Below are positions 1 through 64,000 of a stretch of DNA of 64,000 nucleotides, in pieces. Origin of the DNA: Patescibacteria group bacterium (GTDB taxonomy: Bacteria; Patescibacteriota; WWE3; UBA101185; UBA10185); contig JBMORU010000001.1 in assembly GCA_049322215.1 (NCBI GenBank), forward strand, positions 900,023 through 964,022, given 5' to 3'. Position 1 is the first letter of the stretch; the number at the start of each line of letters is the position of its first letter. The translations under genes and the position numbers were made by a program. The notes under the pieces were generated by a model. The model did no database searches. It had not been told where the DNA came from and was given only the letters and a program-made list of their open reading frames with translations.

Positions 1-82
1 AGTTTTTGATTTTTGGGCAGGGAAAAAATTTTCAAAAACTTCTTATAAAATCTTTTTAAGTATTACAATTGCTTTATCTGCC

Positions 83-1057
83 ATGGTTGCAGCCACAATG
101 CACTTTGTTGCCCCAAGCCTTGCATTAATAGTAGCGGTATTAATAATTTGGGGTGTTTATTTTGAAACTGCAGCTTTTGCAAACTTTAATTTTATTCACA
201 AATTTATGAACATAAAACAACACAACCATGCATGGGGAGTGGTTTTTTCAGCCAAATCTTTAGCCTACTTAGCAGGACCACTAATTACGGTAGCATTAGT
301 AACTTCTGGCACAGGAAGCCCCATGCTTACAGCATTAGGCCTTATCATAGCAAGCTTTTTAGTATTTGTTCTTTTTAAGAAAAAATTTGATAAGCACAAA
401 AAAATAAACACCTATGTTCCAGAAGAGCAAAAAAGCTTTGCGCAAGAACTTAAAGTATGGAGAGTTCTTGGAAAACATGTATGGCCATTGTGGATTTTCA
501 ACTTTTTCTTAATACTTGTGGATTCTTCTTTTTGGACAGTAGGAATTATATTTGCTGAAAGATTAAGAGTAATTGAACCAGTAGGGGGGCTGTTTTTAAC
601 AGCCTACATGATTCCACAAGTGGTTGTAGGTGTTTTTCTTGTTAGAGTACTTCCTCCTGAAGGAAAGAAAAAAACAGCTTTCACGGCAGCAATTGTGGCC
701 GGAGTTCTTTTACATTTAATGGCTTACATGACAAGCGTTACAATTATACTTTTTACCGTTTTGGGAGCATCTATATTTTATGCTATTGCTATAGCCGAAC
801 TGCTAGCGGTATACGAAGACTATGTAGCAAGGCTAGGAATACATGGGAACGATTTAATTGGCTTGCAAAGAACATCAGAAAGTTTAGCCTACATTTTAGG
901 CCCCATAGCATTAGGATACACAGTATCTGTTATTGGATTTAGTGATACTTTTTCTGCTGTGGGCACACTGCTTGGAATTGTCGCAGTTGTCGCAATGGTG
1001 GTTGTTCCTAAAAAACTTAGAATGCCTCAAAAAGAGCTACTTGAATTAAACAAATAG
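83..1057 (+). CDS. Polytopic membrane protein (about 10 predicted TM helices; possibly transporter-like)
   Basis: Full ORF from the track. Hydrophobic helices run throughout. No diagnostic motif recognised. Confidence 0.3.
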   Translation: MVAATMHFVAPSLALIVAVLIIWGVYFETAAFANFNFIHKFMNIKQHNHAWGVVFSAKSLAYLAGPLITVALVTSGTGSPMLTALGLIIASFLVFVLFKKKFDKHKKINTYVPEEQKSFAQELKVWRVLGKHVWPLWIFNFFLILVDSSFWTVGIIFAERLRVIEPVGGLFLTAYMIPQVVVGVFLVRVLPPEGKKKTAFTAAIVAGVLLHLMAYMTSVTIILFTVLGASIFYAIAIAELLAVYEDYVARLGIHGNDLIGLQRTSESLAYILGPIALGYTVSVIGFSDTFSAVGTLLGIVAVVAMVVVPKKLRMPQKELLELNK

Positions 1058-1141
1058 GGGATTACTTCACAATAACGAATTTATTGAGTAAAATACAAGA
1101 GCTTTGGATGCATAAAGCGTTTAAGCACGGTAAATAAGTCT

Positions 1142-1217
1142 GCACCCGTAGCTCAGTGGATAGAGCAGTGCCCTTCTAAGGCAAAGGTCGGAGGTTCAAA
1201 TCCTCCCGGGTGCACCA
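1142..1217 (+). tRNA. tRNA-Arg (anticodon TCT)
   Basis: The acceptor stem GCACCCG/CGGGTGC closes with ACCA. The D-arm reads TAGCTCAGTGGATAGAGC and the T-arm GGTTCAAATCC. The anticodon loop CTTCTAA has U33 and A37. Confidence 0.8.
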
Positions 1218-1294
1218 TAAAGAAGGCTTACAAAGTAAACTTTTTGAAAACGCATTTGTGTGTTACAACACACAAAGTTGAAAAACTATTATAT

Positions 1295-1382
1295 GGGCGA
1301 GTGGCGGAATTGGCATACGCGACAGACTTAAAATCTGTTGAGATCTAATCTCGTGGGGGTTCGAGTCCCCCCTCGCCCACCA
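1295..1382 (+). tRNA. tRNA-Leu (anticodon TAA), long variable arm
   Basis: The acceptor stem GGGCGAG/CTCGCCC closes with ACCA. The anticodon stem ACAGA/TCTGT encloses the loop CTTAAAA. A long extra arm precedes the T-arm GGTTCGAGTCC. Confidence 0.8.
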
Positions 1383-1470
1383 CAACTTTATTATAACTTT
1401 TCGCAAAACTTTAACTCATAAAAAAAGGTGTCCAGTACGTTTTTAAAACACACTAAACACCAAAAAAAAA

Positions 1471-2031
1471 TTATTCTTGCTCTTCGTACAACACAACGGC
1501 CTCAGTAAATGGGGGAGAATATACAGTTATTTGTGGAGACTTGCGTAACACGTTTCCGTCTTCGTCCTTTATAACCAGTTGAATTATGTGGTTAGTGCCC
1601 TCATCATAAACTGGTATATCTATCCAGTTTCCTACATGGCTGCGCTCGACAACCCTGCCATGATCTGTGTGCACCAAATAAGCAATTTCATCAGGGTTGC
1701 GGATATACGAAGTACTAACGTGATACCAATTGTACAAGTAACCCTCTTCGTTAACTATGTATGTGGAACCATCTACAACAATAAGAGGATTTCCTGCATC
1801 AATAGCACGTGTTAAAACATCTTCGGGTAAAGACTCAGAAATGACAATTTCAAATTTATCCGCAGACAAATATGTTAAGTGTTTATCAATGCGGTGTATA
1901 ACCTGAAAATCTCTGTTTAAAAACAAGGTTAATACTATTCCCAAAAACAAACCGAGCACCATCACCATACCCAACTGCAACTCAGAGTACTTGCGATCTC
2001 CACCAAACAACTTTCTCCAACTTATGTTCAT
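1471..2031 (-). CDS. Hypothetical membrane-anchored protein
   Basis: ORF track. One N-terminal TM helix. No recognised motif. Confidence 0.35.
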   Translation of the reverse strand: MNISWRKLFGGDRKYSELQLGMVMVLGLFLGIVLTLFLNRDFQVIHRIDKHLTYLSADKFEIVISESLPEDVLTRAIDAGNPLIVVDGSTYIVNEEGYLYNWYHVSTSYIRNPDEIAYLVHTDHGRVVERSHVGNWIDIPVYDEGTNHIIQLVIKDEDGNVLRKSPQITVYSPPFTEAVVLYEEQE

Positions 2032-2136
2032 GTCTTTTTGCTCTCCTTATGTGATGAACAGTTATAATTATCAGCATTATAGCAGGGTATATTGTATACT
2101 TTAAACTAATACTAACAAAATTGTATAATTTCTAAA

Positions 2137-2739
2137 ATGTACTCATATTCAAAGGAATTTAAAGAATTAATAAAAACCAAAGAAAATGTGGTAAGGCTTC
2201 TTAAAGGTAGCGGGGTTGATGCAGAAGATTTGAAGTATTGGGAAGAGGGAAGAGGATTTATAGCAAAAACTATTGATTATGAAGGAAGCGTTTTAGATGT
2301 CGGTTGTGGTAACGGATTTTTATTAAAATCCCTGCAAGAATGGACTGAGCACACACTTACTCCTTACGGAATTGATAACAAAATACACTTAATAGAAGAG
2401 TGTAAAAAACTTTTTCCAAAGTTTTCCGAAAATTTTAAACCTCTTAATTTATATAAAAAAGAATTCGTGTTTAGATGGCTGTACGGCTTACCTAAAAACT
2501 ACGACTTTATTTACTGGAATGTATGGGACAATTTTCACTTTAGAGAAAGAGGAACAAAAGAAATGAATCATTTGCTAAATAGCCTTAATAATAATGGAAA
2601 ATTAATTTTGGGATTTTACGATATTTCAGATGAAGCAAAAAAAAGTAAAATAGATTACCTAGAAAACGAGGGGTACAAAGTAAAAACAGTTAAAAATCCA
2701 TTTGGCCACGAATGGCTTGGAATAGTAAAACGAAATTAA
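2137..2739 (+). CDS. Class I SAM-dependent methyltransferase-like protein
   Basis: A glycine-rich SAM-binding motif I, VLDVGCGNGFL, is present. Confidence 0.5.
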   Translation: MYSYSKEFKELIKTKENVVRLLKGSGVDAEDLKYWEEGRGFIAKTIDYEGSVLDVGCGNGFLLKSLQEWTEHTLTPYGIDNKIHLIEECKKLFPKFSENFKPLNLYKKEFVFRWLYGLPKNYDFIYWNVWDNFHFRERGTKEMNHLLNSLNNNGKLILGFYDISDEAKKSKIDYLENEGYKVKTVKNPFGHEWLGIVKRN

Positions 2740-3434
2740 ACTGCTGGTTTTAAAAACTTAGTATGCTCTGCAATGTGTTTACTTACATCTATAAAGGTTT
2801 TTACACCAACTAAAACAAGCAAAGGAATAATACTTTGTGCGGTCGAAACACCACTGTTTTGAATAAACGCACCACCTAAAATTATAGTTAAATGTAGTAT
2901 TATTATGCGTTTATATGGCTGTAACATTTGAGAATCGGGTGTAGCTTTAAGATACTCCCCACTGCCAATATAATTTACTCTATACGAAATCCAGTGACTC
3001 ACGAATAAAGAACAAAATCCCCAAAACAATTCAGTAAAGCCTAGTGAATAATTTTGTGCAAAATATGTAAATACAAAAACACCATGACCCGCGGTAAAAA
3101 TTCCATAATGTAGTGCAAAAAATGAAGCCAAACTAATAGAGTAATTAGGACTTCTTGGATTAACAGGCTTTCCATTTACACGTAAAGTTGCTGGACTACC
3201 TGGTTTAGGAACACCTTTGGCTCTTAATATTTTAAGAATATTTAAAATCCCAATTACTAAGTTTTCAGACCAATACAAAACCAAGATTTGTCCTAAATTC
3301 CAACCTAAAAACAAAACTCCAAATACAGGAATTAAATTAACTAAAACTAAAGAAGTTATAGAAGTAGACTTCATACTAAAATAATACACAAAAAAAGGGG
3401 ATGCTACTAAGTTTAAAACCAAATAACATCCCAC
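2736..3434 (-). CDS. Hypothetical polytopic membrane protein
   Basis: ORF with multiple TM helices. It overlaps the upstream gene by 4 nt. Confidence 0.35.
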   Translation of the reverse strand: MGCYLVLNLVASPFFVYYFSMKSTSITSLVLVNLIPVFGVLFLGWNLGQILVLYWSENLVIGILNILKILRAKGVPKPGSPATLRVNGKPVNPRSPNYSISLASFFALHYGIFTAGHGVFVFTYFAQNYSLGFTELFWGFCSLFVSHWISYRVNYIGSGEYLKATPDSQMLQPYKRIIILHLTIILGGAFIQNSGVSTAQSIIPLLVLVGVKTFIDVSKHIAEHTKFLKPAV

Positions 3435-3448
3435 AGGGCACCAAATGT

Positions 3449-3763
3449 TCAGTCAGGTAGTGGGGAATCAGGGAAGGTAAAGCATTCAACTAATTTCATG
3501 CCATCTCGATATTGGGGGCAAACGGGACGGCTGTTTTCTGCACTAACTCTCCAATTAGTAATTGAGGTTACACCTGTGCCTTCATTTACAAAAGTTCTTT
3601 CGTAAAGTCCTTCAAAAGAGTAACCTGAATCTTCTATAGCTTCACCTGCGGTTGCCGTGCTTACTATGTTTCCATTTGCTACATTTATTACAAGTAAACC
3701 CACAACAAGCATTATTACTAAAGCTATTGGATGCCACCACTCTAGACCAAGTTTCTTAGCCAT
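3449..3763 (-). CDS. Small membrane-anchored or secreted hypothetical protein
   Basis: ORF with an N-terminal TM or signal segment. A GGAG-like sequence lies upstream. Confidence 0.3.
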   Translation of the reverse strand: MAKKLGLEWWHPIALVIMLVVGLLVINVANGNIVSTATAGEAIEDSGYSFEGLYERTFVNEGTGVTSITNWRVSAENSRPVCPQYRDGMKLVECFTFPDSPLPD

Positions 3764-3830
3764 GATAAGCCTCCATATTTGTGATTTAAATAATTTTAGC
3801 AGTAAAAATTACGGAAGTAAATTTTATAGG

Positions 3831-5081
3831 TTATAGCGTAAAATGACCGTTTTCGTAAATTACTAATTCAGAACCATTAAGTAGAGTGGCAACCACTTTT
3901 CTATTTTCGGTAGAAACTATGTCTGTATGAACAGCAGAATTATTAAAACCCATTAGTTCCCATTCTTCATCACTAACTTTTTTAGAATCACCTTTGTAAG
4001 TTTCTTTAAATGAAGAACCTAAAGCAATATGAGTGTTTCCATATTTTCCACCAACATTTTCATCAAAAAGAGTATGCCCCATAAATTTTGTAATACGCGA
4101 TAAGCTTGAATCAGTGAGCGAAAATTCGCCAATTTTATTTGCGTGTTCAACTTTTAGCATTTCATGTAAAAACTTTTCACCTTTAGTTGCCTTAGCATTT
4201 TGAACAATACCGTTTTCAAATTCTAAATAAACATTCTCTACTAAGTTTCCGTAAATATACAAAGGCTCGGTAAATGTTATATGACCTTGCGTACCGCGCC
4301 AATCGGGAGAAGTAAAAATTTCAAAGCTCGGAATGTTGCGACCACCACCACTTAACCACTGTCTATCAGAACCCAACGCTACAATTAAATCGGTGTTTTC
4401 ACTAAGTATATGCAAATGTTCTATTTCGAGTTTGTTTAGTTTGTTTTTGATTTTGCTAATTTTATTAGAAATTTCGACCCATGTAGTCTTAGGGTCATCC
4501 TCATCTAAATAGCATGCGTTAATTATTTCGTTCCAATACTCTTCTAAAGACATTTTGGCTTCTTTAGCCATGGCTGGGGTTCCGTATAAGGCTAAAACCC
4601 AGGTAAACTTTCCTTCAATCTCTTTTTGAATTCGCCAATCTTTATAAGGTTTAAAAGCTCTACTAGTACGCATAATTTTTGCGGGGTCAATACCTTCTAG
4701 CTCGTGTGGATCTTCTTCAGCCAAAATAAGTAAATTGTGATCTGCCTCATCAACTTTACCTTTTAAGTACTTAGCCGGAAAAAAGTCTAATTGAGCAGGG
4801 GAGGCAAGCTCAAAAAATTCTCTAGTCATGCTGTCTGGCAAATATTGAATAATTGGATGACCACCTGCTTTTAAAACAGCATTTCGTAATGGAACTAAAA
4901 TAGGGCGTGCACACTCAGGAACTTGCAAAAAAACGACATCACCCTTTTTTATGCCTTTTTCACTTCCTAAAGCAAAATTAATTAACACATCGGCATATTT
5001 ATTTAAAACTTCTTCAGATGGAATATAAGACATTAAGACGATAGTAGCACAAAATGATAAAATGAAGCATATGCAAGACAA
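3831..5081 (-). CDS. Putative aminopeptidase (M29/AmpS-like)
   Basis: 416 aa. The C-terminal region contains GNTHIALG, which resembles the conserved metal-binding segment of M29 aminopeptidases. Family assignment is from memory. Confidence 0.4.
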   Translation of the reverse strand: MSCICFILSFCATIVLMSYIPSEEVLNKYADVLINFALGSEKGIKKGDVVFLQVPECARPILVPLRNAVLKAGGHPIIQYLPDSMTREFFELASPAQLDFFPAKYLKGKVDEADHNLLILAEEDPHELEGIDPAKIMRTSRAFKPYKDWRIQKEIEGKFTWVLALYGTPAMAKEAKMSLEEYWNEIINACYLDEDDPKTTWVEISNKISKIKNKLNKLEIEHLHILSENTDLIVALGSDRQWLSGGGRNIPSFEIFTSPDWRGTQGHITFTEPLYIYGNLVENVYLEFENGIVQNAKATKGEKFLHEMLKVEHANKIGEFSLTDSSLSRITKFMGHTLFDENVGGKYGNTHIALGSSFKETYKGDSKKVSDEEWELMGFNNSAVHTDIVSTENRKVVATLLNGSELVIYENGHFTL

Positions 5082-5769
5082 AAAAAATTTAGTAGCAATA
5101 GCACTAGTATTTTTATTTTCAATAGCAGTAGCATTTTCTAATTTGGCAGAACAAAAAGCAGTTGATGAATCAAAAATTCCTGAAAAAGTAGAAGAAAGCA
5201 GGGGATTTCAGCGTTGGATAACAAATATGAAAAACAAAGATTTAGAAGTGGAAGCCGACGAATTTGAGCTAGTAGAACAAAACGAAATTTACAACACAAA
5301 ATGGATAAAAATATACTCTTCTGACGATGACACACAAAAAGCTGAGTATGATAGACAAATTGCAGAACATAAGGATTTAGAAGATGTAGAATTTTCGCCA
5401 AGCGAAAGAGCATTTGTAGACTGGCGCCAACTAGAAAGGTACGACTACAAACCAAACGAAGTACGCTACTACGGCTTAAGAGATGACAAAATATTTGACG
5501 CACGAATAGTAGACTGCTCGGTAAGAGCAAACTGCTACTTTGACAGAGCTTACTTTTTAGACTCAAGCAACGACTTATTTGTAATTTCAGAATTTTCTAT
5601 GGACATACCGGATGAAGACTCAGAAGAAACGTTTGTACCTTGTTCAATAGATACAGAATGCACATACACAATAAAAGTGCACGTAGTAGACATGATAAAC
5701 AACAAACGCTCAATATATAAATCGGAAGAAAAACAACTTGTTTTAAGTGAAGTAATACCAGAACTTTAA
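5062..5769 (+). CDS. Hypothetical secreted protein
   Basis: N-terminal signal or TM segment. The body is acidic. Cys residues are present. Confidence 0.35.
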   Translation: MKHMQDKKNLVAIALVFLFSIAVAFSNLAEQKAVDESKIPEKVEESRGFQRWITNMKNKDLEVEADEFELVEQNEIYNTKWIKIYSSDDDTQKAEYDRQIAEHKDLEDVEFSPSERAFVDWRQLERYDYKPNEVRYYGLRDDKIFDARIVDCSVRANCYFDRAYFLDSSNDLFVISEFSMDIPDEDSEETFVPCSIDTECTYTIKVHVVDMINNKRSIYKSEEKQLVLSEVIPEL

Positions 5770-5801
5770 GTGAAATTTGTGTTAAAATGCTGTTTGTAAT
5801 G

Positions 5802-5896
5802 GGGAATAAGAACCTGCTTTGCAGAACCTTCTATCCCTCAGTAAACTTCCGGGTATAAGAACCCGCTACGCGGAATCTTCTATCCCTCAAATATTT
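5802..5896 (+). repeat. Tandem duplication (2 x about 48 bp) immediately 5' of tRNA-Pro, each copy containing a small covarying hairpin
   Basis: Copy 1 reads ...ATAAGAACCTGCTTTGCAGAACCTTCTATCCCTCAGTAAACTTCC. Copy 2 reads ...ATAAGAACCCGCTACGCGGAATCTTCTATCCCTCAAATATTTC. The hairpin CTGC-ttt-GCAG in copy 1 becomes CCGC-tac-GCGG in copy 2, with compensatory changes in both arms. Confidence 0.5.
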
Positions 5897-5973
5897 CGGG
5901 GTATAGCTCAGTTGGCTAGAGTGCGCGCTTTGGGAGCGTGAGGTCGCAGGTTCGAGTCCTGCTACCCCGACCA
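5897..5973 (+). tRNA. tRNA-Pro (anticodon TGG)
   Basis: The acceptor stem CGGGGTA/TACCCCG closes with ACCA. The anticodon stem-loop reads CGCGC-TTTGGGA-GCGTG. The T-arm reads GGTTCGAGTCC. Confidence 0.8.
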
Positions 5974-5983
5974 TATAATTAAC

Positions 5984-6008
5984 AAATCACCTTCATGGTG
6001 ATTTTTTA
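5984..6008 (+). terminator. Rho-independent terminator after tRNA-Pro
   Basis: The stem AAATCACC / GGTGATTT encloses a 5-nt loop and is followed by TTTTTT. Confidence 0.5.
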
Positions 6009-6197
6009 ATTGTATAGTTGTTGTTTGAGGATTTGCTTCGAGGACTGCATAATTCCGAATGAAATGAGGAATGGGTGAGCGAAGTGAAGCCACCCCGACC
6101 AGAAAAGTGTTCAGATCCATTTATGGATATGGGAAGTTGACCGCGTCCTGCATTATTTTCACAAAGCAGAGACATTCCTATCAAACTTCTACCCTCA

Positions 6198-6713
6198 CTA
6201 CAACCTCTCCAGCACAAACCCCGTACCTAAACCTATCAACACAAACCTAAAAAACTTCCCAACAAACAAAGGAACAGCATACTTCTTAAAAGATAAGTCT
6301 AAATAACCAACAATCAATCCAATAAAATCATAGGGAATAGGAAGCACAGCAATAACAAACAAAGCTAAATAACCATACTTATTTACCCATTTTTCAACTA
6401 CTAAAACTTTTTTACTTTTTTGAATAAAAGCATCGGCATTTCTTCCTACTATATAGGCTAAAGTATCATTAATAACTACACCAAAAGAAGCAATAGCAGA
6501 TAAAACATAAAGGTTATAATGCTGAGACATTGTTGGAATAATAATAGTAACAGGACCTAACATTCCATATAAAAAAACACCCCAATATCCTGTTTTTAAA
6601 AACGGTTCGGGGTTTACCGATATTAATATACTCCCAATAGCCAAAATACTGCCTATTATTACAGTTGCTTTTTTAAAACCATTCGAGTTAATTAAATTCA
6701 CAAGTTTATCCAC
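6198..6713 (-). CDS. Small polytopic membrane protein (DedA/VTT-like, tentative)
   Basis: 171 aa with 4-5 TM helices. The segment YVLSAIASFGVVINDTLAYIVGR resembles the VTT/DedA core. The match is weak. Confidence 0.3.
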   Translation of the reverse strand: MDKLVNLINSNGFKKATVIIGSILAIGSILISVNPEPFLKTGYWGVFLYGMLGPVTIIIPTMSQHYNLYVLSAIASFGVVINDTLAYIVGRNADAFIQKSKKVLVVEKWVNKYGYLALFVIAVLPIPYDFIGLIVGYLDLSFKKYAVPLFVGKFFRFVLIGLGTGFVLERL

Positions 6714-6806
6714 AAAATAATTATAGCTTACGTAAAATTGGTGGAAAAAAAAAGGACGCCACTCAATACTTTTAATATAGAATGACGCCCAACAAGCTAA
6801 AACAGT

Positions 6807-6932
6807 TTAAAAAATAACACTACCTTTATTACCACAACGAGTGCATGGCAAAATTTGCTTGCAACTTTCGTTCGAAACTACCAGCCATCGTCCTTTTTCA
6901 TGCCATCCAATTAAACACCTAATAGGTTTCAT
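6807..6932 (-). CDS. Unannotated small Cys-rich ORF (41 aa), zinc-ribbon-like
   Basis: It translates to MKPIRCLIGWHEKGRWLVVSNESCKQILPCTRCGNKGSVIF. A strong RBS, AAAGGAGCAAACTG, precedes the ATG. The cysteine spacing is C..C...CxxC. Confidence 0.3.
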   Translation of the reverse strand: MKPIRCLIGWHEKGRWLVVSNESCKQILPCTRCGNKGSVIF

Positions 6933-7060
6933 CAGTTTGCTCCTTTACATTGATATAGATTGGGCCTGTTAAAAGTTTTCTTGGCAGTATTCTATCTGAA
7001 AGATAGTACGACATCAATTTTGGTTATTGCGATTACGTTTTAAAGTTAAGGAAAGAAAAG

Positions 7061-7118
7061 AAAAAGCCACCCGAAGGTGGCTTTTTCAAGTACTCAAATG
7101 AAATAAATTTCATTTGAG
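7061..7118. terminator. Two adjacent perfect hairpins downstream of the 7194..8720 gene (likely bidirectional terminator)
   Basis: The first hairpin is AAAAAGCCACC-cgaa-GGTGGCTTTTT. The second is CTCAAATGAAAT-aa-ATTTCATTTGAG, with 12-bp perfect arms. Confidence 0.45.
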
Positions 7119-7193
7119 TTTTAGTAATATATAGTAAAGTTACTTAAGTGTCAACACCTAAGTTTTAAAAAAGTTGGCATAAGTCAAATATAA

Positions 7194-8720
7194 CTAAAAA
7201 TCACACCAACTAGCCACATATGCTTTTTTCCCAAGAGGGTAGTAAATGAAACTTAAATAGCTTTCATTATTTAAAAATCTATCCTTGTTCTTCTTTGCTC
7301 GAGGCAATTCCTTTTTATTATATGAAAATGGCTTAGGATTAGACAGCCCTAAGGCGTCTTGCAAATTTTCTATATAATCAGAAAACTTAGAATCCTCAGT
7401 ATAACTCTGTACATAGCACGATTTATTGTAAGACCTTAATTCTTGTAAACCTGTATAATCCTCTTTTTTTTCAGCCAGTATGTGATGAGTGTAGGTACCG
7501 TTAAGAGAAATTTCAGAATATATATTAAACCTTTCCCCAATTTCAGCCGCCTGTTTCCATTCTAATTTAGTTCTTTGTGAAAATTCCCACTGCAAAAAAA
7601 TTGAAATAATAAACAACATAGCCATACCAATATAAGACAGCTTCCGTAACTTTATAGAATCTTTATAGAAATGGATGAACAAAATAAAAAAAGTAATAAA
7701 TGATGGAATTAGATAGCGATCATAAAGATCTGAAGATACAAAAAGAATAAGAAAGTTAAATAAACCAAGCAAAAAAAGAAAAATTGTTTGCACGTTAGTT
7801 TTAGCTAAAACTTTATTACGAGAAAAATAATAACTTGTAGAAATTCCAAGCAACCCCGCGAATACTAATTTAAAAAAAGCGTTATCAAATAAGCTTAAAT
7901 TAGTTCTAAAGTTAGATTTCACATGCAAATTTTCTAAATATAAAACGTTTCCTACCGGGAAAAAGTCAAATTTATAAAAAATAACAGCCGCTAGCATAAG
8001 TAGGGAAAAGAAAAATAAGGTATTTTTTGGTTTTGGCAACGCTAAAAAAAGAGGCATCATAAAAATTACAAAGTATAAAGGCGACAACATGAGTAACTTA
8101 ATGCGTTTTAAAACAATTGGAGCGTCGAAGGCTAAAAATGGAGAACTTGTGCCATACCTTGGATACAAAAACACAATCAAAGTTCCAGCAAAAGTAAATA
8201 AAAGGGGAATTAATGCAGATTTTCTTTTTAAAATTAAAACAATAACGTAAACAACTCCTGTAAAAATACCTATTTGACGAACTAAAATAGATAAAAGAAT
8301 AAACATTGACCCTAAAATAAGGTCGCGCTCATTGTTTGAATCTAAGAATTTCAGAAAAAAGTAAATACTAAAAATAGTAGAAGTTAAAAAATAATTATCG
8401 GTCATAAATGAAAAAGCTGCTGAAAAAATCAACGGGTTGAAAAATAAAAGAAAACAAGAGAAATAAGTTATTTTTGAAGGAACTTTTAGGTGCTTTAAAA
8501 TAAGAAAAACACCATAAATCCCAACAAGAGTAACTAAGAGAGTAAGCACTTGCAAAGAAATAAAACTTGTTCCAAAAAGTTTTGACCAAATTAACCCAAT
8601 AAATCCCTGGGCAATAAAAGAAGGGTCTATTTGAGCATTAATGGACCATAAGCCCTTATTAAAAGCTTCTACTTGCCTAACAAATAGCCAATCGTCGTTT
8701 ACTGCATAGTTTCCAAACAT
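7194..8720 (-). CDS. Large polytopic membrane protein, putative GT-C-type glycosyltransferase (ArnT/PMT-like)
   Basis: 508 aa. More than 10 TM helices are followed by a soluble C-terminal domain. This architecture is typical of GT-C lipid-linked sugar transferases. No motif-level confirmation. Confidence 0.3.
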   Translation of the reverse strand: MFGNYAVNDDWLFVRQVEAFNKGLWSINAQIDPSFIAQGFIGLIWSKLFGTSFISLQVLTLLVTLVGIYGVFLILKHLKVPSKITYFSCFLLFFNPLIFSAAFSFMTDNYFLTSTIFSIYFFLKFLDSNNERDLILGSMFILLSILVRQIGIFTGVVYVIVLILKRKSALIPLLFTFAGTLIVFLYPRYGTSSPFLAFDAPIVLKRIKLLMLSPLYFVIFMMPLFLALPKPKNTLFFFSLLMLAAVIFYKFDFFPVGNVLYLENLHVKSNFRTNLSLFDNAFFKLVFAGLLGISTSYYFSRNKVLAKTNVQTIFLFLLGLFNFLILFVSSDLYDRYLIPSFITFFILFIHFYKDSIKLRKLSYIGMAMLFIISIFLQWEFSQRTKLEWKQAAEIGERFNIYSEISLNGTYTHHILAEKKEDYTGLQELRSYNKSCYVQSYTEDSKFSDYIENLQDALGLSNPKPFSYNKKELPRAKKNKDRFLNNESYLSFIYYPLGKKAYVASWCDF

Positions 8721-8817
8721 TAGTAAAAGTATATCAACGACAAAAGAAGAGGCAACTATGCATTAGGTACAAAAAAAAGGTTACTGAAAGACAAGCAATC
8801 AATAACCTTAAATGTTT

Positions 8818-9240
8818 TTACACTGCAGGATGAAAAGTGTAAGTAGCGCCAACACCACCATTGTATTCTGGCTTGTAATCGTAATAAACACGCCACCCAC
8901 ATTTAATGTAAAGATCAGAAAAACGCCACCAACCTTTAGCAAAAAAATCCTCAGGCGCATGTCCAAGTTTTACAAGCTCCGCAACAATATCCTTATACCC
9001 AATAACAGCCTTATCACCATCCCAACATGAAAAAATCAAAGTATTGACGATTATAATCACCGCTTTGGGAATAACAATAGCCTCTGGAGCTGCATTTTTA
9101 GTACTTGCAGAACTTGCCTTAACCAAACGGGTAACACCTTTGTGCCTTTTTGCGAGCAAAGCATGTGGACTAATAGGGTGCGTTTTTTTATTCCAACGAC
9201 TCCAAACACCTTTCAACCATATAGTTACTTTAGCAGTCAT
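8818..9240 (-). CDS. Hypothetical protein (140 aa)
   Basis: The start is reassigned to the internal Met of MTAKVTIW. It is preceded by a strong RBS, AAAGGAGGATACTA. The longer track ORF 8818..9396 has no RBS. Confidence 0.4.
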   Translation of the reverse strand: MTAKVTIWLKGVWSRWNKKTHPISPHALLAKRHKGVTRLVKASSASTKNAAPEAIVIPKAVIIIVNTLIFSCWDGDKAVIGYKDIVAELVKLGHAPEDFFAKGWWRFSDLYIKCGWRVYYDYKPEYNGGVGATYTFHPAV

Positions 9241-9336
9241 TAGTATCCTCCTTTGATATTTTAGGCGTAATTTACCGTAGATTTTTAAAACATTCAAGCA
9301 TGCTAAAACTTTTTTTCTCAATGCTAAAATTTCAAT

Positions 9337-10239
9337 ATGGAAATACCACCCAACCTTAAAACACTTTATAAACACTGGAATAAGCACACAGCCCAAACAT
9401 TACCTAAAACCAACCTTAAACTACCCACAGAACTAACATGGTTTATGGCAGAACGCATGAAAATTTGGGCTAAAAAAAACGCGGGCTTAAACCCACCTTA
9501 TACAGCTGACAAAACTCTACAAACATATAAATTTTGCAATATATACAGAGAACTAGACAGACAAACAATAGAAATACATAGCCATTTAAAAAATTTGCAA
9601 AGTGATTTTTCCCTTTGGTTGCTAAATATCGCATTTCACAGATTTGTGTGCAACCCAAATACAGTTAAAAACGTAGGTCTTTTGAATTATGACTCGCAAA
9701 ATAATAGGGAAGTATATGAAAAGTTACTTAACTTACCTAAACCTAAATATGGTGTTCCTTATGTTTTTCCTATAAGCGTAATTCAAAAATCAAGCTATGA
9801 AACACGCGAAAAGTTTTTTTGCCACTATTTACCTAAGAGAATTCCCACAGTAGCTAAAACAGTACAAAACTTTAATAACACAACTGTTAACAGTGCATTA
9901 GCGCAAATATTGCCTGCGTTTGGTTTCAACTTTAAATTCCACTGGACTGAAATATTAATCGATATCGCTTATCAGTTTCCTAATTTGATTAACTTATATG
10001 AAGATTTTTATATAGGCCCAGGAGCGATTCCTACAGCTAAATTAATTAACCCAAATCAAAATCCAAAAATACTTATAAATATCTGTATAGGAACTAAACC
10101 GGAGAATTTTCCATATTTAACTTTTAACAGCAACCCGGTTTTACTATCTGCAGAAAACTGGGAAGGAATATTTTGCGAATATAGAAAATATACAAACCTA
10201 AAAAAAGGGCAGGGAAGAGTTAGAAGATTTAATCCCTAA
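9337..10239 (+). CDS. Hypothetical protein (300 aa)
   Basis: ORF track. No recognised motif. Confidence 0.35.
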   Translation: MEIPPNLKTLYKHWNKHTAQTLPKTNLKLPTELTWFMAERMKIWAKKNAGLNPPYTADKTLQTYKFCNIYRELDRQTIEIHSHLKNLQSDFSLWLLNIAFHRFVCNPNTVKNVGLLNYDSQNNREVYEKLLNLPKPKYGVPYVFPISVIQKSSYETREKFFCHYLPKRIPTVAKTVQNFNNTTVNSALAQILPAFGFNFKFHWTEILIDIAYQFPNLINLYEDFYIGPGAIPTAKLINPNQNPKILINICIGTKPENFPYLTFNSNPVLLSAENWEGIFCEYRKYTNLKKGQGRVRRFNP

Positions 10240-10257
10240 ACCCATACTCAAAAGGCT

Positions 10258-12531
10258 TTATAACTTAGTAGACTTTAACCTTAATGCATTCATAACAACC
10301 GATATGCTTGAAAATGCCATGGCACCACTAGCTAACATTGGGTTTAATAATATGCCTAAAATAGGGTATAAAGCCCCCATAGCAACAGGAATTAAAATAA
10401 TATTGTACCCAAACGCCCAACCTAGATTTTGTTTTATATTCCTCATAGTTGCTTTAGAAAGTTTAATAGCTTTTGGTACCAAAGAAATATCTCCTCGCAA
10501 TAGTGTTATGCCCGCCGATTCTATTGCTACATCAGTACCACTTCCCATGGCAACGCCTATGTCTGCAGTAGCCAAGGCAGGGGCATCGTTAATGCCATCG
10601 CCAACCATAGCAACCACACTTTTTGTATTTCGTGTTTGCAATTCTTTAACCTTTGCAGCCTTATCTTCAGGGAAAACCTCTGCGAATACTTCATCAATAC
10701 CTAACTCTTTAGCTATTGCTTCTGCTGTTACTTTATTATCTCCAGTTATCATTACTGACGTAATTCCCATATCTTTAAGCACTTGAATTGTTTCCTTGGA
10801 AGATTTTTTAATTGAATCTGAAATACCAAGAAGCGCTACATTTTTTTTATCTACACTTACAAAAGAAACTGTTTGTGCTTTCTTACGAAGGCCTTCTGAT
10901 AAATTTGTTAAATCAGCACACTTCATTACCCCCTGTTGATCCATTAGTTTTTGTGTGCCTATTAGTACTTCATGACCATTTACATAAGCTTTTACACCAA
11001 GGCCAGACATGTCTTCAAAGCGTTCCGCCTCATAAACTTTATTGTTCTTTAAGTGGTTTACAACAGCTTCTGCTAAAGGATGATGTGATTTCTTTTCAAT
11101 TGAAAGAATTAACGAAGATATGTAAGCTTTTATATCAATCTCTTCAGGAATTTCCCAATTCAAACTACTTACAACCTCCTCAAGATTATTCATAAACGCA
11201 AATGTCTGCACCTCGGGTTCACCTTTTGTTAAAGTTCCTGTTTTATCGAAAACTACATAATTCACTTTATTTGCTACTTCCAAGCTCTCAGCATTTTTTA
11301 TCAATATACCGTTTTGAGCACCCTTACCAGTACCCACCATAATAGAGGTAGGGGTAGCAAGTCCTAAAGCGCAGGGACACGCAATAATTAATACGGCAAT
11401 AAGGTTAACCAAAGCTAAAATAAACGAAGGTTGAGGTCCAAAATTAAACCATATTAAGAACGTAACAATTGCAAGCATTAAAACTACAGGAACAAAATAA
11501 GAAGATACTGTATCTGCCAACTTTTGTATTGGTGCGCGAGATCCTTGCGCCTGTTTTACCATTTCGATTATTTGAGATAGCATTGTTTCGCTCCCAACTT
11601 TTGTTGCTTTCATTTCAAAAGAGCCACTTTTATTTATAGTCGCACCTATAACTGTATTTTCTACTACTTTTCTAACCGGCATACTTTCGCCAGTAACCAT
11701 GCTTTCATCTACAGCGGATTCTCCTTTAGTTATTACACCATCTACAGGAATTTTTTCTCCAGGTTTAACAATTAATATATCTCCAACAACGATTTGGTCT
11801 ACGGGAATTTCTAGCTCTTCCCCATCTCTTAATACTCGTGCTGTTTTAGCCTGCAAGCCAAGTAGTTTTTTAATTGCTTCCGAGGTTTGCCCTTTTGCCC
11901 TCATTTCCAAAAACTTACCAAGCAAAATCAAGGTAATAATAGTTGCGGAAGTTTCAAAATATACATGTGGTTCTATTCCAAAGTTTAAAAGTTGTGTCTC
12001 AAACAAAACCACAATTACAGAATAAAAATAGGCGACAGAAGTACCAATTGCAATCAAGGTATCCATGTTTGCTGTACGATTTTTAAGACCAGACCATGTA
12101 CTTTTGTAATACTGAGCTCCTACCCAAAATTGCACGGGTGTAGATAAAATCCACATTATCCAATAGTTTTTTAATATAGCAGGAGCAAATGGAATCATTG
12201 CACCAAAAAGCAAGAAGAATGTAAAAAAGCTACTCCAAACAAGTTTTGTTTTTACCTCCTTTACTTCTTTTGCCTTTTCTTTTTCGACTAAATCTTCTTG
12301 AGATTCGTTTTCCTGTCCAATTACTGCTTTGTAGCCCACATCCTCAACTGCTTTTGCAAAATCTTCTGTTTTGCAACTATCCTCATGCTCTACAGTTGCT
12401 TGTTCATTTGCATAATTCACGTGGGCAGATTTAACTCCGGGCAAATTTTCTAGACTCCTGCCAACATTTATTGCACAACTTGCACAATGCATACCTGAAA
12501 CATGAAATGTTGTTTTTTTAATATTACTCAT
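10258..12531 (-). CDS. copA: Copper-translocating P1B-type ATPase
   Basis: An N-terminal HMA domain carries GMHCASCA. The TM metal site CPC ([10 protein letters not shown]) is present. The phosphorylation motif DKTGTLT and the hinge GDGINDAP are present. The start is set at MSNIKK, which has an AGGAG RBS and an ATGA overlap with the upstream gene. Confidence 0.9.
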
Positions 12532-12899
12532 AAATCTGCTCCTGACTCTACAACCTTTATTTTTCCGTGAAACATGTTCATTCCACATGAAATTTCATAT
12601 TCTCCAACTTCTGCAGGGTTAATTACGATATTAGTAGTTTTGTTTAGTCCCAAGTGCTCTCTAATATTAAAATCTGGAATTACAACTTCGTCTAAACAAG
12701 AACTTGCATCTTTTCTATAAAATTTTAAGGTTACTGGCTTACCTTTTTTGACTTTGATTACATTTGGTTTATAGCCACCTTCTACAGTAATAGTTATCTC
12801 GTTTGTAACTTCTACGGCTTTGCTTTCTTTTTTCATAAAAAAGAACCAGTAAGTAAAAATTATTAATAGTATTCCTAATAAATTAATTAGTATTGTCAT
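12528..12899 (-). CDS. Cupredoxin-like small copper-binding protein (membrane-anchored)
   Basis: 123 aa with an N-terminal TM. The C-terminal motif [16 protein letters not shown] carries Cys/His/Met ligands, as in cupredoxin-fold domains. Its stop overlaps the copA start. Confidence 0.5.
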
Positions 12900-13034
12900 G
12901 TTTTATTTCCTTAATAACTTTCTTTAAGAGGACACACTCCTAATATTGCAAAATTGTTATAGTTCATATTAAGTTTAGCTTTTATAATCGGTTTTGTCGT
13001 TTTTGAAATACTGTAGTTATTCATAAATTTCAAC

Positions 13035-13472
13035 TTATAGTGCCCACTCGAATTTAAGAACTTCACCTTCTATTTCAGTTATAGTGAGAAAAATTGTCGT
13101 TGCTTGTGGATTCATTGTAGAAAATTGAAGTTCTCCACTTAAGTGATGTCCTCCGCGATCACCACTCCAAGACACCGGTTGATATTCATTTCCCTCATTG
13201 TCCGTTAAAGTAATTATTTTCTTCAGGTCAAAATCTAATTCTACAGAATGAGTATTGAGAGTAATCTCAAAATTGGAAGTACTTAGTGGGGTAACTTGAA
13301 CGTTTACAGCACCCATTGTTCCACTTTTAGAATCAAGAGGGTTTGTGTCAGATACGGATGTTGTAGGTTTTTCTGCTTTTGGGTTTGAAATAAATACCCA
13401 ACCTAAAAACACTAATAGTAATATTGTTATTGGAATAATAAACTTTTCAAATTTTTTCATAATTAGCTCCAT
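13035..13472 (-). CDS. Secreted hypothetical protein in the copper operon
   Basis: 145 aa with an N-terminal TM or signal. Predicted beta-rich. A GGHH motif is present. Confidence 0.35.
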   Translation of the reverse strand: MELIMKKFEKFIIPITILLLVFLGWVFISNPKAEKPTTSVSDTNPLDSKSGTMGAVNVQVTPLSTSNFEITLNTHSVELDFDLKKIITLTDNEGNEYQPVSWSGDRGGHHLSGELQFSTMNPQATTIFLTITEIEGEVLKFEWAL

Positions 13473-13944
13473 ATAAGTGTTTGAGCATAAAACCTATCCC
13501 AAACAAATTAAAAACTATACCCACAGCAAAAAGTTCTTTTGTGTAAGCTCCTAAAAAAGATGCGAGCGCAGAGGCACCTAAGATAGGTAAAACATCTACT
13601 GCATGATGCGCACAACAAGCAACCATTGTTGCAGTACTGGTGGCACCGGTAACTTTAGATACTTTATTAGTTTGCATTGTTTCCATGTGTTTAATTTGCA
13701 ATAACTTAGATAATGCAAGCTGCATTCCGAAACCTAAAGAAAGTGCCAATATCCAAGGACGGTAATAATTAAACTGAGAAATTGCAGTTTCCATACTACC
13801 TGTAGTGATTCGCATTAAAATGAGATATATGGCAAGTAAAAAGGTAGTTCCAAATACAAAATATGTAATTAGTTTAAAGAGCTTATTAGTGTTTTCCACA
13901 ACAATCTCCATTTTCTTCTTTGTTTTCCAACTCTTTAGTTTCAA
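13447..13944 (-). CDS. Small polytopic membrane protein with a CC..HH motif
   Basis: The segment TATMVACCAHHAVDV lies in a TM or loop region. The gene overlaps both neighbours. Confidence 0.35.
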   Translation of the reverse strand: MKLKSWKTKKKMEIVVENTNKLFKLITYFVFGTTFLLAIYLILMRITTGSMETAISQFNYYRPWILALSLGFGMQLALSKLLQIKHMETMQTNKVSKVTGATSTATMVACCAHHAVDVLPILGASALASFLGAYTKELFAVGIVFNLFGIGFMLKHLYGANYEKI

Positions 13945-14812
13945 CCTCTACTGTAGTATTTGTATCTCTTGTAGATAGAGCATGTTTAATAATTACAGTC
14001 AAAAATAAAACAATAGCCACAAGAAATATTGCATTAGCACCGGGAACAGAATTTAGCTTTAGTGCTAAACTATTTATATTCTCAGAAAAGCCCTGCGCCA
14101 TTTCTGCCATCGAAAAATCGGTTGCAAGGGCTAAATACACAATTACAAATCCCATTATTGTAAAAATGAAAAACGATATTACATTTCCCATTATTATTGG
14201 ATAGGTTTTAGAAAGTATTTTTATTTCACTCAATTTTCTCTTAAAAAACTTCATACCTAAAACTTTTTTCGTATCTAAAAAGTATGCGCCTATATACAGG
14301 GGAGTAACCATTCCCAAAACATACACAAAACCTATAAGCAATGCTTGCCACAAACTAGGGGACATAATGCTAAGGGTCAAAACTCCAACCAGTACAGGGG
14401 CACAACATGCGCTAGTTATACCTGAGAAAACACCTAAAGTGAAAATAGAAACAACATCCGTACCTTGTTTGCCCGACTGGTTAATATGTGGCATTGGAAG
14501 TTTAAGTCCTAATAAAGAGGCCAATCCAACCAGAATCATAAAAGTACCACCAAGCAAATAAATTTGTTCATGATACCTAAAAACTGCAAGAGAAATTAGT
14601 TTTGAGCCCAAAACTGCAGGAATCATTACAACAAATATGCCTAAGGAATAAACTAGCGTCATGAGTAAAACTCTTTTTCGCTCCTTAAAGACTGAGCCTA
14701 AATATGCAGGAAGCAAATACGACACACAGCATGGGGCAAATAAGGCTACCATTCCTGCCAAAAACGCTGCAATTATTGACGTTTGAAAAAGTATTGCTTC
14801 ATTCATAATCAA
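13886..14812 (-). CDS. CcdA/DsbD-like transmembrane thiol-disulfide or metal transfer protein
   Basis: Polytopic. Paired cysteines sit in TM segments at FAPCCVSYLLPAYLG and TSACCAPVLVG, reminiscent of the DsbD/CcdA SPCxxP core. The C-terminus ends in the tail GDCCGKH. Confidence 0.4.
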   Translation of the reverse strand: MIMNEAILFQTSIIAAFLAGMVALFAPCCVSYLLPAYLGSVFKERKRVLLMTLVYSLGIFVVMIPAVLGSKLISLAVFRYHEQIYLLGGTFMILVGLASLLGLKLPMPHINQSGKQGTDVVSIFTLGVFSGITSACCAPVLVGVLTLSIMSPSLWQALLIGFVYVLGMVTPLYIGAYFLDTKKVLGMKFFKRKLSEIKILSKTYPIIMGNVISFFIFTIMGFVIVYLALATDFSMAEMAQGFSENINSLALKLNSVPGANAIFLVAIVLFLTVIIKHALSTRDTNTTVEVETKELENKEENGDCCGKH

Positions 14813-15828
14813 ACTCCGCAGCCGCCACCACCACCTGAACCTTGTACTGGTTTAACCTTTGCAAGCACTGATCTATATCCTGAACCGCTAGAAAACTCTG
14901 CACCTAAAACTTCTTTAGCTACTACAGCAGCCCATTCAAGGTTTCTTTCATCTTCCATATACTTTGCAATTGTTAAGTACGTATCGGGAAACCAAATAGA
15001 ATTTACCGCAAGAGCACTGTTGTAAATTTCATCTTCGGAGTACCCTTTAGCAACCATCATTTCTATTAGACCAAGCATAGCCATACCATGATTACAGTCT
15101 GCAAATGCCGTATGATTATTACAACAAGGTCTATATATGTTTGATGCTATTTGCTTAATCAAAACTTGTTGTTCGGGAGATAAATTAAACAAATTATGTT
15201 TACCATAGTGATCCATTGCACTACCTTGAGCTAAATTCCAACCTCCTGTAGCTGCAAGATTTTCCACTTGAGGATATTCTGAACGCATATCTTCTAGAAC
15301 TAAACTTTGTTGAGCCAAACCCAATGCCCATAGAGCATTTAACACAAATCTTGAATTCTCCCTAGTTAAAACAATGGCTTCATCGTAATTAGTTGTCAAA
15401 ATCTTAGTGTAGTCCGCATTTGCTTTGCTTAAAGGGCCACCTCTAAATAAACTTAAAAATTTTTGCTGGTCTATTACGCCTACGCTAACTAGCTTTGTAC
15501 CAACATCACCCCACTTAACAGGTAACACCACACCCCCCTCGGGAAGTACTGCAACCTCTAGCCTTTGTGCTTGTTTTTCTGGTGTATTTTCTAACTCCTC
15601 ATTTAATTTTTCCTTATAGGCAATAAGCGCATTTACTTGAGATCTATAAAAGTAATATTGAATAATCGCAACACCTAGTGTGGAGTTAAATGTTATTAAT
15701 AAAACAAGAGACATGGGGACACTCTTTTTCAAAAAGCTTTTCATTGAGGTGTTAAAACGTCTAGGCTTTGAAAAGTCACCGGAGTTCGAAGTTTCTAGTA
15801 CTTTTTCTTTCATAAAACTATCTTTCAA
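14809..15828 (-). CDS. Membrane-anchored Cys-containing hypothetical protein with a Gly-Cys C-terminal tail
   Basis: 339 aa. It contains RPCCNNHTAFADCNHG. The C-terminus reads GSGGGGGCGV. An ATGA overlap joins it to the downstream gene. Confidence 0.35.
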   Translation of the reverse strand: MKDSFMKEKVLETSNSGDFSKPRRFNTSMKSFLKKSVPMSLVLLITFNSTLGVAIIQYYFYRSQVNALIAYKEKLNEELENTPEKQAQRLEVAVLPEGGVVLPVKWGDVGTKLVSVGVIDQQKFLSLFRGGPLSKANADYTKILTTNYDEAIVLTRENSRFVLNALWALGLAQQSLVLEDMRSEYPQVENLAATGGWNLAQGSAMDHYGKHNLFNLSPEQQVLIKQIASNIYRPCCNNHTAFADCNHGMAMLGLIEMMVAKGYSEDEIYNSALAVNSIWFPDTYLTIAKYMEDERNLEWAAVVAKEVLGAEFSSGSGYRSVLAKVKPVQGSGGGGGCGV

Positions 15829-15829
15829 A

Positions 15830-16342
15830 TTAATCTACTTCTTTGCTAACTACGTTTCCTGTGAGCCTAAACTCAACCGTACGATTACTTGGATCATTGG
15901 TATCAAATGAAACTAAACGAGTAATTGGCCCGGTGCCTTGAGGTCCATGAAACAGGGGATCAAATACAACCTTTACTTCGGCAGTGGAATCTGGCGCTAA
16001 TGTGCCTTTCCAACTAGATGTAGCATGCATACCAAAAGCAGGACTTTGTACTCCAGCAATAGTTACTTGAGCTTCTGTACACATACAAGAGGTCTTGAAA
16101 TTCGATATATCAAGGTTTGAAGTACCAGCATTCTTAATTAGAAAAGTCTTTTCTACATTGCCGCCCTCAATGTCTATTTCACCCCAATCGTGCAACTTGG
16201 CACCTAACACCTCAACTTTTGCGTCCCCACTGCTTTCTAAAACCGGAGGCTGTGTTTTAGTTGCAAAAATAGTGCCTAAAATTAATATAAAAACTGTAGA
16301 AATACCTATTAAGCTTATTAAGATTTTGTTTTCCTTAGTCAT
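15830..16342 (-). CDS. DUF1573-like secreted or membrane-anchored protein (paralog A)
   Basis: HDWGEI...KTFLIKNAGTSNLDISNFKTSCMCTEAQV fits the DUF1573 pattern of a beta-sandwich with a CxC motif. A second conserved block reads FDPLFHGPQGTG. Confidence 0.5.
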   Translation of the reverse strand: MTKENKILISLIGISTVFILILGTIFATKTQPPVLESSGDAKVEVLGAKLHDWGEIDIEGGNVEKTFLIKNAGTSNLDISNFKTSCMCTEAQVTIAGVQSPAFGMHATSSWKGTLAPDSTAEVKVVFDPLFHGPQGTGPITRLVSFDTNDPSNRTVEFRLTGNVVSKEVD

Positions 16343-16359
16343 TTAGCAAACCTTTCTAC

Positions 16360-16848
16360 TCAATCTAAAATTTTTACATAAATATCAAATTGCATTTCTG
16401 GTGAATTAGCATCATTAGTTTTCACAAATACCGAACGTGTTAGCTCACCTTGAGGTTCTTCATGAAAGTTTGGATCAAAATAAACTGTTAGTTGAGCCTT
16501 TTCATTAAACCCGAGTATTGTTTTATCTACTTCTGCAGACGTACACCCACAAGATGTAGAAATATCACCAATCTCTAGTTGTTCTTTACCGTGGTTTTCA
16601 ATTTCAAAAGTGGTACTAACAACACCGTCATTTCTAGATATAGAACCAAAATCATGCGTATTATTATGTGTTTCTGCTAAGGGTTTATTGTAATTAATTT
16701 CACTGTGATGAACTCCCATCATTCCTACACCCATATAGTTATTAAACCTGTTTATGCCTAGTAAATAAGATAGAGTGGCAACATTCATTAAAACTAGAAT
16801 TGCAATTACTCCATAAAGTACTTTTTTCTCCGTCATATCCGTTTGCAT
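16360..16848 (-). CDS. DUF1573-like secreted or membrane-anchored protein (paralog B)
   Basis: HDFGSISRNDGVVSTTFEIENHGKEQLEIGDISTSCGCTSAEV, with a second block YFDPNFHEEPQGE. It is clearly paralogous to 15830..16342. Confidence 0.5.
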   Translation of the reverse strand: MQTDMTEKKVLYGVIAILVLMNVATLSYLLGINRFNNYMGVGMMGVHHSEINYNKPLAETHNNTHDFGSISRNDGVVSTTFEIENHGKEQLEIGDISTSCGCTSAEVDKTILGFNEKAQLTVYFDPNFHEEPQGELTRSVFVKTNDANSPEMQFDIYVKILD

Positions 16849-17115
16849 TTAATTCTTTCTATAAAGAGAATAAATTTTCACTAATTCATCTATAGCTTTA
16901 TCTTCTTCACCATTTTTCATTTGTTCGACCACACAACCGTTTATATGCTCTTCTAAAATTTGTTTGTCTATCTTTTGTAATGATTTTTGAATGGATAAAG
17001 ACTGGGTAAGTACATCTACACAGTATTTACCTTCTTCTATCATTTTTGAGAGACCCTCAATTTGACCAGCAATGATTTTTAATTTGTGTGAAGTTGATTT
17101 TCTATCGTATTCCAT
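16849..17115 (-). CDS. csoR: CsoR/RcnR-family metal-sensing transcriptional repressor
   Basis: 88 aa. IAGQIEGLSKMIEEGKYCVDVLTQ...EEHINGCVV carries the conserved Cys-His-Cys metal ligands of the CsoR family. It is the first gene of the operon. Confidence 0.8.
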   Translation of the reverse strand: MEYDRKSTSHKLKIIAGQIEGLSKMIEEGKYCVDVLTQSLSIQKSLQKIDKQILEEHINGCVVEQMKNGEEDKAIDELVKIYSLYRKN

Positions 17116-17121
17116 GTGATG

Positions 17122-17146
17122 AATACTACTCCCCCCTATTGGTATT
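17122..17146. promoter_or_regulatory. Candidate CsoR operator in the divergent promoter region
   Basis: AATACTACTCCCCCCTATTGGTATT has ATAC/GTAT arms flanking a C6 tract. It resembles B. subtilis CsoR operators of the form TACCC..GGGGGTA. It lies between csoR and the divergent HMA gene. Confidence 0.4.
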
Positions 17147-17228
17147 AGTCAAGTTCCTTAACAAAACAACGTTATCAAAATGCGAATTGAACTATATAAT
17201 TATTAAACTAACAAGTTAAAATTTAAAA

Positions 17229-18602
17229 ATGCAAAAAAAGGATAAAAAGAGCAATAAAACAAAAAAAAGATATTTTGTACAAGGCATGCACTGCAGTACC
17301 TGTGAAATACTTATTAAACAAGATATTGCAAATCTTCAGGGTATAAATAAAGCCACTGTTTCTTTAAGTAAGTCACATGTAGTTATTCATGCTAATGAAA
17401 CAACTAACATTCCTTCAAGAAACACTTTAAATAAGTTATTTAAAGAATTAGGTTACACTTTTCACGAACAAAAGCCCAAAGAACAAAAACTTAGTAGGGA
17501 AGAGTCTTTAAAAATTATAGGAATAGCACTACTATTTATCATCGCTTTTTACACACTAGAAAAATCCGGAATATTTATGAAATATTCTATAACTGCTCAA
17601 TCATCCTTAGGAGCATACTTTGTTTTTGGATTAGCTGCCGGAATTTCAAGCTGCGCAGCACTTGTTGGGGGGATTTTACTGTCACTTTCGAAAAACTGGA
17701 ATAATATGTATGCAAACAATAAAAGAAAGAGTGTTCTACCTTTTATTTACTTTAACTCATCAAGAATACTAACCTTTGCGCTACTTGGAGGAATATTAGG
17801 GTACCTTGGAAGCTTTTTACAATTATCTATAACATTAACCTCAATTTTAACTTTACTTATTGCATTACTAATGCTGGCATTAGGATTTCAAATGATTGGG
17901 ATTAAGTGGTTTAATAAGTTTAGTTTTAACTTTGTTGGAAACAATAAATACCTAAACAAAAACTCAGAACTAAACGGCAAATACATACCCTTAATAGTAG
18001 GCGCCTTAACTTTTTTTGTTCCATGTGGATTTACCTTAATTGCTCAAACTAACACATTAAATGCAGGTAGCTTTTACAAGGGTATGCTTCAATTAACTGC
18101 GTTTGCACTAGGAACCCTACCAATATTGGCATTGATTAGTTTTTCGAGTGTTAAATTTTACTCAAACCCGAAGTTTGCAAAAAAATTTAGTTTGTTCTCA
18201 GGCGTAATCATAGTGTTTTTTGCACTTTACACAATAAACTCACAGCTAAATGTATTAGGTTTAACAAGCCTTAACGATATTTCTTTTTCAAAAAGCGTAA
18301 CTAGCAAAAGCGACATACAAATAAATAATGCTAATTACCAGGTAATACAACTTGAAGCTATTGGGTTTGAATATTATCCAAAAGAAGTAACAATTCAGTC
18401 GGGAGTGAAAACGCAGTGGTCGATATACGATAATGGGTCAGTGGGTTGTGCTAAAGCAGTATATGCTAGGGGACTATACCCAGATGTCATTTACTTAAAA
18501 CCTGGCATGAACACTGTTGAATTTGTTGCGCCCAAACCAGGTACATATAAAATTTCTTGTTCAATGGGAATGGTACCTCCAGTAACTGTTAGGGTTATAT
18601 AG
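17229..18602 (+). CDS. HMA-domain / polytopic membrane / C-terminal cupredoxin-like fusion protein
   Basis: The N-terminal region reads GMHCSTCEILIK, a CxxC HMA domain. The middle has about 8 TM helices with TM cysteines at SSC and VPCGF. The C-terminus reads YKISCSMGMVPPVTV, homologous to the C-terminus of 12528..12899. Confidence 0.55.
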   Translation: MQKKDKKSNKTKKRYFVQGMHCSTCEILIKQDIANLQGINKATVSLSKSHVVIHANETTNIPSRNTLNKLFKELGYTFHEQKPKEQKLSREESLKIIGIALLFIIAFYTLEKSGIFMKYSITAQSSLGAYFVFGLAAGISSCAALVGGILLSLSKNWNNMYANNKRKSVLPFIYFNSSRILTFALLGGILGYLGSFLQLSITLTSILTLLIALLMLALGFQMIGIKWFNKFSFNFVGNNKYLNKNSELNGKYIPLIVGALTFFVPCGFTLIAQTNTLNAGSFYKGMLQLTAFALGTLPILALISFSSVKFYSNPKFAKKFSLFSGVIIVFFALYTINSQLNVLGLTSLNDISFSKSVTSKSDIQINNANYQVIQLEAIGFEYYPKEVTIQSGVKTQWSIYDNGSVGCAKAVYARGLYPDVIYLKPGMNTVEFVAPKPGTYKISCSMGMVPPVTVRVI

Positions 18603-18653
18603 TTAACGCCACGTACCCTCATAATAGTATGTGGTGTAATTAACTGCTAAAAT

Positions 18654-20504
18654 TTGAGCATGGAAGAATTTGAAAGCACACCTTTAGAGCAAAATTCTAC
18701 ACAAAACACTAAAACACCAATACCTGAAACAAAACATGCGTATATAGATAAAATAATATTGATAGCTATATTTGTTATTTTGGTATTTACTACCTACTTT
18801 GCACTTTTTGTTAAACAACCAAAGAGGCAAATACCAGTAAACCAAAGTATTTCGCCAGTAATAGAAAAACCTAGCCAAGAAATAAACAAACCTGAAGAAA
18901 TAATTGTAATTTCGGCAGAAGCGTTAGCTTTTCACAAACCCCAATTAATTAAGCAATTTGAAGACGACGAAGCCACATACGAATTTTATAAAGTAGGCAA
19001 TGTACTTGAAGGTGACTACAAGGGTTATGAAATAGTTAAAGGAAAGTTTCAAACAACGGCAGGACCTTGCAAAGGTCCCGGATGTGGAAAGCCTTTTTTT
19101 ATTCGTTATTTAAAAAAAGATAGAGACTTAATACATTTAGCATTAAACTCTGAGTTAACCGAAATTAAACGATGGGGAATAGATCCTACTAAAATAGCCG
19201 ATTGGAACTTTACACTTAACAACGAACTTACTTTAGAACCTTTTAATCTTCCAAAGGAAACTAATTATAATGGGGGCACAATAAAATATGTTAAAACAGA
19301 AGAAGGTCTACCAAACAATAACACTTATATCGTATACACTGATCCAATTTTAGGCCAAGTATACACAACAAAAGAAAGTGTTAGCCCCCAAGAGCCATTT
19401 TACAGTGGAGAAGAAACAGCTTACGAAACTACAGGAAAATGGGGAGATGGGGTAGATAGCTGCTATAACGAGGAATGCTTTTTTTCAAATGGACTTTTTG
19501 TATTTCACCCTGACGAAACATTTTCAATTTACACATATAAACCTGTAGAATTTTCATACAAAATATTGGCTAGTGAAAAAACTTACAATATAACAGACTA
19601 CGAAGGGGAGTATTACTTTAAAACTAGAAATGGATGTAGTGGAAATGACGCTGATTATATAAGTATTGCAAATCCCTCAAACGTATCAATAAGCGATTTA
19701 AAAGAAGTTGGTAGTTTTAGTCAAGGCGATAAGAGACTTTTATTTTTTAACAATACCGAGCACCCATACCTAACTCATTTTTACGAAAAATACAAACTAT
19801 ATTTCCCTGAACTTGAGCAAATGCGCATAGGAGAAGAAAAAAACCTTACGTTTAAAACTTTTGAAGATTTTTCAGCCGCTTATCCTGTTTTATTCTTTGA
19901 AGACGACTTCGGTAGGTTAGTAAGACTTACGCACAAAGAATTTGTAATACCTTACGCATGTGAACCAATAATTTACTTATACCCTGAACAAGAAACAGAA
20001 ATTAGCATAAAACTTGATACAAATTTGGTTGAATTGGTTGGTTCTAAACCTGAATACAATACGGGCTGGGCTGTTACAGCATTTCCATCAGGAAAAGTTA
20101 TTGATCAAAACAGTAATACTTACCCCTATATTTTTTGGGAAGGAACTTTAAAATATTTACCTGAGAAAAATGATGGGTTTGTGGTTAAAAAAGAAAACGT
20201 GGAAATAAGCTTTAAAAAAACTCTTCCAAAACTGGGTTTAAATGAGCAAGAAACAATAGACTTTATTAAGGCTTGGACACCAAAGCTTAAAATAGCGCCT
20301 TACTACTTTATAACTTTTCATAATACAAAAACAGTTAATACCTATGCTCCGCTAAATGTACAACCAACGCCTACTACAGTGATTAGGATTTTAATGGAAT
20401 ATAAGCCTCTAAATGAATATACAGAGGTGGCACCCTTTAAATACGACAAAACACCCCAAAGAAACGGCTTTACACTTGTAGAGTGGGGCGGTATAGAGCG
20501 CTAA
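18654..20504 (+). CDS. Large membrane-anchored extracytoplasmic hypothetical protein
   Basis: 616 aa. One N-terminal TM is followed by a large soluble domain. Confidence 0.4.
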   Translation: MSMEEFESTPLEQNSTQNTKTPIPETKHAYIDKIILIAIFVILVFTTYFALFVKQPKRQIPVNQSISPVIEKPSQEINKPEEIIVISAEALAFHKPQLIKQFEDDEATYEFYKVGNVLEGDYKGYEIVKGKFQTTAGPCKGPGCGKPFFIRYLKKDRDLIHLALNSELTEIKRWGIDPTKIADWNFTLNNELTLEPFNLPKETNYNGGTIKYVKTEEGLPNNNTYIVYTDPILGQVYTTKESVSPQEPFYSGEETAYETTGKWGDGVDSCYNEECFFSNGLFVFHPDETFSIYTYKPVEFSYKILASEKTYNITDYEGEYYFKTRNGCSGNDADYISIANPSNVSISDLKEVGSFSQGDKRLLFFNNTEHPYLTHFYEKYKLYFPELEQMRIGEEKNLTFKTFEDFSAAYPVLFFEDDFGRLVRLTHKEFVIPYACEPIIYLYPEQETEISIKLDTNLVELVGSKPEYNTGWAVTAFPSGKVIDQNSNTYPYIFWEGTLKYLPEKNDGFVVKKENVEISFKKTLPKLGLNEQETIDFIKAWTPKLKIAPYYFITFHNTKTVNTYAPLNVQPTPTTVIRILMEYKPLNEYTEVAPFKYDKTPQRNGFTLVEWGGIER

Positions 20505-20521
20505 AAAGAACTTTTTTAAGC

Positions 20522-20953
20522 TTAGCTTTCTGATTCTACGTATTTTTTGAAATTGTTTAATATAGCTTGCCAGCCTTCACGTTGCATATCAAGAGAATTG
20601 GTGCTTTCAGGATCAAAGGTAACAATTACCTTAGTTTCGGCATTTTCCGAACCTTCAGAATCAGAAATAAAATCAACGCTTACTTGTCTTCCATCGTCCA
20701 TGGTATATGCAAGCTGAGCATAAGTTTCTACCGCATCGTAAGTACCTTCAAAATCAAAGCCGGCGCTTCCATCTTTTGCTTCCATTCTAGATAAAAACCT
20801 ACCACCAACTCTTAAATCATTTTCTGCATGTGGTGTATGCCAATCTTCAGAGGCATTATTCCATTTAACTATGTGTTCGGGTTGAGTGTAAAATTCCCAA
20901 ACTTTTTCTATTGCGGAGTCAATATTTACTTGAATAGTAATTGGTTCTTGCAT
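20522..20953 (-). CDS. SRPBCC / AHSA1-like (START-fold) protein
   Basis: The N-terminal region ITIQVNIDSAIEKVWEFYTQPEHIVKWN...DLRVGG is typical of the AHSA1/SRPBCC family. Confidence 0.55.
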   Translation of the reverse strand: MQEPITIQVNIDSAIEKVWEFYTQPEHIVKWNNASEDWHTPHAENDLRVGGRFLSRMEAKDGSAGFDFEGTYDAVETYAQLAYTMDDGRQVSVDFISDSEGSENAETKVIVTFDPESTNSLDMQREGWQAILNNFKKYVESES

Positions 20954-21360
20954 TATTGTGTTTCCTCTACCATAACTTTAAAACCACCGTAAGCCATTTT
21001 TTCCATATCAAATGGCATAGGTTTATCTTTCCATTCCTCTTTGTTCATTTCGGGGTCTTGCATTACGTTAGCATTTACTTCATCACGGTGTTCTTTTGAT
21101 TCAAAAATAATAAAAGAAAACCAAACTTCTTCATCTTCTTTTGAGTTGGTCATTTCAGGAAAAGTGCGTAATTTCATATCGCCCATTTCACTCATATCAC
21201 CCATATCTGGTGTTAAATCGTCACCTACACATTCAAAGTAAGCTAACGCTCCATGCTTTTTCCATATTTTTCCTGCTTCAGTAGCAATTTGCTTATATGC
21301 TTCTCTTTCACCTTTAGGAACTACAAGTACGAATCCATCTACATATTTCATTTTTTGCAC
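20953..21360 (-). CDS. DUF1428-family protein
   Basis: MKYVDGFVLVVPKGEREAYKQIATEAGKIWKKHGALAYFECVGDDL matches the DUF1428 N-terminal consensus as I remember it. Confidence 0.5.
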   Translation of the reverse strand: MQKMKYVDGFVLVVPKGEREAYKQIATEAGKIWKKHGALAYFECVGDDLTPDMGDMSEMGDMKLRTFPEMTNSKEDEEVWFSFIIFESKEHRDEVNANVMQDPEMNKEEWKDKPMPFDMEKMAYGGFKVMVEETQ

Positions 21361-21494
21361 TTTCTTTAAATAAATAGATATTTTTTATGTATATATACAT
21401 TATCATCTATATGTAGAAGTGTAAAACAAAGTAAGTAATGTTGCGCACACCCCATAGTATTGACTAAAAGATGCATTTGTGATATATATCCCAC

Positions 21495-22355
21495 ATGAAT
21501 AAAATAACCTATAAAACAAAAACTGTGGCTACAATTGTTACAATAATGGCGACTTTATTATTTTCAGCTAAAACAGTGGCGGCAGCCTTTATAGTTCCAC
21601 AACTTCCTAGCGACAACTTAATTAACAACCCATGGTTTAGAAACAGCTTAAACAAACCAAGTTTAGAAGGGTGGACAGATGCAACAGGCCCTTTGGGATC
21701 TTGGGGAGCAACAGATAAAGATGGAAATCCAACACCAAACAATGTAATTGGCACTGCTGCACGTGTGTCTGCTGGAATGGGTGGATCTAACTCAAACTTA
21801 CCACCACATTACGATGCCTACTTATACCAAGTTGTTGCTGCGGATCCTACGCAAACAACACTAAACTTTGATACTTACTGGGTAGCGCATACTATAAAAC
21901 CTGCAGAAGTTACCATATATGGATCAAACACTCCTAACGGAAGTTGGACACCGGTTTGGAAGCCATTCAATCAAAATATAACAACTACTTTATTTTCTCC
22001 TCCTGGAGAAAACCATAACTACTGGCTTTGGAACTATTACTCAAATACTACGGATAAAGTGAGTACAACTATTGCAATGGGATATCCATATTATAAAGTA
22101 GAAATACATGTTAATTTTCCAGATGCAGATGGCGGCTTTAAAATAACGGGAGTTTACTTTAGTACAAGTCATACTAACGGGAACCCAAACCCTACACCAA
22201 ATCCTGAGCCTGTACCTACTCCAACGCCAGAGCCTACACCTAGTCCTGAACCCACACCAAACCCTGAGCCTAGTCCAGAACCAAATCCTAGACACAGAAG
22301 CAGAAGAAACAACAGTATCTCAATAAGTAAAATTCGAGATAATCTAGGTATATAA
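21495..22355 (+). CDS. Secreted protein with a Pro/Thr/Glu-rich C-terminal linker
   Basis: It has a signal peptide. The (P-T/E-P)n tract near the C-terminus ends abruptly in a basic tail, so a 3' truncation is possible. Confidence 0.4.
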   Translation: MNKITYKTKTVATIVTIMATLLFSAKTVAAAFIVPQLPSDNLINNPWFRNSLNKPSLEGWTDATGPLGSWGATDKDGNPTPNNVIGTAARVSAGMGGSNSNLPPHYDAYLYQVVAADPTQTTLNFDTYWVAHTIKPAEVTIYGSNTPNGSWTPVWKPFNQNITTTLFSPPGENHNYWLWNYYSNTTDKVSTTIAMGYPYYKVEIHVNFPDADGGFKITGVYFSTSHTNGNPNPTPNPEPVPTPTPEPTPSPEPTPNPEPSPEPNPRHRSRRNNSISISKIRDNLGI

Positions 22356-22513
22356 AAGTTTGTACTTGTGCCTTATTGTTTGCCTTGCATTGTATTTTTG
22401 CGCAGGCGTTTTAACAAACTTTAATAAAAAGGTGCATACAAACCTATAGTTGAAAACCGTTGTAATTATAGTAAAATCATACAAACAATAATCAATAAAA
22501 AAGGAGAGTACCT

Positions 22514-22957
22514 ATGACTACAGCGTTAGCTGTATTAGCAAGCTACGTTTTAATGCGAATTGTAGTAAGGGATAAACTGTTTACTATTTACCACAATGCG
22601 CTTGATTGTGTCCAAGAAATGGACAACCTTGTTAAAACGCATGGAAGCACTGTTGGTGACTTAATAAGTGCAGGTGTTAAAGACAGGTATGATGAGCTGT
22701 GGGACGAAGGGGGTAAATTGTACCGCCGTGCTGTGCCTTTAGCAGCTTTTTTGATGTATTGGCCTGTTGGACCCTTATTCCTTAAAAACAAACTTCTCGC
22801 TGCATACGATGAAGTGGGCTTGTTTTCAGGAAGAATGGGATCCTATAATACCTGGGAAGACTTACGACGCGGGTATGCACGCAATACTAAATACTACCCG
22901 CATGCACACTTATTGGGTAATTTAAACACCATTAAGTTTGCTTTTAAGCTATCGTAA
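22514..22957 (+). CDS. Hypothetical protein
   Basis: ORF with the RBS AAAGGAGAG upstream. Confidence 0.35.
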   Translation: MTTALAVLASYVLMRIVVRDKLFTIYHNALDCVQEMDNLVKTHGSTVGDLISAGVKDRYDELWDEGGKLYRRAVPLAAFLMYWPVGPLFLKNKLLAAYDEVGLFSGRMGSYNTWEDLRRGYARNTKYYPHAHLLGNLNTIKFAFKLS

Positions 22958-23027
22958 CTTACTGCACAATATGAGCAACCCTATATGATAAACATTTCAT
23001 TTAGGGTTGTTCTAACACTTTCACTTT

Positions 23028-23657
23028 ATGAAAACTATTCAAAACAACTTTTTTTCCAGAAAAACAGAAACTGTCGCAAAAGAATTAATAGGAAAGGTTA
23101 TATTTAGCAAATACAAAAATATTTGGCTTAAAGCTCAAATTATAGAAACAGAAGCCTACATGAAAACAGAAAAGGGGAGTCATGCCTCACTAGGTTTTAC
23201 TGAAAAAAAGAAAGCTTTATTTATGCCCCCCGGCACAATTTATATGTACTACGCACGCGGAAAAGATTCATTTAATATTAGTACCGATAGTCCTGGAGAT
23301 GCTGTGCTTATAAAGTCAGGAGTTCCATATTTAGGTGATAAGGAAAAAGATAAAAAGATGCTACAAATAATGAAAAAACTAAACCCTATAAATTCAAAAG
23401 AAAGAGAAACAATGAAACTCTGCTCAGGACAAACTTTAATCGCAAAATCTTTAAACATTAAACTAGCTGATTGGAATCAAAAAAACTTTGATGAAAATAA
23501 ACTCTTTATAGCAGATATTGGCTATAAACCTAAAAAAACTATACAAACACAAAGGCTTGGAATTCCTAAAGGTAGAGATGAACACCTCCCCTTACGCTAT
23601 ATAGATGAAATGTATGTAAAGTATTGCACCAAAAAACCTATTTTATTCTCCTCTTAA
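23028..23657 (+). CDS. mpg: DNA-3-methyladenine glycosylase (Mpg/AAG family)
   Basis: VAKELIGKVIF...IIETEAYMKTEKGSHASLG...MPPGTIYMYYARG matches the conserved Mpg core LGK.L / ETEAY / ASHA / G..YVY. Confidence 0.7.
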   Translation: MKTIQNNFFSRKTETVAKELIGKVIFSKYKNIWLKAQIIETEAYMKTEKGSHASLGFTEKKKALFMPPGTIYMYYARGKDSFNISTDSPGDAVLIKSGVPYLGDKEKDKKMLQIMKKLNPINSKERETMKLCSGQTLIAKSLNIKLADWNQKNFDENKLFIADIGYKPKKTIQTQRLGIPKGRDEHLPLRYIDEMYVKYCTKKPILFSS

Positions 23658-24317
23658 ATACTGTGAATAATACTTGTCATCAGAAATAAACTTAGCTAAA
23701 GCCTCTTTAATAAGTTTAGTTCTACTTTTTCCCTTATTAAATTGTGCCCAATCTAAATATTGACGTTCATCTCCGGTCAAAACTAAATGAAATCTATTTG
23801 TCTCATTTACACGCTCAAATTTGTTAATAAATGAAACAATAATGTTACTAAGTTCATCCCGCTTATACTCAGTAACTTGTAATATTTTAGAATCAATGCC
23901 GTGTATAAACATTTGCTCAAACTTTCGGTGTTTTCTTCCTTGCCATAAAACTAATGTAGGCTTTTTTTGCTGAATAGATAAAGTAATTTGATGCCCCGTA
24001 CTAAAGTTGGAGACAGTGTCTTCAACTATTACTAAATCCGCTTCTTTTATTGCACGTATATTGTCCTGATAAATTTCTTTAATATCATTGATAGACTTCA
24101 CTCCGCTTTTTATGCGTTTGTTTGTGTGAGGTAACCAATCGCGTGTAAGTAAGTGACCTTGCTTTATTAAAAGTTCTCTAATATAAAAATAATCTTTTTT
24201 GTACTTTTCAAAGTCAGCGGTAGAACATGTAAAGTGTATTTTCATAAGATCAAAATACCAAACACACATTTTGTGTGCAATATGTGCATATACAGAACAC
24301 AGTAGGTTCTGTAGCAT
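23643..24317 (-). CDS. Hypothetical protein with a ribbon-helix-helix-like C-terminus
   Basis: The C-terminal region HLVLTGDERQYLDWAQFNKGKSRTKLIKEALAKFI looks CopG/RHH-like. The N-terminal domain is unassigned. Confidence 0.3.
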   Translation of the reverse strand: MLQNLLCSVYAHIAHKMCVWYFDLMKIHFTCSTADFEKYKKDYFYIRELLIKQGHLLTRDWLPHTNKRIKSGVKSINDIKEIYQDNIRAIKEADLVIVEDTVSNFSTGHQITLSIQQKKPTLVLWQGRKHRKFEQMFIHGIDSKILQVTEYKRDELSNIIVSFINKFERVNETNRFHLVLTGDERQYLDWAQFNKGKSRTKLIKEALAKFISDDKYYSQYLRGE

Positions 24318-24352
24318 AAACTAAATTTGCAATTGTTTAAAAGGAGAAAATA

Positions 24353-24865
24353 ATGAAACAGCTTGAGCATGCTTTAAAACAAAATTTAACATTTGTCCCA
24401 GCAGTAGTAGGGTTTCCAATTAAAGGAAACAAAGTACTGTTAATGCATAGAATAAAAACATCAAGTGGTCTAGGACAAGACTTAGTGTCAGGAATTGGGG
24501 GTAAAGTGGGGGATGAAGAAATGTTTAAAGGCGAGTCCCACGAAGAAGCGCTTGTAAGAGAAACAAAAGAAGAAGTAGGTATTGTTCCTATAGAATTTAA
24601 AGAATCGGGTAATGTAACCTTTATTTGGACAACAAAACCCGAGTGGAATATGAAAGTAAAAATTTATACCATTAATTCTTGGGAAGGGGTGCCAAAACAA
24701 ACCGAAGTTGCACTACCTGTTTGGCACAACAAAAATAACTTACCAAAAGAAAATATGTGGGAAGATAATATACATTGGGTACCCAAGGTTTTAGCCGGCG
24801 AAATTGTAGATGCAGTGTTTTTATATGACGAAAGCAAACGGCTTTCAGAGTACCTTTTTAAGTAA
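24353..24865 (+). CDS. NUDIX hydrolase
   Basis: The Nudix box GGKVGDEEMFKGESHEEALVRETKEEVGI fits Gx5Ex7REUxEExGU. Confidence 0.7.
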   Translation: MKQLEHALKQNLTFVPAVVGFPIKGNKVLLMHRIKTSSGLGQDLVSGIGGKVGDEEMFKGESHEEALVRETKEEVGIVPIEFKESGNVTFIWTTKPEWNMKVKIYTINSWEGVPKQTEVALPVWHNKNNLPKENMWEDNIHWVPKVLAGEIVDAVFLYDESKRLSEYLFK

Positions 24866-24935
24866 GCTAAAGTTGTAATGAAAGCCTTATGTTTGTATTA
24901 GCTTAAGGCTTTATTTATGTGATAGCATTTAGTTA

Positions 24936-26027
24936 ATGAAAAAGAAGTATTTTCTACTTTTAGTATTATCATTTGGCACCTTAGCAATTGTAATACTTTT
25001 AATTCCACAGTTTGTTAAACAAAAAAACTATATAGAACGTGCTCAAAAAAAATACGAGGAAATCGAGCAAACACCTTTACAAAACCCAACAGTAGATACA
25101 ATACCCTTAAACAAAAAAGTCTACCTATTAATATATAATCCAAAAATAAACGACCAGTACACAAATGAGTATTTTGGTTGGAATGACCCAGAAGAAATTA
25201 CGAATGAAGTTATCGCCTTTTTCAAAAATGTTTCTGAAGGCTATTTAAATTACGAAATAGTTCAAAAAAAGGTTGTAGAGGAATTTCCTGCAAAAGAAGA
25301 CGGCTTTGTATATACATTTGAAAACTATATTGAATGTGTAAATAGCAATGGGGAAAAATGCCATGATCCCGATATAGCCGACTACGTAAAAATATTAGAT
25401 GCGAACAACATTTGTGAAATGTTAAATAACGATGAGATTGACGAACTATGGCTTTGGGGAGGCCCTTGGTTTGGATACTGGGAATCAAATTTAGCAGGAA
25501 GATATTCGTTTTGGTATAACTCTAACCCTACACACTTTAACACCTGTAAAACACCTTTACCAATTATGGGTTTCAACTACGAAAGAACAAAAAACGAAGC
25601 TATACACAATTTTGGTCATAGAGCAGAGAGTACTTTAAAAAGAGTTTTTCAGTCGTGGGATGCAGAAAACACGCATGGATGGAATAGATTTGCACTACTT
25701 TCAAGGAATAATAATGGCCAAGGGGGTTGTGGAAACACACATATTACAGTAAATGGTACCGAAGATTACATTTACACAAATAAAGATAATGTAATGTCTA
25801 ATTGTGAAGAGTTTAAAGATTATCCCAATATAGAAAATACTTACAAAATGGTTAATTGCAATGACTGGGGCTGTGATGAGTTTGAATACTATACTTACTG
25901 GTGGAACAATATTCCAAGAAACACAGGAATAAATAAAGATGCTTTTACAGGCCAAGAAGTACTAAATAACTGGTGGAAATACATTTTTGATTTGAGCTGG
26001 ACATACAATAAAACAACTACTTATTAA
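24936..26027 (+). CDS. Secreted Cys-containing hypothetical protein
   Basis: N-terminal TM or signal. Multiple Cys residues. W/Y/N-rich. Confidence 0.4.
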   Translation: MKKKYFLLLVLSFGTLAIVILLIPQFVKQKNYIERAQKKYEEIEQTPLQNPTVDTIPLNKKVYLLIYNPKINDQYTNEYFGWNDPEEITNEVIAFFKNVSEGYLNYEIVQKKVVEEFPAKEDGFVYTFENYIECVNSNGEKCHDPDIADYVKILDANNICEMLNNDEIDELWLWGGPWFGYWESNLAGRYSFWYNSNPTHFNTCKTPLPIMGFNYERTKNEAIHNFGHRAESTLKRVFQSWDAENTHGWNRFALLSRNNNGQGGCGNTHITVNGTEDYIYTNKDNVMSNCEEFKDYPNIENTYKMVNCNDWGCDEFEYYTYWWNNIPRNTGINKDAFTGQEVLNNWWKYIFDLSWTYNKTTTY

Positions 26028-26090
26028 GCCCATAGTATGATATAATTTCGCAAATAAAACTTAACAAACACCTTATATAAGGAGAGACAA

Positions 26091-27608
26091 ATGAACGTAG
26101 TTTATTGGCAAATGGGAGCTTTGGTAGTAGTTATTTCTGCTGTCATAGGTCTTATTGCGAAATACGCATTGGATAAGTCAGAATCTGACTTGGAAATTAC
26201 CTGGACAGAGTATGCTATTGCTGTTGTGCTAATTTCTGTGGCTTTAGGCCCCTTTGCTGTTTGGCGAGGATCTGAAATTGCACGAAACAACCTTAAGTCG
26301 TTTAACGAAAACATCAACGCGGTAGTGACAGGTGTCAGCATTTCTCAAAAAACCTGCGAAAGAGATGGGGACTGTGTACACACCTATGACTGTGACCGCT
26401 ACAGATGTTCTTACTCATGCGATAGTGACAATGATGGGGACAGCGATGACACTTGCTATAAGTGGTGTTATCACAGTTGCCCATACTGTAGCGTGGAGTA
26501 TCAGCTGTTAATTCACACAAACACCGATGGTTGGTCTGGACGAAATCCGGTTATTGCTTCAAATATCATTCCTCCGGACGCGGATCAAAATTACCGCTGG
26601 CGTCAAAGTGAAGCCATTCCCCAAGGAATTCAAGATGCGTATGGGCGTTACCCGCAACAGTTTTTAGACGCCTTTTACAACCTGCAAAATGGCACCGAAG
26701 CACTACCATTTGTGTACCGGCGACAGTACAACAGTTACACGCTGGCTGCAAATGTTGATTCACCTGAAGAGTGGCAAGATGAAATTACATTGTTGCAACA
26801 GCACAAGCCCAATTTGATGCCAACACTGCAAACAACGGTAACAGGCAGCAACCAGGCGCACCGGGTTTACTTTGTAGGATTTACGCCAACGCCTGCGCAA
26901 GCGCAAGAATGGACAACCACCTTAAGCTATATCAACAGCCCGTTTGGTAACGACAGACAAGGCGACTTGCATGTAGTCATTATTAACAAGCAGGGTGTTG
27001 ATATGAGTTTGACAGATGCCCTAACCGCCATAAAGTACGACTGGCAAAACAGTGCAAAGTACGGCGATGACACCATGGCCAAAAATGCAGTATTGGTTGG
27101 TTTGGAAACTGACGACGGAGCAACAGTATTTCGTGCTGCAATGGTAACCGGCATGCCAGAAGAATTGTTTGATTTGCAGTATAACGATGATTTGCGTGCT
27201 GCAATAGCAAACGACTTAACAAATAAAGGGTTACCTCTTGACCCACAAGTTTTGTTTGGCCGTGCCACAATGCCTTTTACACCACAAACTGAGGAATGCA
27301 CAATTTTTAGCTGCTTTCGTGGTGTGGGGCCAGCGCAGCTTAGTGGGGGTGTTTTGACTGAGCGCTTGTTTGGTGTAACCAACCCGGAGTTGGCATTTCA
27401 GCGAATTAGCATGTCTGCCAAAGATCCAGAAGACGTAGGTCCCGGTTTTGTGGCACTTGATGAGCTAATTATTCCAACACCAAAACAGCAAACCTGGATC
27501 GTGATTTTATCAACGGTGTTTGCTTGCCTGGCTTGGGTTGCTACCGCACTGATAGGACAAAGGTATCGACCGTTTTACAACAGATATAGTAGATTTGGTA
27601 GGTACTAA
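26091..27608 (+). CDS. Membrane protein with an extracytoplasmic Cys-cluster (GC-elevated gene)
   Basis: Two N-terminal TM helices are followed by the Cys cluster CERDGDCVHTYDCDRYRCSYSCDSDNDGDSDDTCYKWCYHSCPYCSV, a large ectodomain and a C-terminal TM. GC is about 45-50% against about 33% background. Confidence 0.4.
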   Translation: MNVVYWQMGALVVVISAVIGLIAKYALDKSESDLEITWTEYAIAVVLISVALGPFAVWRGSEIARNNLKSFNENINAVVTGVSISQKTCERDGDCVHTYDCDRYRCSYSCDSDNDGDSDDTCYKWCYHSCPYCSVEYQLLIHTNTDGWSGRNPVIASNIIPPDADQNYRWRQSEAIPQGIQDAYGRYPQQFLDAFYNLQNGTEALPFVYRRQYNSYTLAANVDSPEEWQDEITLLQQHKPNLMPTLQTTVTGSNQAHRVYFVGFTPTPAQAQEWTTTLSYINSPFGNDRQGDLHVVIINKQGVDMSLTDALTAIKYDWQNSAKYGDDTMAKNAVLVGLETDDGATVFRAAMVTGMPEELFDLQYNDDLRAAIANDLTNKGLPLDPQVLFGRATMPFTPQTEECTIFSCFRGVGPAQLSGGVLTERLFGVTNPELAFQRISMSAKDPEDVGPGFVALDELIIPTPKQQTWIVILSTVFACLAWVATALIGQRYRPFYNRYSRFGRY

Positions 27609-27660
27609 ACCTAATGAGTCATTTCTTGAAGCAACAAACTTTAAGAAGTGACTCTTTTTT

Positions 27661-28749
27661 TTATTCATCTACACAAAGCAGTAAATCGTAGAATACAGAC
27701 TCGTTCGTGGGAGTTTGATTTGCATAAGTTGCTTTTACACTGATTTCATAAACTTTATTTGCGTTATATACGCGTGTCGTTTCCCAAGGAGCATTGGGTA
27801 TCAAAAACCAACCTTCTCCAGGGTTTAAACCACTATCAGGGTATATTCCTAATGTTTCATCAGCAGCCTCTTCAGTGGGACCCTCCATAATTACTGTAAA
27901 GCTTTCATGCTGTTGCGGAGGAACACCGCAGCTACCACCATCTGGGCATTGGTAACAAAGTGGGCCATCGGGACATTGTTCAGGATGCCCCTCGCCTGCG
28001 TAGCCTACAATATAAAGTCTGGAAGGTTCATCAAAAACTATTTCATAGGTATCGGTTGCAACCCCTTTAGTCACTACTAAGTCAGTTAAGCGTGTTAGTT
28101 CTTTTGTTCCAGAAGGACATGCAAGCACAGGGGGATCCCAAGCTTCACATAAACCACAATCACTAGAACACGAACTACAAGACTCACTTGCAGAACAATC
28201 TCCATCTCCACACACTGGGGCACAAGTACCACAATCTGCAGAACAGGTAGAGCAACTTTCACTACCATTGCAGTCTCCATCACCACAAATTGGAAGTGAT
28301 GTGCTTCCTCCCGAACATGAGTTTTCTATAGCAGCACAGCTTTCTTCATGCTCGAAAACTTCATTATCAATTGAACAAAAGCTTAAGCATCCCACGTCGA
28401 AACGAGTTGCATCGATAGCGTAACCATCTGGGGATCCAGCAACATAGCGATATGAATATAGGGCGCCTTCTGGGGTTCCATTTGGCCAATTAGATATTTG
28501 TGTGGCAACACCAGCTTCATCCATAATATTATCGTCACTATTTGTATCTTTCGGGTAATAACCCTCAATAATTCTAAAGTTATGTAAACCTTCTTCGAGT
28601 TTTTTTAAATTAGTTCTAACTACTGAATTTTTTGTGGCATCAACCTGACCCCGTCTGTTTATTACATTTACAACAACACCAGAAAGCGCAGCAATCATTG
28701 CCACTACAATTAAAACTTCAATTAAAGTAAATCCTTTTTTGTTAGTCAT
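27661..28749 (-). CDS. Type IV pilin-like protein with 2 tandem Cys-rich 24-aa modules
   Basis: The N-terminus MTNKKG|FTLIEVLIVVAMIAALSGVV is a class III prepilin signal with Glu+5. The middle carries 2x CGDGDCxxSESCSxCSxDCGxC. The C-terminal domain is shared with the next gene. Confidence 0.65.
   Translation of the reverse strand: MTNKKGFTLIEVLIVVAMIAALSGVVVNVINRRGQVDATKNSVVRTNLKKLEEGLHNFRIIEGYYPKDTNSDDNIMDEAGVATQISNWPNGTPEGALYSYRYVAGSPDGYAIDATRFDVGCLSFCSIDNEVFEHEESCAAIENSCSGGSTSLPICGDGDCNGSESCSTCSADCGTCAPVCGDGDCSASESCSSCSSDCGLCEAWDPPVLACPSGTKELTRLTDLVVTKGVATDTYEIVFDEPSRLYIVGYAGEGHPEQCPDGPLCYQCPDGGSCGVPPQQHESFTVIMEGPTEEAADETLGIYPDSGLNPGEGWFLIPNAPWETTRVYNANKVYEISVKATYANQTPTNESVFYDLLLCVDE
28144..28287 (-). 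repeat. Two in-frame 72-bp tandem repeats encoding Cys-rich modules
   Basis: Same module as 29213..29572, here in two copies. Confidence 0.65.
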
Positions 28750-30058
28750 CTATACAAAATAATAAAGTATATCGCACCGATTCGTTAATAGCCGTGGCAT
28801 CTGCATATGTAGCACGAACTCTAACTTCATAGGCTTGCCCAACAGCGTAAGTACTAGAAGTAACCCACGGTAATCCTGCTAACATGTACCAACCATCGTC
28901 AGGGTTTAAACCACTATCGGGGTAAATACCCAATTGTTCAGGCAGTGGTGGGCCAACGGTACGTGCTACTTCAACAATAAAACTCTCATGTTCTTGTGCT
29001 TGGCCACATAATGGCCCACTAGGACAATCTTCTGGGTGGCCTTCTCCAGCATAACCATACATATAAATTTTAGAAGGTTTGTCTAGGTTAATTAAGTATG
29101 TATCCATTGTTGCACCACTGCTACTCCAAGTAACTACGGAGTCATTCATATAAGCTATATCATGCTGACCAGCAGGACATGCAAGACTTGGGGGTGTTAT
29201 TATTCCGCAGCTTGAACAATCTGCTGAACAAGTGTTGCACCATTCATTGGCAGAACAAATCCCATCACCACAAGAGGGCGCACATACACCACAGTCCGAA
29301 GAACAACTAGAACAGGACTCACCAACATTACAGATACCATCGCCACATGTGGGACCACAAGCACCACAATCAAGTGAGCATGAGGCACAAGTTTCACCAT
29401 CGCTGCAAATACCGTTTCCACAAGTTGGTGGACAGGCACCACAGTCTATTGAACAACTACTACAAGTTTCACCCCCATTACAGCTTCCATCACCACAAGA
29501 TGCTGCACACGCACCACAATCGGTTGCACAAGTTGAACAGCTCTCACCACCGTTACAGCTTCCATCACCGCAGGTAGGTGGTGGGGGAGGGGGAGGACCT
29601 GATGTAGCACCTGTACATGAGTTAACAATAGATGAGCAATCAACTTCATTTTCAAAAATTGAATTGTCTATAGAACAATAACTCAAGCAGCCGGTATCAA
29701 ACCGGGTTGCATCTAATACATAACCTTCTTGGGGAGAGTCTATATATGTGTAGGTATAAGTAGCACCTTCTGGAGTTTCATCGGGCCAATTTAAAATGTA
29801 AGTGCCCACACCAGATTCATCCATTATGCTGTTATTACTATTTGCATCTTGTGGATAATATCCTTCGGAGATTTTAAAATTTCCAATTCCATCAACAAGT
29901 TTTTCTAAATTTACTCTAACAACAGAATTTTTTGCAGTATTAATGTTTCTTTCGCGATTAATTGTAACTATTGCTACACCAGTAACCACACCCAAAAGGG
30001 CAATAACGATAAGGAGTTCAATAAGTGTAAAACCAAAATTTCTGTACACTTTTCTCAT
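28742..30058 (-). CDS. Type IV pilin-like protein with 5 tandem Cys-rich 24-aa modules (paralog)
   Basis: The start is reassigned to MRKVYRNFG|FTLIELLIVIALLGVV. A poly-Pro (P7) tract precedes 5x CGDGxCxxxExCxxCxxDCGxC. Its N- and C-terminal domains are about 55-60% identical to those of 27661..28749. It overlaps the downstream pilin gene by 8 nt. Confidence 0.65.
   Translation of the reverse strand: MRKVYRNFGFTLIELLIVIALLGVVTGVAIVTINRERNINTAKNSVVRVNLEKLVDGIGNFKISEGYYPQDANSNNSIMDESGVGTYILNWPDETPEGATYTYTYIDSPQEGYVLDATRFDTGCLSYCSIDNSIFENEVDCSSIVNSCTGATSGPPPPPPPTCGDGSCNGGESCSTCATDCGACAASCGDGSCNGGETCSSCSIDCGACPPTCGNGICSDGETCASCSLDCGACGPTCGDGICNVGESCSSCSSDCGVCAPSCGDGICSANEWCNTCSADCSSCGIITPPSLACPAGQHDIAYMNDSVVTWSSSGATMDTYLINLDKPSKIYMYGYAGEGHPEDCPSGPLCGQAQEHESFIVEVARTVGPPLPEQLGIYPDSGLNPDDGWYMLAGLPWVTSSTYAVGQAYEVRVRATYADATAINESVRYTLLFCIDD
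29213..29572 (-). repeat. Five in-frame 72-bp tandem repeats encoding the Cys-rich modules
   Basis: The periodic TGC/TGT pattern is visible on the DNA. It generates long shadow ORFs in several frames (track ORFs 29200..29681). A G-rich tract GGTGGGGGAGGGGGAGG lies just 5' in the coding sense. Confidence 0.7.
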
Positions 30059-30126
30059 ATATATATAGGATACATAAAGAAAAGCGCTAGGAAAAGCATT
30101 ATTTTTACAGCATAATATATACAGTA

Positions 30127-31344
30127 ATGGATAAGTACTATTCAAAGATATCTCGAATACTTTTAATTATTATTATACTTGGATTAGCTTATACTCTTGG
30201 AAAATGGGCGATTCAAATAAAAACAAATTCAAACACTATAAGAAAACAAGACAAAATTAAAGCACCTGTATCAGTAAAAAATGAACAACCAGAAAAAAAA
30301 CCTTCCTTTAATGACACAATTGAAGTTTACAGAAAACAAAAAGAACAAGAAATAGCTCTTGTTGAATCTAGTGTTTACAGTTTGCCAAACATAATAAGGT
30401 GGAATGACTATTTAATTTACGAAAATAAAGACAAAAACGTAATACTTGAAAATACAAATAATTTCGAAGAAAAAGTACTAATAGCAAAGGACTTTCTTGA
30501 AAATATAGATACAAATGGTAAGGGTATAAATCTTGCAGTATCGGCATATATTAGTGATTTTAAAATTATAGATGATGTACTGTACGTTTCTTATGGAGGA
30601 TATCTTATTGAAGGTGCCATATTTTGGATAGATTTATATAATATAAAAGAGCCACAAATCCTTAGAAGAGGTCCCAACCCACACATAGTGAAATTTGGTA
30701 AAGACTATTGGGTTAGAGAAGGTGAAGGTGACGCGTGTTGGGGATTTGCGCGATTTACACCCGTGAATTTAAATGAAAAAAGTTTAGGTTCAACACTAGA
30801 AGTTACCAGTGGTTGCACAGAAGGGGAATACTTACTGGGCTGGGATACAAAAACAGAGGCATTTATAACCACAAACTACACACGAGAAGATCCTTACTTT
30901 GGGTCAACTACGTATTTAGCATTAAACAAACTTGAATCTGATGGCACAAGAACAACCTTAATAAACATAGACTCCAACTTAGGGGCAAAAATAAAAGACG
31001 TTATTTTATCAAAAACTGAGAGTAAGGTTTACTTGTCCGATGCACAGTCATTGTATATGTACAACATTCCAACTAGTCAATTAAGTAAAATAGGTGATTA
31101 CGAAGACAAAGCTAAAGAACTGCAATTTATAAAAGTGTTAGAAGAAGGCGGTATATGTGTAAGAACAAATGATACAGCTCCTAATAAGCTTATAGATCAC
31201 ACAACGGCAAAATTTATACCGGATACAACTAAAAGATGCAACGACGGTGAAAATCTTTACGGCAAAGACAGATACGTTAAAGAAAATGTAGACTTTCTGC
31301 AAATATTAAGTGATTTGGAAAATTATAATTACAGAATAAAATAA
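30127..31344 (+). CDS. Membrane-anchored extracytoplasmic hypothetical protein
   Basis: 405 aa with an N-terminal TM. It is divergent from the pilin pair. Confidence 0.4.
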   Translation: MDKYYSKISRILLIIIILGLAYTLGKWAIQIKTNSNTIRKQDKIKAPVSVKNEQPEKKPSFNDTIEVYRKQKEQEIALVESSVYSLPNIIRWNDYLIYENKDKNVILENTNNFEEKVLIAKDFLENIDTNGKGINLAVSAYISDFKIIDDVLYVSYGGYLIEGAIFWIDLYNIKEPQILRRGPNPHIVKFGKDYWVREGEGDACWGFARFTPVNLNEKSLGSTLEVTSGCTEGEYLLGWDTKTEAFITTNYTREDPYFGSTTYLALNKLESDGTRTTLINIDSNLGAKIKDVILSKTESKVYLSDAQSLYMYNIPTSQLSKIGDYEDKAKELQFIKVLEEGGICVRTNDTAPNKLIDHTTAKFIPDTTKRCNDGENLYGKDRYVKENVDFLQILSDLENYNYRIK

Positions 31345-31350
31345 TCATTT

Positions 31351-31782
31351 ATGAACATCAAATTTAAACGTTTTGACAAAAGCTTAAATATACCCGAGCA
31401 AAAAACTAACGGTGCGGCATGTTTAGATTTAACGGCACGTGTAAACACAACGATTCCTGCAAACTCATTTGGCTACATACCCTTAAACATTGCAATTGAA
31501 ATTCCTGAGGGATACTGGGGACTTTTGGCAGCAAGAAGCTCTACCCACAAATTAGGTTTACTTTGCGGGAACGGCATAGGAATAATTGATTCAGACTTTC
31601 GAGGCAATAATGACGAACTTAACTTTATTGTTTATAACGTAACCAACAAAGAGGTGATTGTAGAAAAGGGGACAAGAATTGCACAAATAAGCTTAGTAAA
31701 AAATGTTGAACTAAATCTAACAGAGGTAGATTACTTAAGTAATAAAGATCGCGGTGGTATTGGTTCTACGGGGCATAAGTGA
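31351..31782 (+). CDS. dut: dUTP diphosphatase (dUTPase)
   Basis: Conserved dUTPase motifs are present: AACLDL, LLAARSS and GIIDSDFRGN. Confidence 0.75.
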   Translation: MNIKFKRFDKSLNIPEQKTNGAACLDLTARVNTTIPANSFGYIPLNIAIEIPEGYWGLLAARSSTHKLGLLCGNGIGIIDSDFRGNNDELNFIVYNVTNKEVIVEKGTRIAQISLVKNVELNLTEVDYLSNKDRGGIGSTGHK

Positions 31783-32285
31783 AATTTTTTCAAAATCTAT
31801 CACAAAAGAGTAACTCAAAATTTATTTTATATCTAACTTTAATAGCATTTTTAGGAAAGCTTCCGGTTTTAATAGTATCTGACACTTTATTTCATTTGGT
31901 AGGATTAGGCGCCCTCGTAGAGCTGTTAGAGTATGCGCAAGTACCTGAAATTACATCTACAGATTTTGTTCTAGGAGTTTTAGTAGCACCATTTATAGAA
32001 ACAATAATAGGGCAATGGATACCTATAAACTTAATTGGAATATTCTTTAAGCAGGATAAATTAAAAATTATAGGGTCTGCTTTAGTATTTATGCTCATAC
32101 ATTTTCCTGCAGTAACTTTTTTTCCGGCTGCTTTTTTTGTAGGGCTGCTTTTTTCATGGGCATGGTTACAAAAAAGAAAGGTATCTTTGAGTAAAGCCTT
32201 TTGGACAGTAACATTTATACATGCACTACATAACTTATTAGCTTTTGGTGTTACTTTCGTCGCAGACTCCTACAACATATTTTAA
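31779..32285 (+). CDS. Small polytopic membrane protein, possibly CPBP/CAAX-protease-like
   Basis: Weak motif resemblance at FIETIIGQW and FIHALHNL. It overlaps dut by 4 nt. Confidence 0.3.
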   Translation: MKFFQNLSQKSNSKFILYLTLIAFLGKLPVLIVSDTLFHLVGLGALVELLEYAQVPEITSTDFVLGVLVAPFIETIIGQWIPINLIGIFFKQDKLKIIGSALVFMLIHFPAVTFFPAAFFVGLLFSWAWLQKRKVSLSKAFWTVTFIHALHNLLAFGVTFVADSYNIF

Positions 32286-33463
32286 GGGTGCCAAATGTGA
32301 AAACCTTCATTCCATTGCGCTAAATACCAATAGTAAAATCCCCAAAAAGTTAGCAACACCATATAAAACATTACTTGCTTATGTTTTGCATATTTTTGAA
32401 AAAGCTGAGCTTCGAAGAAAACATGATATAAACCTAAAAGCAATATAGGTATAAACCATAACATATAAGTTCTATTTAAAACCGGTGTAAATACATAAAA
32501 ACTAGCAAATGATAGTAAGCTTAAAAAATACTTATTTCTGCTTAATTTAGTTGCGTAGAAAAGTAAAATTAAAAGCCAACCAAAAAATGTAGACAAATAG
32601 GTATAAGTTTCAAAAGAAATGATTCTAAATAACTCCACTTTGTAATAGTAGCTTATGTAATATAAAAGAGGCCGACCTTGAACAAAGCGATGCCCATGAA
32701 CTAACAACGACCCCTGAATGTAGGTCCAAAAATTATCAAAGCTAGTCATAAACGGAATACTCATTACCAAAGCAATTATGAACCCAGCAGTAAGAAACTT
32801 AACTTTACTTTTGGATTTAAGCAAAAAAAGTGGAAACAGCAACACAGGAAAACTTTTGAATGCAATGGCTAAAGCATAACTAGCTCCTGAAATAACATCA
32901 TCCTTTTTTAAGTAAAATAAAGCAAGCATCATAAAAAACATGGGTATAGGATCACTTGTTATATAATCGCGTTTTAAGTAAATAAATGGATTTATGTACC
33001 AAAAAAGCAAAGAAAATATAAGGGCTAAATAGTTTTTTTTGTACAGCTCCTTAACCAATAAAATACCAATGCCCAAATCAGCTAATAAAACAGGGATTTT
33101 CCAAAAGTAATTTAAGGGCACACAACCATTTACTCCCAAATGCAGCGTTTGATCACAAGGGAAAGCTGCCTTGTTTACATATAAAAAAAGTGACATTAAA
33201 AAGCTGTTTAAATAAAGTAATCCTGGTAAATAAGCAAAACCTTTGTTTCCAGGATCAGAATCTAAATTATTAAAAGATGCAACAGTATTTTTGTATGGAT
33301 TTTCACCCTCAATAAAGTCAGTCACAGCATTTATATAAGTATTACTGTCACCACCTATTTGATAAAAAAGTTGAACTCTTTGTATGCTGGCGATAATAAG
33401 TATTAATAACACTATAATAATCTTTGGATTCTTTATTGCTGAGAATAAGTTATTTTTCGTCAC
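32282..33463 (-). CDS. Polytopic membrane protein, DUF2029/GT87-like putative glycosyltransferase
   Basis: 393 aa with more than 10 TM helices. The N-terminal loop reads GGDSNTYINAVTDFIEGENPYK, resembling the DUF2029 family. Confidence 0.35.
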   Translation of the reverse strand: MTKNNLFSAIKNPKIIIVLLILIIASIQRVQLFYQIGGDSNTYINAVTDFIEGENPYKNTVASFNNLDSDPGNKGFAYLPGLLYLNSFLMSLFLYVNKAAFPCDQTLHLGVNGCVPLNYFWKIPVLLADLGIGILLVKELYKKNYLALIFSLLFWYINPFIYLKRDYITSDPIPMFFMMLALFYLKKDDVISGASYALAIAFKSFPVLLFPLFLLKSKSKVKFLTAGFIIALVMSIPFMTSFDNFWTYIQGSLLVHGHRFVQGRPLLYYISYYYKVELFRIISFETYTYLSTFFGWLLILLFYATKLSRNKYFLSLLSFASFYVFTPVLNRTYMLWFIPILLLGLYHVFFEAQLFQKYAKHKQVMFYMVLLTFWGFYYWYLAQWNEGFHIWHP

Positions 33464-33505
33464 AAGTAGATTATAAACAAAATATCTTTTTGGTAGAATG
33501 TTTAC

Positions 33506-33769
33506 ATGAAAAAGAATAATTACTGGTTTAAAGCAAAAGATTACGGCTACGGATGGACTCCAAAAACCTGGGAAGGTTGGGTGGTGACTATTGCCGGAAT
33601 TGCAGCTATTTTAATATCTGTTACGGCACTTGAAGCACAACCTGAATGGGCCTTAGCAACAGTTTTAATAGAAGTTTTCATGCTTATTATTGTTTGTATA
33701 GTAAAAGGTGAAAAACCTGAGTGGCGTTGGGGTGGTAAAAAAATAAAATGGCCAAAAATAAAAAAATAG
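33506..33769 (+). CDS. Small membrane protein
   Basis: 87 aa with two TM helices and a basic C-terminus. Confidence 0.3.
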   Translation: MKKNNYWFKAKDYGYGWTPKTWEGWVVTIAGIAAILISVTALEAQPEWALATVLIEVFMLIIVCIVKGEKPEWRWGGKKIKWPKIKK

Positions 33770-33770
33770 T

Positions 33771-34856
33771 CTAAAGCCAACCCCCATAGGCTGCCAAAAC
33801 ATATATACAATATAAAAATATAAGTACTAAACCAAACCTTCTACCAATTTTAAACTTTTGCACGGCCAATAACGATAAAACACTAATTAAAGTTGCAAAT
33901 AAAAGTAAAATTGAGCTCTTTATATTTTCACCGCCTATATCGGTAATTGTGCCATTAAAGGCTGTGTATATTAAAATGGGTAATCCTAGACTCATAAGAA
34001 TATCAAAAACGTTACTTCCAATAGCATTGCTTATAGCCATGTCACCACGACCTTGCTTTGCAACAATAGCGGAAGATATAAGTTCAGGCACAGAAGTACC
34101 TCCGGCAAGTATTGTTAAGGCAATAATGGCGGGAGGAACACCCATGTACAAAGCTATACTTTCTGCCGAAACTACAGAAAAATAACTCGCACCTGCAATA
34201 AGCACTAATGAAAGAATAAATACAAAAAAGGTATATTTTTTCTTTTTTTCACAATCAGGAATTAAGCTTAAAACAAAGTCTATTGGATATGTTAGTACAG
34301 AAAAATAGCGAAAAATAAATTTATAACGATTCTCTGGTGGTGCTACCTTTTGGGTGGCAAGTTTTATGGGATCTGGTTCTGATTCTTCAGGAACATACCT
34401 AGACCACAAAAATAAAACAAGCAAGTAAATTAAATAAGTTCCAACAAGGATTGAAGCTTCTATAAAAGTTAGCTGATTATCTTGAACAAAAGTAATTAAC
34501 AGAATAATTGTAATTGAGTAAAAAGCACCATCACGTATAACAGGTTTCCAGTTTAAATAAGTAGTTTTAACTAAAGATGCAAAACCAATTACAACAAGTA
34601 TTTGAAAAATTGCGGATCCTACAACAGTACCTAAACCAGTCGCAGGATTAGAATTAGGTAAAAACAAAGCAAATAAAGAAGTACTAATTTCAGGAGCGCT
34701 TGTTCCTAATGCTAAAAGCGTGGCGCCCGCAACACTGGGAGTTAACTTTAGCAAGGCAGCTATGTTATCAAGGCTTTTAATAAAATGGTTATCAACCACT
34801 TTAGCCATAACATAAAAACTTAATAAAATTGTTAACAAATTTAGTAGCAGCTGCAT
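33771..34856 (-). CDS. Ca2+/Na+ antiporter (CaCA family, YrbG-like)
   Basis: Two alpha-repeat signatures are present: GTSAPEISTS and GGTSVPELISS...AISNAIGSNVFDI. Confidence 0.8.
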   Translation of the reverse strand: MQLLLNLLTILLSFYVMAKVVDNHFIKSLDNIAALLKLTPSVAGATLLALGTSAPEISTSLFALFLPNSNPATGLGTVVGSAIFQILVVIGFASLVKTTYLNWKPVIRDGAFYSITIILLITFVQDNQLTFIEASILVGTYLIYLLVLFLWSRYVPEESEPDPIKLATQKVAPPENRYKFIFRYFSVLTYPIDFVLSLIPDCEKKKKYTFFVFILSLVLIAGASYFSVVSAESIALYMGVPPAIIALTILAGGTSVPELISSAIVAKQGRGDMAISNAIGSNVFDILMSLGLPILIYTAFNGTITDIGGENIKSSILLLFATLISVLSLLAVQKFKIGRRFGLVLIFLYCIYVLAAYGGWL

Positions 34857-34919
34857 ACGAACCCTATTGTAACAAATACAAAACTTTACGCATAAAATTT
34901 ACATGGTATATTTTTAAAG

Positions 34920-35225
34920 ATGGATGAAATTGAATTAAAAAACAGAATTTTACAAAAGTTTCCGGGTAAATACAGCACAAGAGGCATAGATCACGCGGTA
35001 GCTAAAATTCAGGAAATGGACGATGATTTTAGAAATTTACTTGAGACTTTTTTAAGAACAGGGCAAGTGCAAGAAATTACAATGGGAGATTACACAATAA
35101 ATAAACTGCGAATTCAGTACGGCATGAATGAAATAGCTGCATATTTGACTATGGACTGGATAAAAAAACATCCCGAAGAGGCTGTCGTTTCTATTGATGA
35201 TGGCATTACTTATAGTGCCGTTTAA
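34920..35225 (+). CDS. Hypothetical protein
   Basis: ORF of 101 aa. Confidence 0.3.
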   Translation: MDEIELKNRILQKFPGKYSTRGIDHAVAKIQEMDDDFRNLLETFLRTGQVQEITMGDYTINKLRIQYGMNEIAAYLTMDWIKKHPEEAVVSIDDGITYSAV

Positions 35226-35274
35226 CTCTGTTTGTGACACTATTTAAACAATCACGATTTATAAAGCACATAGT

Positions 35275-37056
35275 ATGTGCGGTGTATTTGCATTTACATC
35301 TTCAAATAAACAGAATCCAACCTTAGTGCTAGAAGGTCTTAAGCGACTTGAATACAGAGGATACGATTCATGGGGTATAGCAGTTTTAAGTGATAATACC
35401 CTTGAAATGAAAAAAAACACGGGGCCTCTAAACTTACAAACAGTATCACACCAAATAAAAAACCTACCTGAATCTAATCTGGGTCTTGGACACATACGCT
35501 GGGCAACTCACGGTAAAGTAAATGTAACTAATGCACACCCACATACATCTTTAAATAATGACATGGCTCTTGTGCACAATGGAATAGTAGAGAACTATGA
35601 AGAATTAAAAAAAGTTGTAAAAAAACAGAATCTTTCAATAAAAACTGAAACTGACTCCGAAATAATAATGCGCTTAATCGAAATTGAACTGAAAAAAACT
35701 AACACTTTAGCAAAAGCTTTAGCAAATGCTTTTAAACACTTAAAAGGTAGAAACACAATAATATTAATTACTAACAAAGGAGAACTGGTTGGTATAAAAA
35801 ATGGATCTCCTTTGGTTATAGGAATAAACGATGATGGATACTATTTTGGTTCAGACACACTATCTTTCGGACAAAAAACAAAAAAAGCTTTAATACTCGA
35901 TAATTTTGAAATGGCTTACTTTAACAACAAGAATCTTGAAATATATAATATAAATAGTCTGGTAAATGTAAAAAAATCACCCATATTACTAAATCAAACA
36001 TATAACTACTCAGAAAAGAGTGGCTACAAACATTACATGCTAAAAGAAATTTACGAGCAAAGCAAAGCTATTGTAGAAGCAACTTCATATTCTAAAAAAG
36101 AATTAACCTCTTTTACAGAGCAAATTAAAGAGAGTGAAAACATATATACAATAGGCGCAGGAACAGCAAGCTATGCTGCAGGGCAAATTGCATTTTACCT
36201 TAGAGAATACGCAGGAATAAAAGCTATTGAACTTAAAGCTTACGAAATAGAAAGCTACAAAAAAATATTTACCAAAAAAGATTTAGTAATAGCTGCGAGT
36301 CAAAGTGGTGAAAGCGCGGACACCATAGAAGCATTAGAAATAGCCAAAAACAATAAGGCAAAAATTGCGAGCATAGTTAATATGCAAGGCTCAACTATAT
36401 CTAGAATGTCAGACTTTCCTTTTTACTTAAAAGCAGGTCCTGAAATTTGCGTATTATCTACCAAATCTTACACCTCAAAATTAAGCTGGGGATATATTGT
36501 TGCAAAACATATTTCAAAACAGTATGAACAAGCTCAAAAAAATATAGTAGAAGTAGCAGAAAGTATTGAAAAATACTTAAGTGATAAAAACAACCTTACC
36601 CAAATAAAAAATCTAGCCAAAAAACTTATAAAGGTAGAGCACGCCTTTGTTTTAGGTAGAGGACAAAACTTTTATACAGCGTTGGAAACTGCATTAAAAG
36701 TTAAAGAAGTCTCATATAAACATTTTGAGGCATTTTCAGCCGGAGAGCTTAAGCATGGAGTAATTGCACTAGTAGAAAATAACACACCTGTGATTTGCCA
36801 TGTTTCAGAGGATGATGAAAAAGCAAATATGCTCAGCGCTGCACAAGAAGTAAAGGCTAGAGGGGCAGTTACCATTCAAGTAGGTAATATTAAAAGTGAT
36901 ATCTTTGACTATAGCCTTAGTGTGCCTGAATCAAGGGAACTTGCTGGAATTGCTAATATAATTCCTATTCAATTACTTAGCTACTATATGGCAGCACTAC
37001 AAAATCTTGATCCAGATAAACCAAGAAATTTGGCAAAAAGCGTAACAGTAAAGTAA
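35275..37056 (+). CDS. glmS: Glutamine--fructose-6-phosphate aminotransferase (isomerizing)
   Basis: The N-terminal MCGVFAF is an Ntn Cys1 amidotransferase start. Two SIS domains follow. Total length is 593 aa. Confidence 0.85.
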   Translation: MCGVFAFTSSNKQNPTLVLEGLKRLEYRGYDSWGIAVLSDNTLEMKKNTGPLNLQTVSHQIKNLPESNLGLGHIRWATHGKVNVTNAHPHTSLNNDMALVHNGIVENYEELKKVVKKQNLSIKTETDSEIIMRLIEIELKKTNTLAKALANAFKHLKGRNTIILITNKGELVGIKNGSPLVIGINDDGYYFGSDTLSFGQKTKKALILDNFEMAYFNNKNLEIYNINSLVNVKKSPILLNQTYNYSEKSGYKHYMLKEIYEQSKAIVEATSYSKKELTSFTEQIKESENIYTIGAGTASYAAGQIAFYLREYAGIKAIELKAYEIESYKKIFTKKDLVIAASQSGESADTIEALEIAKNNKAKIASIVNMQGSTISRMSDFPFYLKAGPEICVLSTKSYTSKLSWGYIVAKHISKQYEQAQKNIVEVAESIEKYLSDKNNLTQIKNLAKKLIKVEHAFVLGRGQNFYTALETALKVKEVSYKHFEAFSAGELKHGVIALVENNTPVICHVSEDDEKANMLSAAQEVKARGAVTIQVGNIKSDIFDYSLSVPESRELAGIANIIPIQLLSYYMAALQNLDPDKPRNLAKSVTVK

Positions 37057-37066
37057 TATACAGTTT

Positions 37067-37672
37067 ATGCACTACCCTGTAGATGAAACAATTAAAGTCA
37101 TTCAAGAATACGGATTAACTGAATATGCTAAGCAGCATAAAGAATTTTATAAAGCATTTGGAGGTATACATTCAGGTGTCGACTTTGATACACCTGTAGA
37201 TTCAAATGTATTTAGCGCACTTGAGGGAATAGTCACAAGGCGGGAATGGCATAAAGGTATGGGTTTTATATTGGGAGTAAGAACAGGAAATATTTTAGTT
37301 TTGTATGCACATTTAAATAAATTTTTAGTAGATTTAGGTGAAACTGTAACACCAGGACAAAAAATGGCATTGTCAGGAGATTCAGGATGTGCCTGTACAA
37401 AACCCCATGTACATGTAGAGTTTAGAGACTTAATACAACCAACACTCAAATCTAAAATTTTTAAGCCAGATTTTACTTTAGAATTACCTAAACAACACAC
37501 TAATGTATTTGAGTACTTAATTAAAGATGAAAAGACTATTCAAGACATTTCTGTAAAATTTTTTGGTAATTTAAATCATGTAGAAAAGCTTGTTCAAAAA
37601 AACAAAATCTTGCAAAGCTTTAAGCCAAATGAAGAATTACCAATAGGCACTATTATTAAAATTTATGCATAA
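37067..37672 (+). CDS. M23 family metallopeptidase
   Basis: HSGVDFD fits the HxxxD motif. A second His motif, KPHVHVEF, is also present. A LysM-like C-terminus is possible. Confidence 0.6.
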   Translation: MHYPVDETIKVIQEYGLTEYAKQHKEFYKAFGGIHSGVDFDTPVDSNVFSALEGIVTRREWHKGMGFILGVRTGNILVLYAHLNKFLVDLGETVTPGQKMALSGDSGCACTKPHVHVEFRDLIQPTLKSKIFKPDFTLELPKQHTNVFEYLIKDEKTIQDISVKFFGNLNHVEKLVQKNKILQSFKPNEELPIGTIIKIYA

Positions 37673-39062
37673 AAAAATTATTGTAATACTACCAATACTT
37701 ATAGTTGTAGTTCTTTTAAGCTACGGTGTATACGTAAAAAACAATACATCGCTCTTAACTATAAAACCAAATGTTGAACAAATAAAAAATAACAACCAAA
37801 ACCTAACGCCAAAAGAAAATGCACAAAACTATACTCAGCTAGTAACTTCTACACTTGAGGTTTCAGAAAAGTACAAAAAAGGAGTATTCGCAAGTCCAAA
37901 AGAACTTAACTTACCAAACGGGTTTAAAATTTCGGTATTTGCGGCAGGTTTGGTTAAACCAAGAGCAATAACTTTTGACGAAAACGGTACAATTTACATT
38001 ACCGACACAAACTTTAATGTGTCAAAAAGTAATGGGGGAGAGGTTTTTGCAATTATTGACACCAACGCTGACGGAGTAGCTGATGAAATAAATACTGTGG
38101 ATTCAAACTTAATACATCCGCACGGAATTGACTTATACAACGGAGATTTGTATGTGGGCGAAGAACATCAAATTATTGTTTACAGAAATATAAAGCCAAA
38201 TGGAGAATTTGATGAAAAAGAAACTTTAATACCAAATCTACCAAACGGAGTATCTTTTACTACAGGAAGTGGGCATGTTACTCGAACAGTAAAAGTAAAC
38301 AATGACAAAATTTACGTATCAGTTGGATCTTCATGTAATGTGTGTGAAGAGAAAGATCCAAAAAGAGCTGCAATTTTAAAATATTCAATAAATGGGGAAT
38401 TTGAAGAATACTTAGGAACTGGCCTTAGAAACTCTGTAGACTTTATTTTTGTGAATACATCTGAATTTACGCAAGAAATCTGGGCAGTAAATAATGGGCG
38501 AGACAGAATTGGAGACGATATTCCACCAGAAGAATTAAATGTTATAAGATTAGATGGTAACCAAACAACTAATCACTATGGATGGCCTTATTGTTACGGA
38601 CAAGGAATAAGTAATCCTGAATTCTCAAATAAAACAGCATTTTGCCAAAATGAAACGCACTACCCATTATACGAAATGCAGGCGCACTCAGCCCCCTTAG
38701 GTTTAAGTTTTCACGCTTACCGAAAATACGGAGACAGCGCTAAAACCTTTCCAGATGAAATAATATCTGATTTATTCATTGCCTATCATGGCTCATGGAA
38801 TAGAACAGTTCCAACAGGATACAAAATAGTAAGGTTAGATACGTCAGAATACTTTAAAAATCCCGAATACCACAAACAAAATTCTGACATTACAAAAACT
38901 ACCTTAAGTACACAACCTGTTAACTTCATAACAGGTTGGTTACAAGAAGATGGAAATGCCTGGGGAAGACCAGTAGATATAGACTTTGATTCTAAAGGCA
39001 TTATGTATATAACAGATGATAAAGCTGGCGCAATTTATAGAGTCGAATATGCAACAGAATAA
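37665..39062 (+). CDS. Soluble glucose/sorbosone dehydrogenase-like beta-propeller protein
   Basis: N-terminal TM. The motif HYGWPYCYG and repeated propeller blades such as TIYITD and IMYITDD are present. Confidence 0.5.
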   Translation: MHKKIIVILPILIVVVLLSYGVYVKNNTSLLTIKPNVEQIKNNNQNLTPKENAQNYTQLVTSTLEVSEKYKKGVFASPKELNLPNGFKISVFAAGLVKPRAITFDENGTIYITDTNFNVSKSNGGEVFAIIDTNADGVADEINTVDSNLIHPHGIDLYNGDLYVGEEHQIIVYRNIKPNGEFDEKETLIPNLPNGVSFTTGSGHVTRTVKVNNDKIYVSVGSSCNVCEEKDPKRAAILKYSINGEFEEYLGTGLRNSVDFIFVNTSEFTQEIWAVNNGRDRIGDDIPPEELNVIRLDGNQTTNHYGWPYCYGQGISNPEFSNKTAFCQNETHYPLYEMQAHSAPLGLSFHAYRKYGDSAKTFPDEIISDLFIAYHGSWNRTVPTGYKIVRLDTSEYFKNPEYHKQNSDITKTTLSTQPVNFITGWLQEDGNAWGRPVDIDFDSKGIMYITDDKAGAIYRVEYATE

Positions 39063-40411
39063 CCTGATTTTACAAGAAGTTGCCTAAAATTATCATCGTC
39101 AGACATTTTTTCCTTGATTATGTTAACTCTTTGAATTCTTGCTAAAGCTAGCGAGTTATCAATAGATTCCAACTCGTCATCTACTTCGTAAGCAGAACTA
39201 GTTCCATCTAAACTTTCCTGGCTCTCTAAAAGTGTTTGCTTTCGTGTTAATAACTCGGCAATTTGATGCGTACAGTCTACACAACCATACGTCGATTCAG
39301 CAGCTACATAGCGTTTATGCGCCTCTTCTATATTTGTTGAAAAATTTCTAGCGTTAAAGTGCTCATGTAACGCTGCATTTACCTCTGTATATTCGGGGTT
39401 TTCCGCAGGAAAAAGTTCATTTATTACTTTTTCGCTTTCATTGCGTTGCGCCGCAATAAACGAATCGGCAACACTCATCCAATCTAAAATTGCTGAAGCA
39501 ATTTCTTCTCTTCGATCTGGAGAAATGTTTTCTATTCCACTTTCAACATCATGACCTATTGAAATTCTTAACTCTCTAAATTCCGCCAAACTAGCTCTTT
39601 CATACTCATCATAATCTGTACTATTTCCAATATTCTCGCGTAAATCTACCATAGCTAGTAAAAAGGCTTCAAGTGAGGAAGAAGCTTCCAAATAGGGCTG
39701 TTCTGCAACTAGTGATTTTCTAAATTCACCTTTAAATTGTTTAAAGTACACATGTGGAAAAGTTGCTGCAATATCTTCTTGTACAGTTTCTAAGGTTAAA
39801 TTATTAAAAATCTTTTCACCGTCAGTAGTTACATAACGTTGTAAATGACTATAAATGTACTCTGCGCTAAGTTGCTCATTTCCTTTAGCAACATTTAAGT
39901 TTTGTAAAACCTGATTTTCTTGTATATCTGATTCAAAAGCTCCTCTATGTCTTGTTCTGAAACCTGAAACCTCATTATAATCAAAGTTTTGCTCTATATC
40001 ATGACCAAAACCATAGGCATACATTAAAACCAAGCGATAGTTTTCTACATCAGTTTGACTTGCAGAGTCCAAAAATTCCTGAGGCATACCATGCCTAGCC
40101 AACTGTGGAAACTGCTCAAACAAGTTAAGCATTAAACTTACTGATTTTTCAGCTACATAGCGAGAGTGCTCAACACCATGAAAAGGTAAATGTTGTTCAG
40201 TATATGGAATGTGGCCATCTTCAGCGACTTCTGCAGAGCCAAAGCGTTCTTGTAATTCATGTTCGAATATAGCAGAAACAAACTGGGGTACAGTTTCTAT
40301 TGAGTCTACTACTATTTCAGATTCAGGATTTTGCAACGCCTCTTCGATTAAAGTTAAATTTCTTGCAGGTTCTGAATCAATTAGGCTGTTAATTTCATCG
40401 GCTTCTGACAT
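39035..40411 (-). CDS. Acidic hypothetical protein (458 aa)
   Basis: ORF track. No motif recognised. Confidence 0.35.
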   Translation of the reverse strand: MSEADEINSLIDSEPARNLTLIEEALQNPESEIVVDSIETVPQFVSAIFEHELQERFGSAEVAEDGHIPYTEQHLPFHGVEHSRYVAEKSVSLMLNLFEQFPQLARHGMPQEFLDSASQTDVENYRLVLMYAYGFGHDIEQNFDYNEVSGFRTRHRGAFESDIQENQVLQNLNVAKGNEQLSAEYIYSHLQRYVTTDGEKIFNNLTLETVQEDIAATFPHVYFKQFKGEFRKSLVAEQPYLEASSSLEAFLLAMVDLRENIGNSTDYDEYERASLAEFRELRISIGHDVESGIENISPDRREEIASAILDWMSVADSFIAAQRNESEKVINELFPAENPEYTEVNAALHEHFNARNFSTNIEEAHKRYVAAESTYGCVDCTHQIAELLTRKQTLLESQESLDGTSSAYEVDDELESIDNSLALARIQRVNIIKEKMSDDDNFRQLLVKSGYSVAYSTL

Positions 40412-40451
40412 AAATAGTGAAACAATACTAATTTCTGTGTATTATTTTAGC

Positions 40452-40931
40452 ATGAAGAGCATAAAGCCAAGTTATCTTAGAAACGTTATATTTGGGGCAG
40501 AAGATAGCTTAGTTTCTACAGTAGGAGTATTGTTTGGAGTTTCAACAGCATTGCCTAACTATGAAACCATAGTTTTGACCGGCTTTGTAGTAATTGCCGT
40601 TGAAGCCTTATCTATGGGTGCCGGTGCATACTTATCTGAAATAGAAACTGAAGAGACCTTAAAAACAAAAAATGATACACCGGTTATAGATGGCTTACTA
40701 ATGTTTGTATCTTACTTTTTTGCAGGCTTTATCCCGTTGGCACCTTACGTGTTTTTTGAAATTGGCTATGCCCGTTTACTGTCTGTTGCACTTACAATAT
40801 TTTCTCTATTTATACTTGGCTATATACCTCAAAAAAGTTTAAAGGCAGCAATAAGAATGGCTGTGGTGGCAAGTTTAGCTGTGTTAATTGGGTTTTTAAT
40901 TGGAAATATATCTCCAGTTAATGCAATTTGA
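40452..40931 (+). CDS. VIT1/CCC1-family (DUF125-like) membrane protein, short form
   Basis: The start is set at MKSIKP to avoid a 200-nt overlap with the convergent gene. The segment GAEDSLVSTVGVLFGVSTA resembles the VIT-family signature. Confidence 0.5.
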   Translation: MKSIKPSYLRNVIFGAEDSLVSTVGVLFGVSTALPNYETIVLTGFVVIAVEALSMGAGAYLSEIETEETLKTKNDTPVIDGLLMFVSYFFAGFIPLAPYVFFEIGYARLLSVALTIFSLFILGYIPQKSLKAAIRMAVVASLAVLIGFLIGNISPVNAI

Positions 40932-40947
40932 AGTTGCAGTGTAGTTT

Positions 40948-41598
40948 ATGCTAAGCTTACATAGAACTCCTATGAGTATTAAAGCTGTCCATAAAAAGAA
41001 GTCAGTTAAGCTAGTTGCTCCAATAGCGTGGTTTGGAGCTATAAACGCAATAACTCTAGTAGGAGTTGTTTTTTTGATAATAACTTCGTTTTCCAAAGTT
41101 CCAGTTACAAATTTTAAATATTCAATATTTTCGGCTAAACCGTTAGTTTTGGGCGCTACTTCAAGTAGACTTGAAGGCGGAGATGCCCGAGCTGCAGCAA
41201 TTGACCAGTATTTTGATAGCTACAATTGTCCAATGGAAGATTTGGGAGAGGTATTTGTTAGAGAGGCTGATAAAAACAATATCCCTTATTGGTTAGTTGC
41301 AGCAGTATCTTTTCAAGAATCTAATTGTGGAAAAAAGACACCTGAGCCCGGCGGTGTAGAATCGTACAATGCCTGGGGTTGGGGAGTGTATGGCGATAAT
41401 GTTAAAATGTTTGACGACTGGGAACATGGCATTTCTGTAGTTTCCAAATATTTCAATGAAAAGTTTTATTCAAAGGGAATCACCGAACCTTGTGACATAA
41501 TGAAAATATATACGCCTCCATCTAAGGGTTCTTGGTGTGCTGGAATAGAATACTTTAGAGATGGCATTACACAGTACAGATCCCCAAATTCTGAATAA
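40948..41598 (+). CDS. Secreted putative cell-wall hydrolase (glucosaminidase-like), paralog 1
   Basis: N-terminal TM. VAAVSFQESNCGKK...NAWGWGVYGDN resembles the FlgJ/glucosaminidase-domain pattern. Confidence 0.35.
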   Translation: MLSLHRTPMSIKAVHKKKSVKLVAPIAWFGAINAITLVGVVFLIITSFSKVPVTNFKYSIFSAKPLVLGATSSRLEGGDARAAAIDQYFDSYNCPMEDLGEVFVREADKNNIPYWLVAAVSFQESNCGKKTPEPGGVESYNAWGWGVYGDNVKMFDDWEHGISVVSKYFNEKFYSKGITEPCDIMKIYTPPSKGSWCAGIEYFRDGITQYRSPNSE

Positions 41599-41706
41599 CC
41601 TATAGTTTGCTAAGTGTGTTAAAAATGTTATAATATATTGAAGTAAAGCATACTTTTAATTTCCCTAAACAATAAGTAAATAGATAAAGACACGTTTAGA
41701 CGTTAT

Positions 41707-42270
41707 TTGTGTGCTTATAAATATATGCTTAACATAAGTAATGCAATACAATCTATACTGTTACCTCCAGCCATCGTTACAATGATGGCATTTGGTAATG
41801 TAAGTACTTCCACAGAAGTGGAAGTGAAAAATATGGAATTTAACATAGAAGCCTCTAAGGTTGATAGAGTAGAGGTATTAAAAAATTTCTTTGCAAAATA
41901 TGATTCCCCATTAGTTGATCATAGCGACACTTTTGTGCAAGTAGCCGATTTATACGGAATAGACTATAAACTTTTACCCGCAATTTCATGTATGGAATCT
42001 ACATGTGGAAAATTTATGCCCTACAACTCTAACAATGCTTTTGGATGGGGAGTTTATGGTGGAAATTATATTTCATTTGAAACACATGACGAGGCTATAC
42101 AAACGGTAGGTGAAGGCTTAAACAAAAACTACTTTTCTAAAGGTTTAGACACAATTGAAGAGATTGCACCAGTTTACACACCTCCAAACTCACATAACTG
42201 GGCAAATGGTGTTAGATTTTTTACATCTCAAATGGATGAAATTGAACAAACACATAAGCCACAATCATAA
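41707..42270 (+). CDS. Secreted putative cell-wall hydrolase (glucosaminidase-like), paralog 2
   Basis: ISCMESTCGKF...NAFGWGVYGGN...YTPP, paralogous to 40948..41598. Confidence 0.35.
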   Translation: MCAYKYMLNISNAIQSILLPPAIVTMMAFGNVSTSTEVEVKNMEFNIEASKVDRVEVLKNFFAKYDSPLVDHSDTFVQVADLYGIDYKLLPAISCMESTCGKFMPYNSNNAFGWGVYGGNYISFETHDEAIQTVGEGLNKNYFSKGLDTIEEIAPVYTPPNSHNWANGVRFFTSQMDEIEQTHKPQS

Positions 42271-42314
42271 GGGCATGCTACCTAGTATTAACTAAAGCAA
42301 CATACCCAAATAAA

Positions 42315-42887
42315 CTAAGCTTCATTTTCATCCCTAAGTTCCTTTTTAAAGGCATTATCATCTGCTGTTTGCGACATAAAGGTCAAAGCTGCAGGATCGT
42401 TGCTATTAACAAGCTCTAAAAACCTAGGAATAAAAAGCTTTTTAAACGTAAAAACGTTAAACTTAGATGGTACAAAATCAACACCCAATAAGTCGTAAAA
42501 ATCTTCACGACCATCTTTTGGAATCAACATAGGCCATATTCCCATTAAAATCAAACTTTGCATTAACGGGTTTATCGACATTTTATGTCCCTCAATACCA
42601 AATTTGTGCTCAATAAAATCCGTTAATTTTTGTAACTCATTGTTGGAATAGTACTCAGCAACTTTAACTAGCTCAAGTGCAGATAAAGAGTTTAGTATTC
42701 TTAAACTCATTGCTTCGGGGTCGTTTTGCTCAGTTTCTGTTCGGTTTGGAAATAGTAAAACTTCCAACGGGCCTAATGTTCCACCTAAAGCAACATAAAG
42801 ACGTAAAACAACCCAAATCAGTAACAGAAACAAAATTCCAAAAAGGCACAATACACCAGTAATGAAATATGCCACTAGCTCACTCAT
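42315..42887 (-). CDS. Membrane-anchored hypothetical protein
   Basis: ORF with an N-terminal TM. Confidence 0.35.
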   Translation of the reverse strand: MSELVAYFITGVLCLFGILFLLLIWVVLRLYVALGGTLGPLEVLLFPNRTETEQNDPEAMSLRILNSLSALELVKVAEYYSNNELQKLTDFIEHKFGIEGHKMSINPLMQSLILMGIWPMLIPKDGREDFYDLLGVDFVPSKFNVFTFKKLFIPRFLELVNSNDPAALTFMSQTADDNAFKKELRDENEA

Positions 42888-43006
42888 AATTTGTCTCCTT
42901 TATTTGTTGATATGGCAAAGATTTGTATAGCAATTTTACTATATTTTGCCAAAAAACGTTATAGATGTAGCCTTAGCTAGCTAAGTAGTATATAATCTCT
43001 CTGCTT

Positions 43007-43091
43007 GGGCAAGTGGCGGAATTGGTATACGCGCATGTCTTAGGAACATGTGCCTCACGGCGTGTGGGTTCGAGTCCCACCTTGCCCACCA
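43007..43091 (+). tRNA. tRNA-Leu (anticodon TAG), long variable arm
   Basis: The acceptor stem GGGCAAG/CTTGCCC closes with ACCA. The anticodon stem-loop reads CATGT-CTTAGGA-ACATG. The T-arm reads GGTTCGAGTCC. Confidence 0.8.
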
Positions 43092-43142
43092 CAGCAACAA
43101 TTAACTTAACCTTAACATCCTCAATAATGCTATAGTTATGAT

Positions 43143-43643
43143 ATGAAAACAAAAAAGGTAATATTAGGTATTCTTGTTGGGATAGTTTTAGGTTTTACTG
43201 TCGCATCATTTGTCCTTTCACCAAAAACACAAACAAAAATAGAAACCTCTAAAAATCCTGATATAGAAAAATGGTATGAAGTAGCAGAAAACTCAAAGTA
43301 TAAAATATTTACCGGAAGTGCACGCTATGCTTCAACAAGTACTACCATAGTATTAGACTTGGAAAAAAACTTGCTTTTAGTACCTAATAAATCGTGCGAA
43401 GTAAAAATTCCAACTGAACTAAAACAAAAAGAAACAAGCTATTTTTATAACGATAGTGTGGGAATAATAAAACTTGGACCCTACAAATCTATTTTTGCTT
43501 CACAAGACGGCGAAGAATTTGTGCAAAAAGTGCAAAATGCGGGATGTCTGGCTGAAGAAGGAAGAATTACTTTGAGTACTGATGAAACTAAAGGTGCAGT
43601 CGACTGTACAATAGCCATAGAGTATAAACACTTGGGATGCTAG
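43143..43643 (+). CDS. Secreted hypothetical protein
   Basis: ORF with a signal or TM segment. Cysteines are present. Confidence 0.35.
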   Translation: MKTKKVILGILVGIVLGFTVASFVLSPKTQTKIETSKNPDIEKWYEVAENSKYKIFTGSARYASTSTTIVLDLEKNLLLVPNKSCEVKIPTELKQKETSYFYNDSVGIIKLGPYKSIFASQDGEEFVQKVQNAGCLAEEGRITLSTDETKGAVDCTIAIEYKHLGC

Positions 43644-43703
43644 ATAAAGAAATGAATGAAGTGAGAGCTTTGTGAATAAAACTCCCACTACATTCACTAT
43701 TTT

Positions 43704-44519
43704 TCACCAACCAACTCTTCTAATTACAAGGTCATAACCAACAAGCTTAACTGCTTCATGGGCAACCTTATATGCATCTGACTGAGTAAACCCAACAGCA
43801 TACAGCATATCTTTTGAGTCAAAGCTGATATTACCGTTTAAACGAGGTGGGCGACTTGCATATAAAAGAACCCCGGGCTTGGCCAAAGCAACCATTATCC
43901 AGTCCTTATGCTTCACCAAATGTACTTCTTTCCAACGTACATTATTTGCTATTGACACTGCATTTAAAAATAACTGGGTAAAAAAGCTCAATAGCAAATT
44001 GCCGCTAATAGCATAAACCAATACAAAGAGAAATCCTGCAAAAGTGTGATCTAAAAATTCCTCTAAAAAAGAATCCCCCTTTTTGTATTTTTTAGCATTT
44101 GCAATAAACGTAAGCCAAATTCCAAATGCTAAAGAAACTACCAACAAAGCGTTAAAGTTAACTAAATATTCAAGTGCAAGCGAATATAAAGTACCTCGAA
44201 ACGCTAGCGTTTCAAGAATAACCCCTGGAATAACAATGCTCCAAAAGTTCTTCATTCTCAAAACCTCAGTAATGCTCCTATAGTCATTGCGATGAGATAT
44301 ATAACCTTTGCCTCTGGTAAAGACTTTATAGTACATAAAGCTTTTGAGTTCAGGCCCAATAGCTATAAAGACTACCGACAAAATCGTAATACTGTTAAGC
44401 TCGGGTAACTTTACCAAGTGCACACTTGGTAAAGCCAGAAAAACTAGCAACCCATACATTAGCAGCTTCGCAAGCCTGCTTGGCAAACCTTTTCTAACCA
44501 AAAATGTGTATAAAGTCAT
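43704..44519 (-). CDS. Polytopic membrane hypothetical protein
   Basis: ORF of 271 aa with multiple TM helices. Confidence 0.35.
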   Translation of the reverse strand: MTLYTFLVRKGLPSRLAKLLMYGLLVFLALPSVHLVKLPELNSITILSVVFIAIGPELKSFMYYKVFTRGKGYISHRNDYRSITEVLRMKNFWSIVIPGVILETLAFRGTLYSLALEYLVNFNALLVVSLAFGIWLTFIANAKKYKKGDSFLEEFLDHTFAGFLFVLVYAISGNLLLSFFTQLFLNAVSIANNVRWKEVHLVKHKDWIMVALAKPGVLLYASRPPRLNGNISFDSKDMLYAVGFTQSDAYKVAHEAVKLVGYDLVIRRVGW

Positions 44520-44665
44520 TTTGTCTCCTTAATCTGCTTTAATCACCTTTACTTGTATTGTTAGTTTTGCTTATTTATATGGTAGAATACCACAGTTAGA
44601 CGGCATATTGCAGAGCCGAAAAATAAAAAATCAATCAAATTCTGCATAAAATTTAAAAAAACTAT

Positions 44666-45571
44666 ATGGAAATAAAAGTAGAAAAAAACCCAAAATCAAC
44701 ACTAAAACTTACAATAACTGTAGAAAAAGAAAAAGTATCTGATGCATACAATTCAGTTGTAACAAAGTTTGTGGAAGAAGCTGAACTCCCAGGGTTTAGA
44801 AAAGGCAAAGCGCCAAAAGATACTGTAATGAAAAATACAGATATTTCTAAAATTCATGGTGAAGTTATAAACGAACTGCTACAAACATATTATGTTCAAG
44901 CAGTAAGAGAAAAACACGTTTCTGCTATTTCTAGCCCAAAAATAGAAATAAACGAATTTGAGCTTGAAAAAGATTTTACTTTCACAGCTACAGTAGCAGT
45001 TAAACCTGAAATCAAGATTGGTGCGTATAAAAACACGTTAAAGAAGCTTCAAAAAGAGAAAACTGAACAAGCAGAAAAAGAAGTTAAAAAAACCAATGAA
45101 GAAAGGCTTAAAAAGGGCGAAAAACTCGAAGAGGCACATGTTCATTTAACTGTAGATGAAATAATTGGTGCTATTTTAGACGTAACAGAAATTGAAGTTG
45201 CAGACGTATTAATAGAGGAAGAAACCGACCGAATGATTGCCCGCTTAATTGATCAGGCTCAAACAATTGGAATGTCGCTGGAGCAATACTTACACGCTCA
45301 AAACAAGTCAGGTGAAGAATTAAGAAAAGAATACGCAAAAATTGCAGAAAGAAACATAAAAGCTGAATTTGCTCTTAACCAATTAATTGAAGATGAAAAG
45401 GTTGAAATACCTGAAACCGAAATTGATGCAGCAATAAGCGCAGCGGGAGATCCTGAAACAGTTCAAAAACTCCAGGAACCCGGTCAGAGATGGTATATTA
45501 AAACTATTCTTGCTAAAAACAAGTTGCTTCAAAAGTTAATTGAAGAAGCAGAAGGAGAAAAACATGCATAA
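44666..45571 (+). CDS. tig: Trigger factor, short form lacking the PPIase domain
   Basis: The N-terminal ribosome-binding signature GFRKGKAP is present. A C-terminal chaperone-like domain is present. At 301 aa there is no room for an FKBP domain. The gene lies immediately upstream of clpP, which it overlaps. Confidence 0.75.
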   Translation: MEIKVEKNPKSTLKLTITVEKEKVSDAYNSVVTKFVEEAELPGFRKGKAPKDTVMKNTDISKIHGEVINELLQTYYVQAVREKHVSAISSPKIEINEFELEKDFTFTATVAVKPEIKIGAYKNTLKKLQKEKTEQAEKEVKKTNEERLKKGEKLEEAHVHLTVDEIIGAILDVTEIEVADVLIEEETDRMIARLIDQAQTIGMSLEQYLHAQNKSGEELRKEYAKIAERNIKAEFALNQLIEDEKVEIPETEIDAAISAAGDPETVQKLQEPGQRWYIKTILAKNKLLQKLIEEAEGEKHA

Positions 45572-46172
45572 CAATAACGTTTTAGTTCCAGTTGTAGTTG
45601 AAAAAGACCCTAACGGTTTTGAAAGATCTTACGATATATATTCAAGGCTTTTAAAAGACTTTATTATTTTTGTTACTGGGCCTATTGATATGGCTACCGC
45701 AAACACATTTATTGCACAAATGCTGTTTTTACAAAGTAATGATCCCGATAGAGATATAAATATATATATTAACTCCGGGGGAGGCGTAACATACGCGGGT
45801 AAAGCAATGTATGACACTATAAAACATGTAAAAAACGATGTTTCTACAATAAATGTAGGGCTTGCAGCATCAGCAGCAGCTTTAATTTTGTGCGCAGGAA
45901 CAAAAGGCAAACGATATGCACTGCCACACTCTAAAGCTATGATCCATCAAACCAGAATAATGGGTGGCGGTATTGAAGGTACTGCAACAGATATTGAAAT
46001 TGAAGCACGCGAGATGATAAAAAGCAAAGAAACATATGCTAAATTAATTTCAGAAAACACCGGACAAAAATACGACAAGGTTATTAAAGATATTGAACGT
46101 GATTTATGGATGGACGGAGATGAAGCTTTAAAGTACGGGTTAATTGATAAAATTCATACTCCTGAAAAATAA
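45564..46172 (+). CDS. clpP: ATP-dependent Clp protease proteolytic subunit
   Basis: ERSYDIYSRLLKDRIIF...INSGGGVTYAG...MIHQ matches the ClpP core around the catalytic Ser/His/Asp. A GAAGGAG RBS precedes the ATG. Confidence 0.9.
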   Translation: MHNNNVLVPVVVEKDPNGFERSYDIYSRLLKDFIIFVTGPIDMATANTFIAQMLFLQSNDPDRDINIYINSGGGVTYAGKAMYDTIKHVKNDVSTINVGLAASAAALILCAGTKGKRYALPHSKAMIHQTRIMGGGIEGTATDIEIEAREMIKSKETYAKLISENTGQKYDKVIKDIERDLWMDGDEALKYGLIDKIHTPEK

Positions 46173-46188
46173 GGTTTGCTATTAGTTG

Positions 46189-46264
46189 GGTCGGTTAGCT
46201 CAGCTGGTAGAGCGCTTCAGTGACATTGAAGAGGCCGCAGGTTCAAGTCCTGCACCGACCACCA
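46189..46264 (+). tRNA. tRNA-Val (anticodon GAC)
   Basis: The acceptor stem GGTCGGT/ACCGACC closes with ACCA. U8 and A9 are present. The anticodon stem-loop reads CTTCA-GTGACAT-TGAAG. The T-arm reads GGTTCAAGTCC. Confidence 0.8.
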
Positions 46265-46285
46265 ACATAGTGATATACTTTTGTC

Positions 46286-47527
46286 ATGAATGCTGAGGTA
46301 ACAGAACAAAATACGCAAAACCCTAACACCCTGTCTACAGAAAACTCAGAACAGCAAAACGTTAAAAAGCACGCTAAAAAAATACTTTTTATACTCGCGC
46401 TAATCATTTTACTGGGAAGTGGTTTATTAGGGGTCATCGCATACTTTAGCCAGGCACAAAAAAATCTAAGCACAAAAAGATCTACAGAGGAAAACAAAAA
46501 TTTAGTAAACTCAACCCCTCAAACAACCGAAACCACGCAAAGTGAAAATCCCACCAATGAGACTTTTAATACAGTTACAAGTAAACAAGCAGCCTATACA
46601 GACGAAATTTTAGGTATAAAACTAAATTACGACGCGACAATTTTTGATGAGTTAATAACAGGGGAAATTAAAACGGTAGAAAGTACGTCAGCTACATTTG
46701 TTGTTCAACAAAACTCACAAGCAAACTTTCAAGCATTTCACGTGTTTATAGGAAAAAACCCCAATAATGAAACTTTTACTCAATGGCTGCTAGACTCAAA
46801 CACAATTCAACCATCAACAGCAGGTCAAGCAATAAATATAAAGGAGTTGGCAAAAACTACAACTTTTAGCTTGGACAATAAACCAAAATTTGCAAAAGAT
46901 ACGTACCAATTAGTAACAAACCCAAATATAAAACTTGTTGGGGTAATTAACAAAGGAAGCAACTTTATTTTACTAGGGACTGAAAACGTAAATGCAAACG
47001 ATGCCTTTATATCTACTACGTTTAACAGTTTGAGACCCATAAATAACGACGACTCTTTAAATAGCACTGCATCTTTTTCTTTAGAACTGCCGTTGCTACC
47101 AAACGAGTTTAGCTGGACGTCAGACCAAACCAAAAACATAGTATCAATTGCAAGAACCGCATTCCAAACAGGACAAACTACTAAAGAAATAGAGGGTATT
47201 ACCTGGAGTACAGCAGCAAAAGCAAACACAAACGAAGACGCTCTGGAAATAGTGCAAGCATTTAGAAAATATTATGAATACAGCACCTGGGATAATGGTT
47301 GGACAAGTAGAAAAGAAACTGAAGGTTACACTTTAACAAAGGGTAAGTCAGAAAGCCCAATTTCGTATAGTGCAGGTAAAATTGGCACAATTGGATCAAA
47401 TGCTAGAGTAATAGAATACAAATATAAAGTTAACGATGCCCAGACAGAAGATTTGAATATACAGTGCCCTTGTGAAGTAGCATTATCGGTATTTGTAAGT
47501 AATATTATTGATTTAAATACTTTATAA
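46286..47527 (+). CDS. Membrane-anchored extracytoplasmic hypothetical protein
   Basis: 413 aa with an N-terminal TM. It is T/N/Q-rich. Confidence 0.4.
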   Translation: MNAEVTEQNTQNPNTLSTENSEQQNVKKHAKKILFILALIILLGSGLLGVIAYFSQAQKNLSTKRSTEENKNLVNSTPQTTETTQSENPTNETFNTVTSKQAAYTDEILGIKLNYDATIFDELITGEIKTVESTSATFVVQQNSQANFQAFHVFIGKNPNNETFTQWLLDSNTIQPSTAGQAINIKELAKTTTFSLDNKPKFAKDTYQLVTNPNIKLVGVINKGSNFILLGTENVNANDAFISTTFNSLRPINNDDSLNSTASFSLELPLLPNEFSWTSDQTKNIVSIARTAFQTGQTTKEIEGITWSTAAKANTNEDALEIVQAFRKYYEYSTWDNGWTSRKETEGYTLTKGKSESPISYSAGKIGTIGSNARVIEYKYKVNDAQTEDLNIQCPCEVALSVFVSNIIDLNTL

Positions 47528-47572
47528 CCTAATACGTCTTGCTACGAGTATTTCCTCTGTTATAATTCAACA

Positions 47573-48493
47573 ATGGCAAAGAAAAAACGAAAAAACAATA
47601 AAAACCAGGATACCAAAGACTTAAACAAACAGGTGCATGAAGAGCTGCCTGAGGACGAAGAATCGGTATCAGAAGATATAGATTTAGATGAAGAACTAGA
47701 AGATGGTGATGAAGAAACAGAAGAAGAAATAGACGAATACGATGAGTCATTTGAAATAGAAGATGAAGAAGAAAATGAGGATGATGATGACGATGACGAC
47801 CCTGAAGAAGAGGATGAACTTGAGGACGAAGATTACGATACAGACGATGATGAAGAAAACGAAGATGATGATGATGAGTACGACATGAGCTACGAAATTG
47901 AAGAAACTAAAAAAGCCTCTGGTACAAAAAAAGCTATACTAGCATTACTAGTAATTTTAACTCTTACAGGATTAGCCTTTATTTACAAAAGCGAATTGGT
48001 AGTAGCAACAGTAAATGGTAAACCCATTACAAGAACCCAGCTCATCGCAGAGCTAGAAAAACAAGGTGGAAGCCAAACACTAGATTCACTTATTACGCAA
48101 GAATTAATAAAACAAGAAGCTAAAAATAGGAACATAGTAATATCGGATGAAGATCTTCAAAAAGAAATAGATGAAATAGCCACTACAGTAGCTGCACAAG
48201 GAATGACACTTGAGCAAGCATTAGAGCTACAAGGTAGTTCTATGGAAAGATTCAGAGAACAAGTAAGATTACAGCTCGTAGTAGATAAAATAGTAGTAGA
48301 AAATGTTGAAATTAGCGATGAAGAAGTTACTTCTGCAATGCAACCTTTATTGGATAATGGGCAAGAAGATTCTCAAGAGCTAAGAGATCAAGTAAAAGCG
48401 CAGTTGGCACAAACAAAAATAGCGCAAGCAACTCAAGAATTTATTCTTGGTCTACGTGAAAACGCTAATATAAACATTCTTAAAGAATATTAA
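47573..48493 (+). CDS. Membrane-anchored protein with a hyper-acidic N-terminus and a SurA-N/PrsA-like chaperone domain
   Basis: About 100 aa of D/E tract are followed by a TM. The segment ATVNGKPITRTQL...QELIKQEAK resembles the SurA N-terminal domain. Confidence 0.4.
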   Translation: MAKKKRKNNKNQDTKDLNKQVHEELPEDEESVSEDIDLDEELEDGDEETEEEIDEYDESFEIEDEEENEDDDDDDDPEEEDELEDEDYDTDDDEENEDDDDEYDMSYEIEETKKASGTKKAILALLVILTLTGLAFIYKSELVVATVNGKPITRTQLIAELEKQGGSQTLDSLITQELIKQEAKNRNIVISDEDLQKEIDEIATTVAAQGMTLEQALELQGSSMERFREQVRLQLVVDKIVVENVEISDEEVTSAMQPLLDNGQEDSQELRDQVKAQLAQTKIAQATQEFILGLRENANINILKEY

Positions 48494-48510
48494 TAAACAA
48501 AGAATAGTTT

Positions 48511-49398
48511 ATGAGTAAATATCAAATAATTCTGTACTATAACTATACTAAAGTTAAAAATCCAGAAGAGTTTAAAACCCAGCAAAAACAACTGTGTGAA
48601 AAGTTAAATTTAACAGGCAGAATAATAATTGCTGAAGAGGGAATAAACGGAACACTTGAGGGCACAGTAAATAATATAAAAGAATACATAAACGACTTAC
48701 TAACAAGAAAAAACTTTTCTGACACACATATTAAATATAGTGAAGGAACAGGAAATGCGTTTCCCAAACTGTCGGTTAAGGTGCGCCCTGAAATTGTTAC
48801 AGCAAAACTCGGGGATGCTGACATTAATCCAAAGAAAATTACTGGAAAATATATATCTGCGGAAGAATTACACGAATTATTTGAGTCAGGAGAAGAATTT
48901 TATATAGTAGATATGCGCAATAACTACGAACACGCAGTAGGGCACTTCGAAAATTCTGTATTACCACAGTTTAAAAACTTTAGAGACCTAGCAAAAGTAA
49001 TTAACGACTTAGAACACCTAAGAGACAAGAAGATTGTTACTGTTTGTACAGGGGGAGTACGCTGTGAAAAGGCGTCGGGGTATTTGCTATCTAAGGGGTT
49101 TAGCGATGTTTCTCAACTTTACGGAGGTATAGTAACCTACATGGAGAAATACCCAAATCAAAACTTTTTGGGAGAATTATATGTATTTGATGGAAGAGTG
49201 ATAATGGGATTTAACCTAAACTCGAAAGAACATAAACTAATAGGTAAATGCGAACTTTGTGATACCCCGAGCAACAACTACATAAACTGCGCAGATGATG
49301 CATGCCATAGACACTTTATATGCTGCAAAGAGTGTTTAAACACACAAGGTGACGTTATACTATGCAGTAAACAGCATTCTAAAATATCCTCAAAATAA
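48511..49398 (+). CDS. trhO: tRNA uridine(34) hydroxylase / rhodanese-domain protein (YceA/TrhO family)
   Basis: The UPF0176 N-terminal region is followed by a rhodanese active-site loop, CTGGVRCEKA. The C-terminus is Cys-rich. Confidence 0.75.
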   Translation: MSKYQIILYYNYTKVKNPEEFKTQQKQLCEKLNLTGRIIIAEEGINGTLEGTVNNIKEYINDLLTRKNFSDTHIKYSEGTGNAFPKLSVKVRPEIVTAKLGDADINPKKITGKYISAEELHELFESGEEFYIVDMRNNYEHAVGHFENSVLPQFKNFRDLAKVINDLEHLRDKKIVTVCTGGVRCEKASGYLLSKGFSDVSQLYGGIVTYMEKYPNQNFLGELYVFDGRVIMGFNLNSKEHKLIGKCELCDTPSNNYINCADDACHRHFICCKECLNTQGDVILCSKQHSKISSK

Positions 49399-49422
49399 TG
49401 CTTTATAATATACAAGCATTTT

Positions 49423-50607
49423 ATGATTAAAACCTTATCTGAAGACCAGAAAAAAGCTATAAAAACTTTGTACTTATGGTATAAAGCTGCTAATAAACCT
49501 CCATACATTACACTTGGAGGATATGCGGGAACCGGAAAAACTACAACTATTTCCATATTTAGAAAAGCAATATATAAAGACAACAAAGAAGTAAAAGTTG
49601 CTTTCTGCAGTTTTACAGGTAAAGGAGCAGTAGTTTTAAAAAATAAGCTAAAAGAAGCAGGAACAATATATTCAAAAGATTTTGTTGGAACAATTCATTC
49701 TTTAATTTACTCGCCAATTATCAGCAAAGGTGGCGAAATTATGGGTTGGGAAACAAAAGATGAGCTCAAGTATGACTTAATTGTTATTGATGAAGCCTCA
49801 ATGGTAGATTCACAGATTTGGAATGATCTGCTTTACTACAAAATTCCAATTATTGCTGTAGGAGACCATGGGCAATTACCTCCTATAAACGGTAATTTTA
49901 ATTTAATGGAAAAACCACAGTTGAAACTAGAAACTATACACAGACAAGCAGAAGAAAACCCAATAATTAAATTGTCTGTTTTAGCTCGTAATGAAGGGTT
50001 AATACCACTGGGAGAATATGGAAAAAATGTAAAGAAACTGACTAATGCTCAGTTTGAAGGCAGAGAACTGGTCGATGAGTTATTAAGAGGCTACAACAAA
50101 GATATGTTGATTTTGTGCGGTTACAATTCTACCAGAATAAAAATTAATAACTATATAAGAGGAGCTTTGGAGTACGAAACAAGCGAGCCCCAATTTAACG
50201 ACAGAGTAATTTGTTTAAAAAATAACCGAAAACAGAATATTTATAATGGAATGCTTGGAAATATTGTTCAAATATATAAAGAAGACCCTGACTGGTACTA
50301 TGCAGAAATAGAACTAGACGAGGAAGGACAATATTACAAGGGATTAATAAGTGTAGATCAATTCGGTGCAAGTGAAACACTAAACTTTAAAGAAGACAGA
50401 AAAAAATCAAGAAAGGGCGATTTATTTGATTTTGGATATGCATTAACAGTACACAAAGCACAAGGAAGTGAAGCAAATAGGGTAGTAGTATTTGAAGAGC
50501 GCTTTGCAAAAATGGATGATGATACTTGGCGAAAATGGTTATACACGGCGGTTACACGTGCCGCAAAAGAATTATATGTAGTTGGAAATGAAGTAATAGA
50601 AGAGTAG
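49423..50607 (+). CDS. RecD-like (AAA_30 / UvrD_C_2) DNA helicase, short form
   Basis: The Walker A motif is GGYAGTGKTT. DEASMV is the Walker B region. The C-terminal VHKAQGSEANRVVV is typical of RecD/TraA-type helicases. Confidence 0.65.
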   Translation: MIKTLSEDQKKAIKTLYLWYKAANKPPYITLGGYAGTGKTTTISIFRKAIYKDNKEVKVAFCSFTGKGAVVLKNKLKEAGTIYSKDFVGTIHSLIYSPIISKGGEIMGWETKDELKYDLIVIDEASMVDSQIWNDLLYYKIPIIAVGDHGQLPPINGNFNLMEKPQLKLETIHRQAEENPIIKLSVLARNEGLIPLGEYGKNVKKLTNAQFEGRELVDELLRGYNKDMLILCGYNSTRIKINNYIRGALEYETSEPQFNDRVICLKNNRKQNIYNGMLGNIVQIYKEDPDWYYAEIELDEEGQYYKGLISVDQFGASETLNFKEDRKKSRKGDLFDFGYALTVHKAQGSEANRVVVFEERFAKMDDDTWRKWLYTAVTRAAKELYVVGNEVIEE

Positions 50608-50656
50608 CGGGATGAAGAAACTGAAGTAAACAAATCAATTCCTTCATCCGGTTAAA

Positions 50657-50932
50657 TTAGGTAGTCACGATATAAACAGGCACATTGTTCAAGCTCATAT
50701 CATCACCACCAGGGCCTCCAGGCGTACGTCCAGACCAATTTGAAGTCGCCGGCAGTTGTCGAACAACTCTCACAGTTTTACCGCGCACCGCCGAATTCCC
50801 TTTAAGCAGTTTACTGTCATTGGGTAAGCGAACGGACTTGCCTGGTTGAGGTTGTTTTGAAAGCTCTGCAACAGCCAAAACACTTTCGTCTTCTCCCGTC
50901 TTAAAACATGCTAAAAATCTACGTGTTCCCAT
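50657..50932 (-). CDS. Small hypothetical protein (GC-elevated)
   Basis: ORF of 91 aa. Basic and Gly/Pro-rich. Codon usage is unlike the neighbouring genes. Confidence 0.3.
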   Translation of the reverse strand: MGTRRFLACFKTGEDESVLAVAELSKQPQPGKSVRLPNDSKLLKGNSAVRGKTVRVVRQLPATSNWSGRTPGGPGGDDMSLNNVPVYIVTT

Positions 50933-51109
50933 TTCAATTTACTCCTTTTCTTATAGTGTATTGGGATTTTTCGATTGTATCGTAATTTATTATGGCTGTA
51001 AACTTAATATATTTAAAGAATGTATACTGGCGCACCGGTAAAGAACAAAAAAAAGAGGTACAAAATTGTTTAGTTTAATAAACAACTTTATACCTCTAAA
51101 GAAACTGGT

Positions 51110-51511
51110 TTAGTGAAGTTCGTGAAAGCGCACCCAGAGATCAGGCAAATTGTAGCCTTCAATGTAACCACCTTCGCAGTCGGTGTTTACATACACCTGA
51201 TTGGTACGCTCCGAAATGTTCGTTACAACGCCACGTCCACGTACCAACTTGTAGGGAAGTAACCATTTCAGTGCGCCGGTATTTTCAACCGAAGTGGTGA
51301 AATCAAAGTTACCTCCAACATTAGGTCTGTAATAGGCATCACCATCGATAATCGATGACGTTGGAACAGTGATATGACGTAATACTGGATGTGTTACTAC
51401 AAGATCCACATCACTGCTACGTTCTCTCATGACGGTTCCTTTAAGGACAGTTGAAAACAACCCTCCCCAAAACCGTACCTTCACACGGTAGATATAAAAA
51501 ATGTTACGCAC
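51110..51511 (-). CDS. Small hypothetical protein (GC-elevated)
   Basis: ORF of 133 aa. Confidence 0.3.
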   Translation of the reverse strand: MRNIFYIYRVKVRFWGGLFSTVLKGTVMRERSSDVDLVVTHPVLRHITVPTSSIIDGDAYYRPNVGGNFDFTTSVENTGALKWLLPYKLVRGRGVVTNISERTNQVYVNTDCEGGYIEGYNLPDLWVRFHELH

Positions 51512-51662
51512 ATTTAACCTCGCTTAGTTAGATATTTAGTTAACAAAATTTGTAGAGATATTATAGCACACTATAGGTTATTGCGTATATAAAAATTTTA
51601 AAAATTTCAGGATAGCAAAGTTAAAAAAACTTTAATTCTTAACTCTGCTATCCTGTAGGTAT

Positions 51663-51956
51663 TCAATTCTCAAGAATTTGAATACGATAAATTGGGGCAG
51701 AATTTGCCTCAATTCCCTTAACGCTAAATTTGGCAAGCCCAGTATGCGCCAAAAGTCTCACCTTAACACCAGATTTAAAAACAGGTAATCTGAATTTGCC
51801 CTGTTTAGAAACCATTTGCAATACTTGCCCTAAACAAATTTCCATACCTGCATGTGGCCGATCATCAAGCTCTAATCCAACAACTCTATAACCACCGTGC
51901 TGCTCATCTTTAAGCCCTACATAGTAAAACCCGGGTTGTTTAATTTTTGCTGACAT
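51663..51956 (-). CDS. Small hypothetical protein (GC-elevated)
   Basis: ORF of 97 aa. A hairpin at 51609-51657 lies downstream. Confidence 0.3.
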   Translation of the reverse strand: MSAKIKQPGFYYVGLKDEQHGGYRVVGLELDDRPHAGMEICLGQVLQMVSKQGKFRLPVFKSGVKVRLLAHTGLAKFSVKGIEANSAPIYRIQILEN

Positions 51957-52063
51957 AAGTCACACTCCTTTTATTTTTTTTTTTGCATGGACAATATACC
52001 CCGTAACCAAAATACAGGCAACATATTCGGGTTTAATTCGTTTTCATATGATAAAATTTCATT

Positions 52064-53191
52064 ATGCAACCATTAGCAGACAAAATAAGGCCAAAAAGTA
52101 TAAATGAATTCATTGGCCAAGCTCACTTAGTAGGAGAAAAAAAGCCACTAAGATTAGCAATTAAAAATAAGCACTTATTCAGCTTTATTTTATGGGGACC
52201 CCCGGGAGTAGGAAAAACTACTCTAGCAAGAATTTACGCCAACGAATTAGATGCTAATTTTGAAGAATTGTCTGCAGTTTCCGCCAAAAAAGACGATATT
52301 AGAAATATTATTGCCAAATATTCCTTTTCAGATAAACCCTTAGTAATTTTGCTCGATGAAATTCACAGGTTTAACAAAGCACAACAGGACTATTTGCTCC
52401 CAGTTGTAGAAAAAGGTGAATTAACCCTAATTGGGGCAACTACTGAAAACCCAAGTTTCGAAGTAAATTCTGCACTTTTATCAAGATGCAGGGTATTCAC
52501 ATTAAAAGATCATACTCAAGAAGACATGCTAAAAATAATAGAAAGAACAGGCTTTAAAATGAACAACGAGGCTAAGGAGTGGCTTACAAACATGGCTAAT
52601 GGGGATGCACGCCAAGCAATTACAATGCTTGAGGCTACGAATAAGATATACAATGAAATTACAGTAGAAAATTTAAAAGAGACACTGCAAAACAAGTTTT
52701 TACGATACGATAAAAAAGGGGAAGAGCATTACAATACTATTAGCGCCTTTATAAAAAGCATGCGAGCCAGCAAAGCAGATGCTGCACTATATTACTTAGC
52801 AAGAATGCTTGAAAGCGGAGAAGATCCCAAATTTATAGCTAGAAGAATGGTGATTTTTGCTAGTGAAGATATTGGAACAGCAAACAACAGTGCACTAGTA
52901 ATTGCGAATGAAGTTTTTAAAGCGGTAGAAACAATTGGCTTACCTGAAGCAGCAATAAACTTAGCGCACGGAGTGGTGGTTTTAGCACAATCAAAAAAAG
53001 ACAGACGCGCCTACGAGGCATTAAAAAAAGCACAAGCAGATGTTAAAAGGCTTGGCAATTTACCTATTCCACTAAAGTTGCGAAATGCCGTTACAAAACT
53101 AATGAAAGAAGAGGGTTATGGTGAAGGGTACGAAATGTATGATGAAAGCGAATATCTGCCTGATGAAATAAAAAATAGGAAATACTTTTAA
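52064..53191 (+). CDS. rarA: Replication-associated recombination protein A (AAA+ ATPase)
   Basis: The Walker A motif is [11 protein letters not shown]. The Walker B motif is ILLDEIH. The MgsA C-terminal region reads [23 protein letters not shown]. Confidence 0.8.
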
Positions 53192-53344
53192 TAAGTCTAT
53201 GTTTTTATGAAGATATACCTTTAGAAGATTTAGTAAACGGAATGTTAGCTGAGTCAAATCAATTTTGCCCTATAGTATTGATATCGGATTAAAAATCACG
53301 TAGAATAATCCCACAAATAAAACATATGATAAAGGAGTCTTGAC

Positions 53345-53962
53345 ATGAAACGTTGGCATTTAGCTGTGCTTATTGCTTTGGTGTTGTTGCTCAGCGTAGG
53401 TATGTGGTTTTTAATTCCATCAGATTATGCAATTAAAACACGCATTGCTGAAACAGCAAACTTCATCATACACTACGGATCAATTGTGGTGATTTGGCTT
53501 GCTAGAGCGGCAATAACACTAATTATTGGAGGCTGGATACTACTTGGTGCAGGCCTAATTGGTGTAGTATTTCGCGGTATTTTTATGACCTATGTGGACT
53601 ACCGCTGGACCGTACCCAACACGCCAATTTCAAAAGGTATGCACCTAATTATTGCCTTTACCACATCGATTGTTGTCTGGTTTATCTGGCTACTAACAAT
53701 TGCGCCGTTACTGGAACAACCTTGGAGCTTTATTTCTGGTTGGCACGACCATGAATATAACTGGGGGCCGATTTTGTGGGGTTTGTACGCGGTAGGTGCC
53801 TACTGGATTGGATACAATATTGGTAAATACGATGAAGACATGGACAATCTAGCAAACTTTTTGTTTAAGGGACCCTTTTCGTTTATGCGAAAAAAATTCC
53901 CATTTAAAGAAGAACGTATGAGACTTCGAGGCTCAGAACCAAGACGACTAACTAATTGGTAA
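53345..53962 (+). CDS. Polytopic membrane hypothetical protein (GC-elevated)
   Basis: ORF of 205 aa. Trp-rich TM helices. Confidence 0.35.
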   Translation: MKRWHLAVLIALVLLLSVGMWFLIPSDYAIKTRIAETANFIIHYGSIVVIWLARAAITLIIGGWILLGAGLIGVVFRGIFMTYVDYRWTVPNTPISKGMHLIIAFTTSIVVWFIWLLTIAPLLEQPWSFISGWHDHEYNWGPILWGLYAVGAYWIGYNIGKYDEDMDNLANFLFKGPFSFMRKKFPFKEERMRLRGSEPRRLTNW

Positions 53963-54075
53963 CATCAAACAGGAGCAAATGTAACCCACCATAGTTACAT
54001 TTGTTCCTTATTTTTTTTCAACTAAAACTGTAAACACTTGCAACCTATACTAACTTACTTATAAAATAAGAACAG

Positions 54076-54672
54076 ATGTACGATAGTGATGAAACACAAC
54101 AAAAATTAATTTGGATATTTGTTGTTTTAGTATTTGTTGCTGGAGTATTTGGTTACTTTTACACAAAAGACTTTAATCCCGTTGATTTAGACAGAGCTTT
54201 TAACGGTCCTCAGCCCACAGAATATTCTTTTGGAAACTCTGAATATATTACGTCTTGTTCTATGACCCCAAAGGTTGGTTCAAGATTTGCACCAGCAGGT
54301 AAAACAACTATGTATATTGGTAACAACGAATACTTAGCAATTAGAGACGTTAACCCATACGGTTTTTCCGGAGAATTTACATCTTTATTGAGAAATAACG
54401 TTTTATATGTTTGGAATGCAAATGGGTCATTAGCATCTAAAACAAAAATGACGCCAGGAAATGTTGAAGACTATGTAGCTTTTGCAACACAGTTAAGTAA
54501 TCCAAACAGCCAGCTATTTTTAGAAGGACTTGTCGACGTTGAGTGTGAACAATTACCCTACAACGCAACTATGTTTAATTTACCATCAAATATACAATTT
54601 ACTGAAAATTCAGTAGAAGCACCGTCTAATCCAAACCCATACTTAGAAATCTCTTCAAAACCCACTGAATAA
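54076..54672 (+). CDS. Membrane-anchored secreted hypothetical protein
   Basis: ORF with an N-terminal TM. Confidence 0.35.
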   Translation: MYDSDETQQKLIWIFVVLVFVAGVFGYFYTKDFNPVDLDRAFNGPQPTEYSFGNSEYITSCSMTPKVGSRFAPAGKTTMYIGNNEYLAIRDVNPYGFSGEFTSLLRNNVLYVWNANGSLASKTKMTPGNVEDYVAFATQLSNPNSQLFLEGLVDVECEQLPYNATMFNLPSNIQFTENSVEAPSNPNPYLEISSKPTE

Positions 54673-54996
54673 CTTTTTATACCTTAAATTTTTGTGATAA
54701 ATTTAATTAGCAAATACTAAAACATGCAGTAGGAGAGAAAACAATGACTGTCATTATATACAGAAATGGTAGCTACGAAGGAAACGGAAAGCTTGATTAC
54801 GGATTAAAATACTTGTTAAGTTCAGACATAACATTTGACCAGTCAGATGATATTTTACTACGTACAGCTAGCCATCAACTGTTTGGTAAATTCAAACTTA
54901 AAGGCAACAATTTAAGTGGTATTGTGGAGCTTGCACGTGTTTCCTAAAATAAAAGCCAATCTTTGCGTTATAAATAAACAAAGATTGGCTTTAAAG

Positions 54997-55311
54997 TTAT
55001 GTAGTAGCAAGGAGTGCCTCTAAAAACTCTTTTGTAGCAATTAGCGACTTATCCGTTTGCAAAACTAAGTGCCCATCCTCTGTTTGTTGATCAGTAATAA
55101 TAAAATTTGCTGCTAACAAATTTGTTTTTACTTTTTTCGCTATCTCTTCAGTTAAAACTACATAAGTTTTGCCTGCGAAAGTGGTTAACGCAACTTTTGT
55201 AGCTTCGAACAAACGGTCAATAGGGGACTTACACAACGACAAGTCAGCAAATCGTAAAAACTCTACAAAAGAATACTCTCCTGCCAATATAGCGAATATT
55301 GTTTTTTTCAT
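54997..55311 (-). CDS. Hypothetical protein
   Basis: ORF of 104 aa. Confidence 0.3.
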   Translation of the reverse strand: MKKTIFAILAGEYSFVEFLRFADLSLCKSPIDRLFEATKVALTTFAGKTYVVLTEEIAKKVKTNLLAANFIITDQQTEDGHLVLQTDKSLIATKEFLEALLATT

Positions 55312-55457
55312 GCGCAGTTTCTCCTAATATATTTAAAATATTATAACCCATAATAGTGCTGATTGATAGATAAACACCTTTTATTGAGAAAGTAAGGCAA
55401 AAAAAAGGAAGGTGATTTTGATTGCGGTGAAGCTTTCAAAACAACCTTCCGTATGAG

Positions 55458-55895
55458 TTAGTTGGTTTCGGGCTCGGTGTTGATGTAGTCGAGCAAAGCG
55501 TGAATCAATTGTTTAACTCGATTCCACTTGCCTGAAACCGGCGGAAGAATAGCTGCGACTTTTTCGGGGAGCGTTTTTGGTACGCGTACAACAGGAATGT
55601 ACTTTTCTTCAATTATGTTGTATAAAGCGCGTACGTCTTCCAGTGACCCCACAATTTGGATTGTAATAAAACTGTCCTTTGGCGCAAATCGCAGGTCTGC
55701 GCGAGCGGTGCCGTAATACAAAACCTCGTCCCAGGCTTGTTTGAAACGACGGTCATCTGATGTAGGTGAGTAATAAATTAAATCCTGCACCGATACCCGC
55801 GTCCAATTTCCTTCTAAAACCTTAGGAAAACAGTTAAATTTACCGCTTCTGAAATTTTCATCAGTCATCGTAATAAGAGAGAAATTAATTGACAT
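55458..55895 (-). CDS. Hypothetical protein (GC-elevated)
   Basis: The start is set at MSINF, after the sequence AAAAAGGAAAAAAAAATG. The longer track ORF probably over-extends the N-terminus. Confidence 0.3.
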   Translation of the reverse strand: MSINFSLITMTDENFRSGKFNCFPKVLEGNWTRVSVQDLIYYSPTSDDRRFKQAWDEVLYYGTARADLRFAPKDSFITIQIVGSLEDVRALYNIIEEKYIPVVRVPKTLPEKVAAILPPVSGKWNRVKQLIHALLDYINTEPETN

Positions 55896-56059
55896 TTTTT
55901 TTTCCTTTTTTTGATTCTTTTGTCTGCCGTTAAATTTGTAACGTACAGCGTAGTGTGATTTTAACCTGCAGATATTATACTTAAAAAAGCCTCTTTTGAC
56001 AATACTATAGGGTACAGGCATGCAACTAAACATTGACATTCAACTCAACATTGTATTAA

Positions 56060-57109
56060 ATGATTAGACCTAAACTTTCTAAGTCTTGCCATATGTTAGC
56101 TAAAATAAAAGACATTCTAGGCAAATCAAATAATTTGCTGGTTCTTACGCACGCCAGCCCCGACCACGATGCAATCTGTAGTATATTGCTATTTAAAAGT
56201 TTTTTACAAAACCACTATTCCCATATTAATGTTGATTTAGTAACTAACGAAGTGAAGTGGCCACAATACGAAAGCTGGGGGTTATTAGGTCTAAACACTA
56301 TAAAAAACCTTATTGACCAGCAAACAGTAAATTTAAACCTGTATGATTATGTATTTTTTCTAGATACAAACAGAGTTCAGGGAAATTTTATTGAAAATAC
56401 AAATGAATTTAAAAAGAAAGCAATTATTATTGATCACCATACATCTAAGCCAGAAATAGATTACTTAATTGAAATAAATGAGCATAGAGCCTCAACTACA
56501 GAACAAGTTTATTTCATTTTTAAAAAATTGCTTGGGAATGATTTAGTTTTAACTAAAGAAGAGGCTTATTTAGCACAAGTAGGTTTAATTGCGGATACAA
56601 ATAGGTTTTTATTTTGCGAACAAATAACCAGCGATTCATACAAACTAATGGAAGAGATGTCAAAAATAAACAAATTAAATATAGAAGGGATATATAACAA
56701 AATGATAAAAAATACAAAAAATTCAGTTTATGTGTTTAAGCATTTACTCCAAAATACAGTCTTTGAAGAAAATATGGCATACACATTTGTGTCACCTAAA
56801 TTTATAGAAAAAAACGAATACACTAAAGAAGACATAAAGTGTGCATGTACACACTTTTTACAATCTTTTGTAAGAACATTAGAAGGCGTAGATTGGGGAT
56901 TTTTAGTAAAACCTAGCGCATCAGAAAAAAATGTTTGGAGAGTATCACTTAGAGCCAATAATGGCACAATAAAAGTGGTAGACATAGCAAAGCAATTAAA
57001 CGGAGGAGGCCATGATTATGCTGCTGCAGGCTCTACAAAGGCTAAATATCCATGGGAGGCCGTAGAAAATGTACTATCCATAGTAGAATCGGCGTCTTTG
57101 GTTTCTTAA
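56060..57109 (+). CDS. DHH/DHHA1 phosphoesterase (NrnA-like oligoribonuclease / pAp phosphatase)
   Basis: The DHH motif is IIDHHTS. An N-terminal D-x-D reads ASPDHDA. The DHHA1 GGGH motif reads NGGGHDYAAAGS. Confidence 0.7.
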   Translation: MIRPKLSKSCHMLAKIKDILGKSNNLLVLTHASPDHDAICSILLFKSFLQNHYSHINVDLVTNEVKWPQYESWGLLGLNTIKNLIDQQTVNLNLYDYVFFLDTNRVQGNFIENTNEFKKKAIIIDHHTSKPEIDYLIEINEHRASTTEQVYFIFKKLLGNDLVLTKEEAYLAQVGLIADTNRFLFCEQITSDSYKLMEEMSKINKLNIEGIYNKMIKNTKNSVYVFKHLLQNTVFEENMAYTFVSPKFIEKNEYTKEDIKCACTHFLQSFVRTLEGVDWGFLVKPSASEKNVWRVSLRANNGTIKVVDIAKQLNGGGHDYAAAGSTKAKYPWEAVENVLSIVESASLVS

Positions 57110-57130
57110 AAATGTATAATACGTTTACAC

Positions 57131-58045
57131 ATGTATAAATACGCACATCCAGGAGCAAAAATTGAAAACAGATTAGTGGAGCTTTTAAAAAAAGACTATT
57201 GGGACATTATTAGAAGAGATAAACTGTTTTTGTACAAAGATGAAGACCCTACTACTATAGTTCCACCGTTTCAAGAAATAATAAAAGGTATCACATTAAA
57301 TGTAGAAAAAACGAAAAGTTTTTGGCAAATTCCTTACAAGTACAAAGACCATGAAGGCACAACTATTGCGCATTTAATGAATGGCTGGAACCCGGCTAAG
57401 CCAAGTTTGATTTTTCATCACGGTCTAAGTTCTACAAACCACTTACATCACTTACGTGTTTTAGCTGATAAAAACTTTTACGATTTGTTTAATATTTTTT
57501 CAATTCAAGCAGCACACCATGAAAATGTTATCGATGTACTTGAAAACGCAGTAAACACATTTACAAACTTAGCAGTAATCTCTGCCACATCAGTTAGAAC
57601 AATGCAGGAGATAGTGCAGTTTCATAGAAAAGAAAGTGATAATAGGGTAGTAATAGCAGGGTTTTCCATGGGAGGCATTTTAACAAGTTGGCATTATTTT
57701 CATTACAACACAGCAGATTTGTACTTTCCTATAATTTCGTATCCTAATTTTGGAGAAATAACACTAGATAAAAATCATGCCAAGCATATAAAAAACTATA
57801 AGGAAATGATAAAAAATGAAAGCTACTTCAAATGTTTTGAAGTTCCTGAAGAACTAATTCACAAAAGATCTAAAAGCAACATATGGCCGGTGATTGGTAC
57901 AGAAGATGAACTCATAAACTACGAAAAAGCATCAGAGTTTTGGAGAGGTTATCACGTTACAGAATTTTTTTCAGGGCATGTTTCTGTAGTTTTTAAAAGA
58001 AACCAAATAAAAGAATTAATACTTGCGAAAACATTAAAAGCCTAG
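57131..58045 (+). CDS. Alpha/beta-hydrolase fold protein
   Basis: A nucleophile elbow, GFSMGG (GxSxG), is present. A downstream His is present. Confidence 0.45.
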   Translation: MYKYAHPGAKIENRLVELLKKDYWDIIRRDKLFLYKDEDPTTIVPPFQEIIKGITLNVEKTKSFWQIPYKYKDHEGTTIAHLMNGWNPAKPSLIFHHGLSSTNHLHHLRVLADKNFYDLFNIFSIQAAHHENVIDVLENAVNTFTNLAVISATSVRTMQEIVQFHRKESDNRVVIAGFSMGGILTSWHYFHYNTADLYFPIISYPNFGEITLDKNHAKHIKNYKEMIKNESYFKCFEVPEELIHKRSKSNIWPVIGTEDELINYEKASEFWRGYHVTEFFSGHVSVVFKRNQIKELILAKTLKA

Positions 58046-58094
58046 CTAAATAAAAATTAAGATATTTTACTAAGCCAGGCTTTATTTTGGGTTT

Positions 58095-58511
58095 TTAAGG
58101 ACACGCAAGTTCGATTTCGTTGTGATGGCGCCTAAAAAGTAAAAACGGAACACCCTCACTATTTTTTAATACAACCAGGCTTTTGCCATAAACCCCAATG
58201 GTATCGATCATAAAACCATTAGGCATTTCTTTTGCTACAATATCAACTTTACCTAGACCAGAAGCATCAATACCAAAGGCAGGTAAAAACCCATAGGTAT
58301 GTGCAACACGTGCGCAGGGTAGGTTTGTATCTGCTTGAAGTATCGTCCACTTTGGGGCAGATATTGCATGGCTAATACGTAGCATCTCTTCAGACTTTAA
58401 AGTCGTTGCCATCCAATTGGATTGACCCCCAGACAAAAGAACTGTGTAAAAAAGATATATGACCAAAAAACCCGCAGAAGCAGCTAGGACGTATCTTTTT
58501 TTAAGTCTCAT
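58095..58511 (-). CDS. Membrane-anchored hypothetical protein
   Basis: ORF of 138 aa with an N-terminal TM. Confidence 0.3.
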   Translation of the reverse strand: MRLKKRYVLAASAGFLVIYLFYTVLLSGGQSNWMATTLKSEEMLRISHAISAPKWTILQADTNLPCARVAHTYGFLPAFGIDASGLGKVDIVAKEMPNGFMIDTIGVYGKSLVVLKNSEGVPFLLFRRHHNEIELACP

Positions 58512-58602
58512 TATTTTCTCCTTTTATTATTTTTGGAAAAGCAAAAAAGAGCTAGATTATTTAAGCATGGTTGACCTAAATAATCTAGCCTTAGGGTTGA
58601 TG

Positions 58603-59139
58603 TCAGTCTACTGGGGTGTAGAAATCATCGTTTGTTGTCACTTCATCAGGCTTGCGTTGCTGAATTTTAGCAGATACCCTAGGCAGTAACACATTCATAA
58701 CGCTAGAAAAACCCGCTAGCAAACGATTACCCGGAATATCGAATTTGATTTTTAACTCAGACTCAACCAAGTTAAACCATTCAAACTGGGACTTTACCTG
58801 TTTTACCGAGCTTGGTAAGTTCAACCCCTCACAGTACATGTAAGAATTTGTGTAATAGGACTGACCAAGGTAATCCCAAGTTACAATTATCCCCAAGGTT
58901 TTAGCTTGAGAGATATACCCAACAAGAATGTTCCGAGGCACCGCGTCCAAATTCACATCATTGGTATTACCAAAAACATGGTTTAGAGCACCTAATACTG
59001 CAGCGTTATTGGGCAACAAGATTGCATTTTCGGTTTCATGTTTCAATGTCCATCGCAAAAAATCTGCCTCTTGAATACCTGAATCAACATAACCAAGGTA
59101 GTGAATACCACCAAGGTTAAAAACGTATTGCTTTCGCAT
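58603..59139 (-). CDS. Hypothetical protein
   Basis: ORF of 178 aa. Confidence 0.3.
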   Translation of the reverse strand: MRKQYVFNLGGIHYLGYVDSGIQEADFLRWTLKHETENAILLPNNAAVLGALNHVFGNTNDVNLDAVPRNILVGYISQAKTLGIIVTWDYLGQSYYTNSYMYCEGLNLPSSVKQVKSQFEWFNLVESELKIKFDIPGNRLLAGFSSVMNVLLPRVSAKIQQRKPDEVTTNDDFYTPVD

Positions 59140-59229
59140 CTTAACTCCTTTATTTTGTCGATTTGTAAGGCCTATAGTATACTATGGCTGTTCCTTGATT
59201 ACAACCACAAACTAAATCATAATTAATAA

Positions 59230-60147
59230 ATGAAAACACATGTCTACTACACAAAAACCACAGTTCTTATGATACTTTTAACAATTGAAGCAGGCACTTT
59301 AACGAGAGTAATATTAAATTTTGTACGTACAGGTGAGTTTTTTAAACCCGAACTAAACTTTGCTCTAAAAGTTATATTAATAATGATAGCGGGTCTTTAT
59401 ACATACACTCTTACAATAGGTGCCTGGAAAAAGTGGGAACAGTATTTAATAGTCCCACTACCGTTTGCAATTGGCATAATAGTAGCTTTATTTGGCCCAA
59501 GCCCTTTATATGCAACAATTATAGGGTTAGTATCAGCACTACTCATTGCAAACGAAATACACATTGCCACACAACTAAAAAACAATTTAATAAAATTTAA
59601 ACCTTACTTAGTTTTAAGACAATCTGCAAAAAGAATTACGGTAGTGTTTTCACTTATAGGCGCTGTTTTAGTGTTGGCCACTCCGTTTCATAAGGAAAAT
59701 TCTACAAAGCTGGTAGATAGAGTACAGCAACTTTTAGTTACAGAGACAAGTGAGTTTGTAGATAAAAACCTAAGTAACCCTGCAGACGTAGCAGTTATAT
59801 TAAATACTGTAGGAATAGAAACAGATCAAACAACATTAAATTTGATTTTAGGAAACGAAGGAAGTCTTGATTTTGGAGCAACTGTAGAAAAGACGCTAAC
59901 AGCTGAATTAGACAAGCTACTAGAGCCCTATCAACAGTTTGTAGCACCACTCATGGCAGTTATTGCATATGGGGTGTTTCAGCTATTAGGATTTGCAAGT
60001 TTAGTAATTTATTACTCAACCCTAGGTATCTTGTTTTGGATGGCTAAAAAAACCGGTTTTATAAAAATTGCAAACTTGCCTGTAGTTAGTGAAGTTCCTA
60101 CCTTTGAGGAACCTGTTGCTTATAATGAAACTGAAGAGTTAAGGTAA
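59230..60147 (+). CDS. Polytopic membrane hypothetical protein
   Basis: ORF of 305 aa with multiple TM helices. Confidence 0.35.
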   Translation: MKTHVYYTKTTVLMILLTIEAGTLTRVILNFVRTGEFFKPELNFALKVILIMIAGLYTYTLTIGAWKKWEQYLIVPLPFAIGIIVALFGPSPLYATIIGLVSALLIANEIHIATQLKNNLIKFKPYLVLRQSAKRITVVFSLIGAVLVLATPFHKENSTKLVDRVQQLLVTETSEFVDKNLSNPADVAVILNTVGIETDQTTLNLILGNEGSLDFGATVEKTLTAELDKLLEPYQQFVAPLMAVIAYGVFQLLGFASLVIYYSTLGILFWMAKKTGFIKIANLPVVSEVPTFEEPVAYNETEELR

Positions 60148-60804
60148 AATAAGTTCTTCAATTTTTTTTGAATCATTCACAGTATAAAAACCAACACGTG
60201 TTCGTATTAAAGAATACAACGTGGCTTCATGCCCTAATCTTTTTCCCATATCATAAGCTAAAGACCTTATATAAGTTCCAGAACCACAAGTAACCTTTAT
60301 TTTAGCTATTGGAAATGATTTATAACAATTTGCTTCAACAGAAATTAAATCAATAGACTTTATAAACACTTTCTTTACTGGAAGATCATCTTTATCAAGC
60401 GTTCCTTTTCGTGCTTGTTTATAAAGTTTTTTACCCTTAACTTTAACTGCAGAAAAAGCAGGAACCTTTTGATAAATTTCTCCTACAAACTCGGGAATAA
60501 TAACTGCAAGTTTAGTTTGTAGCTTAGTAGCATCTATATTTGTATTTAATTCCTCTAAAGGACCTTCCATATCATAAGTAGGGGATTTGATCCCGAACAC
60601 GATTTCAGCGATATATTCTTTTTCCTGGTGCATGAGCTCATTTTGACGTTTTGTATCTTTATCAGTTAAAACAAGAAGAACTCCCTCAGCCAAAGGATCT
60701 AAAGTTCCGGCATGCCCAACCTTTTTAGTTTTTAATATTGAACGAATTTTTGCAACTACGTCAAAACTAGTCCAATGCTTTTCTTTATAAATGTTTAGAA
60801 TCAT
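60139..60804 (-). CDS. truB: tRNA pseudouridine(55) synthase
   Basis: The catalytic motif GHAGTLDPLAEGVL is present. The TruB N-terminal region is present. Confidence 0.85.
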   Translation of the reverse strand: MILNIYKEKHWTSFDVVAKIRSILKTKKVGHAGTLDPLAEGVLLVLTDKDTKRQNELMHQEKEYIAEIVFGIKSPTYDMEGPLEELNTNIDATKLQTKLAVIIPEFVGEIYQKVPAFSAVKVKGKKLYKQARKGTLDKDDLPVKKVFIKSIDLISVEANCYKSFPIAKIKVTCGSGTYIRSLAYDMGKRLGHEATLYSLIRTRVGFYTVNDSKKIEELILP

Positions 60805-60836
60805 ATATTAATTGTAAAAAACTCTGCAAAAAACAA

Positions 60837-60902
60837 AAGAGCCCCTGAATAATCAGTGGCTCTTTAGTACACATTAGATCGGATTGCTCTTCTCTAATGT
60901 GT
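60837..60902. terminator. Two stacked hairpins downstream of the 61108..62385 gene
   Basis: The first is AAAGAGCC-c-CTGA-ataa-TCAG-t-GGCTCTTT, a nested palindrome. The second is ACACATTAG-(16 nt)-CTAATGTGT. Confidence 0.4.
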
Positions 60903-61107
60903 AGAGAGAATATAAAGCAAACTAACATATATGTCAACTATTCTGCATACATCTTTCACACGTCTTTTTAAGCCTTTAAATTTGAATTTTTGCACGAAAT
61001 GTGCGGAGGTAGAAAATAAAAACAAGTGGTAAATAGGAACAATCTCGCAAAACAAGTTTATTTTTGTTTGCTTTGCGAGACTGCATTTTATTTGTTAAAA
61101 GTAGTCG

Positions 61108-62385
61108 CTAATTTTGAGAGTAATCCCAAAGAATAACACTACCGTTAGTGCGATACTGAAGAACAGCTCCCTCTAAAGACCCAATGCCGCCAAAGTCAAT
61201 TGCCCTTACGTGGGGGGGATCTCCAGCATAGTACGATTGTTGCCATGTTGGACACGATCTCGGTTCTAGCCACTGACCATCGGTTAAGATCAGTTTCAGT
61301 TCTGAACAGTCAAAAAACCAACCGGAATCACGTTCTGATACGTCAACTGTAATAGAAAAGTTTAACGTGAATCCGCCACCATCTTCCAAAATGCTATTTG
61401 TAAGCACCACCGATAAGGGAAGATCGGTTGCTAGTGTACTGCGGTCATTTAACTTTTCAGTTTCCAAAGGCAGTTCAAATGATAGGGGAGTACCAGAATC
61501 CCAATAATCCGTATGCGCATTCACAGTAAAATAAACATTGGGACGCTCCCGAGTTAGTTGGGCTGATAAAGATTCTGACGCCTCATATTTAAACCAAAAA
61601 ACACCCGAATATGACATATTTGGGTTTAACTCAACATAGTGGTCCAAATAGATGTCCAAAATGTCATCGGGAACATCATAGTCAGAAGCACGCTCCATGA
61701 TGTACCCGCCATCGAGCACTACATTTAAATCGAAGTACTCAATAACTCTACCAAAAACATTAATGTTAACAGGAATACCTACTAATAGTGTTTCTGAATA
61801 AGCTACCCAGGAAGGTGTCCCTGTTACGGTTAAATCTCCAAGAATAGCTGAAGTGTCTTCCAAAAGGGCTGTTTCACCAGGCTGATATGCTCCAATCAAA
61901 TTGGTAGCAGGCCAGTAAGTTGGTAAGACTTTTACTTGACCATTGTTCAACTCCAGCACGCGCAAAGAAATGTCGCGGGATCGCTTAGACAAATCATCAG
62001 TGTTGGTACCTTCGATTGTTACGCGAAGTATAGATATTCCAGCAACTTCCTCTTGCGCACGAAGTGGCACAGGCAGCTTATCTAACGAGCTTTCCTGTAC
62101 ATCTGCCGAGCAGGGTAGGTAATATTCTATAGTTTCACGAAAACGTTTAGTGGCCTCGTAAAACTCCGCGGCAGTACCTGCATCGGTTACACCGTAGGTT
62201 AGCAGTTGCATTTGGGTTTCGTCACCATCACAAAGAGCGGTTGTCCATTGCTCAGCCACTTCAGAAGCCTGAGTCATAGGTTTATCCGCCTGTACCCATA
62301 AGTAACCACCAAACCCAAGAACAAAAATCAGCACGACTGTGTTTAAAACAAGGCGGCTGTTCCAATTGATGTGTATCTTTTTCAT
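61108..62385 (-). CDS. Membrane-anchored secreted hypothetical protein (GC-elevated)
   Basis: 425 aa with an N-terminal TM. About 48-52% GC. Confidence 0.4.
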   Translation of the reverse strand: MKKIHINWNSRLVLNTVVLIFVLGFGGYLWVQADKPMTQASEVAEQWTTALCDGDETQMQLLTYGVTDAGTAAEFYEATKRFRETIEYYLPCSADVQESSLDKLPVPLRAQEEVAGISILRVTIEGTNTDDLSKRSRDISLRVLELNNGQVKVLPTYWPATNLIGAYQPGETALLEDTSAILGDLTVTGTPSWVAYSETLLVGIPVNINVFGRVIEYFDLNVVLDGGYIMERASDYDVPDDILDIYLDHYVELNPNMSYSGVFWFKYEASESLSAQLTRERPNVYFTVNAHTDYWDSGTPLSFELPLETEKLNDRSTLATDLPLSVVLTNSILEDGGGFTLNFSITVDVSERDSGWFFDCSELKLILTDGQWLEPRSCPTWQQSYYAGDPPHVRAIDFGGIGSLEGAVLQYRTNGSVILWDYSQN

Positions 62386-62419
62386 TTATTACTTCTCCTA
62401 ATTGATTTGTGATCGTTTG

Positions 62420-63565
62420 TTATGGAACGTAGCCAGACCAACTTGGGCCAGTGCTCACCCCTAACACAAACATTGTGATAACTGTTAGTGACGCGTTAAA
62501 AATTAACGCATGTTTATCGTATTTTTGTGGAATCAACTCTGCATAGGCAAAAGGCATCCAAGTTGCCAAAGCAAACCTCCCAATTGCGAAAACATGGGTA
62601 GAAAGTGGCAGCATTATAGATAGAAGGGTGAATAGGAAAAGTTCCCACCGTAACTCCTTTCTATAAACCATAAACGCTAATACAATCAACCCAACACCTA
62701 TTAGCAGCAAGTGATATGTTTCAAACACCTGCCCCCAATTGAATTCGCTTGGATTGTTATACCTTAACCAGTCAAACCACTCATGGGTGCGTGTCCATGG
62801 TAAGCCTTTGTCCCCACGTCTAAAGTAATCCTGTGCCGTAATAGGGCTCAAGCCTACTTCTGTGATTTTTGATACCCACCATGTCCACACAACATACACA
62901 AGAGTCGGAAACCCACATGCCTTAAGCCCTTTCTCTACAACTGCATTAATATTGCCTTGCTCCTGATGTAGAATCGATAAAGCGAAAACAGGCAACAATA
63001 CAATCGATTGGGGACGTGTTAAAACTGCAAGTCCCACAAAAAGACTGGCACCAAAATAATCTTTGTTAAAAAACCTCCGAAACGCATCAGACCAAAATCC
63101 GATGTGAAACGCTTCAGGAAAGCTCATTAAAAAGACAAATCCAGTGCCTAAAAAGCTAAAGGGCATATACCAAATTACCCGATCCGCATACTCCATGTCA
63201 CGCAAATAATCCAAAAGCATCCACAAGGCAAAAAAGCCGTAGAATACTCCAACGGTAGTAACCACAAACATTGCTGTAGTTACTTCCATTCCGGTTAATT
63301 GAATTAAAGCGCGTGTAATCATTGAGAAAAACGGGTACTTTGACGATAAAACACTTTGCGGTTGGTAACCCCATAGAATAACTAAACGCTCTAGTTCTGG
63401 ATCCCAATGAGCTAAGTTTGAAGCCCAATCGGTATCAAACAGTCCAGAGCCCTCCATTACTCCAGGGAGTGTTTGCATTGTGAAACCCCAAACCAAGGCA
63501 ATTGCCCTAAGCAAGAGGGTCATCAGCACAGCAAACTTCAGTGCGTGTTTAACCTTCTCATTCAT
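62420..63565 (-). CDS. Polytopic membrane protein (GC-elevated), possibly GT-C-like glycosyltransferase
   Basis: 381 aa with about 10 TM helices. The architecture loosely recalls the membrane glycosyltransferase at 7194..8720 and the DUF2029-like gene at 32282..33463. Confidence 0.3.
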   Translation of the reverse strand: MNEKVKHALKFAVLMTLLLRAIALVWGFTMQTLPGVMEGSGLFDTDWASNLAHWDPELERLVILWGYQPQSVLSSKYPFFSMITRALIQLTGMEVTTAMFVVTTVGVFYGFFALWMLLDYLRDMEYADRVIWYMPFSFLGTGFVFLMSFPEAFHIGFWSDAFRRFFNKDYFGASLFVGLAVLTRPQSIVLLPVFALSILHQEQGNINAVVEKGLKACGFPTLVYVVWTWWVSKITEVGLSPITAQDYFRRGDKGLPWTRTHEWFDWLRYNNPSEFNWGQVFETYHLLLIGVGLIVLAFMVYRKELRWELFLFTLLSIMLPLSTHVFAIGRFALATWMPFAYAELIPQKYDKHALIFNASLTVITMFVLGVSTGPSWSGYVP

Positions 63566-63819
63566 GTAAACTCCTTATTGTTATTTATTTTTCAAGGTTT
63601 AGTTCAGTACTATCAGGCCATTATTATCCCATAGTAATCAACAATTAACAAGCATTGACAGAAAAAAGCAAAAGCGGTACTTTGGCAGTATGAATTCTTG
63701 CATAATAAGAATCACTTCAATAACTACTACAACCCCTTTGTGGGGTAATTAAAGCTGTTTAACTTAACATTTCCAAACTGTAAAAAAAGATTGAATTAAA
63801 TTAGAATATAAAGGAATTT

Positions 63820-64000
63820 ATGTCTGCAAATCAAAAAGTAATAGAAAAATTAAAAGATGATCCACTAATGCCGTTACGCCACACGGCAGAGCATGTATTG
63901 CATACTGCAATGCAAATTATGTACCCAAATATAAAAAAGGTTATGGGTCCACCAATAGAAAATGGGTTTTACTTTGACTTTGACCCAAACGGCGAGATTA
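63820..64000 (+). CDS. 5' end of a ThrRS/AlaX-type gene (tRNA_SAD/editing-domain signature), truncated by the window edge
   Basis: An AAGGAA RBS precedes the ATG. HTAEHVLHTAM...GPPIENGFYFDFD matches the HxxxH...GFYYD motif of threonyl-tRNA synthetase and AlaX editing domains. Confidence 0.45.
   Translation, partial: MSANQKVIEKLKDDPLMPLRHTAEHVLHTAMQIMYPNIKKVMGPPIENGFYFDFDPNGEI

Follow-up and report, generated by a model that had tools for sequence, protein, structure and literature searches.

Pilin genes and a predicted TPM-like membrane protein gene in a patescibacterial genome: probably chance neighbours rather than an island

Layout and composition of the five-gene stretch

Do five consecutive envelope genes, some of them GC-rich, form a single unit? 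We asked this of positions 24936-31344 of a 64-kb window (the whole stretch of DNA analysed here) from a Patescibacteria/CPR genome, where the original prediction saw a surface-protein island around two pilins. We found that the five ORFs are indeed consecutive at these coordinates, but that they are not one unit. The plus strand carries a gene for a 363-aa N-terminally anchored or secreted protein (24936..26027) and one for a 505-aa membrane protein (26091..27608), in which two transmembrane (TM) segments are followed by an outside domain of about 400 aa, a third TM segment and a basic tail. Two pilin genes follow on the minus strand, pilin 1 (362 aa, 27661..28749) and pilin 2 (438 aa, 28742..30058). 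The last gene, for a 405-aa N-terminally anchored protein (30127..31344), is on the plus strand, divergent from the pilin pair. Because a terminator-like hairpin on the plus strand (27616..27654, a 16-bp stem and then a T run) lies between the converging 505-aa and pilin 1 genes, the 505-aa gene and the pilins appear to be two transcription units.

A run of five envelope genes is not in itself surprising in this DNA. TM-like segments occur in 61% of window ORFs, the longest run of such ORFs is seven, and runs of at least five appear in 97% of permutations, so the observed run is not beyond chance. We consider it probable that in this stretch three unrelated kinds of envelope gene have come to lie side by side by chance, and that it is not an island. 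The three parts would be the prepilin pair, the 505-aa gene as a separate unit, and the 363-aa and 405-aa genes as native bystanders.

The compositional evidence has to be read gene by gene. GC is raised over about 4 kb, with a 1-kb sliding maximum of 0.468, whereas the window as a whole averages 0.354 and the flanking genes have 0.32-0.33. The bump in the three middle genes is real, although it had been put at 43-50% and amounts to 41-46%: the 505-aa gene has a GC content of 0.456, pilin 1 of 0.413 and pilin 2 of 0.410-0.422. For the pilins, amino-acid content explains the deviation. Their GC3 of about 0.24 (0.245 in pilin 1) equals background, and their GC relative to the amino-acid expectation gives z scores of -1.1 for pilin 1 and -1.9 for pilin 2; it is raised because they are rich in Cys, Gly, Ser, Ala and Pro codons. 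The outermost genes are native in composition as well (363-aa gene: GC 0.327, GC3 0.29, synonymous-site z -0.9; 405-aa gene: synonymous-site z -1.3). Of the five, the 505-aa gene alone departs from expectation at synonymous sites, and it does so more strongly than any other gene in the window (z +7.8). The pilin genes are thus a cautionary case, in that Cys/Gly/Ser-rich repeats alone can make a GC bump.

These observations bear directly on the proposal that an adhesin cassette was acquired laterally, comprising the whole stretch or at least its three GC-rich genes. That every product is an envelope protein, that GC is raised over some 4 kb and that the C-terminal domain of the pilins has no relatives would all fit such a cassette. 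Against it stand the host-like GC3 of the pilins, the division of the region by a terminator and convergent orientation, and the expectation of envelope-gene runs by chance. Moreover, no tRNA, integrase or flanking direct repeat surrounds the region, and a search for mobility signatures that included att sites near the 505-aa gene was negative. The nearest tRNAs are 5.9 kb and 43 kb away, the only repeats found are internal to the pilin paralogs, and the flanking genes are housekeeping genes (MPG glycosylase, NUDIX, dUTPase). The intergenic gaps contained no ncRNA or riboswitch, tRNAs being the only such genes in the window. Finally, we examined 50 loci of the 505-aa family and 38 of the 363-aa family, and in none of them did any two of the five genes occur together. 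The cassette is thus largely refuted, and we regard it as highly improbable.

We regard the two outermost genes, of 363 and 405 aa, as bystanders native to this genome, and the former is unrelated to the pilins. The 363-aa protein belongs to a Pfam-less family of about 300 aa with an invariant PIMGFNYE motif and near-invariant H-R-x-E and GCGN..H motifs. We found this family at 38 metagenome loci, with 27-51% identity, in hosts of 28-68% GC and with no shared neighbours; its homologs are fused to CarboxypepD_reg, SdrD_B, DUF7402, a T9SS tail and CBM96. Searches gave no PDB or phage match for the 363-aa gene and no Pfam, PDB or phage relative for the 405-aa gene, and a phage origin of the two was rejected accordingly. 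Several proteins of the stretch had been described as Cys-rich. This holds strongly for both pilins (6.1% and 8.7% Cys) but not for the 363-aa and 505-aa proteins, which contain only 2.2-2.4%, against a background of about 1%. When homology searches were run on these proteins, the pilin motifs were confirmed, and the 363-aa and 505-aa proteins both fell in Pfam-less families.

The pilin pair

By their sequence, the two minus-strand genes encode type IVa-style prepilins. Both products matched Pfam N_methyl (PF07963; 27.2 and 29.3 bits, cut-off 21.2) and TIGR02532 (25.9 and 25.0 bits, cut-off 16.3). Each has a short basic leader ending in Gly, with Phe at +1 and Glu at +5, and then a hydrophobic helix of about 20 residues: pilin 1 begins with MTNKKG followed by FTLIEVLIVVAMIAALSG, and pilin 2 with MRKVYRNFG followed by FTLIELLIVIALLGVVTG, the mature part starting FTLIE in both. 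The N-terminal 60-65 residues match solved pilins, namely the N-terminal domain of Geobacter PilA and GspG. The ORF of pilin 2 is open to a TTG at 30145, but its start is most likely the ATG at 30058, which gives the leader above and the length of 438 aa.

The two pilins are tandem paralogs with 44% identity. Their genes share 8 bp at the start of pilin 1, and so are probably co-transcribed. After the GspG-like head come 25-residue repeats with six Cys each (consensus CGDGxCxxxExCxxCxxDCGxC), of which pilin 1 has two (DNA 28147-28287) and pilin 2 has five (DNA 29207-29572, with a 75-bp period). No NCBIfam or Pfam model matched the repeat at E <= 0.1, and repeat-only matches carry no precomputed Pfam domain. 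Full-length searches gave only repeat-driven matches, the best non-self ones being Cys-rich repeat proteins from Sorangium, Deltaproteobacteria MAGs and metagenomes, and a viral scan was negative. The C-terminal domain (about 155-159 aa; about 159 aa in pilin 1) had no detectable relative among 5.8 billion proteins, and a profile of the two paralogs found only a paralog fragment from the same organism. An AF2 model built from two sequences reached a pLDDT of 45, with jelly-roll Foldseek matches that are weak and a hint only; the predicted fold is probably a beta sandwich.

How could such pilins be assembled? As originally predicted, pilB/pilC/pilM/pilD-like genes are absent from the window: a domain scan for T2SSE, T2SSF, PilM and Peptidase_A24 found none in the window ORFs scanned, nor in the genes called up to 10 kb to the right, which are housekeeping genes only. 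The most likely reading is that the assembly machinery lies elsewhere in the genome, with a prepilin peptidase and type IV pilus (T4P) motor that would process and polymerise both pilins. Published data agree with it: T4P are nearly universal in Patescibacteria, and the cultured saccharibacterium Nanosynbacter lyticus TM7x has its pilins spread over four loci, of which two contain pilins only (PMC11623550). For Patescibacteria, a pilin locus that lacks assembly genes is normal.

The same study describes large minor pilins with C-terminal binding domains in TM7x. Its PilX1 and PilX2 share with our pair the prepilin leader, the G / F..E motif, the hydrophobic N-terminal helix, a small head with an added C-terminal domain and a locus without assembly genes; in both cases, the C-terminal parts diverge fast and show little cross-phylum similarity. 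Unlike PilX, the proteins described here carry a stalk of two or five six-Cys 25-aa repeats and a relative-less domain of about 155 aa. The repeats resemble the Myxococcus cysteine-rich repeat (TIGR02232) in being short, tandem and secreted, in keeping their Cys at fixed positions and in starting with CG[DN]G. Large exported Cys-rich proteins have also been noted in CPR Peregrinibacteria (PMC4736985). Unlike in either of these, the repeat described here forms part of a pilin.

The small GspG-like head would thus be extended by a rigid disulfide-rich stalk of two or five repeats and then by the C-terminal domain. We infer from the architecture alone that the pair may act as large accessory (tip or minor) pilins, presenting a C-terminal binding module at two different reaches. 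The pair may be an adhesin for host recognition that is specific to this lineage and has a tunable disulfide stalk. Its orphan domain, borne on a stalk whose repeats vary in number, is a candidate for a module that binds the host in an episymbiont lineage. Alternatively, the two proteins could be pseudopilins or competence-type pilins, serving DNA uptake or secretion rather than forming adhesive T4P subunits. GspG, GspH and ComG models do match parts of the N-terminal 30-90 residues, and Saccharibacteria have been described as naturally competent (PMC10187176). These matches, however, fall far under the curated cut-offs (36 vs 88.85 bits), and most of what they cover is the N-terminus common to such proteins. 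At 362 and 438 aa, and with both a stalk and a terminal domain, the two products also differ from pseudopilins, which measure about 100-150 aa, and com/gsp genes are absent nearby. We therefore judge a pseudopilin or competence role to be unlikely.

The 505-aa protein and its family

The 505-aa protein belongs to a family of 469 representatives (clusters at 50% identity) that has no Pfam model. Three TM segments were predicted in all 52 of the members analysed, and positive-inside topology puts the large domain outside. In an AF2 model (pLDDT 74.8), this domain appears to consist of a beta-rich Cys subdomain and then a TPM-like alpha/beta sandwich. The top Foldseek PDB matches are TPM domains (2KW7, 3PVH/3PTJ, 5ANP, 2KPT, 7TBR, 9H70), with E values of about 0.01 and TM-scores to the targets of about 0.47. 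At the sequence level, the family profiles A1 and A2 matched no PDB chain, and PF04536 matched none of 64 members. On the strength of the top Foldseek hits, we predict a TPM-like fold for the ectodomain. The TPM proteins of PF04536 (TLP18.3, Psb32, MOLO-1, BA41, PG_0361, Rhom172_1776), whose fold is a four-stranded alpha/beta/alpha sandwich, are the best structural match, and in them, as predicted for this family, the domain is extracytoplasmic and precedes a C-terminal TM segment. Unlike them, the 505-aa family has two extra N-terminal TM segments, a Cys-bearing beta subdomain and no sequence match to PF04536. High divergence is a known property of TPM sequences (PMC13456599).

The dense Cys/Asp cluster of this protein, with its CxxxxxC and CxxC spacing, can be read directly in the sequence: ten Cys fall within 45 residues, amid many Asp, in the order C-x5-C, C-x5-C, C-x4-C, C-x3-C ... 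CPYC. It had been suggested that the cluster is a metal-binding or thiol-redox module. Besides the density of Cys and Asp and the CPYC motif, such a module could draw on genomic context, as the ortholog at locus L001 adjoins a DsbD-thioredoxin fusion and the window itself contains, at a distance of 8-16 kb, a cluster of copper and DsbD genes. Conservation and topology led us to reject it as quite improbable. The positive-inside rule places the cluster outside the cell, in the extracytoplasmic domain. Near-invariant Cys are limited to C89, C95, C101 and C130; the number of Cys varies from 1 to 12 across the family, some members having only 1-2; and CPYC, present in the window protein, recurs only in P0002, the homolog closest to it. 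The even total of 12 in the window protein fits disulfides.

A second gene is adjacent to the family gene in 33 of 51 family loci. The profile of this partner has a single PDB match, the LemA structure 2ETD (E 0.0018 over 112 positions), and Pfam LemA (PF04011) matches 2 of 28 partner members, with a best E of 0.0082 and 16.4 bits vs a cut-off of 26.2. TPM-domain proteins are often encoded with LemA (PF04011). No support for LemA-TPM operons was found in the literature searched. The 505-aa family may resemble LemA-TPM systems in its adjacent gene, which encodes a single-TM, remotely LemA-like protein, but the partner is under the Pfam LemA threshold and the window copy has none; the partner is missing from the window's clade. 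The 505-aa gene would form a separate unit with its own terminator, and its product has an outward-facing domain with a putative TPM-like fold. By analogy with TPM and LemA proteins, this product most likely helps to maintain the envelope or a membrane complex. Because the window's clade has no partner, what is deduced from the module may not transfer to the window copy. In the 50 other family loci, no pilin adjoined a family member.

Hosts of the family include CPR, Obscuribacterales and large phages (RaK2, Ackermannviridae). CPR and Obscuribacterales sequences separate in an NJ tree. Members on phage contigs branch next to the CPR clade. The pair of genes has homologs in the same order in Klebsiella phage RaK2 (ORF174/ORF175) and Aeromonas phage phiA8-29 (orf_011/orf_012), corresponding to PHROG 2087 and PHROG 1383; hhalign gave 98.8% probability for RaK2 ORF174 and 97.7% for the phage partner. 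The phage proteins differ in being shorter (about 355-365 aa), are 23-25% identical to the metagenomic phage copy and gave no direct match from the window protein. The annotation of the phage partner as a virion structural protein is hard to square with a role in the host membrane. This sizeable and uncharacterised membrane-protein family and its partner thus have homologs in a gene pair that is conserved in jumbo and Ackermannviridae phages.

Synonymous GC excess of the 505-aa gene

The 505-aa gene has a GC3 of 0.431 and an observed GC of 0.457 vs an expected 0.404, which corresponds to the z of +7.8. Is it, alone among the five, a recent import? The excess is family-wide (median z +4.9; z > 2 at 34 of 43 loci), whereas control genes (n=410) have a z of -0.1 (Mann-Whitney p 4e-13). 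Family GC3 follows host GC3 with r 0.87 and a slope of 0.94, and the residual of the window copy has a z of 0.65. The excess in GC3 belongs to the family as such, whatever the host, and so is no mark of recent acquisition here.

An import of this single gene, possibly phage-mediated, from a GC-richer donor and not yet ameliorated, would account for the strong outlier in the window. It would also suit the two closest relatives, which have 44-46% GC in hosts with GC3 of 0.28 and 0.36, the phage-contig members that branch beside the CPR clade, the other Pfam-less GC3-high ORFs in the window and the absence of the partner gene here. But the excess occurs in AT-rich and GC-rich hosts alike, and its scaling with host GC3 excludes a fixed donor pool. 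In addition, the window residual is ordinary, CPR and Obscuribacterales stand apart in the NJ tree, and there are no mobility signatures. A recent import is thus doubtful.

A possibility that we put forward tentatively is that the family and its partner form an undescribed two-gene membrane module, made up of a 3-TM TPM-like ectoprotein and a LemA-like protein. The module would be common to CPR, Obscuribacterales and large phages (RaK2-like, Ackermannviridae and CPR-associated phage contigs), with GC3 above the host in nearly every lineage. If so, its GC3 excess could mark unusually frequent recombination or phage-host exchange.

Expression-linked codon bias was rejected as the cause of the excess in this genome, where the genes for L20, L35, IF3, trigger factor and ClpP have GC3 values of 0.21-0.27. 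The offset is reproducible both in the 505-aa family and in its partner.

Composition of the five-gene region

We found five consecutive open reading frames, as described in the original prediction: genes for a 363-aa protein (24936–26027, +), a 505-aa protein (26091–27608, +), pilin 1 (27661–28749, −), pilin 2 (28742–30058, −) and a 405-aa protein (30127–31344, +). The window is from a Patescibacteria (CPR) MAG, and the 505-aa protein is identical to NCBI [quoted passage not shown], encoded on a contig of 1.11 Mb. GC does rise here, to 0.41–0.47 across 26.0–30.0 kb (window mean, 0.354), although the 43–50% GC previously stated for the middle three genes was too high: in gene order, GC is 0.327, 0.456, 0.413, 0.410 and 0.319. 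The reading frame of pilin 2, the upstream pilin, is open as far as a TTG at 30145; its ATG at 30058 yields a normal 9-residue leader (MRKVYRNFG, followed by FTLIE) and no overlap with the divergent 405-aa gene.

GC was split by codon position, and an expected GC was calculated for each gene from its amino-acid content and the codon usage seen in the other 66 genes of the window. Background GC3 is about 0.26; the pilins are at 0.245 and 0.239, with observed/expected GC of 0.415/0.424 (z −1.1) and 0.422/0.436 (z −1.9). Their high GC is due to the first two codon positions, i.e. to 6–9% Cys plus Gly, Ser, Ala and Pro, and amino-acid content explains the deviation, an outcome that the original prediction itself had named as refuting it. 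The 363-aa and 405-aa genes are of native composition (z −0.9 and −1.3). By the same measure the 505-aa gene is the strongest outlier in the window (GC3 0.431, with G3 and C3 both elevated; observed/expected GC 0.457/0.404, z +7.8).

Other Pfam-less ORFs, several of which encode membrane proteins, are also GC3-high with amino acids fixed (61108–62385, 62420–63565, 55458–56039, 51110–51511, 53345–53962, 58603–59139 and 1471–2031; GC3 0.38–0.42, z 3.3–5.7); the ribosomal and IF3 genes adjacent to such ORFs have a GC3 of 0.21–0.27. They could be an accessory or foreign gene class of this genome.

The 505-aa family and its GC3 excess

A word-indexed search returned 7 relatives of the 505-aa protein; an exhaustive profile search raised this to 469 cluster representatives (264 below 1e-30), mostly full length. 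No Pfam domain was found in any of 64 members. The 49 family loci taken from GTDB span numerous CPR lineages as well as Obscuribacterales/Melainabacteria, with a few in "Proteobacteria" MAGs. Three hydrophobic segments are present in each of the 52 full-length members, and K+R counts place the TM1–TM2 loop and the C-terminal tail inside and a domain of ~400 residues outside. Only four cysteines are near-invariant (89, 95, 101 and 130), and total Cys per member ranges from 1 to 12; the dense Cys cluster is therefore a trait of the window's small clade. This cluster would most simply form disulfides. The closest homolog (53% identity; L001, 2154–3860) adjoins a DsbD_TM-thioredoxin/redoxin fusion, a single instance that fits a disulfide-rich ectodomain. 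In the AF2 model of the 505-aa protein (pLDDT 74.8 overall, 85–92 at residues 260–400), seven of the nine best PDB matches are TPM-domain structures belonging to the TPM set listed in PMC13456599. At the sequence level, no link between the family and TPM was found.

In 33 of 51 loci, the family gene adjoins a partner gene encoding a single-TM protein of ~210 aa. The sole PDB match of the partner profile is LemA (2ETD, E 0.0018), and the Pfam LemA match is sub-threshold. The window, L001 and L003 copies of the 505-aa gene form their own clade, and the partner is absent from all three loci. Two IMG/VR contigs carry both module genes, one of them clearly a phage. The pair on the phage contig corresponds to PHROG 2087 and PHROG 1383 ("virion structural protein"), and the same adjacent pair occurs in RaK2, K64-1, FLC9 and phiA8-29, with hhalign confirming homology (probability 98.8% and 97.7%). 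It lies at 7992–10263 in phage contig L093, 2653–4688 in contig L092, 2992–4640 in RaK2 and 2785–4446 in phiA8-29. Just upstream of the RaK2 module are a TelA-like "tellurite resistance" gene and one for a putative peptidase. In the 196-kb L093, reading of the sequences pointed to an IS200/IS605-like TnpA and TnpB pair directly downstream of the module, and a homing or HNH endonuclease gene splits the DNA polymerase gene (80–4181).

The GC3 excess extends across this family and its partner in nearly every genome (window 26091–27608; L004–L050 and L092–L095). In 40 of 44 loci the family gene has a higher GC3 than the median of its neighbours. After correction for amino acids and local codon usage, family members have a median z of +4.9 (above 2 in 34/43) and partner genes one of +6.4, against −0.1 for 410 control genes (p 4e-13). 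Family GC3 follows host GC3 (r 0.87, slope 0.94, intercept +0.135), and the window copy falls on this line (residual z 0.65). Host GC3 ranges from 0.25 to 0.77, and a donor of fixed GC cannot yield a positive offset over all of this range, so the excess belongs to the family as a whole and is no evidence of recent import here. Expression-type bias is ruled out as its source for the window genome. Candidate causes are recombination accompanied by GC-biased gene conversion, an ongoing exchange with relatives or phages of slightly higher GC, and mRNA-level selection.

The pilin pair and its surroundings

Both pilins exceed the curated score thresholds for a prepilin methylation motif and match solved pilins over their first ~65 residues. 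The two are 44% identical paralogs set apart by a repeat indel: pilin 1 has two and pilin 2 five copies of a 25-residue unit, CG[DN]GxCxxxExCxxCxxDCxxC, containing six Cys each. The 75-bp DNA copies are only 63–70% identical, so the array is old. The two genes share an 8-bp overlap and probably form one transcription unit. Full-length database matches were repeat-driven, to unrelated secreted proteins. For the C-terminal domain (~155 residues), the only match of a two-paralog profile was a fragment from the same organism, and viral contigs gave none. An AlphaFold model from the two sequences was poor (pLDDT 45, with only the C-terminal strands at 75–86), and its Foldseek matches were generic jelly-roll or CBM-type sandwiches, a likeness that we treat as a hint, not a result. 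The pilin search also matched NCBI protein P0022 (430 aa), a peptidase-substrate fusion in which a prepilin peptidase (Peptidase_A24 and DiS_P_DiS) and a complete pilin module (…TGFTLIEVLIVIG…) share one polypeptide.

The predicted absence of assembly machinery from the window was borne out: a Pfam scan of selected window ORFs, covering most of those of at least 100 aa, gave no T2SSE, T2SSF, PilM or A24 peptidase match. The 10 kb beyond the window to the right encodes ThrRS, IF3, L35, L20 and PheST. Almost the whole phylum is described as having T4P; in TM7x, a cultured Saccharibacterium, T4P genes occupy four loci, one with five pilins only and another an orphan pilin, and the largest minor pilins bear C-terminal binding domains (PMC11623550). 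By this analogy, a pilin locus without machinery in the window would be ordinary. A TM-like segment is present in 61% of window ORFs, and runs of at least five such genes arose in 97% of permutations.

MPG glycosylase and NUDIX genes border the region at one end and dUTPase at the other. Between the 505-aa gene and the pilins, which converge on it, lies a terminator with a 16-bp stem. A search around the region for a tRNA, an integrase or flanking repeats found none, and no pilin lies beside any other 505-aa family member among the loci examined. Together with the amino-acid-driven GC of the pilins and the family-wide GC3 excess, this means that the original observation is partly right but that the laterally acquired adhesin cassette proposed earlier does not hold up. 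We consider it fairly probable that the two pilin genes instead encode large accessory T4 pilins, native and in tandem, which would be assembled by machinery encoded elsewhere. They would adjoin by chance the 505-aa gene, a partnerless representative of an intrinsically GC3-rich family of TPM-like/LemA-like membrane modules. What deserves a further look is limited to the GC3 offset seen throughout the family and the module shared with phages.

Flanking genes

The 363-aa protein (24936–26027) belongs to a widespread Pfam-less family with an extracellular domain of ~300 aa, found in hosts of 28–68% GC. PIMGFNYE is invariant, and H-R-x-E and GCGN..H are near-invariant. The protein appears to be a so far uncharacterised secreted enzyme. 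In other organisms, family members often carry fused extracellular Ig-like, CBM or T9SS domains, and CarboxypepD_reg, SdrD_B, DUF7402, CBM96, Big_7 and T9SS sorting domains are among the fusion partners. The family loci L054–L091 have no neighbours in common with the window.

Elsewhere in the window, positions 10258–18602 encode an HMA P-type ATPase, a CsoR-like 88-aa ORF, an HMA, DsbD_2 and cupredoxin-like fusion, two DUF1573 Ig-like proteins and a CC-motif membrane protein resembling DsbD, a gene set suggestive of copper or heavy-metal handling. The 5-hmdU DNA kinase helical domain is of a DNA-hypermodification type found mostly in phages. A 300-aa ORF at 9337–10239 matches it (PF18723, E 5.5e-20), here in a CPR chromosome.

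Follow-up and report, generated by a model that had tools for sequence, protein, structure and literature searches.

Tandem genes for putative modular type IV pilins with cysteine-module stalks and jelly-roll heads in a Patescibacteria genome

Patescibacteria spend their lives attached to other microbes, and the attachment organ with the best support is the type IV pilus. The parts that recognize the host lie largely in unannotated 'hypothetical' domains. Among the closest described proteins are the modular pilins, of which more than 1,200 are known in 264 architectures, many of them from CPR bacteria; these have an N-terminal pilin module (IPR012902/PF07963), a short linker, and one or more extra C-terminal modules that models place at the tip of the pilus and that are predicted to bind ligands (PMC8179133). 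In S. sanguinis the pilin module is combined with a vWA module in PilB and with a lectin module in PilC (Raynaud et al. 2021, PMC8179133). CofB of ETEC and TcpB of V. cholerae are tip-located minor pilins with a pilin module, a flexible linker, a repeat or spacer, and a C-terminal beta-sandwich (PMC8179133). Saccharibacteria encode minor pilins with large C-terminal domains, a jelly-roll in PilX1 and a beta-propeller in PilX2, and PilX2 is required for host binding (PMC11623550). Genes for PilB, PilC, PilD, PilM and PilT are widespread in CPR bacteria (bioRxiv 10.1101/335083).

The two genes described here, A and B, lie within a 64-kb stretch of Patescibacteria DNA (the window) and share this general plan. 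An initial annotation of the locus started from the premise that pilins are normally small, which overlooks both the modular pilins (PMC8179133) and the jelly-roll PilX1 (PMC11623550). The features of the locus are as follows.

28742..30058, minus strand: gene B, encoding a 438-aa tripartite modular prepilin (ORF; exact match to NCBI MFZ5425136.1; N_methyl/TIGR02532 above cut-off)
27661..28749, minus strand: gene A, encoding a 362-aa tripartite modular prepilin (ORF; exact match to NCBI MFZ5425135.1; N_methyl/TIGR02532 above cut-off)
28742..28749, minus strand: 8-nt overlap of the B stop with the A start, ATGACTAA
29594..30058, minus strand: B pilin module, residues 1-155 (9-aa leader MRKVYRNFG, FTLIE with Glu+5, alpha1 helix, small 4-Cys head)
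28300..28749, minus strand: A pilin module, residues 1-150 (6-aa leader MTNKKG, FTLIE with Glu+5, alpha1 helix, small 4-Cys head)
29576..29596, minus strand: B Pro7 linker, residues 155-161 (from the sequence)
29207..29572, minus strand: B stalk, residues 163-284, five 22-aa six-Cys modules with a 25-aa period (regular expression, TRF)
28147..28287, minus strand: A stalk, residues 155-201, two six-Cys modules at 155-176 and 180-201 (regular expression)
28745..29206, minus strand: B C-terminal jelly-roll domain, residues 285-438, EGHPE-motif family (alignments, exhaustive search)
27664..28146, minus strand: A C-terminal jelly-roll domain, residues 202-362, with 6 Cys and including a 10-aa CPDGGSCGVP insertion
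27616..27654, no strand assigned: 16-bp hairpin, a candidate bidirectional terminator between convergent gene ends, with a T-run on the plus strand only

The NCBI gene calls give identical 438-aa (B) and 362-aa (A) products, with A annotated as 'type II secretion system protein'. Gene B starts at an ATG codon; a longer ORF from a TTG codon extends to 30145, but it would run into the divergent gene at 30127. The 8-nt overlap between the genes is present as initially annotated and suggests translational coupling or co-transcription, so that the proposed co-transcription is likely. The two products are paralogous (BLASTP E 6e-126); their identity is 55% in the N-domain and 51% in the C-domain, and not the 55–60% estimated earlier for both.

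Both N-termini have the hallmarks of type IV prepilins: a short basic leader, Gly-1, Phe+1 and Glu+5, and a hydrophobic stretch. In A the leader MTNKKG is followed by FTLIEVLIVVAMIAAL (the predicted mature part starting FTLIEVLIVV), and in B MRKVYRNFG is followed by FTLIELLIVIALLGVV (starting FTLIELLIVI). Matches to PF07963 (27.2 bits for A and 29.4 for B; GA cut-off 21.2) and TIGR02532 (25.9 and 25.1 bits; cut-off 16.3) bear out the class III signals recognized previously. Compared with the PDB, a profile of the two N-domains matches geopilin (E 2e-7), PilA 6xxd (E 1.6e-3, query positions 10-117) and GspG 5wda (E 4e-3). The geopilin matches are confined to the generic alpha1 helix, and the alignment to solved pilins extends past the helix to approximately residue 117. 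A single-sequence AF2 model of full-length A (pLDDT 43) has a helix at residues 9-56 but is unusable beyond it, with pLDDT below 50 in the head. The pilin head, of roughly 100 aa, contains four cysteines, at 121, 125, 138 and 145. A metagenome scan yielded 80 loci, all of which match the generic N-terminal helix or head only, and none of the 196 pilin-like ORFs contains the Cys module or the C-domain.

The NCBI annotation of A would make the two proteins type II secretion pseudopilins, and there is a partial match to the GspG model TIGR01710 in A (36.2 bits, residues 5-90, E 5e-9), a lower-scoring one in B (28.6 bits), and the PDB match to GspG noted above. These matches involve only the N-terminal 65-90 residues, however, and neither protein reaches the equivalog cut-off of 88.85 bits. 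The window contains no type II secretion genes, and both the outer membrane and the PilQ/secretin component are missing in Patescibacteria (bioRxiv 10.1101/335083); we regard the pseudopilin assignment as very improbable.

Between the pilin module and the stalk is a short linker, STSLPI in A and the run of seven prolines in B, the latter having been identified correctly at the outset. A regular-expression search for the module pattern CG[DN]GxCx3ExCxxCxxDCxxC finds two copies in A and five in B, in agreement with the counts first given, and none elsewhere in a six-frame translation of the 64 kb. The unit was described as a 24-aa repeat, but TRF finds a 75-nt period in this region and the period is 25 aa, made up of a 22-aa core and a 3-aa linker. 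The cysteines are spaced C-x4-C-x5-C-x2-C-x3-C-x2-C. Cysteine constitutes 6.1% of A and 8.7% of B against a window mean of 1.2%, an enrichment far beyond chance, and the number of cysteines is even in every segment: A has 22 (4 in the pilin module, 12 in the stalk and 6 in the C-domain) and B has 38 (4, 30 and 4).

The module lies outside the known curated domains, in line with the initial annotation: the array has no matches in Pfam or in NCBIfam (including TIGR02232) at E<=10, the module has none among PDB sequences at the same threshold, and a literature search on the CGDG motif found nothing relevant. A comparable named family is the Myxococcus cysteine-rich repeat (TIGR02232 / Pfam DUF4215), also a CGxG-initiated, Cys-rich extracellular tandem repeat. 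That repeat is approximately 40 aa long with a CDDGN core, whereas the unit here is ~22-25 aa and has no HMM match to TIGR02232 or PF13948 even at E<=10. The module is not confined to A and B: secreted proteins and lipoproteins from Myxococcota, where it is frequent, from Sorangium, Pacearchaeota and others have the 25-aa repeat as well. We aligned 143 copies of the 22-aa module from ~40 fetched module-bearing proteins; positions C1, C6, E10, C12, C15, D18, C19 and C22 are invariant, and the spacing is mostly 24-27 aa. In these proteins the array often starts close behind an N-terminal signal, a lipobox or a TM anchor; 15 of 42 module-bearing proteins have at least 100 aa after the array. The six-Cys module is a widespread, uncurated repeat that appears to serve as a spacer in secreted proteins of several phyla.

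The difference in copy number between the paralogs was taken to reflect ongoing expansion and contraction of the repeat. Copy number is indeed still changing: in a strain contig of ~98.7% identity the B allele has lost module 4 by a clean, in-frame deletion of 75 nt, and the B allele of the other strain has four or more modules. The arrays themselves are old and not freshly expanded, since DNA identity between modules within A and B amounts to only 53-73%. B also contains a recombination-like mosaic tract of ~10% divergence, at 29048-29557.

The C-terminal regions shared by A and B were initially regarded as part of the pilin, but they form a separate domain of 155-160 aa (51% identical between A and B) belonging to a rare family of surface proteins. 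An exhaustive search of 1.84 billion representatives found 18 matches to this very rare, undescribed family; a word-indexed search with a 17-sequence alignment gave three proteins only and contributed little. Homologues elsewhere are adhesin-like surface proteins with adhesin-type partner domains. The domain, which probably contains disulfides, models confidently as an eight-stranded jelly-roll beta-sandwich, and Foldseek comparisons with PDB and BFVD give weak, generic jelly-roll matches, none of them significant. In scans of Pfam and NCBIfam with the module array, the C-domain and the pilin head one at a time (E<=10), the sole match was a sub-threshold one to DUF7906 (E 0.18). PPC and collagen-binding domains (ColG s3) and CBM-type jelly-rolls share ~10-14% identity with the jelly-roll head, to which the PPC / collagen-binding HMM (PF04151) has no match, and the head has its own motif set: CP..G, GY.xEGHPE.CP.G..C, Q..E, D..(D)AW and (A)ESV.Y.L..C. 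An alignment of the A and B C-domains gave 67 pattern matches among GTDB representative contigs, none of which was confirmed, and an exact 41-mer had no match in the same contigs.

Both proteins thus consist of a pilin module joined through a linker to domains that occur independently, the Cys module and the C-domain each being found in non-pilin proteins. We consider A and B probably to be tandem, likely co-transcribed, paralogous modular type IV pilins with a stalk of Cys modules and a jelly-roll head, and they represent a new architecture within the known modular-pilin class, not a new kind of system. Relative to the previously described modular pilins (PMC8179133), the extra modules of A and B, the six-Cys stalk and the EGHPE jelly-roll, are two families outside Pfam and NCBIfam, so that a census based on InterPro could not have listed the architecture, and the stalk copy number is variable. 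PilX1 of TM7x, compared here by description, sits in a T4P locus whereas A and B are isolated, and has no described Cys-repeat stalk (PMC11623550). CofB and TcpB come from diderm bacteria with T4b systems and have a beta-repeat domain as spacer, as opposed to the disulfide-rich mini-modules proposed for A and B; no sequence similarity to them was detected.

As modular pilins, A and B would be exported by Sec and cleaved by a prepilin peptidase, after which the pilin module would take its place in a type IV pilus; a position at the tip, or sparsely as a minor subunit, is the most likely. Each Cys module may fold as a disulfide-stapled bead, perhaps stabilized by Ca2+ through the invariant D/E residues, and the beads would form a protease-resistant stalk with a length set by copy number. 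The jelly-roll head would bind a ligand, probably a glycan or protein on the surface of a host cell or substrate, with the paralogs offering related heads of different reach. The most likely role for the two proteins is that of an adhesin on a type IV pilus, analogous to S. sanguinis PilB and PilC, CofB of ETEC and PilX1 of Saccharibacteria.

The initial annotation envisaged display of the modules along the whole fibre, but a position at the tip, or a sparse one, is likelier in view of the 210-290 aa that follow the pilin module. A variant of the same idea is that A and B polymerize as major or abundant subunits and coat the pilus with a metal-binding or redox-active sheath. The 6-9% Cys content, the CxxC...CxxC spacing within the module (C12-x2-C15-x3-C19-x2-C22), the geopilins as best PDB matches for alpha1, and the presence of copper-handling genes 9-17 kb from A and B are all compatible with such a sheath. 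The appended residues would, however, clash in the body of a filament, as judged from the S. sanguinis PilB model (PMC8179133); the geopilin matches reflect the generic helix, the copper genes lie at a distance from A and B, cysteine counts are even throughout the segments, and the module is common in ordinary secreted proteins and lipoproteins, in which disulfides are expected. We find the sheath improbable.

Neither the 64-kb window nor the DNA fetched past its ends encodes pilus machinery, and the flanks beyond the window contain only housekeeping genes. This isolation raises the question of whether A and B are surface-anchored proteins outside any filament, with the class III signal and alpha1 serving as a PilD-processed anchor or pseudopilus stub, in the manner of the substrate-binding proteins of the archaeal 'bindosome'. 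In other organisms, homologues of the head and of the stalk are not pilins but are anchored by ordinary TM helices or lipoboxes, and the stalk-plus-head unit can accordingly function on a cell surface without a pilus. The N-domain, however, has the full size of a pilin module, with a 4-Cys head to itself and 55% conservation between the paralogs, which exceeds what a plain anchor needs. Moreover, pilin genes scattered over the genome are normal in bacteria. The T4P genes of TM7x, for example, are spread over several loci (PMC11623550). A surface anchor is unlikely, if less so than a sheath.

The modular-pilin locus defines two building blocks grafted onto a pilin, an uncurated six-Cys spacer repeat and a very rare jelly-roll head, and, should it be confirmed, it would extend the modular-pilin catalogue by a new architecture and supply two candidate domain families for curation, with the stalk plus head as a tractable recombinant target for ligand discovery; it implies no new kind of machine. 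More tentatively, the 22-aa six-Cys unit could be an extracellular mini-domain common to Bacteria and DPANN Archaea that acts as a rigid 'ruler' stalk, with changes in unit number (2, 4 or more, 5) and the mosaic tract adjusting how far a pilus-tip adhesin with a new jelly-roll family reaches, or which antigenic face it shows. Were this so, the locus would encode a length-variable host-attachment device for an episymbiont.

The GC content of A and B (42-44%) is higher than elsewhere (~33%), and horizontal transfer was considered but rejected since GC3 (0.24-0.25) equals that of the genome. The excess lies in codon position 2 and derives from the Cys/Gly/Ser/Ala/Pro composition. Over a stretch of B compared with a second strain there are 23 base differences, of which 17 are synonymous, and the encoded amino acid changes at only three codons. 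The genome-like GC3 and the mostly synonymous strain differences indicate that A and B are native genes under selection. Opposite-strand ORFs in the repeat region (e.g. 29232..29681, plus strand) are mere shadows of the repeat. Downstream of A, the candidate terminator hairpin is situated between the A stop at 27661 and the stop of a convergent 505-aa gene at 27608.

The adjacent paralogous genes A and B (overall BLASTP E 6e-126) lie head-to-tail on the minus strand of the window, which has ~33% GC and the content of a housekeeping chromosome and comes from a 1.11-Mb contig of the NCBI MAG 'Patescibacteria group bacterium'. Their products have the architecture of modular pilins: a pilin module is followed by a linker, a spacer and, at the end, a beta-sandwich of binding type. 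The core observation of the initial annotation stands after minor corrections; the 8-nt overlap it described (ATGACTAA) is present in the sequence. Cysteines are even in number in each successive segment (4+12+6 in A, 4+30+4 in B) and make up 6.1% and 8.7% of A and B, against a window mean of 1.2%.

Features of the A/B locus
28742..30058, minus strand: gene B, 438 aa; translation identical to MFZ5425136.1, 'prepilin-type N-terminal cleavage/methylation domain-containing protein'
27661..28749, minus strand: gene A, 362 aa; translation identical to MFZ5425135.1, 'type II secretion system protein'
27616-27654: 16-bp hairpin between A and a convergent 505-aa gene
29048-29557: divergent tract in gene B, from the modules to the start of the C-terminal domain, compared with positions 4-440 of L001, a near-identical-strain locus

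The prepilin signals are genuine in both proteins, as first proposed. In each N-terminus a short basic leader with a final Gly precedes FTLIE, whose Glu lies at +5, and a hydrophobic helix follows; scores exceed the cut-offs for both Pfam N_methyl (PF07963; 27.2 and 29.4 bits, GA 21.2) and TIGR02532 (25.9 and 25.1 bits, cut-off 16.3). The N-terminal pilin module spans ~150 aa, and a profile built from this domain of both paralogues matches the solved structures of geopilin (E 2e-7, helix region), PilA (6xxd; E 1.6e-3, query positions 10-117) and GspG (5wda; E 4e-3, positions 10-93). Because of these matches, and because the GspG equivalog HMM gives 36 bits at most, under its cut-off of 88.85, the module is predicted to be of the pilin class and not a GspG; a T2SS pseudopilin, the reading in keeping with the product name of MFZ5425135.1, is highly improbable.

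A contains two and B five copies of the six-cysteine module (CG[DN]GxCx3ExCxxCxxDCxxC), the counts originally given, and a six-frame translation of the window shows no others; the array in B does follow a Pro7 linker. The unit had been put at 24 aa; the 75-nt period from TRF corrects this to 25 aa, comprising a 22-aa core and a 3-aa linker. Shadow ORFs in other frames or on the opposite strand of this region (29232-29681, plus strand; 29200-29655, minus strand), an example of which is 149 aa long and Pro/Gln-rich, were rejected as by-products of the 75-nt repeat and are not for annotation.

The array alone has no match, even at E<=10, in Pfam, PDB sequences or NCBIfam, including TIGR02232, with which a comparison had been proposed. 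Searches with A and with the array of B recover ~40 proteins with the module, a common repeat though absent from these databases; they come from, among others, a Deltaproteobacteria (Myxococcota-type) MAG, Sorangium (two proteins) and a Pacearchaeota archaeon, and further proteins contain CAP, esterase, DNRLRE/SdrD_B or FG-GAP domains. In an alignment of 143 copies from these proteins, each exactly 22 aa, positions C1, C6, E10, C12, C15, D18, C19 and C22 are invariant and G2, D/N3, G4 and G20 nearly so, with module-to-module spacing mostly 24-27 aa. The arrays often follow closely on a signal, lipobox or TM anchor at the N-terminus, with at least 100 residues beyond them in 15 of 42 proteins, and this placement is consistent with a role as spacer or stalk. 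Among the module-bearing proteins collected, only A, B and their allele also have a prepilin signal. From the extracytoplasmic location, the even cysteine counts and the presence of the module in ordinary lipoproteins, we infer that its cysteines are in disulfides. Other small disulfide-rich modules bind Ca2+, and one may speculate that here the invariant D, E and D might serve this purpose. A metal or redox sheath coating the fibre is a very improbable alternative.

The raised GC of the pilin region (42-44%) is a composition effect, with GC3 (0.24-0.25) matching neighbouring genes and a GC2 of 0.75-0.78 in the module arrays. A Logan contig of run ERR15087771 shows 98.7% identity across 2,079 nt; A of this other strain has a single residue change (A203D), and of the 23 bases that differ in the compared part of B, 17 are synonymous, with an altered amino acid at just three codons. 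These differences indicate purifying selection. In the ERR15087771 allele of B, 75 nt have been cleanly deleted in frame and module 4 is missing; the contig retains four modules, the first truncated where the contig ends, and module copy number therefore differs between strains. The arrays as such are old, since modules within A and B share just 53-73% DNA identity; the copy-number change initially described as ongoing is thus borne out by the one-module strain difference but not by the age of the arrays. Strain divergence clusters in 29048-29557 (~10%, versus ~0.15% in gene A and the flank), where 23 of 26 mismatches, mostly synonymous, fall within 29048-29287 (89% identity to L001 4-231), and where L001 also lacks one 75-nt module. 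Such a mosaic points to recombination or gene conversion acting on the repeat, or else to chimerism in the short-read contig.

Between A and B the C-terminal domain (155-160 aa) is 51% and the N-terminal domain 55% identical, in place of the 55-60% first given for the shared domains. Searched exhaustively by profile, 1.84 billion representative proteins yield only 18 matches (E<=1e-3), at least two of them repeat-protein noise, and 0/17 aligned members match a Pfam family. True members share the motifs CP.G, GYxxEGHPExCPxGxxC, QxxEEF, DxxxDAW, GPWxT and AESVxYKLTVC. None of the full-length homologues is a pilin: some are CPR-like proteins with a TM anchor, and the others are large and multi-domain, with pAdhesive_15, DUF11, GEVED, SdrD_B and beta-helix domains of the sort that typically accompany surface adhesins.

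No PilB/C/D/M/T gene or further prepilin is present within the 64-kb window, in ~10 kb beyond one end or in a few kb beyond the other; neighbours of A and B include NUDIX, dUTPase, GT87, Na/Ca exchanger and GlmS genes. CPR genomes generally have PilB/C/D/M/T and lack PilQ (bioRxiv 10.1101/335083). A non-filament, bindosome-like surface anchor would agree with this setting and with the TM-anchored homologues; given the full pilin-sized N-terminal module, we consider it unlikely.

We read A and B instead as putative minor or tip modular pilins, because of their modular-pilin class, the order of their parts and precedents in TM7x. Modular pilins are widespread (>1,200 proteins in 264 InterPro architectures, many in CPR), are modelled at the pilus tip since the filament body would not accommodate a bulky module, and many more are expected whose modules have no database signature (Raynaud et al., PMC8179133). 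CofB and TcpB follow the same logic, with a pilin, then a linker, a repeat domain and a beta-sandwich (PMC8179133), and in the Patescibacterium TM7x, PilX1 is a minor pilin with a database-orphan jelly-roll and host binding needs PilX2 (PMC11623550). In this reading a disulfide-stapled stalk, two beads long in A and five in B, would carry a new jelly-roll head. The modular type IV pilin is a known kind of protein, with Patescibacteria cases bearing jelly-roll heads already published; what is new is the joining of a pilin to a tandem six-cysteine stalk, the addition of two modules from uncurated families (one widespread, one extremely rare), and the variation of copy number among alleles and paralogues. 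A and B merit curation and testing and involve no new mechanism.

The convergent gene (26091-27608, plus strand) encodes a 505-aa hypothetical membrane protein with hydrophobic N- and C-terminal segments, an acidic Cys-rich patch (~residues 89-135) and no Pfam or NCBIfam family; its GC3 is 0.43, versus 0.22-0.32 in all other examined genes, and it may be a recent acquisition. It and the pilin genes are flanked by family-less genes at 24936-26027 (363 aa) and 30127-31344 (405 aa), both on the plus strand, whose products have hydrophobic N-termini resembling membrane anchors. This ~6.4-kb block (24936-31344) encodes five consecutive orphan proteins, probably surface-exposed. Two tandem DUF1573/HYDIN-VesB-like Ig-domain proteins (170 and 162 aa; 15830-16848, minus strand), upstream of three orphan ORFs (13447-15828), form a second small surface-protein cluster. 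Copper/thiol genes at 10258-12899 and 17229-18602 encode a P-type Cu-ATPase with an HMA domain, an adjoining cupredoxin-like protein and a 457-aa DsbD_2-HMA-cupredoxin fusion; the DsbD_2 membrane protein, 9 kb from the pilins, could be relevant to the redox state of secreted Cys-rich proteins. The ORF at 9337-10239 (plus strand) matches the helical domain of 5-hmdU DNA kinase (PF18723, E 5.5e-20), a family associated with hypermodified thymidine of phage DNA and unexpected in a small CPR chromosome. Finally, a 430-aa database protein from another organism joins a prepilin peptidase (PF01478 and PF06750) with a pilin-like domain (G|FTLIE) at its C-terminus, placing enzyme and substrate-like module within one chain.
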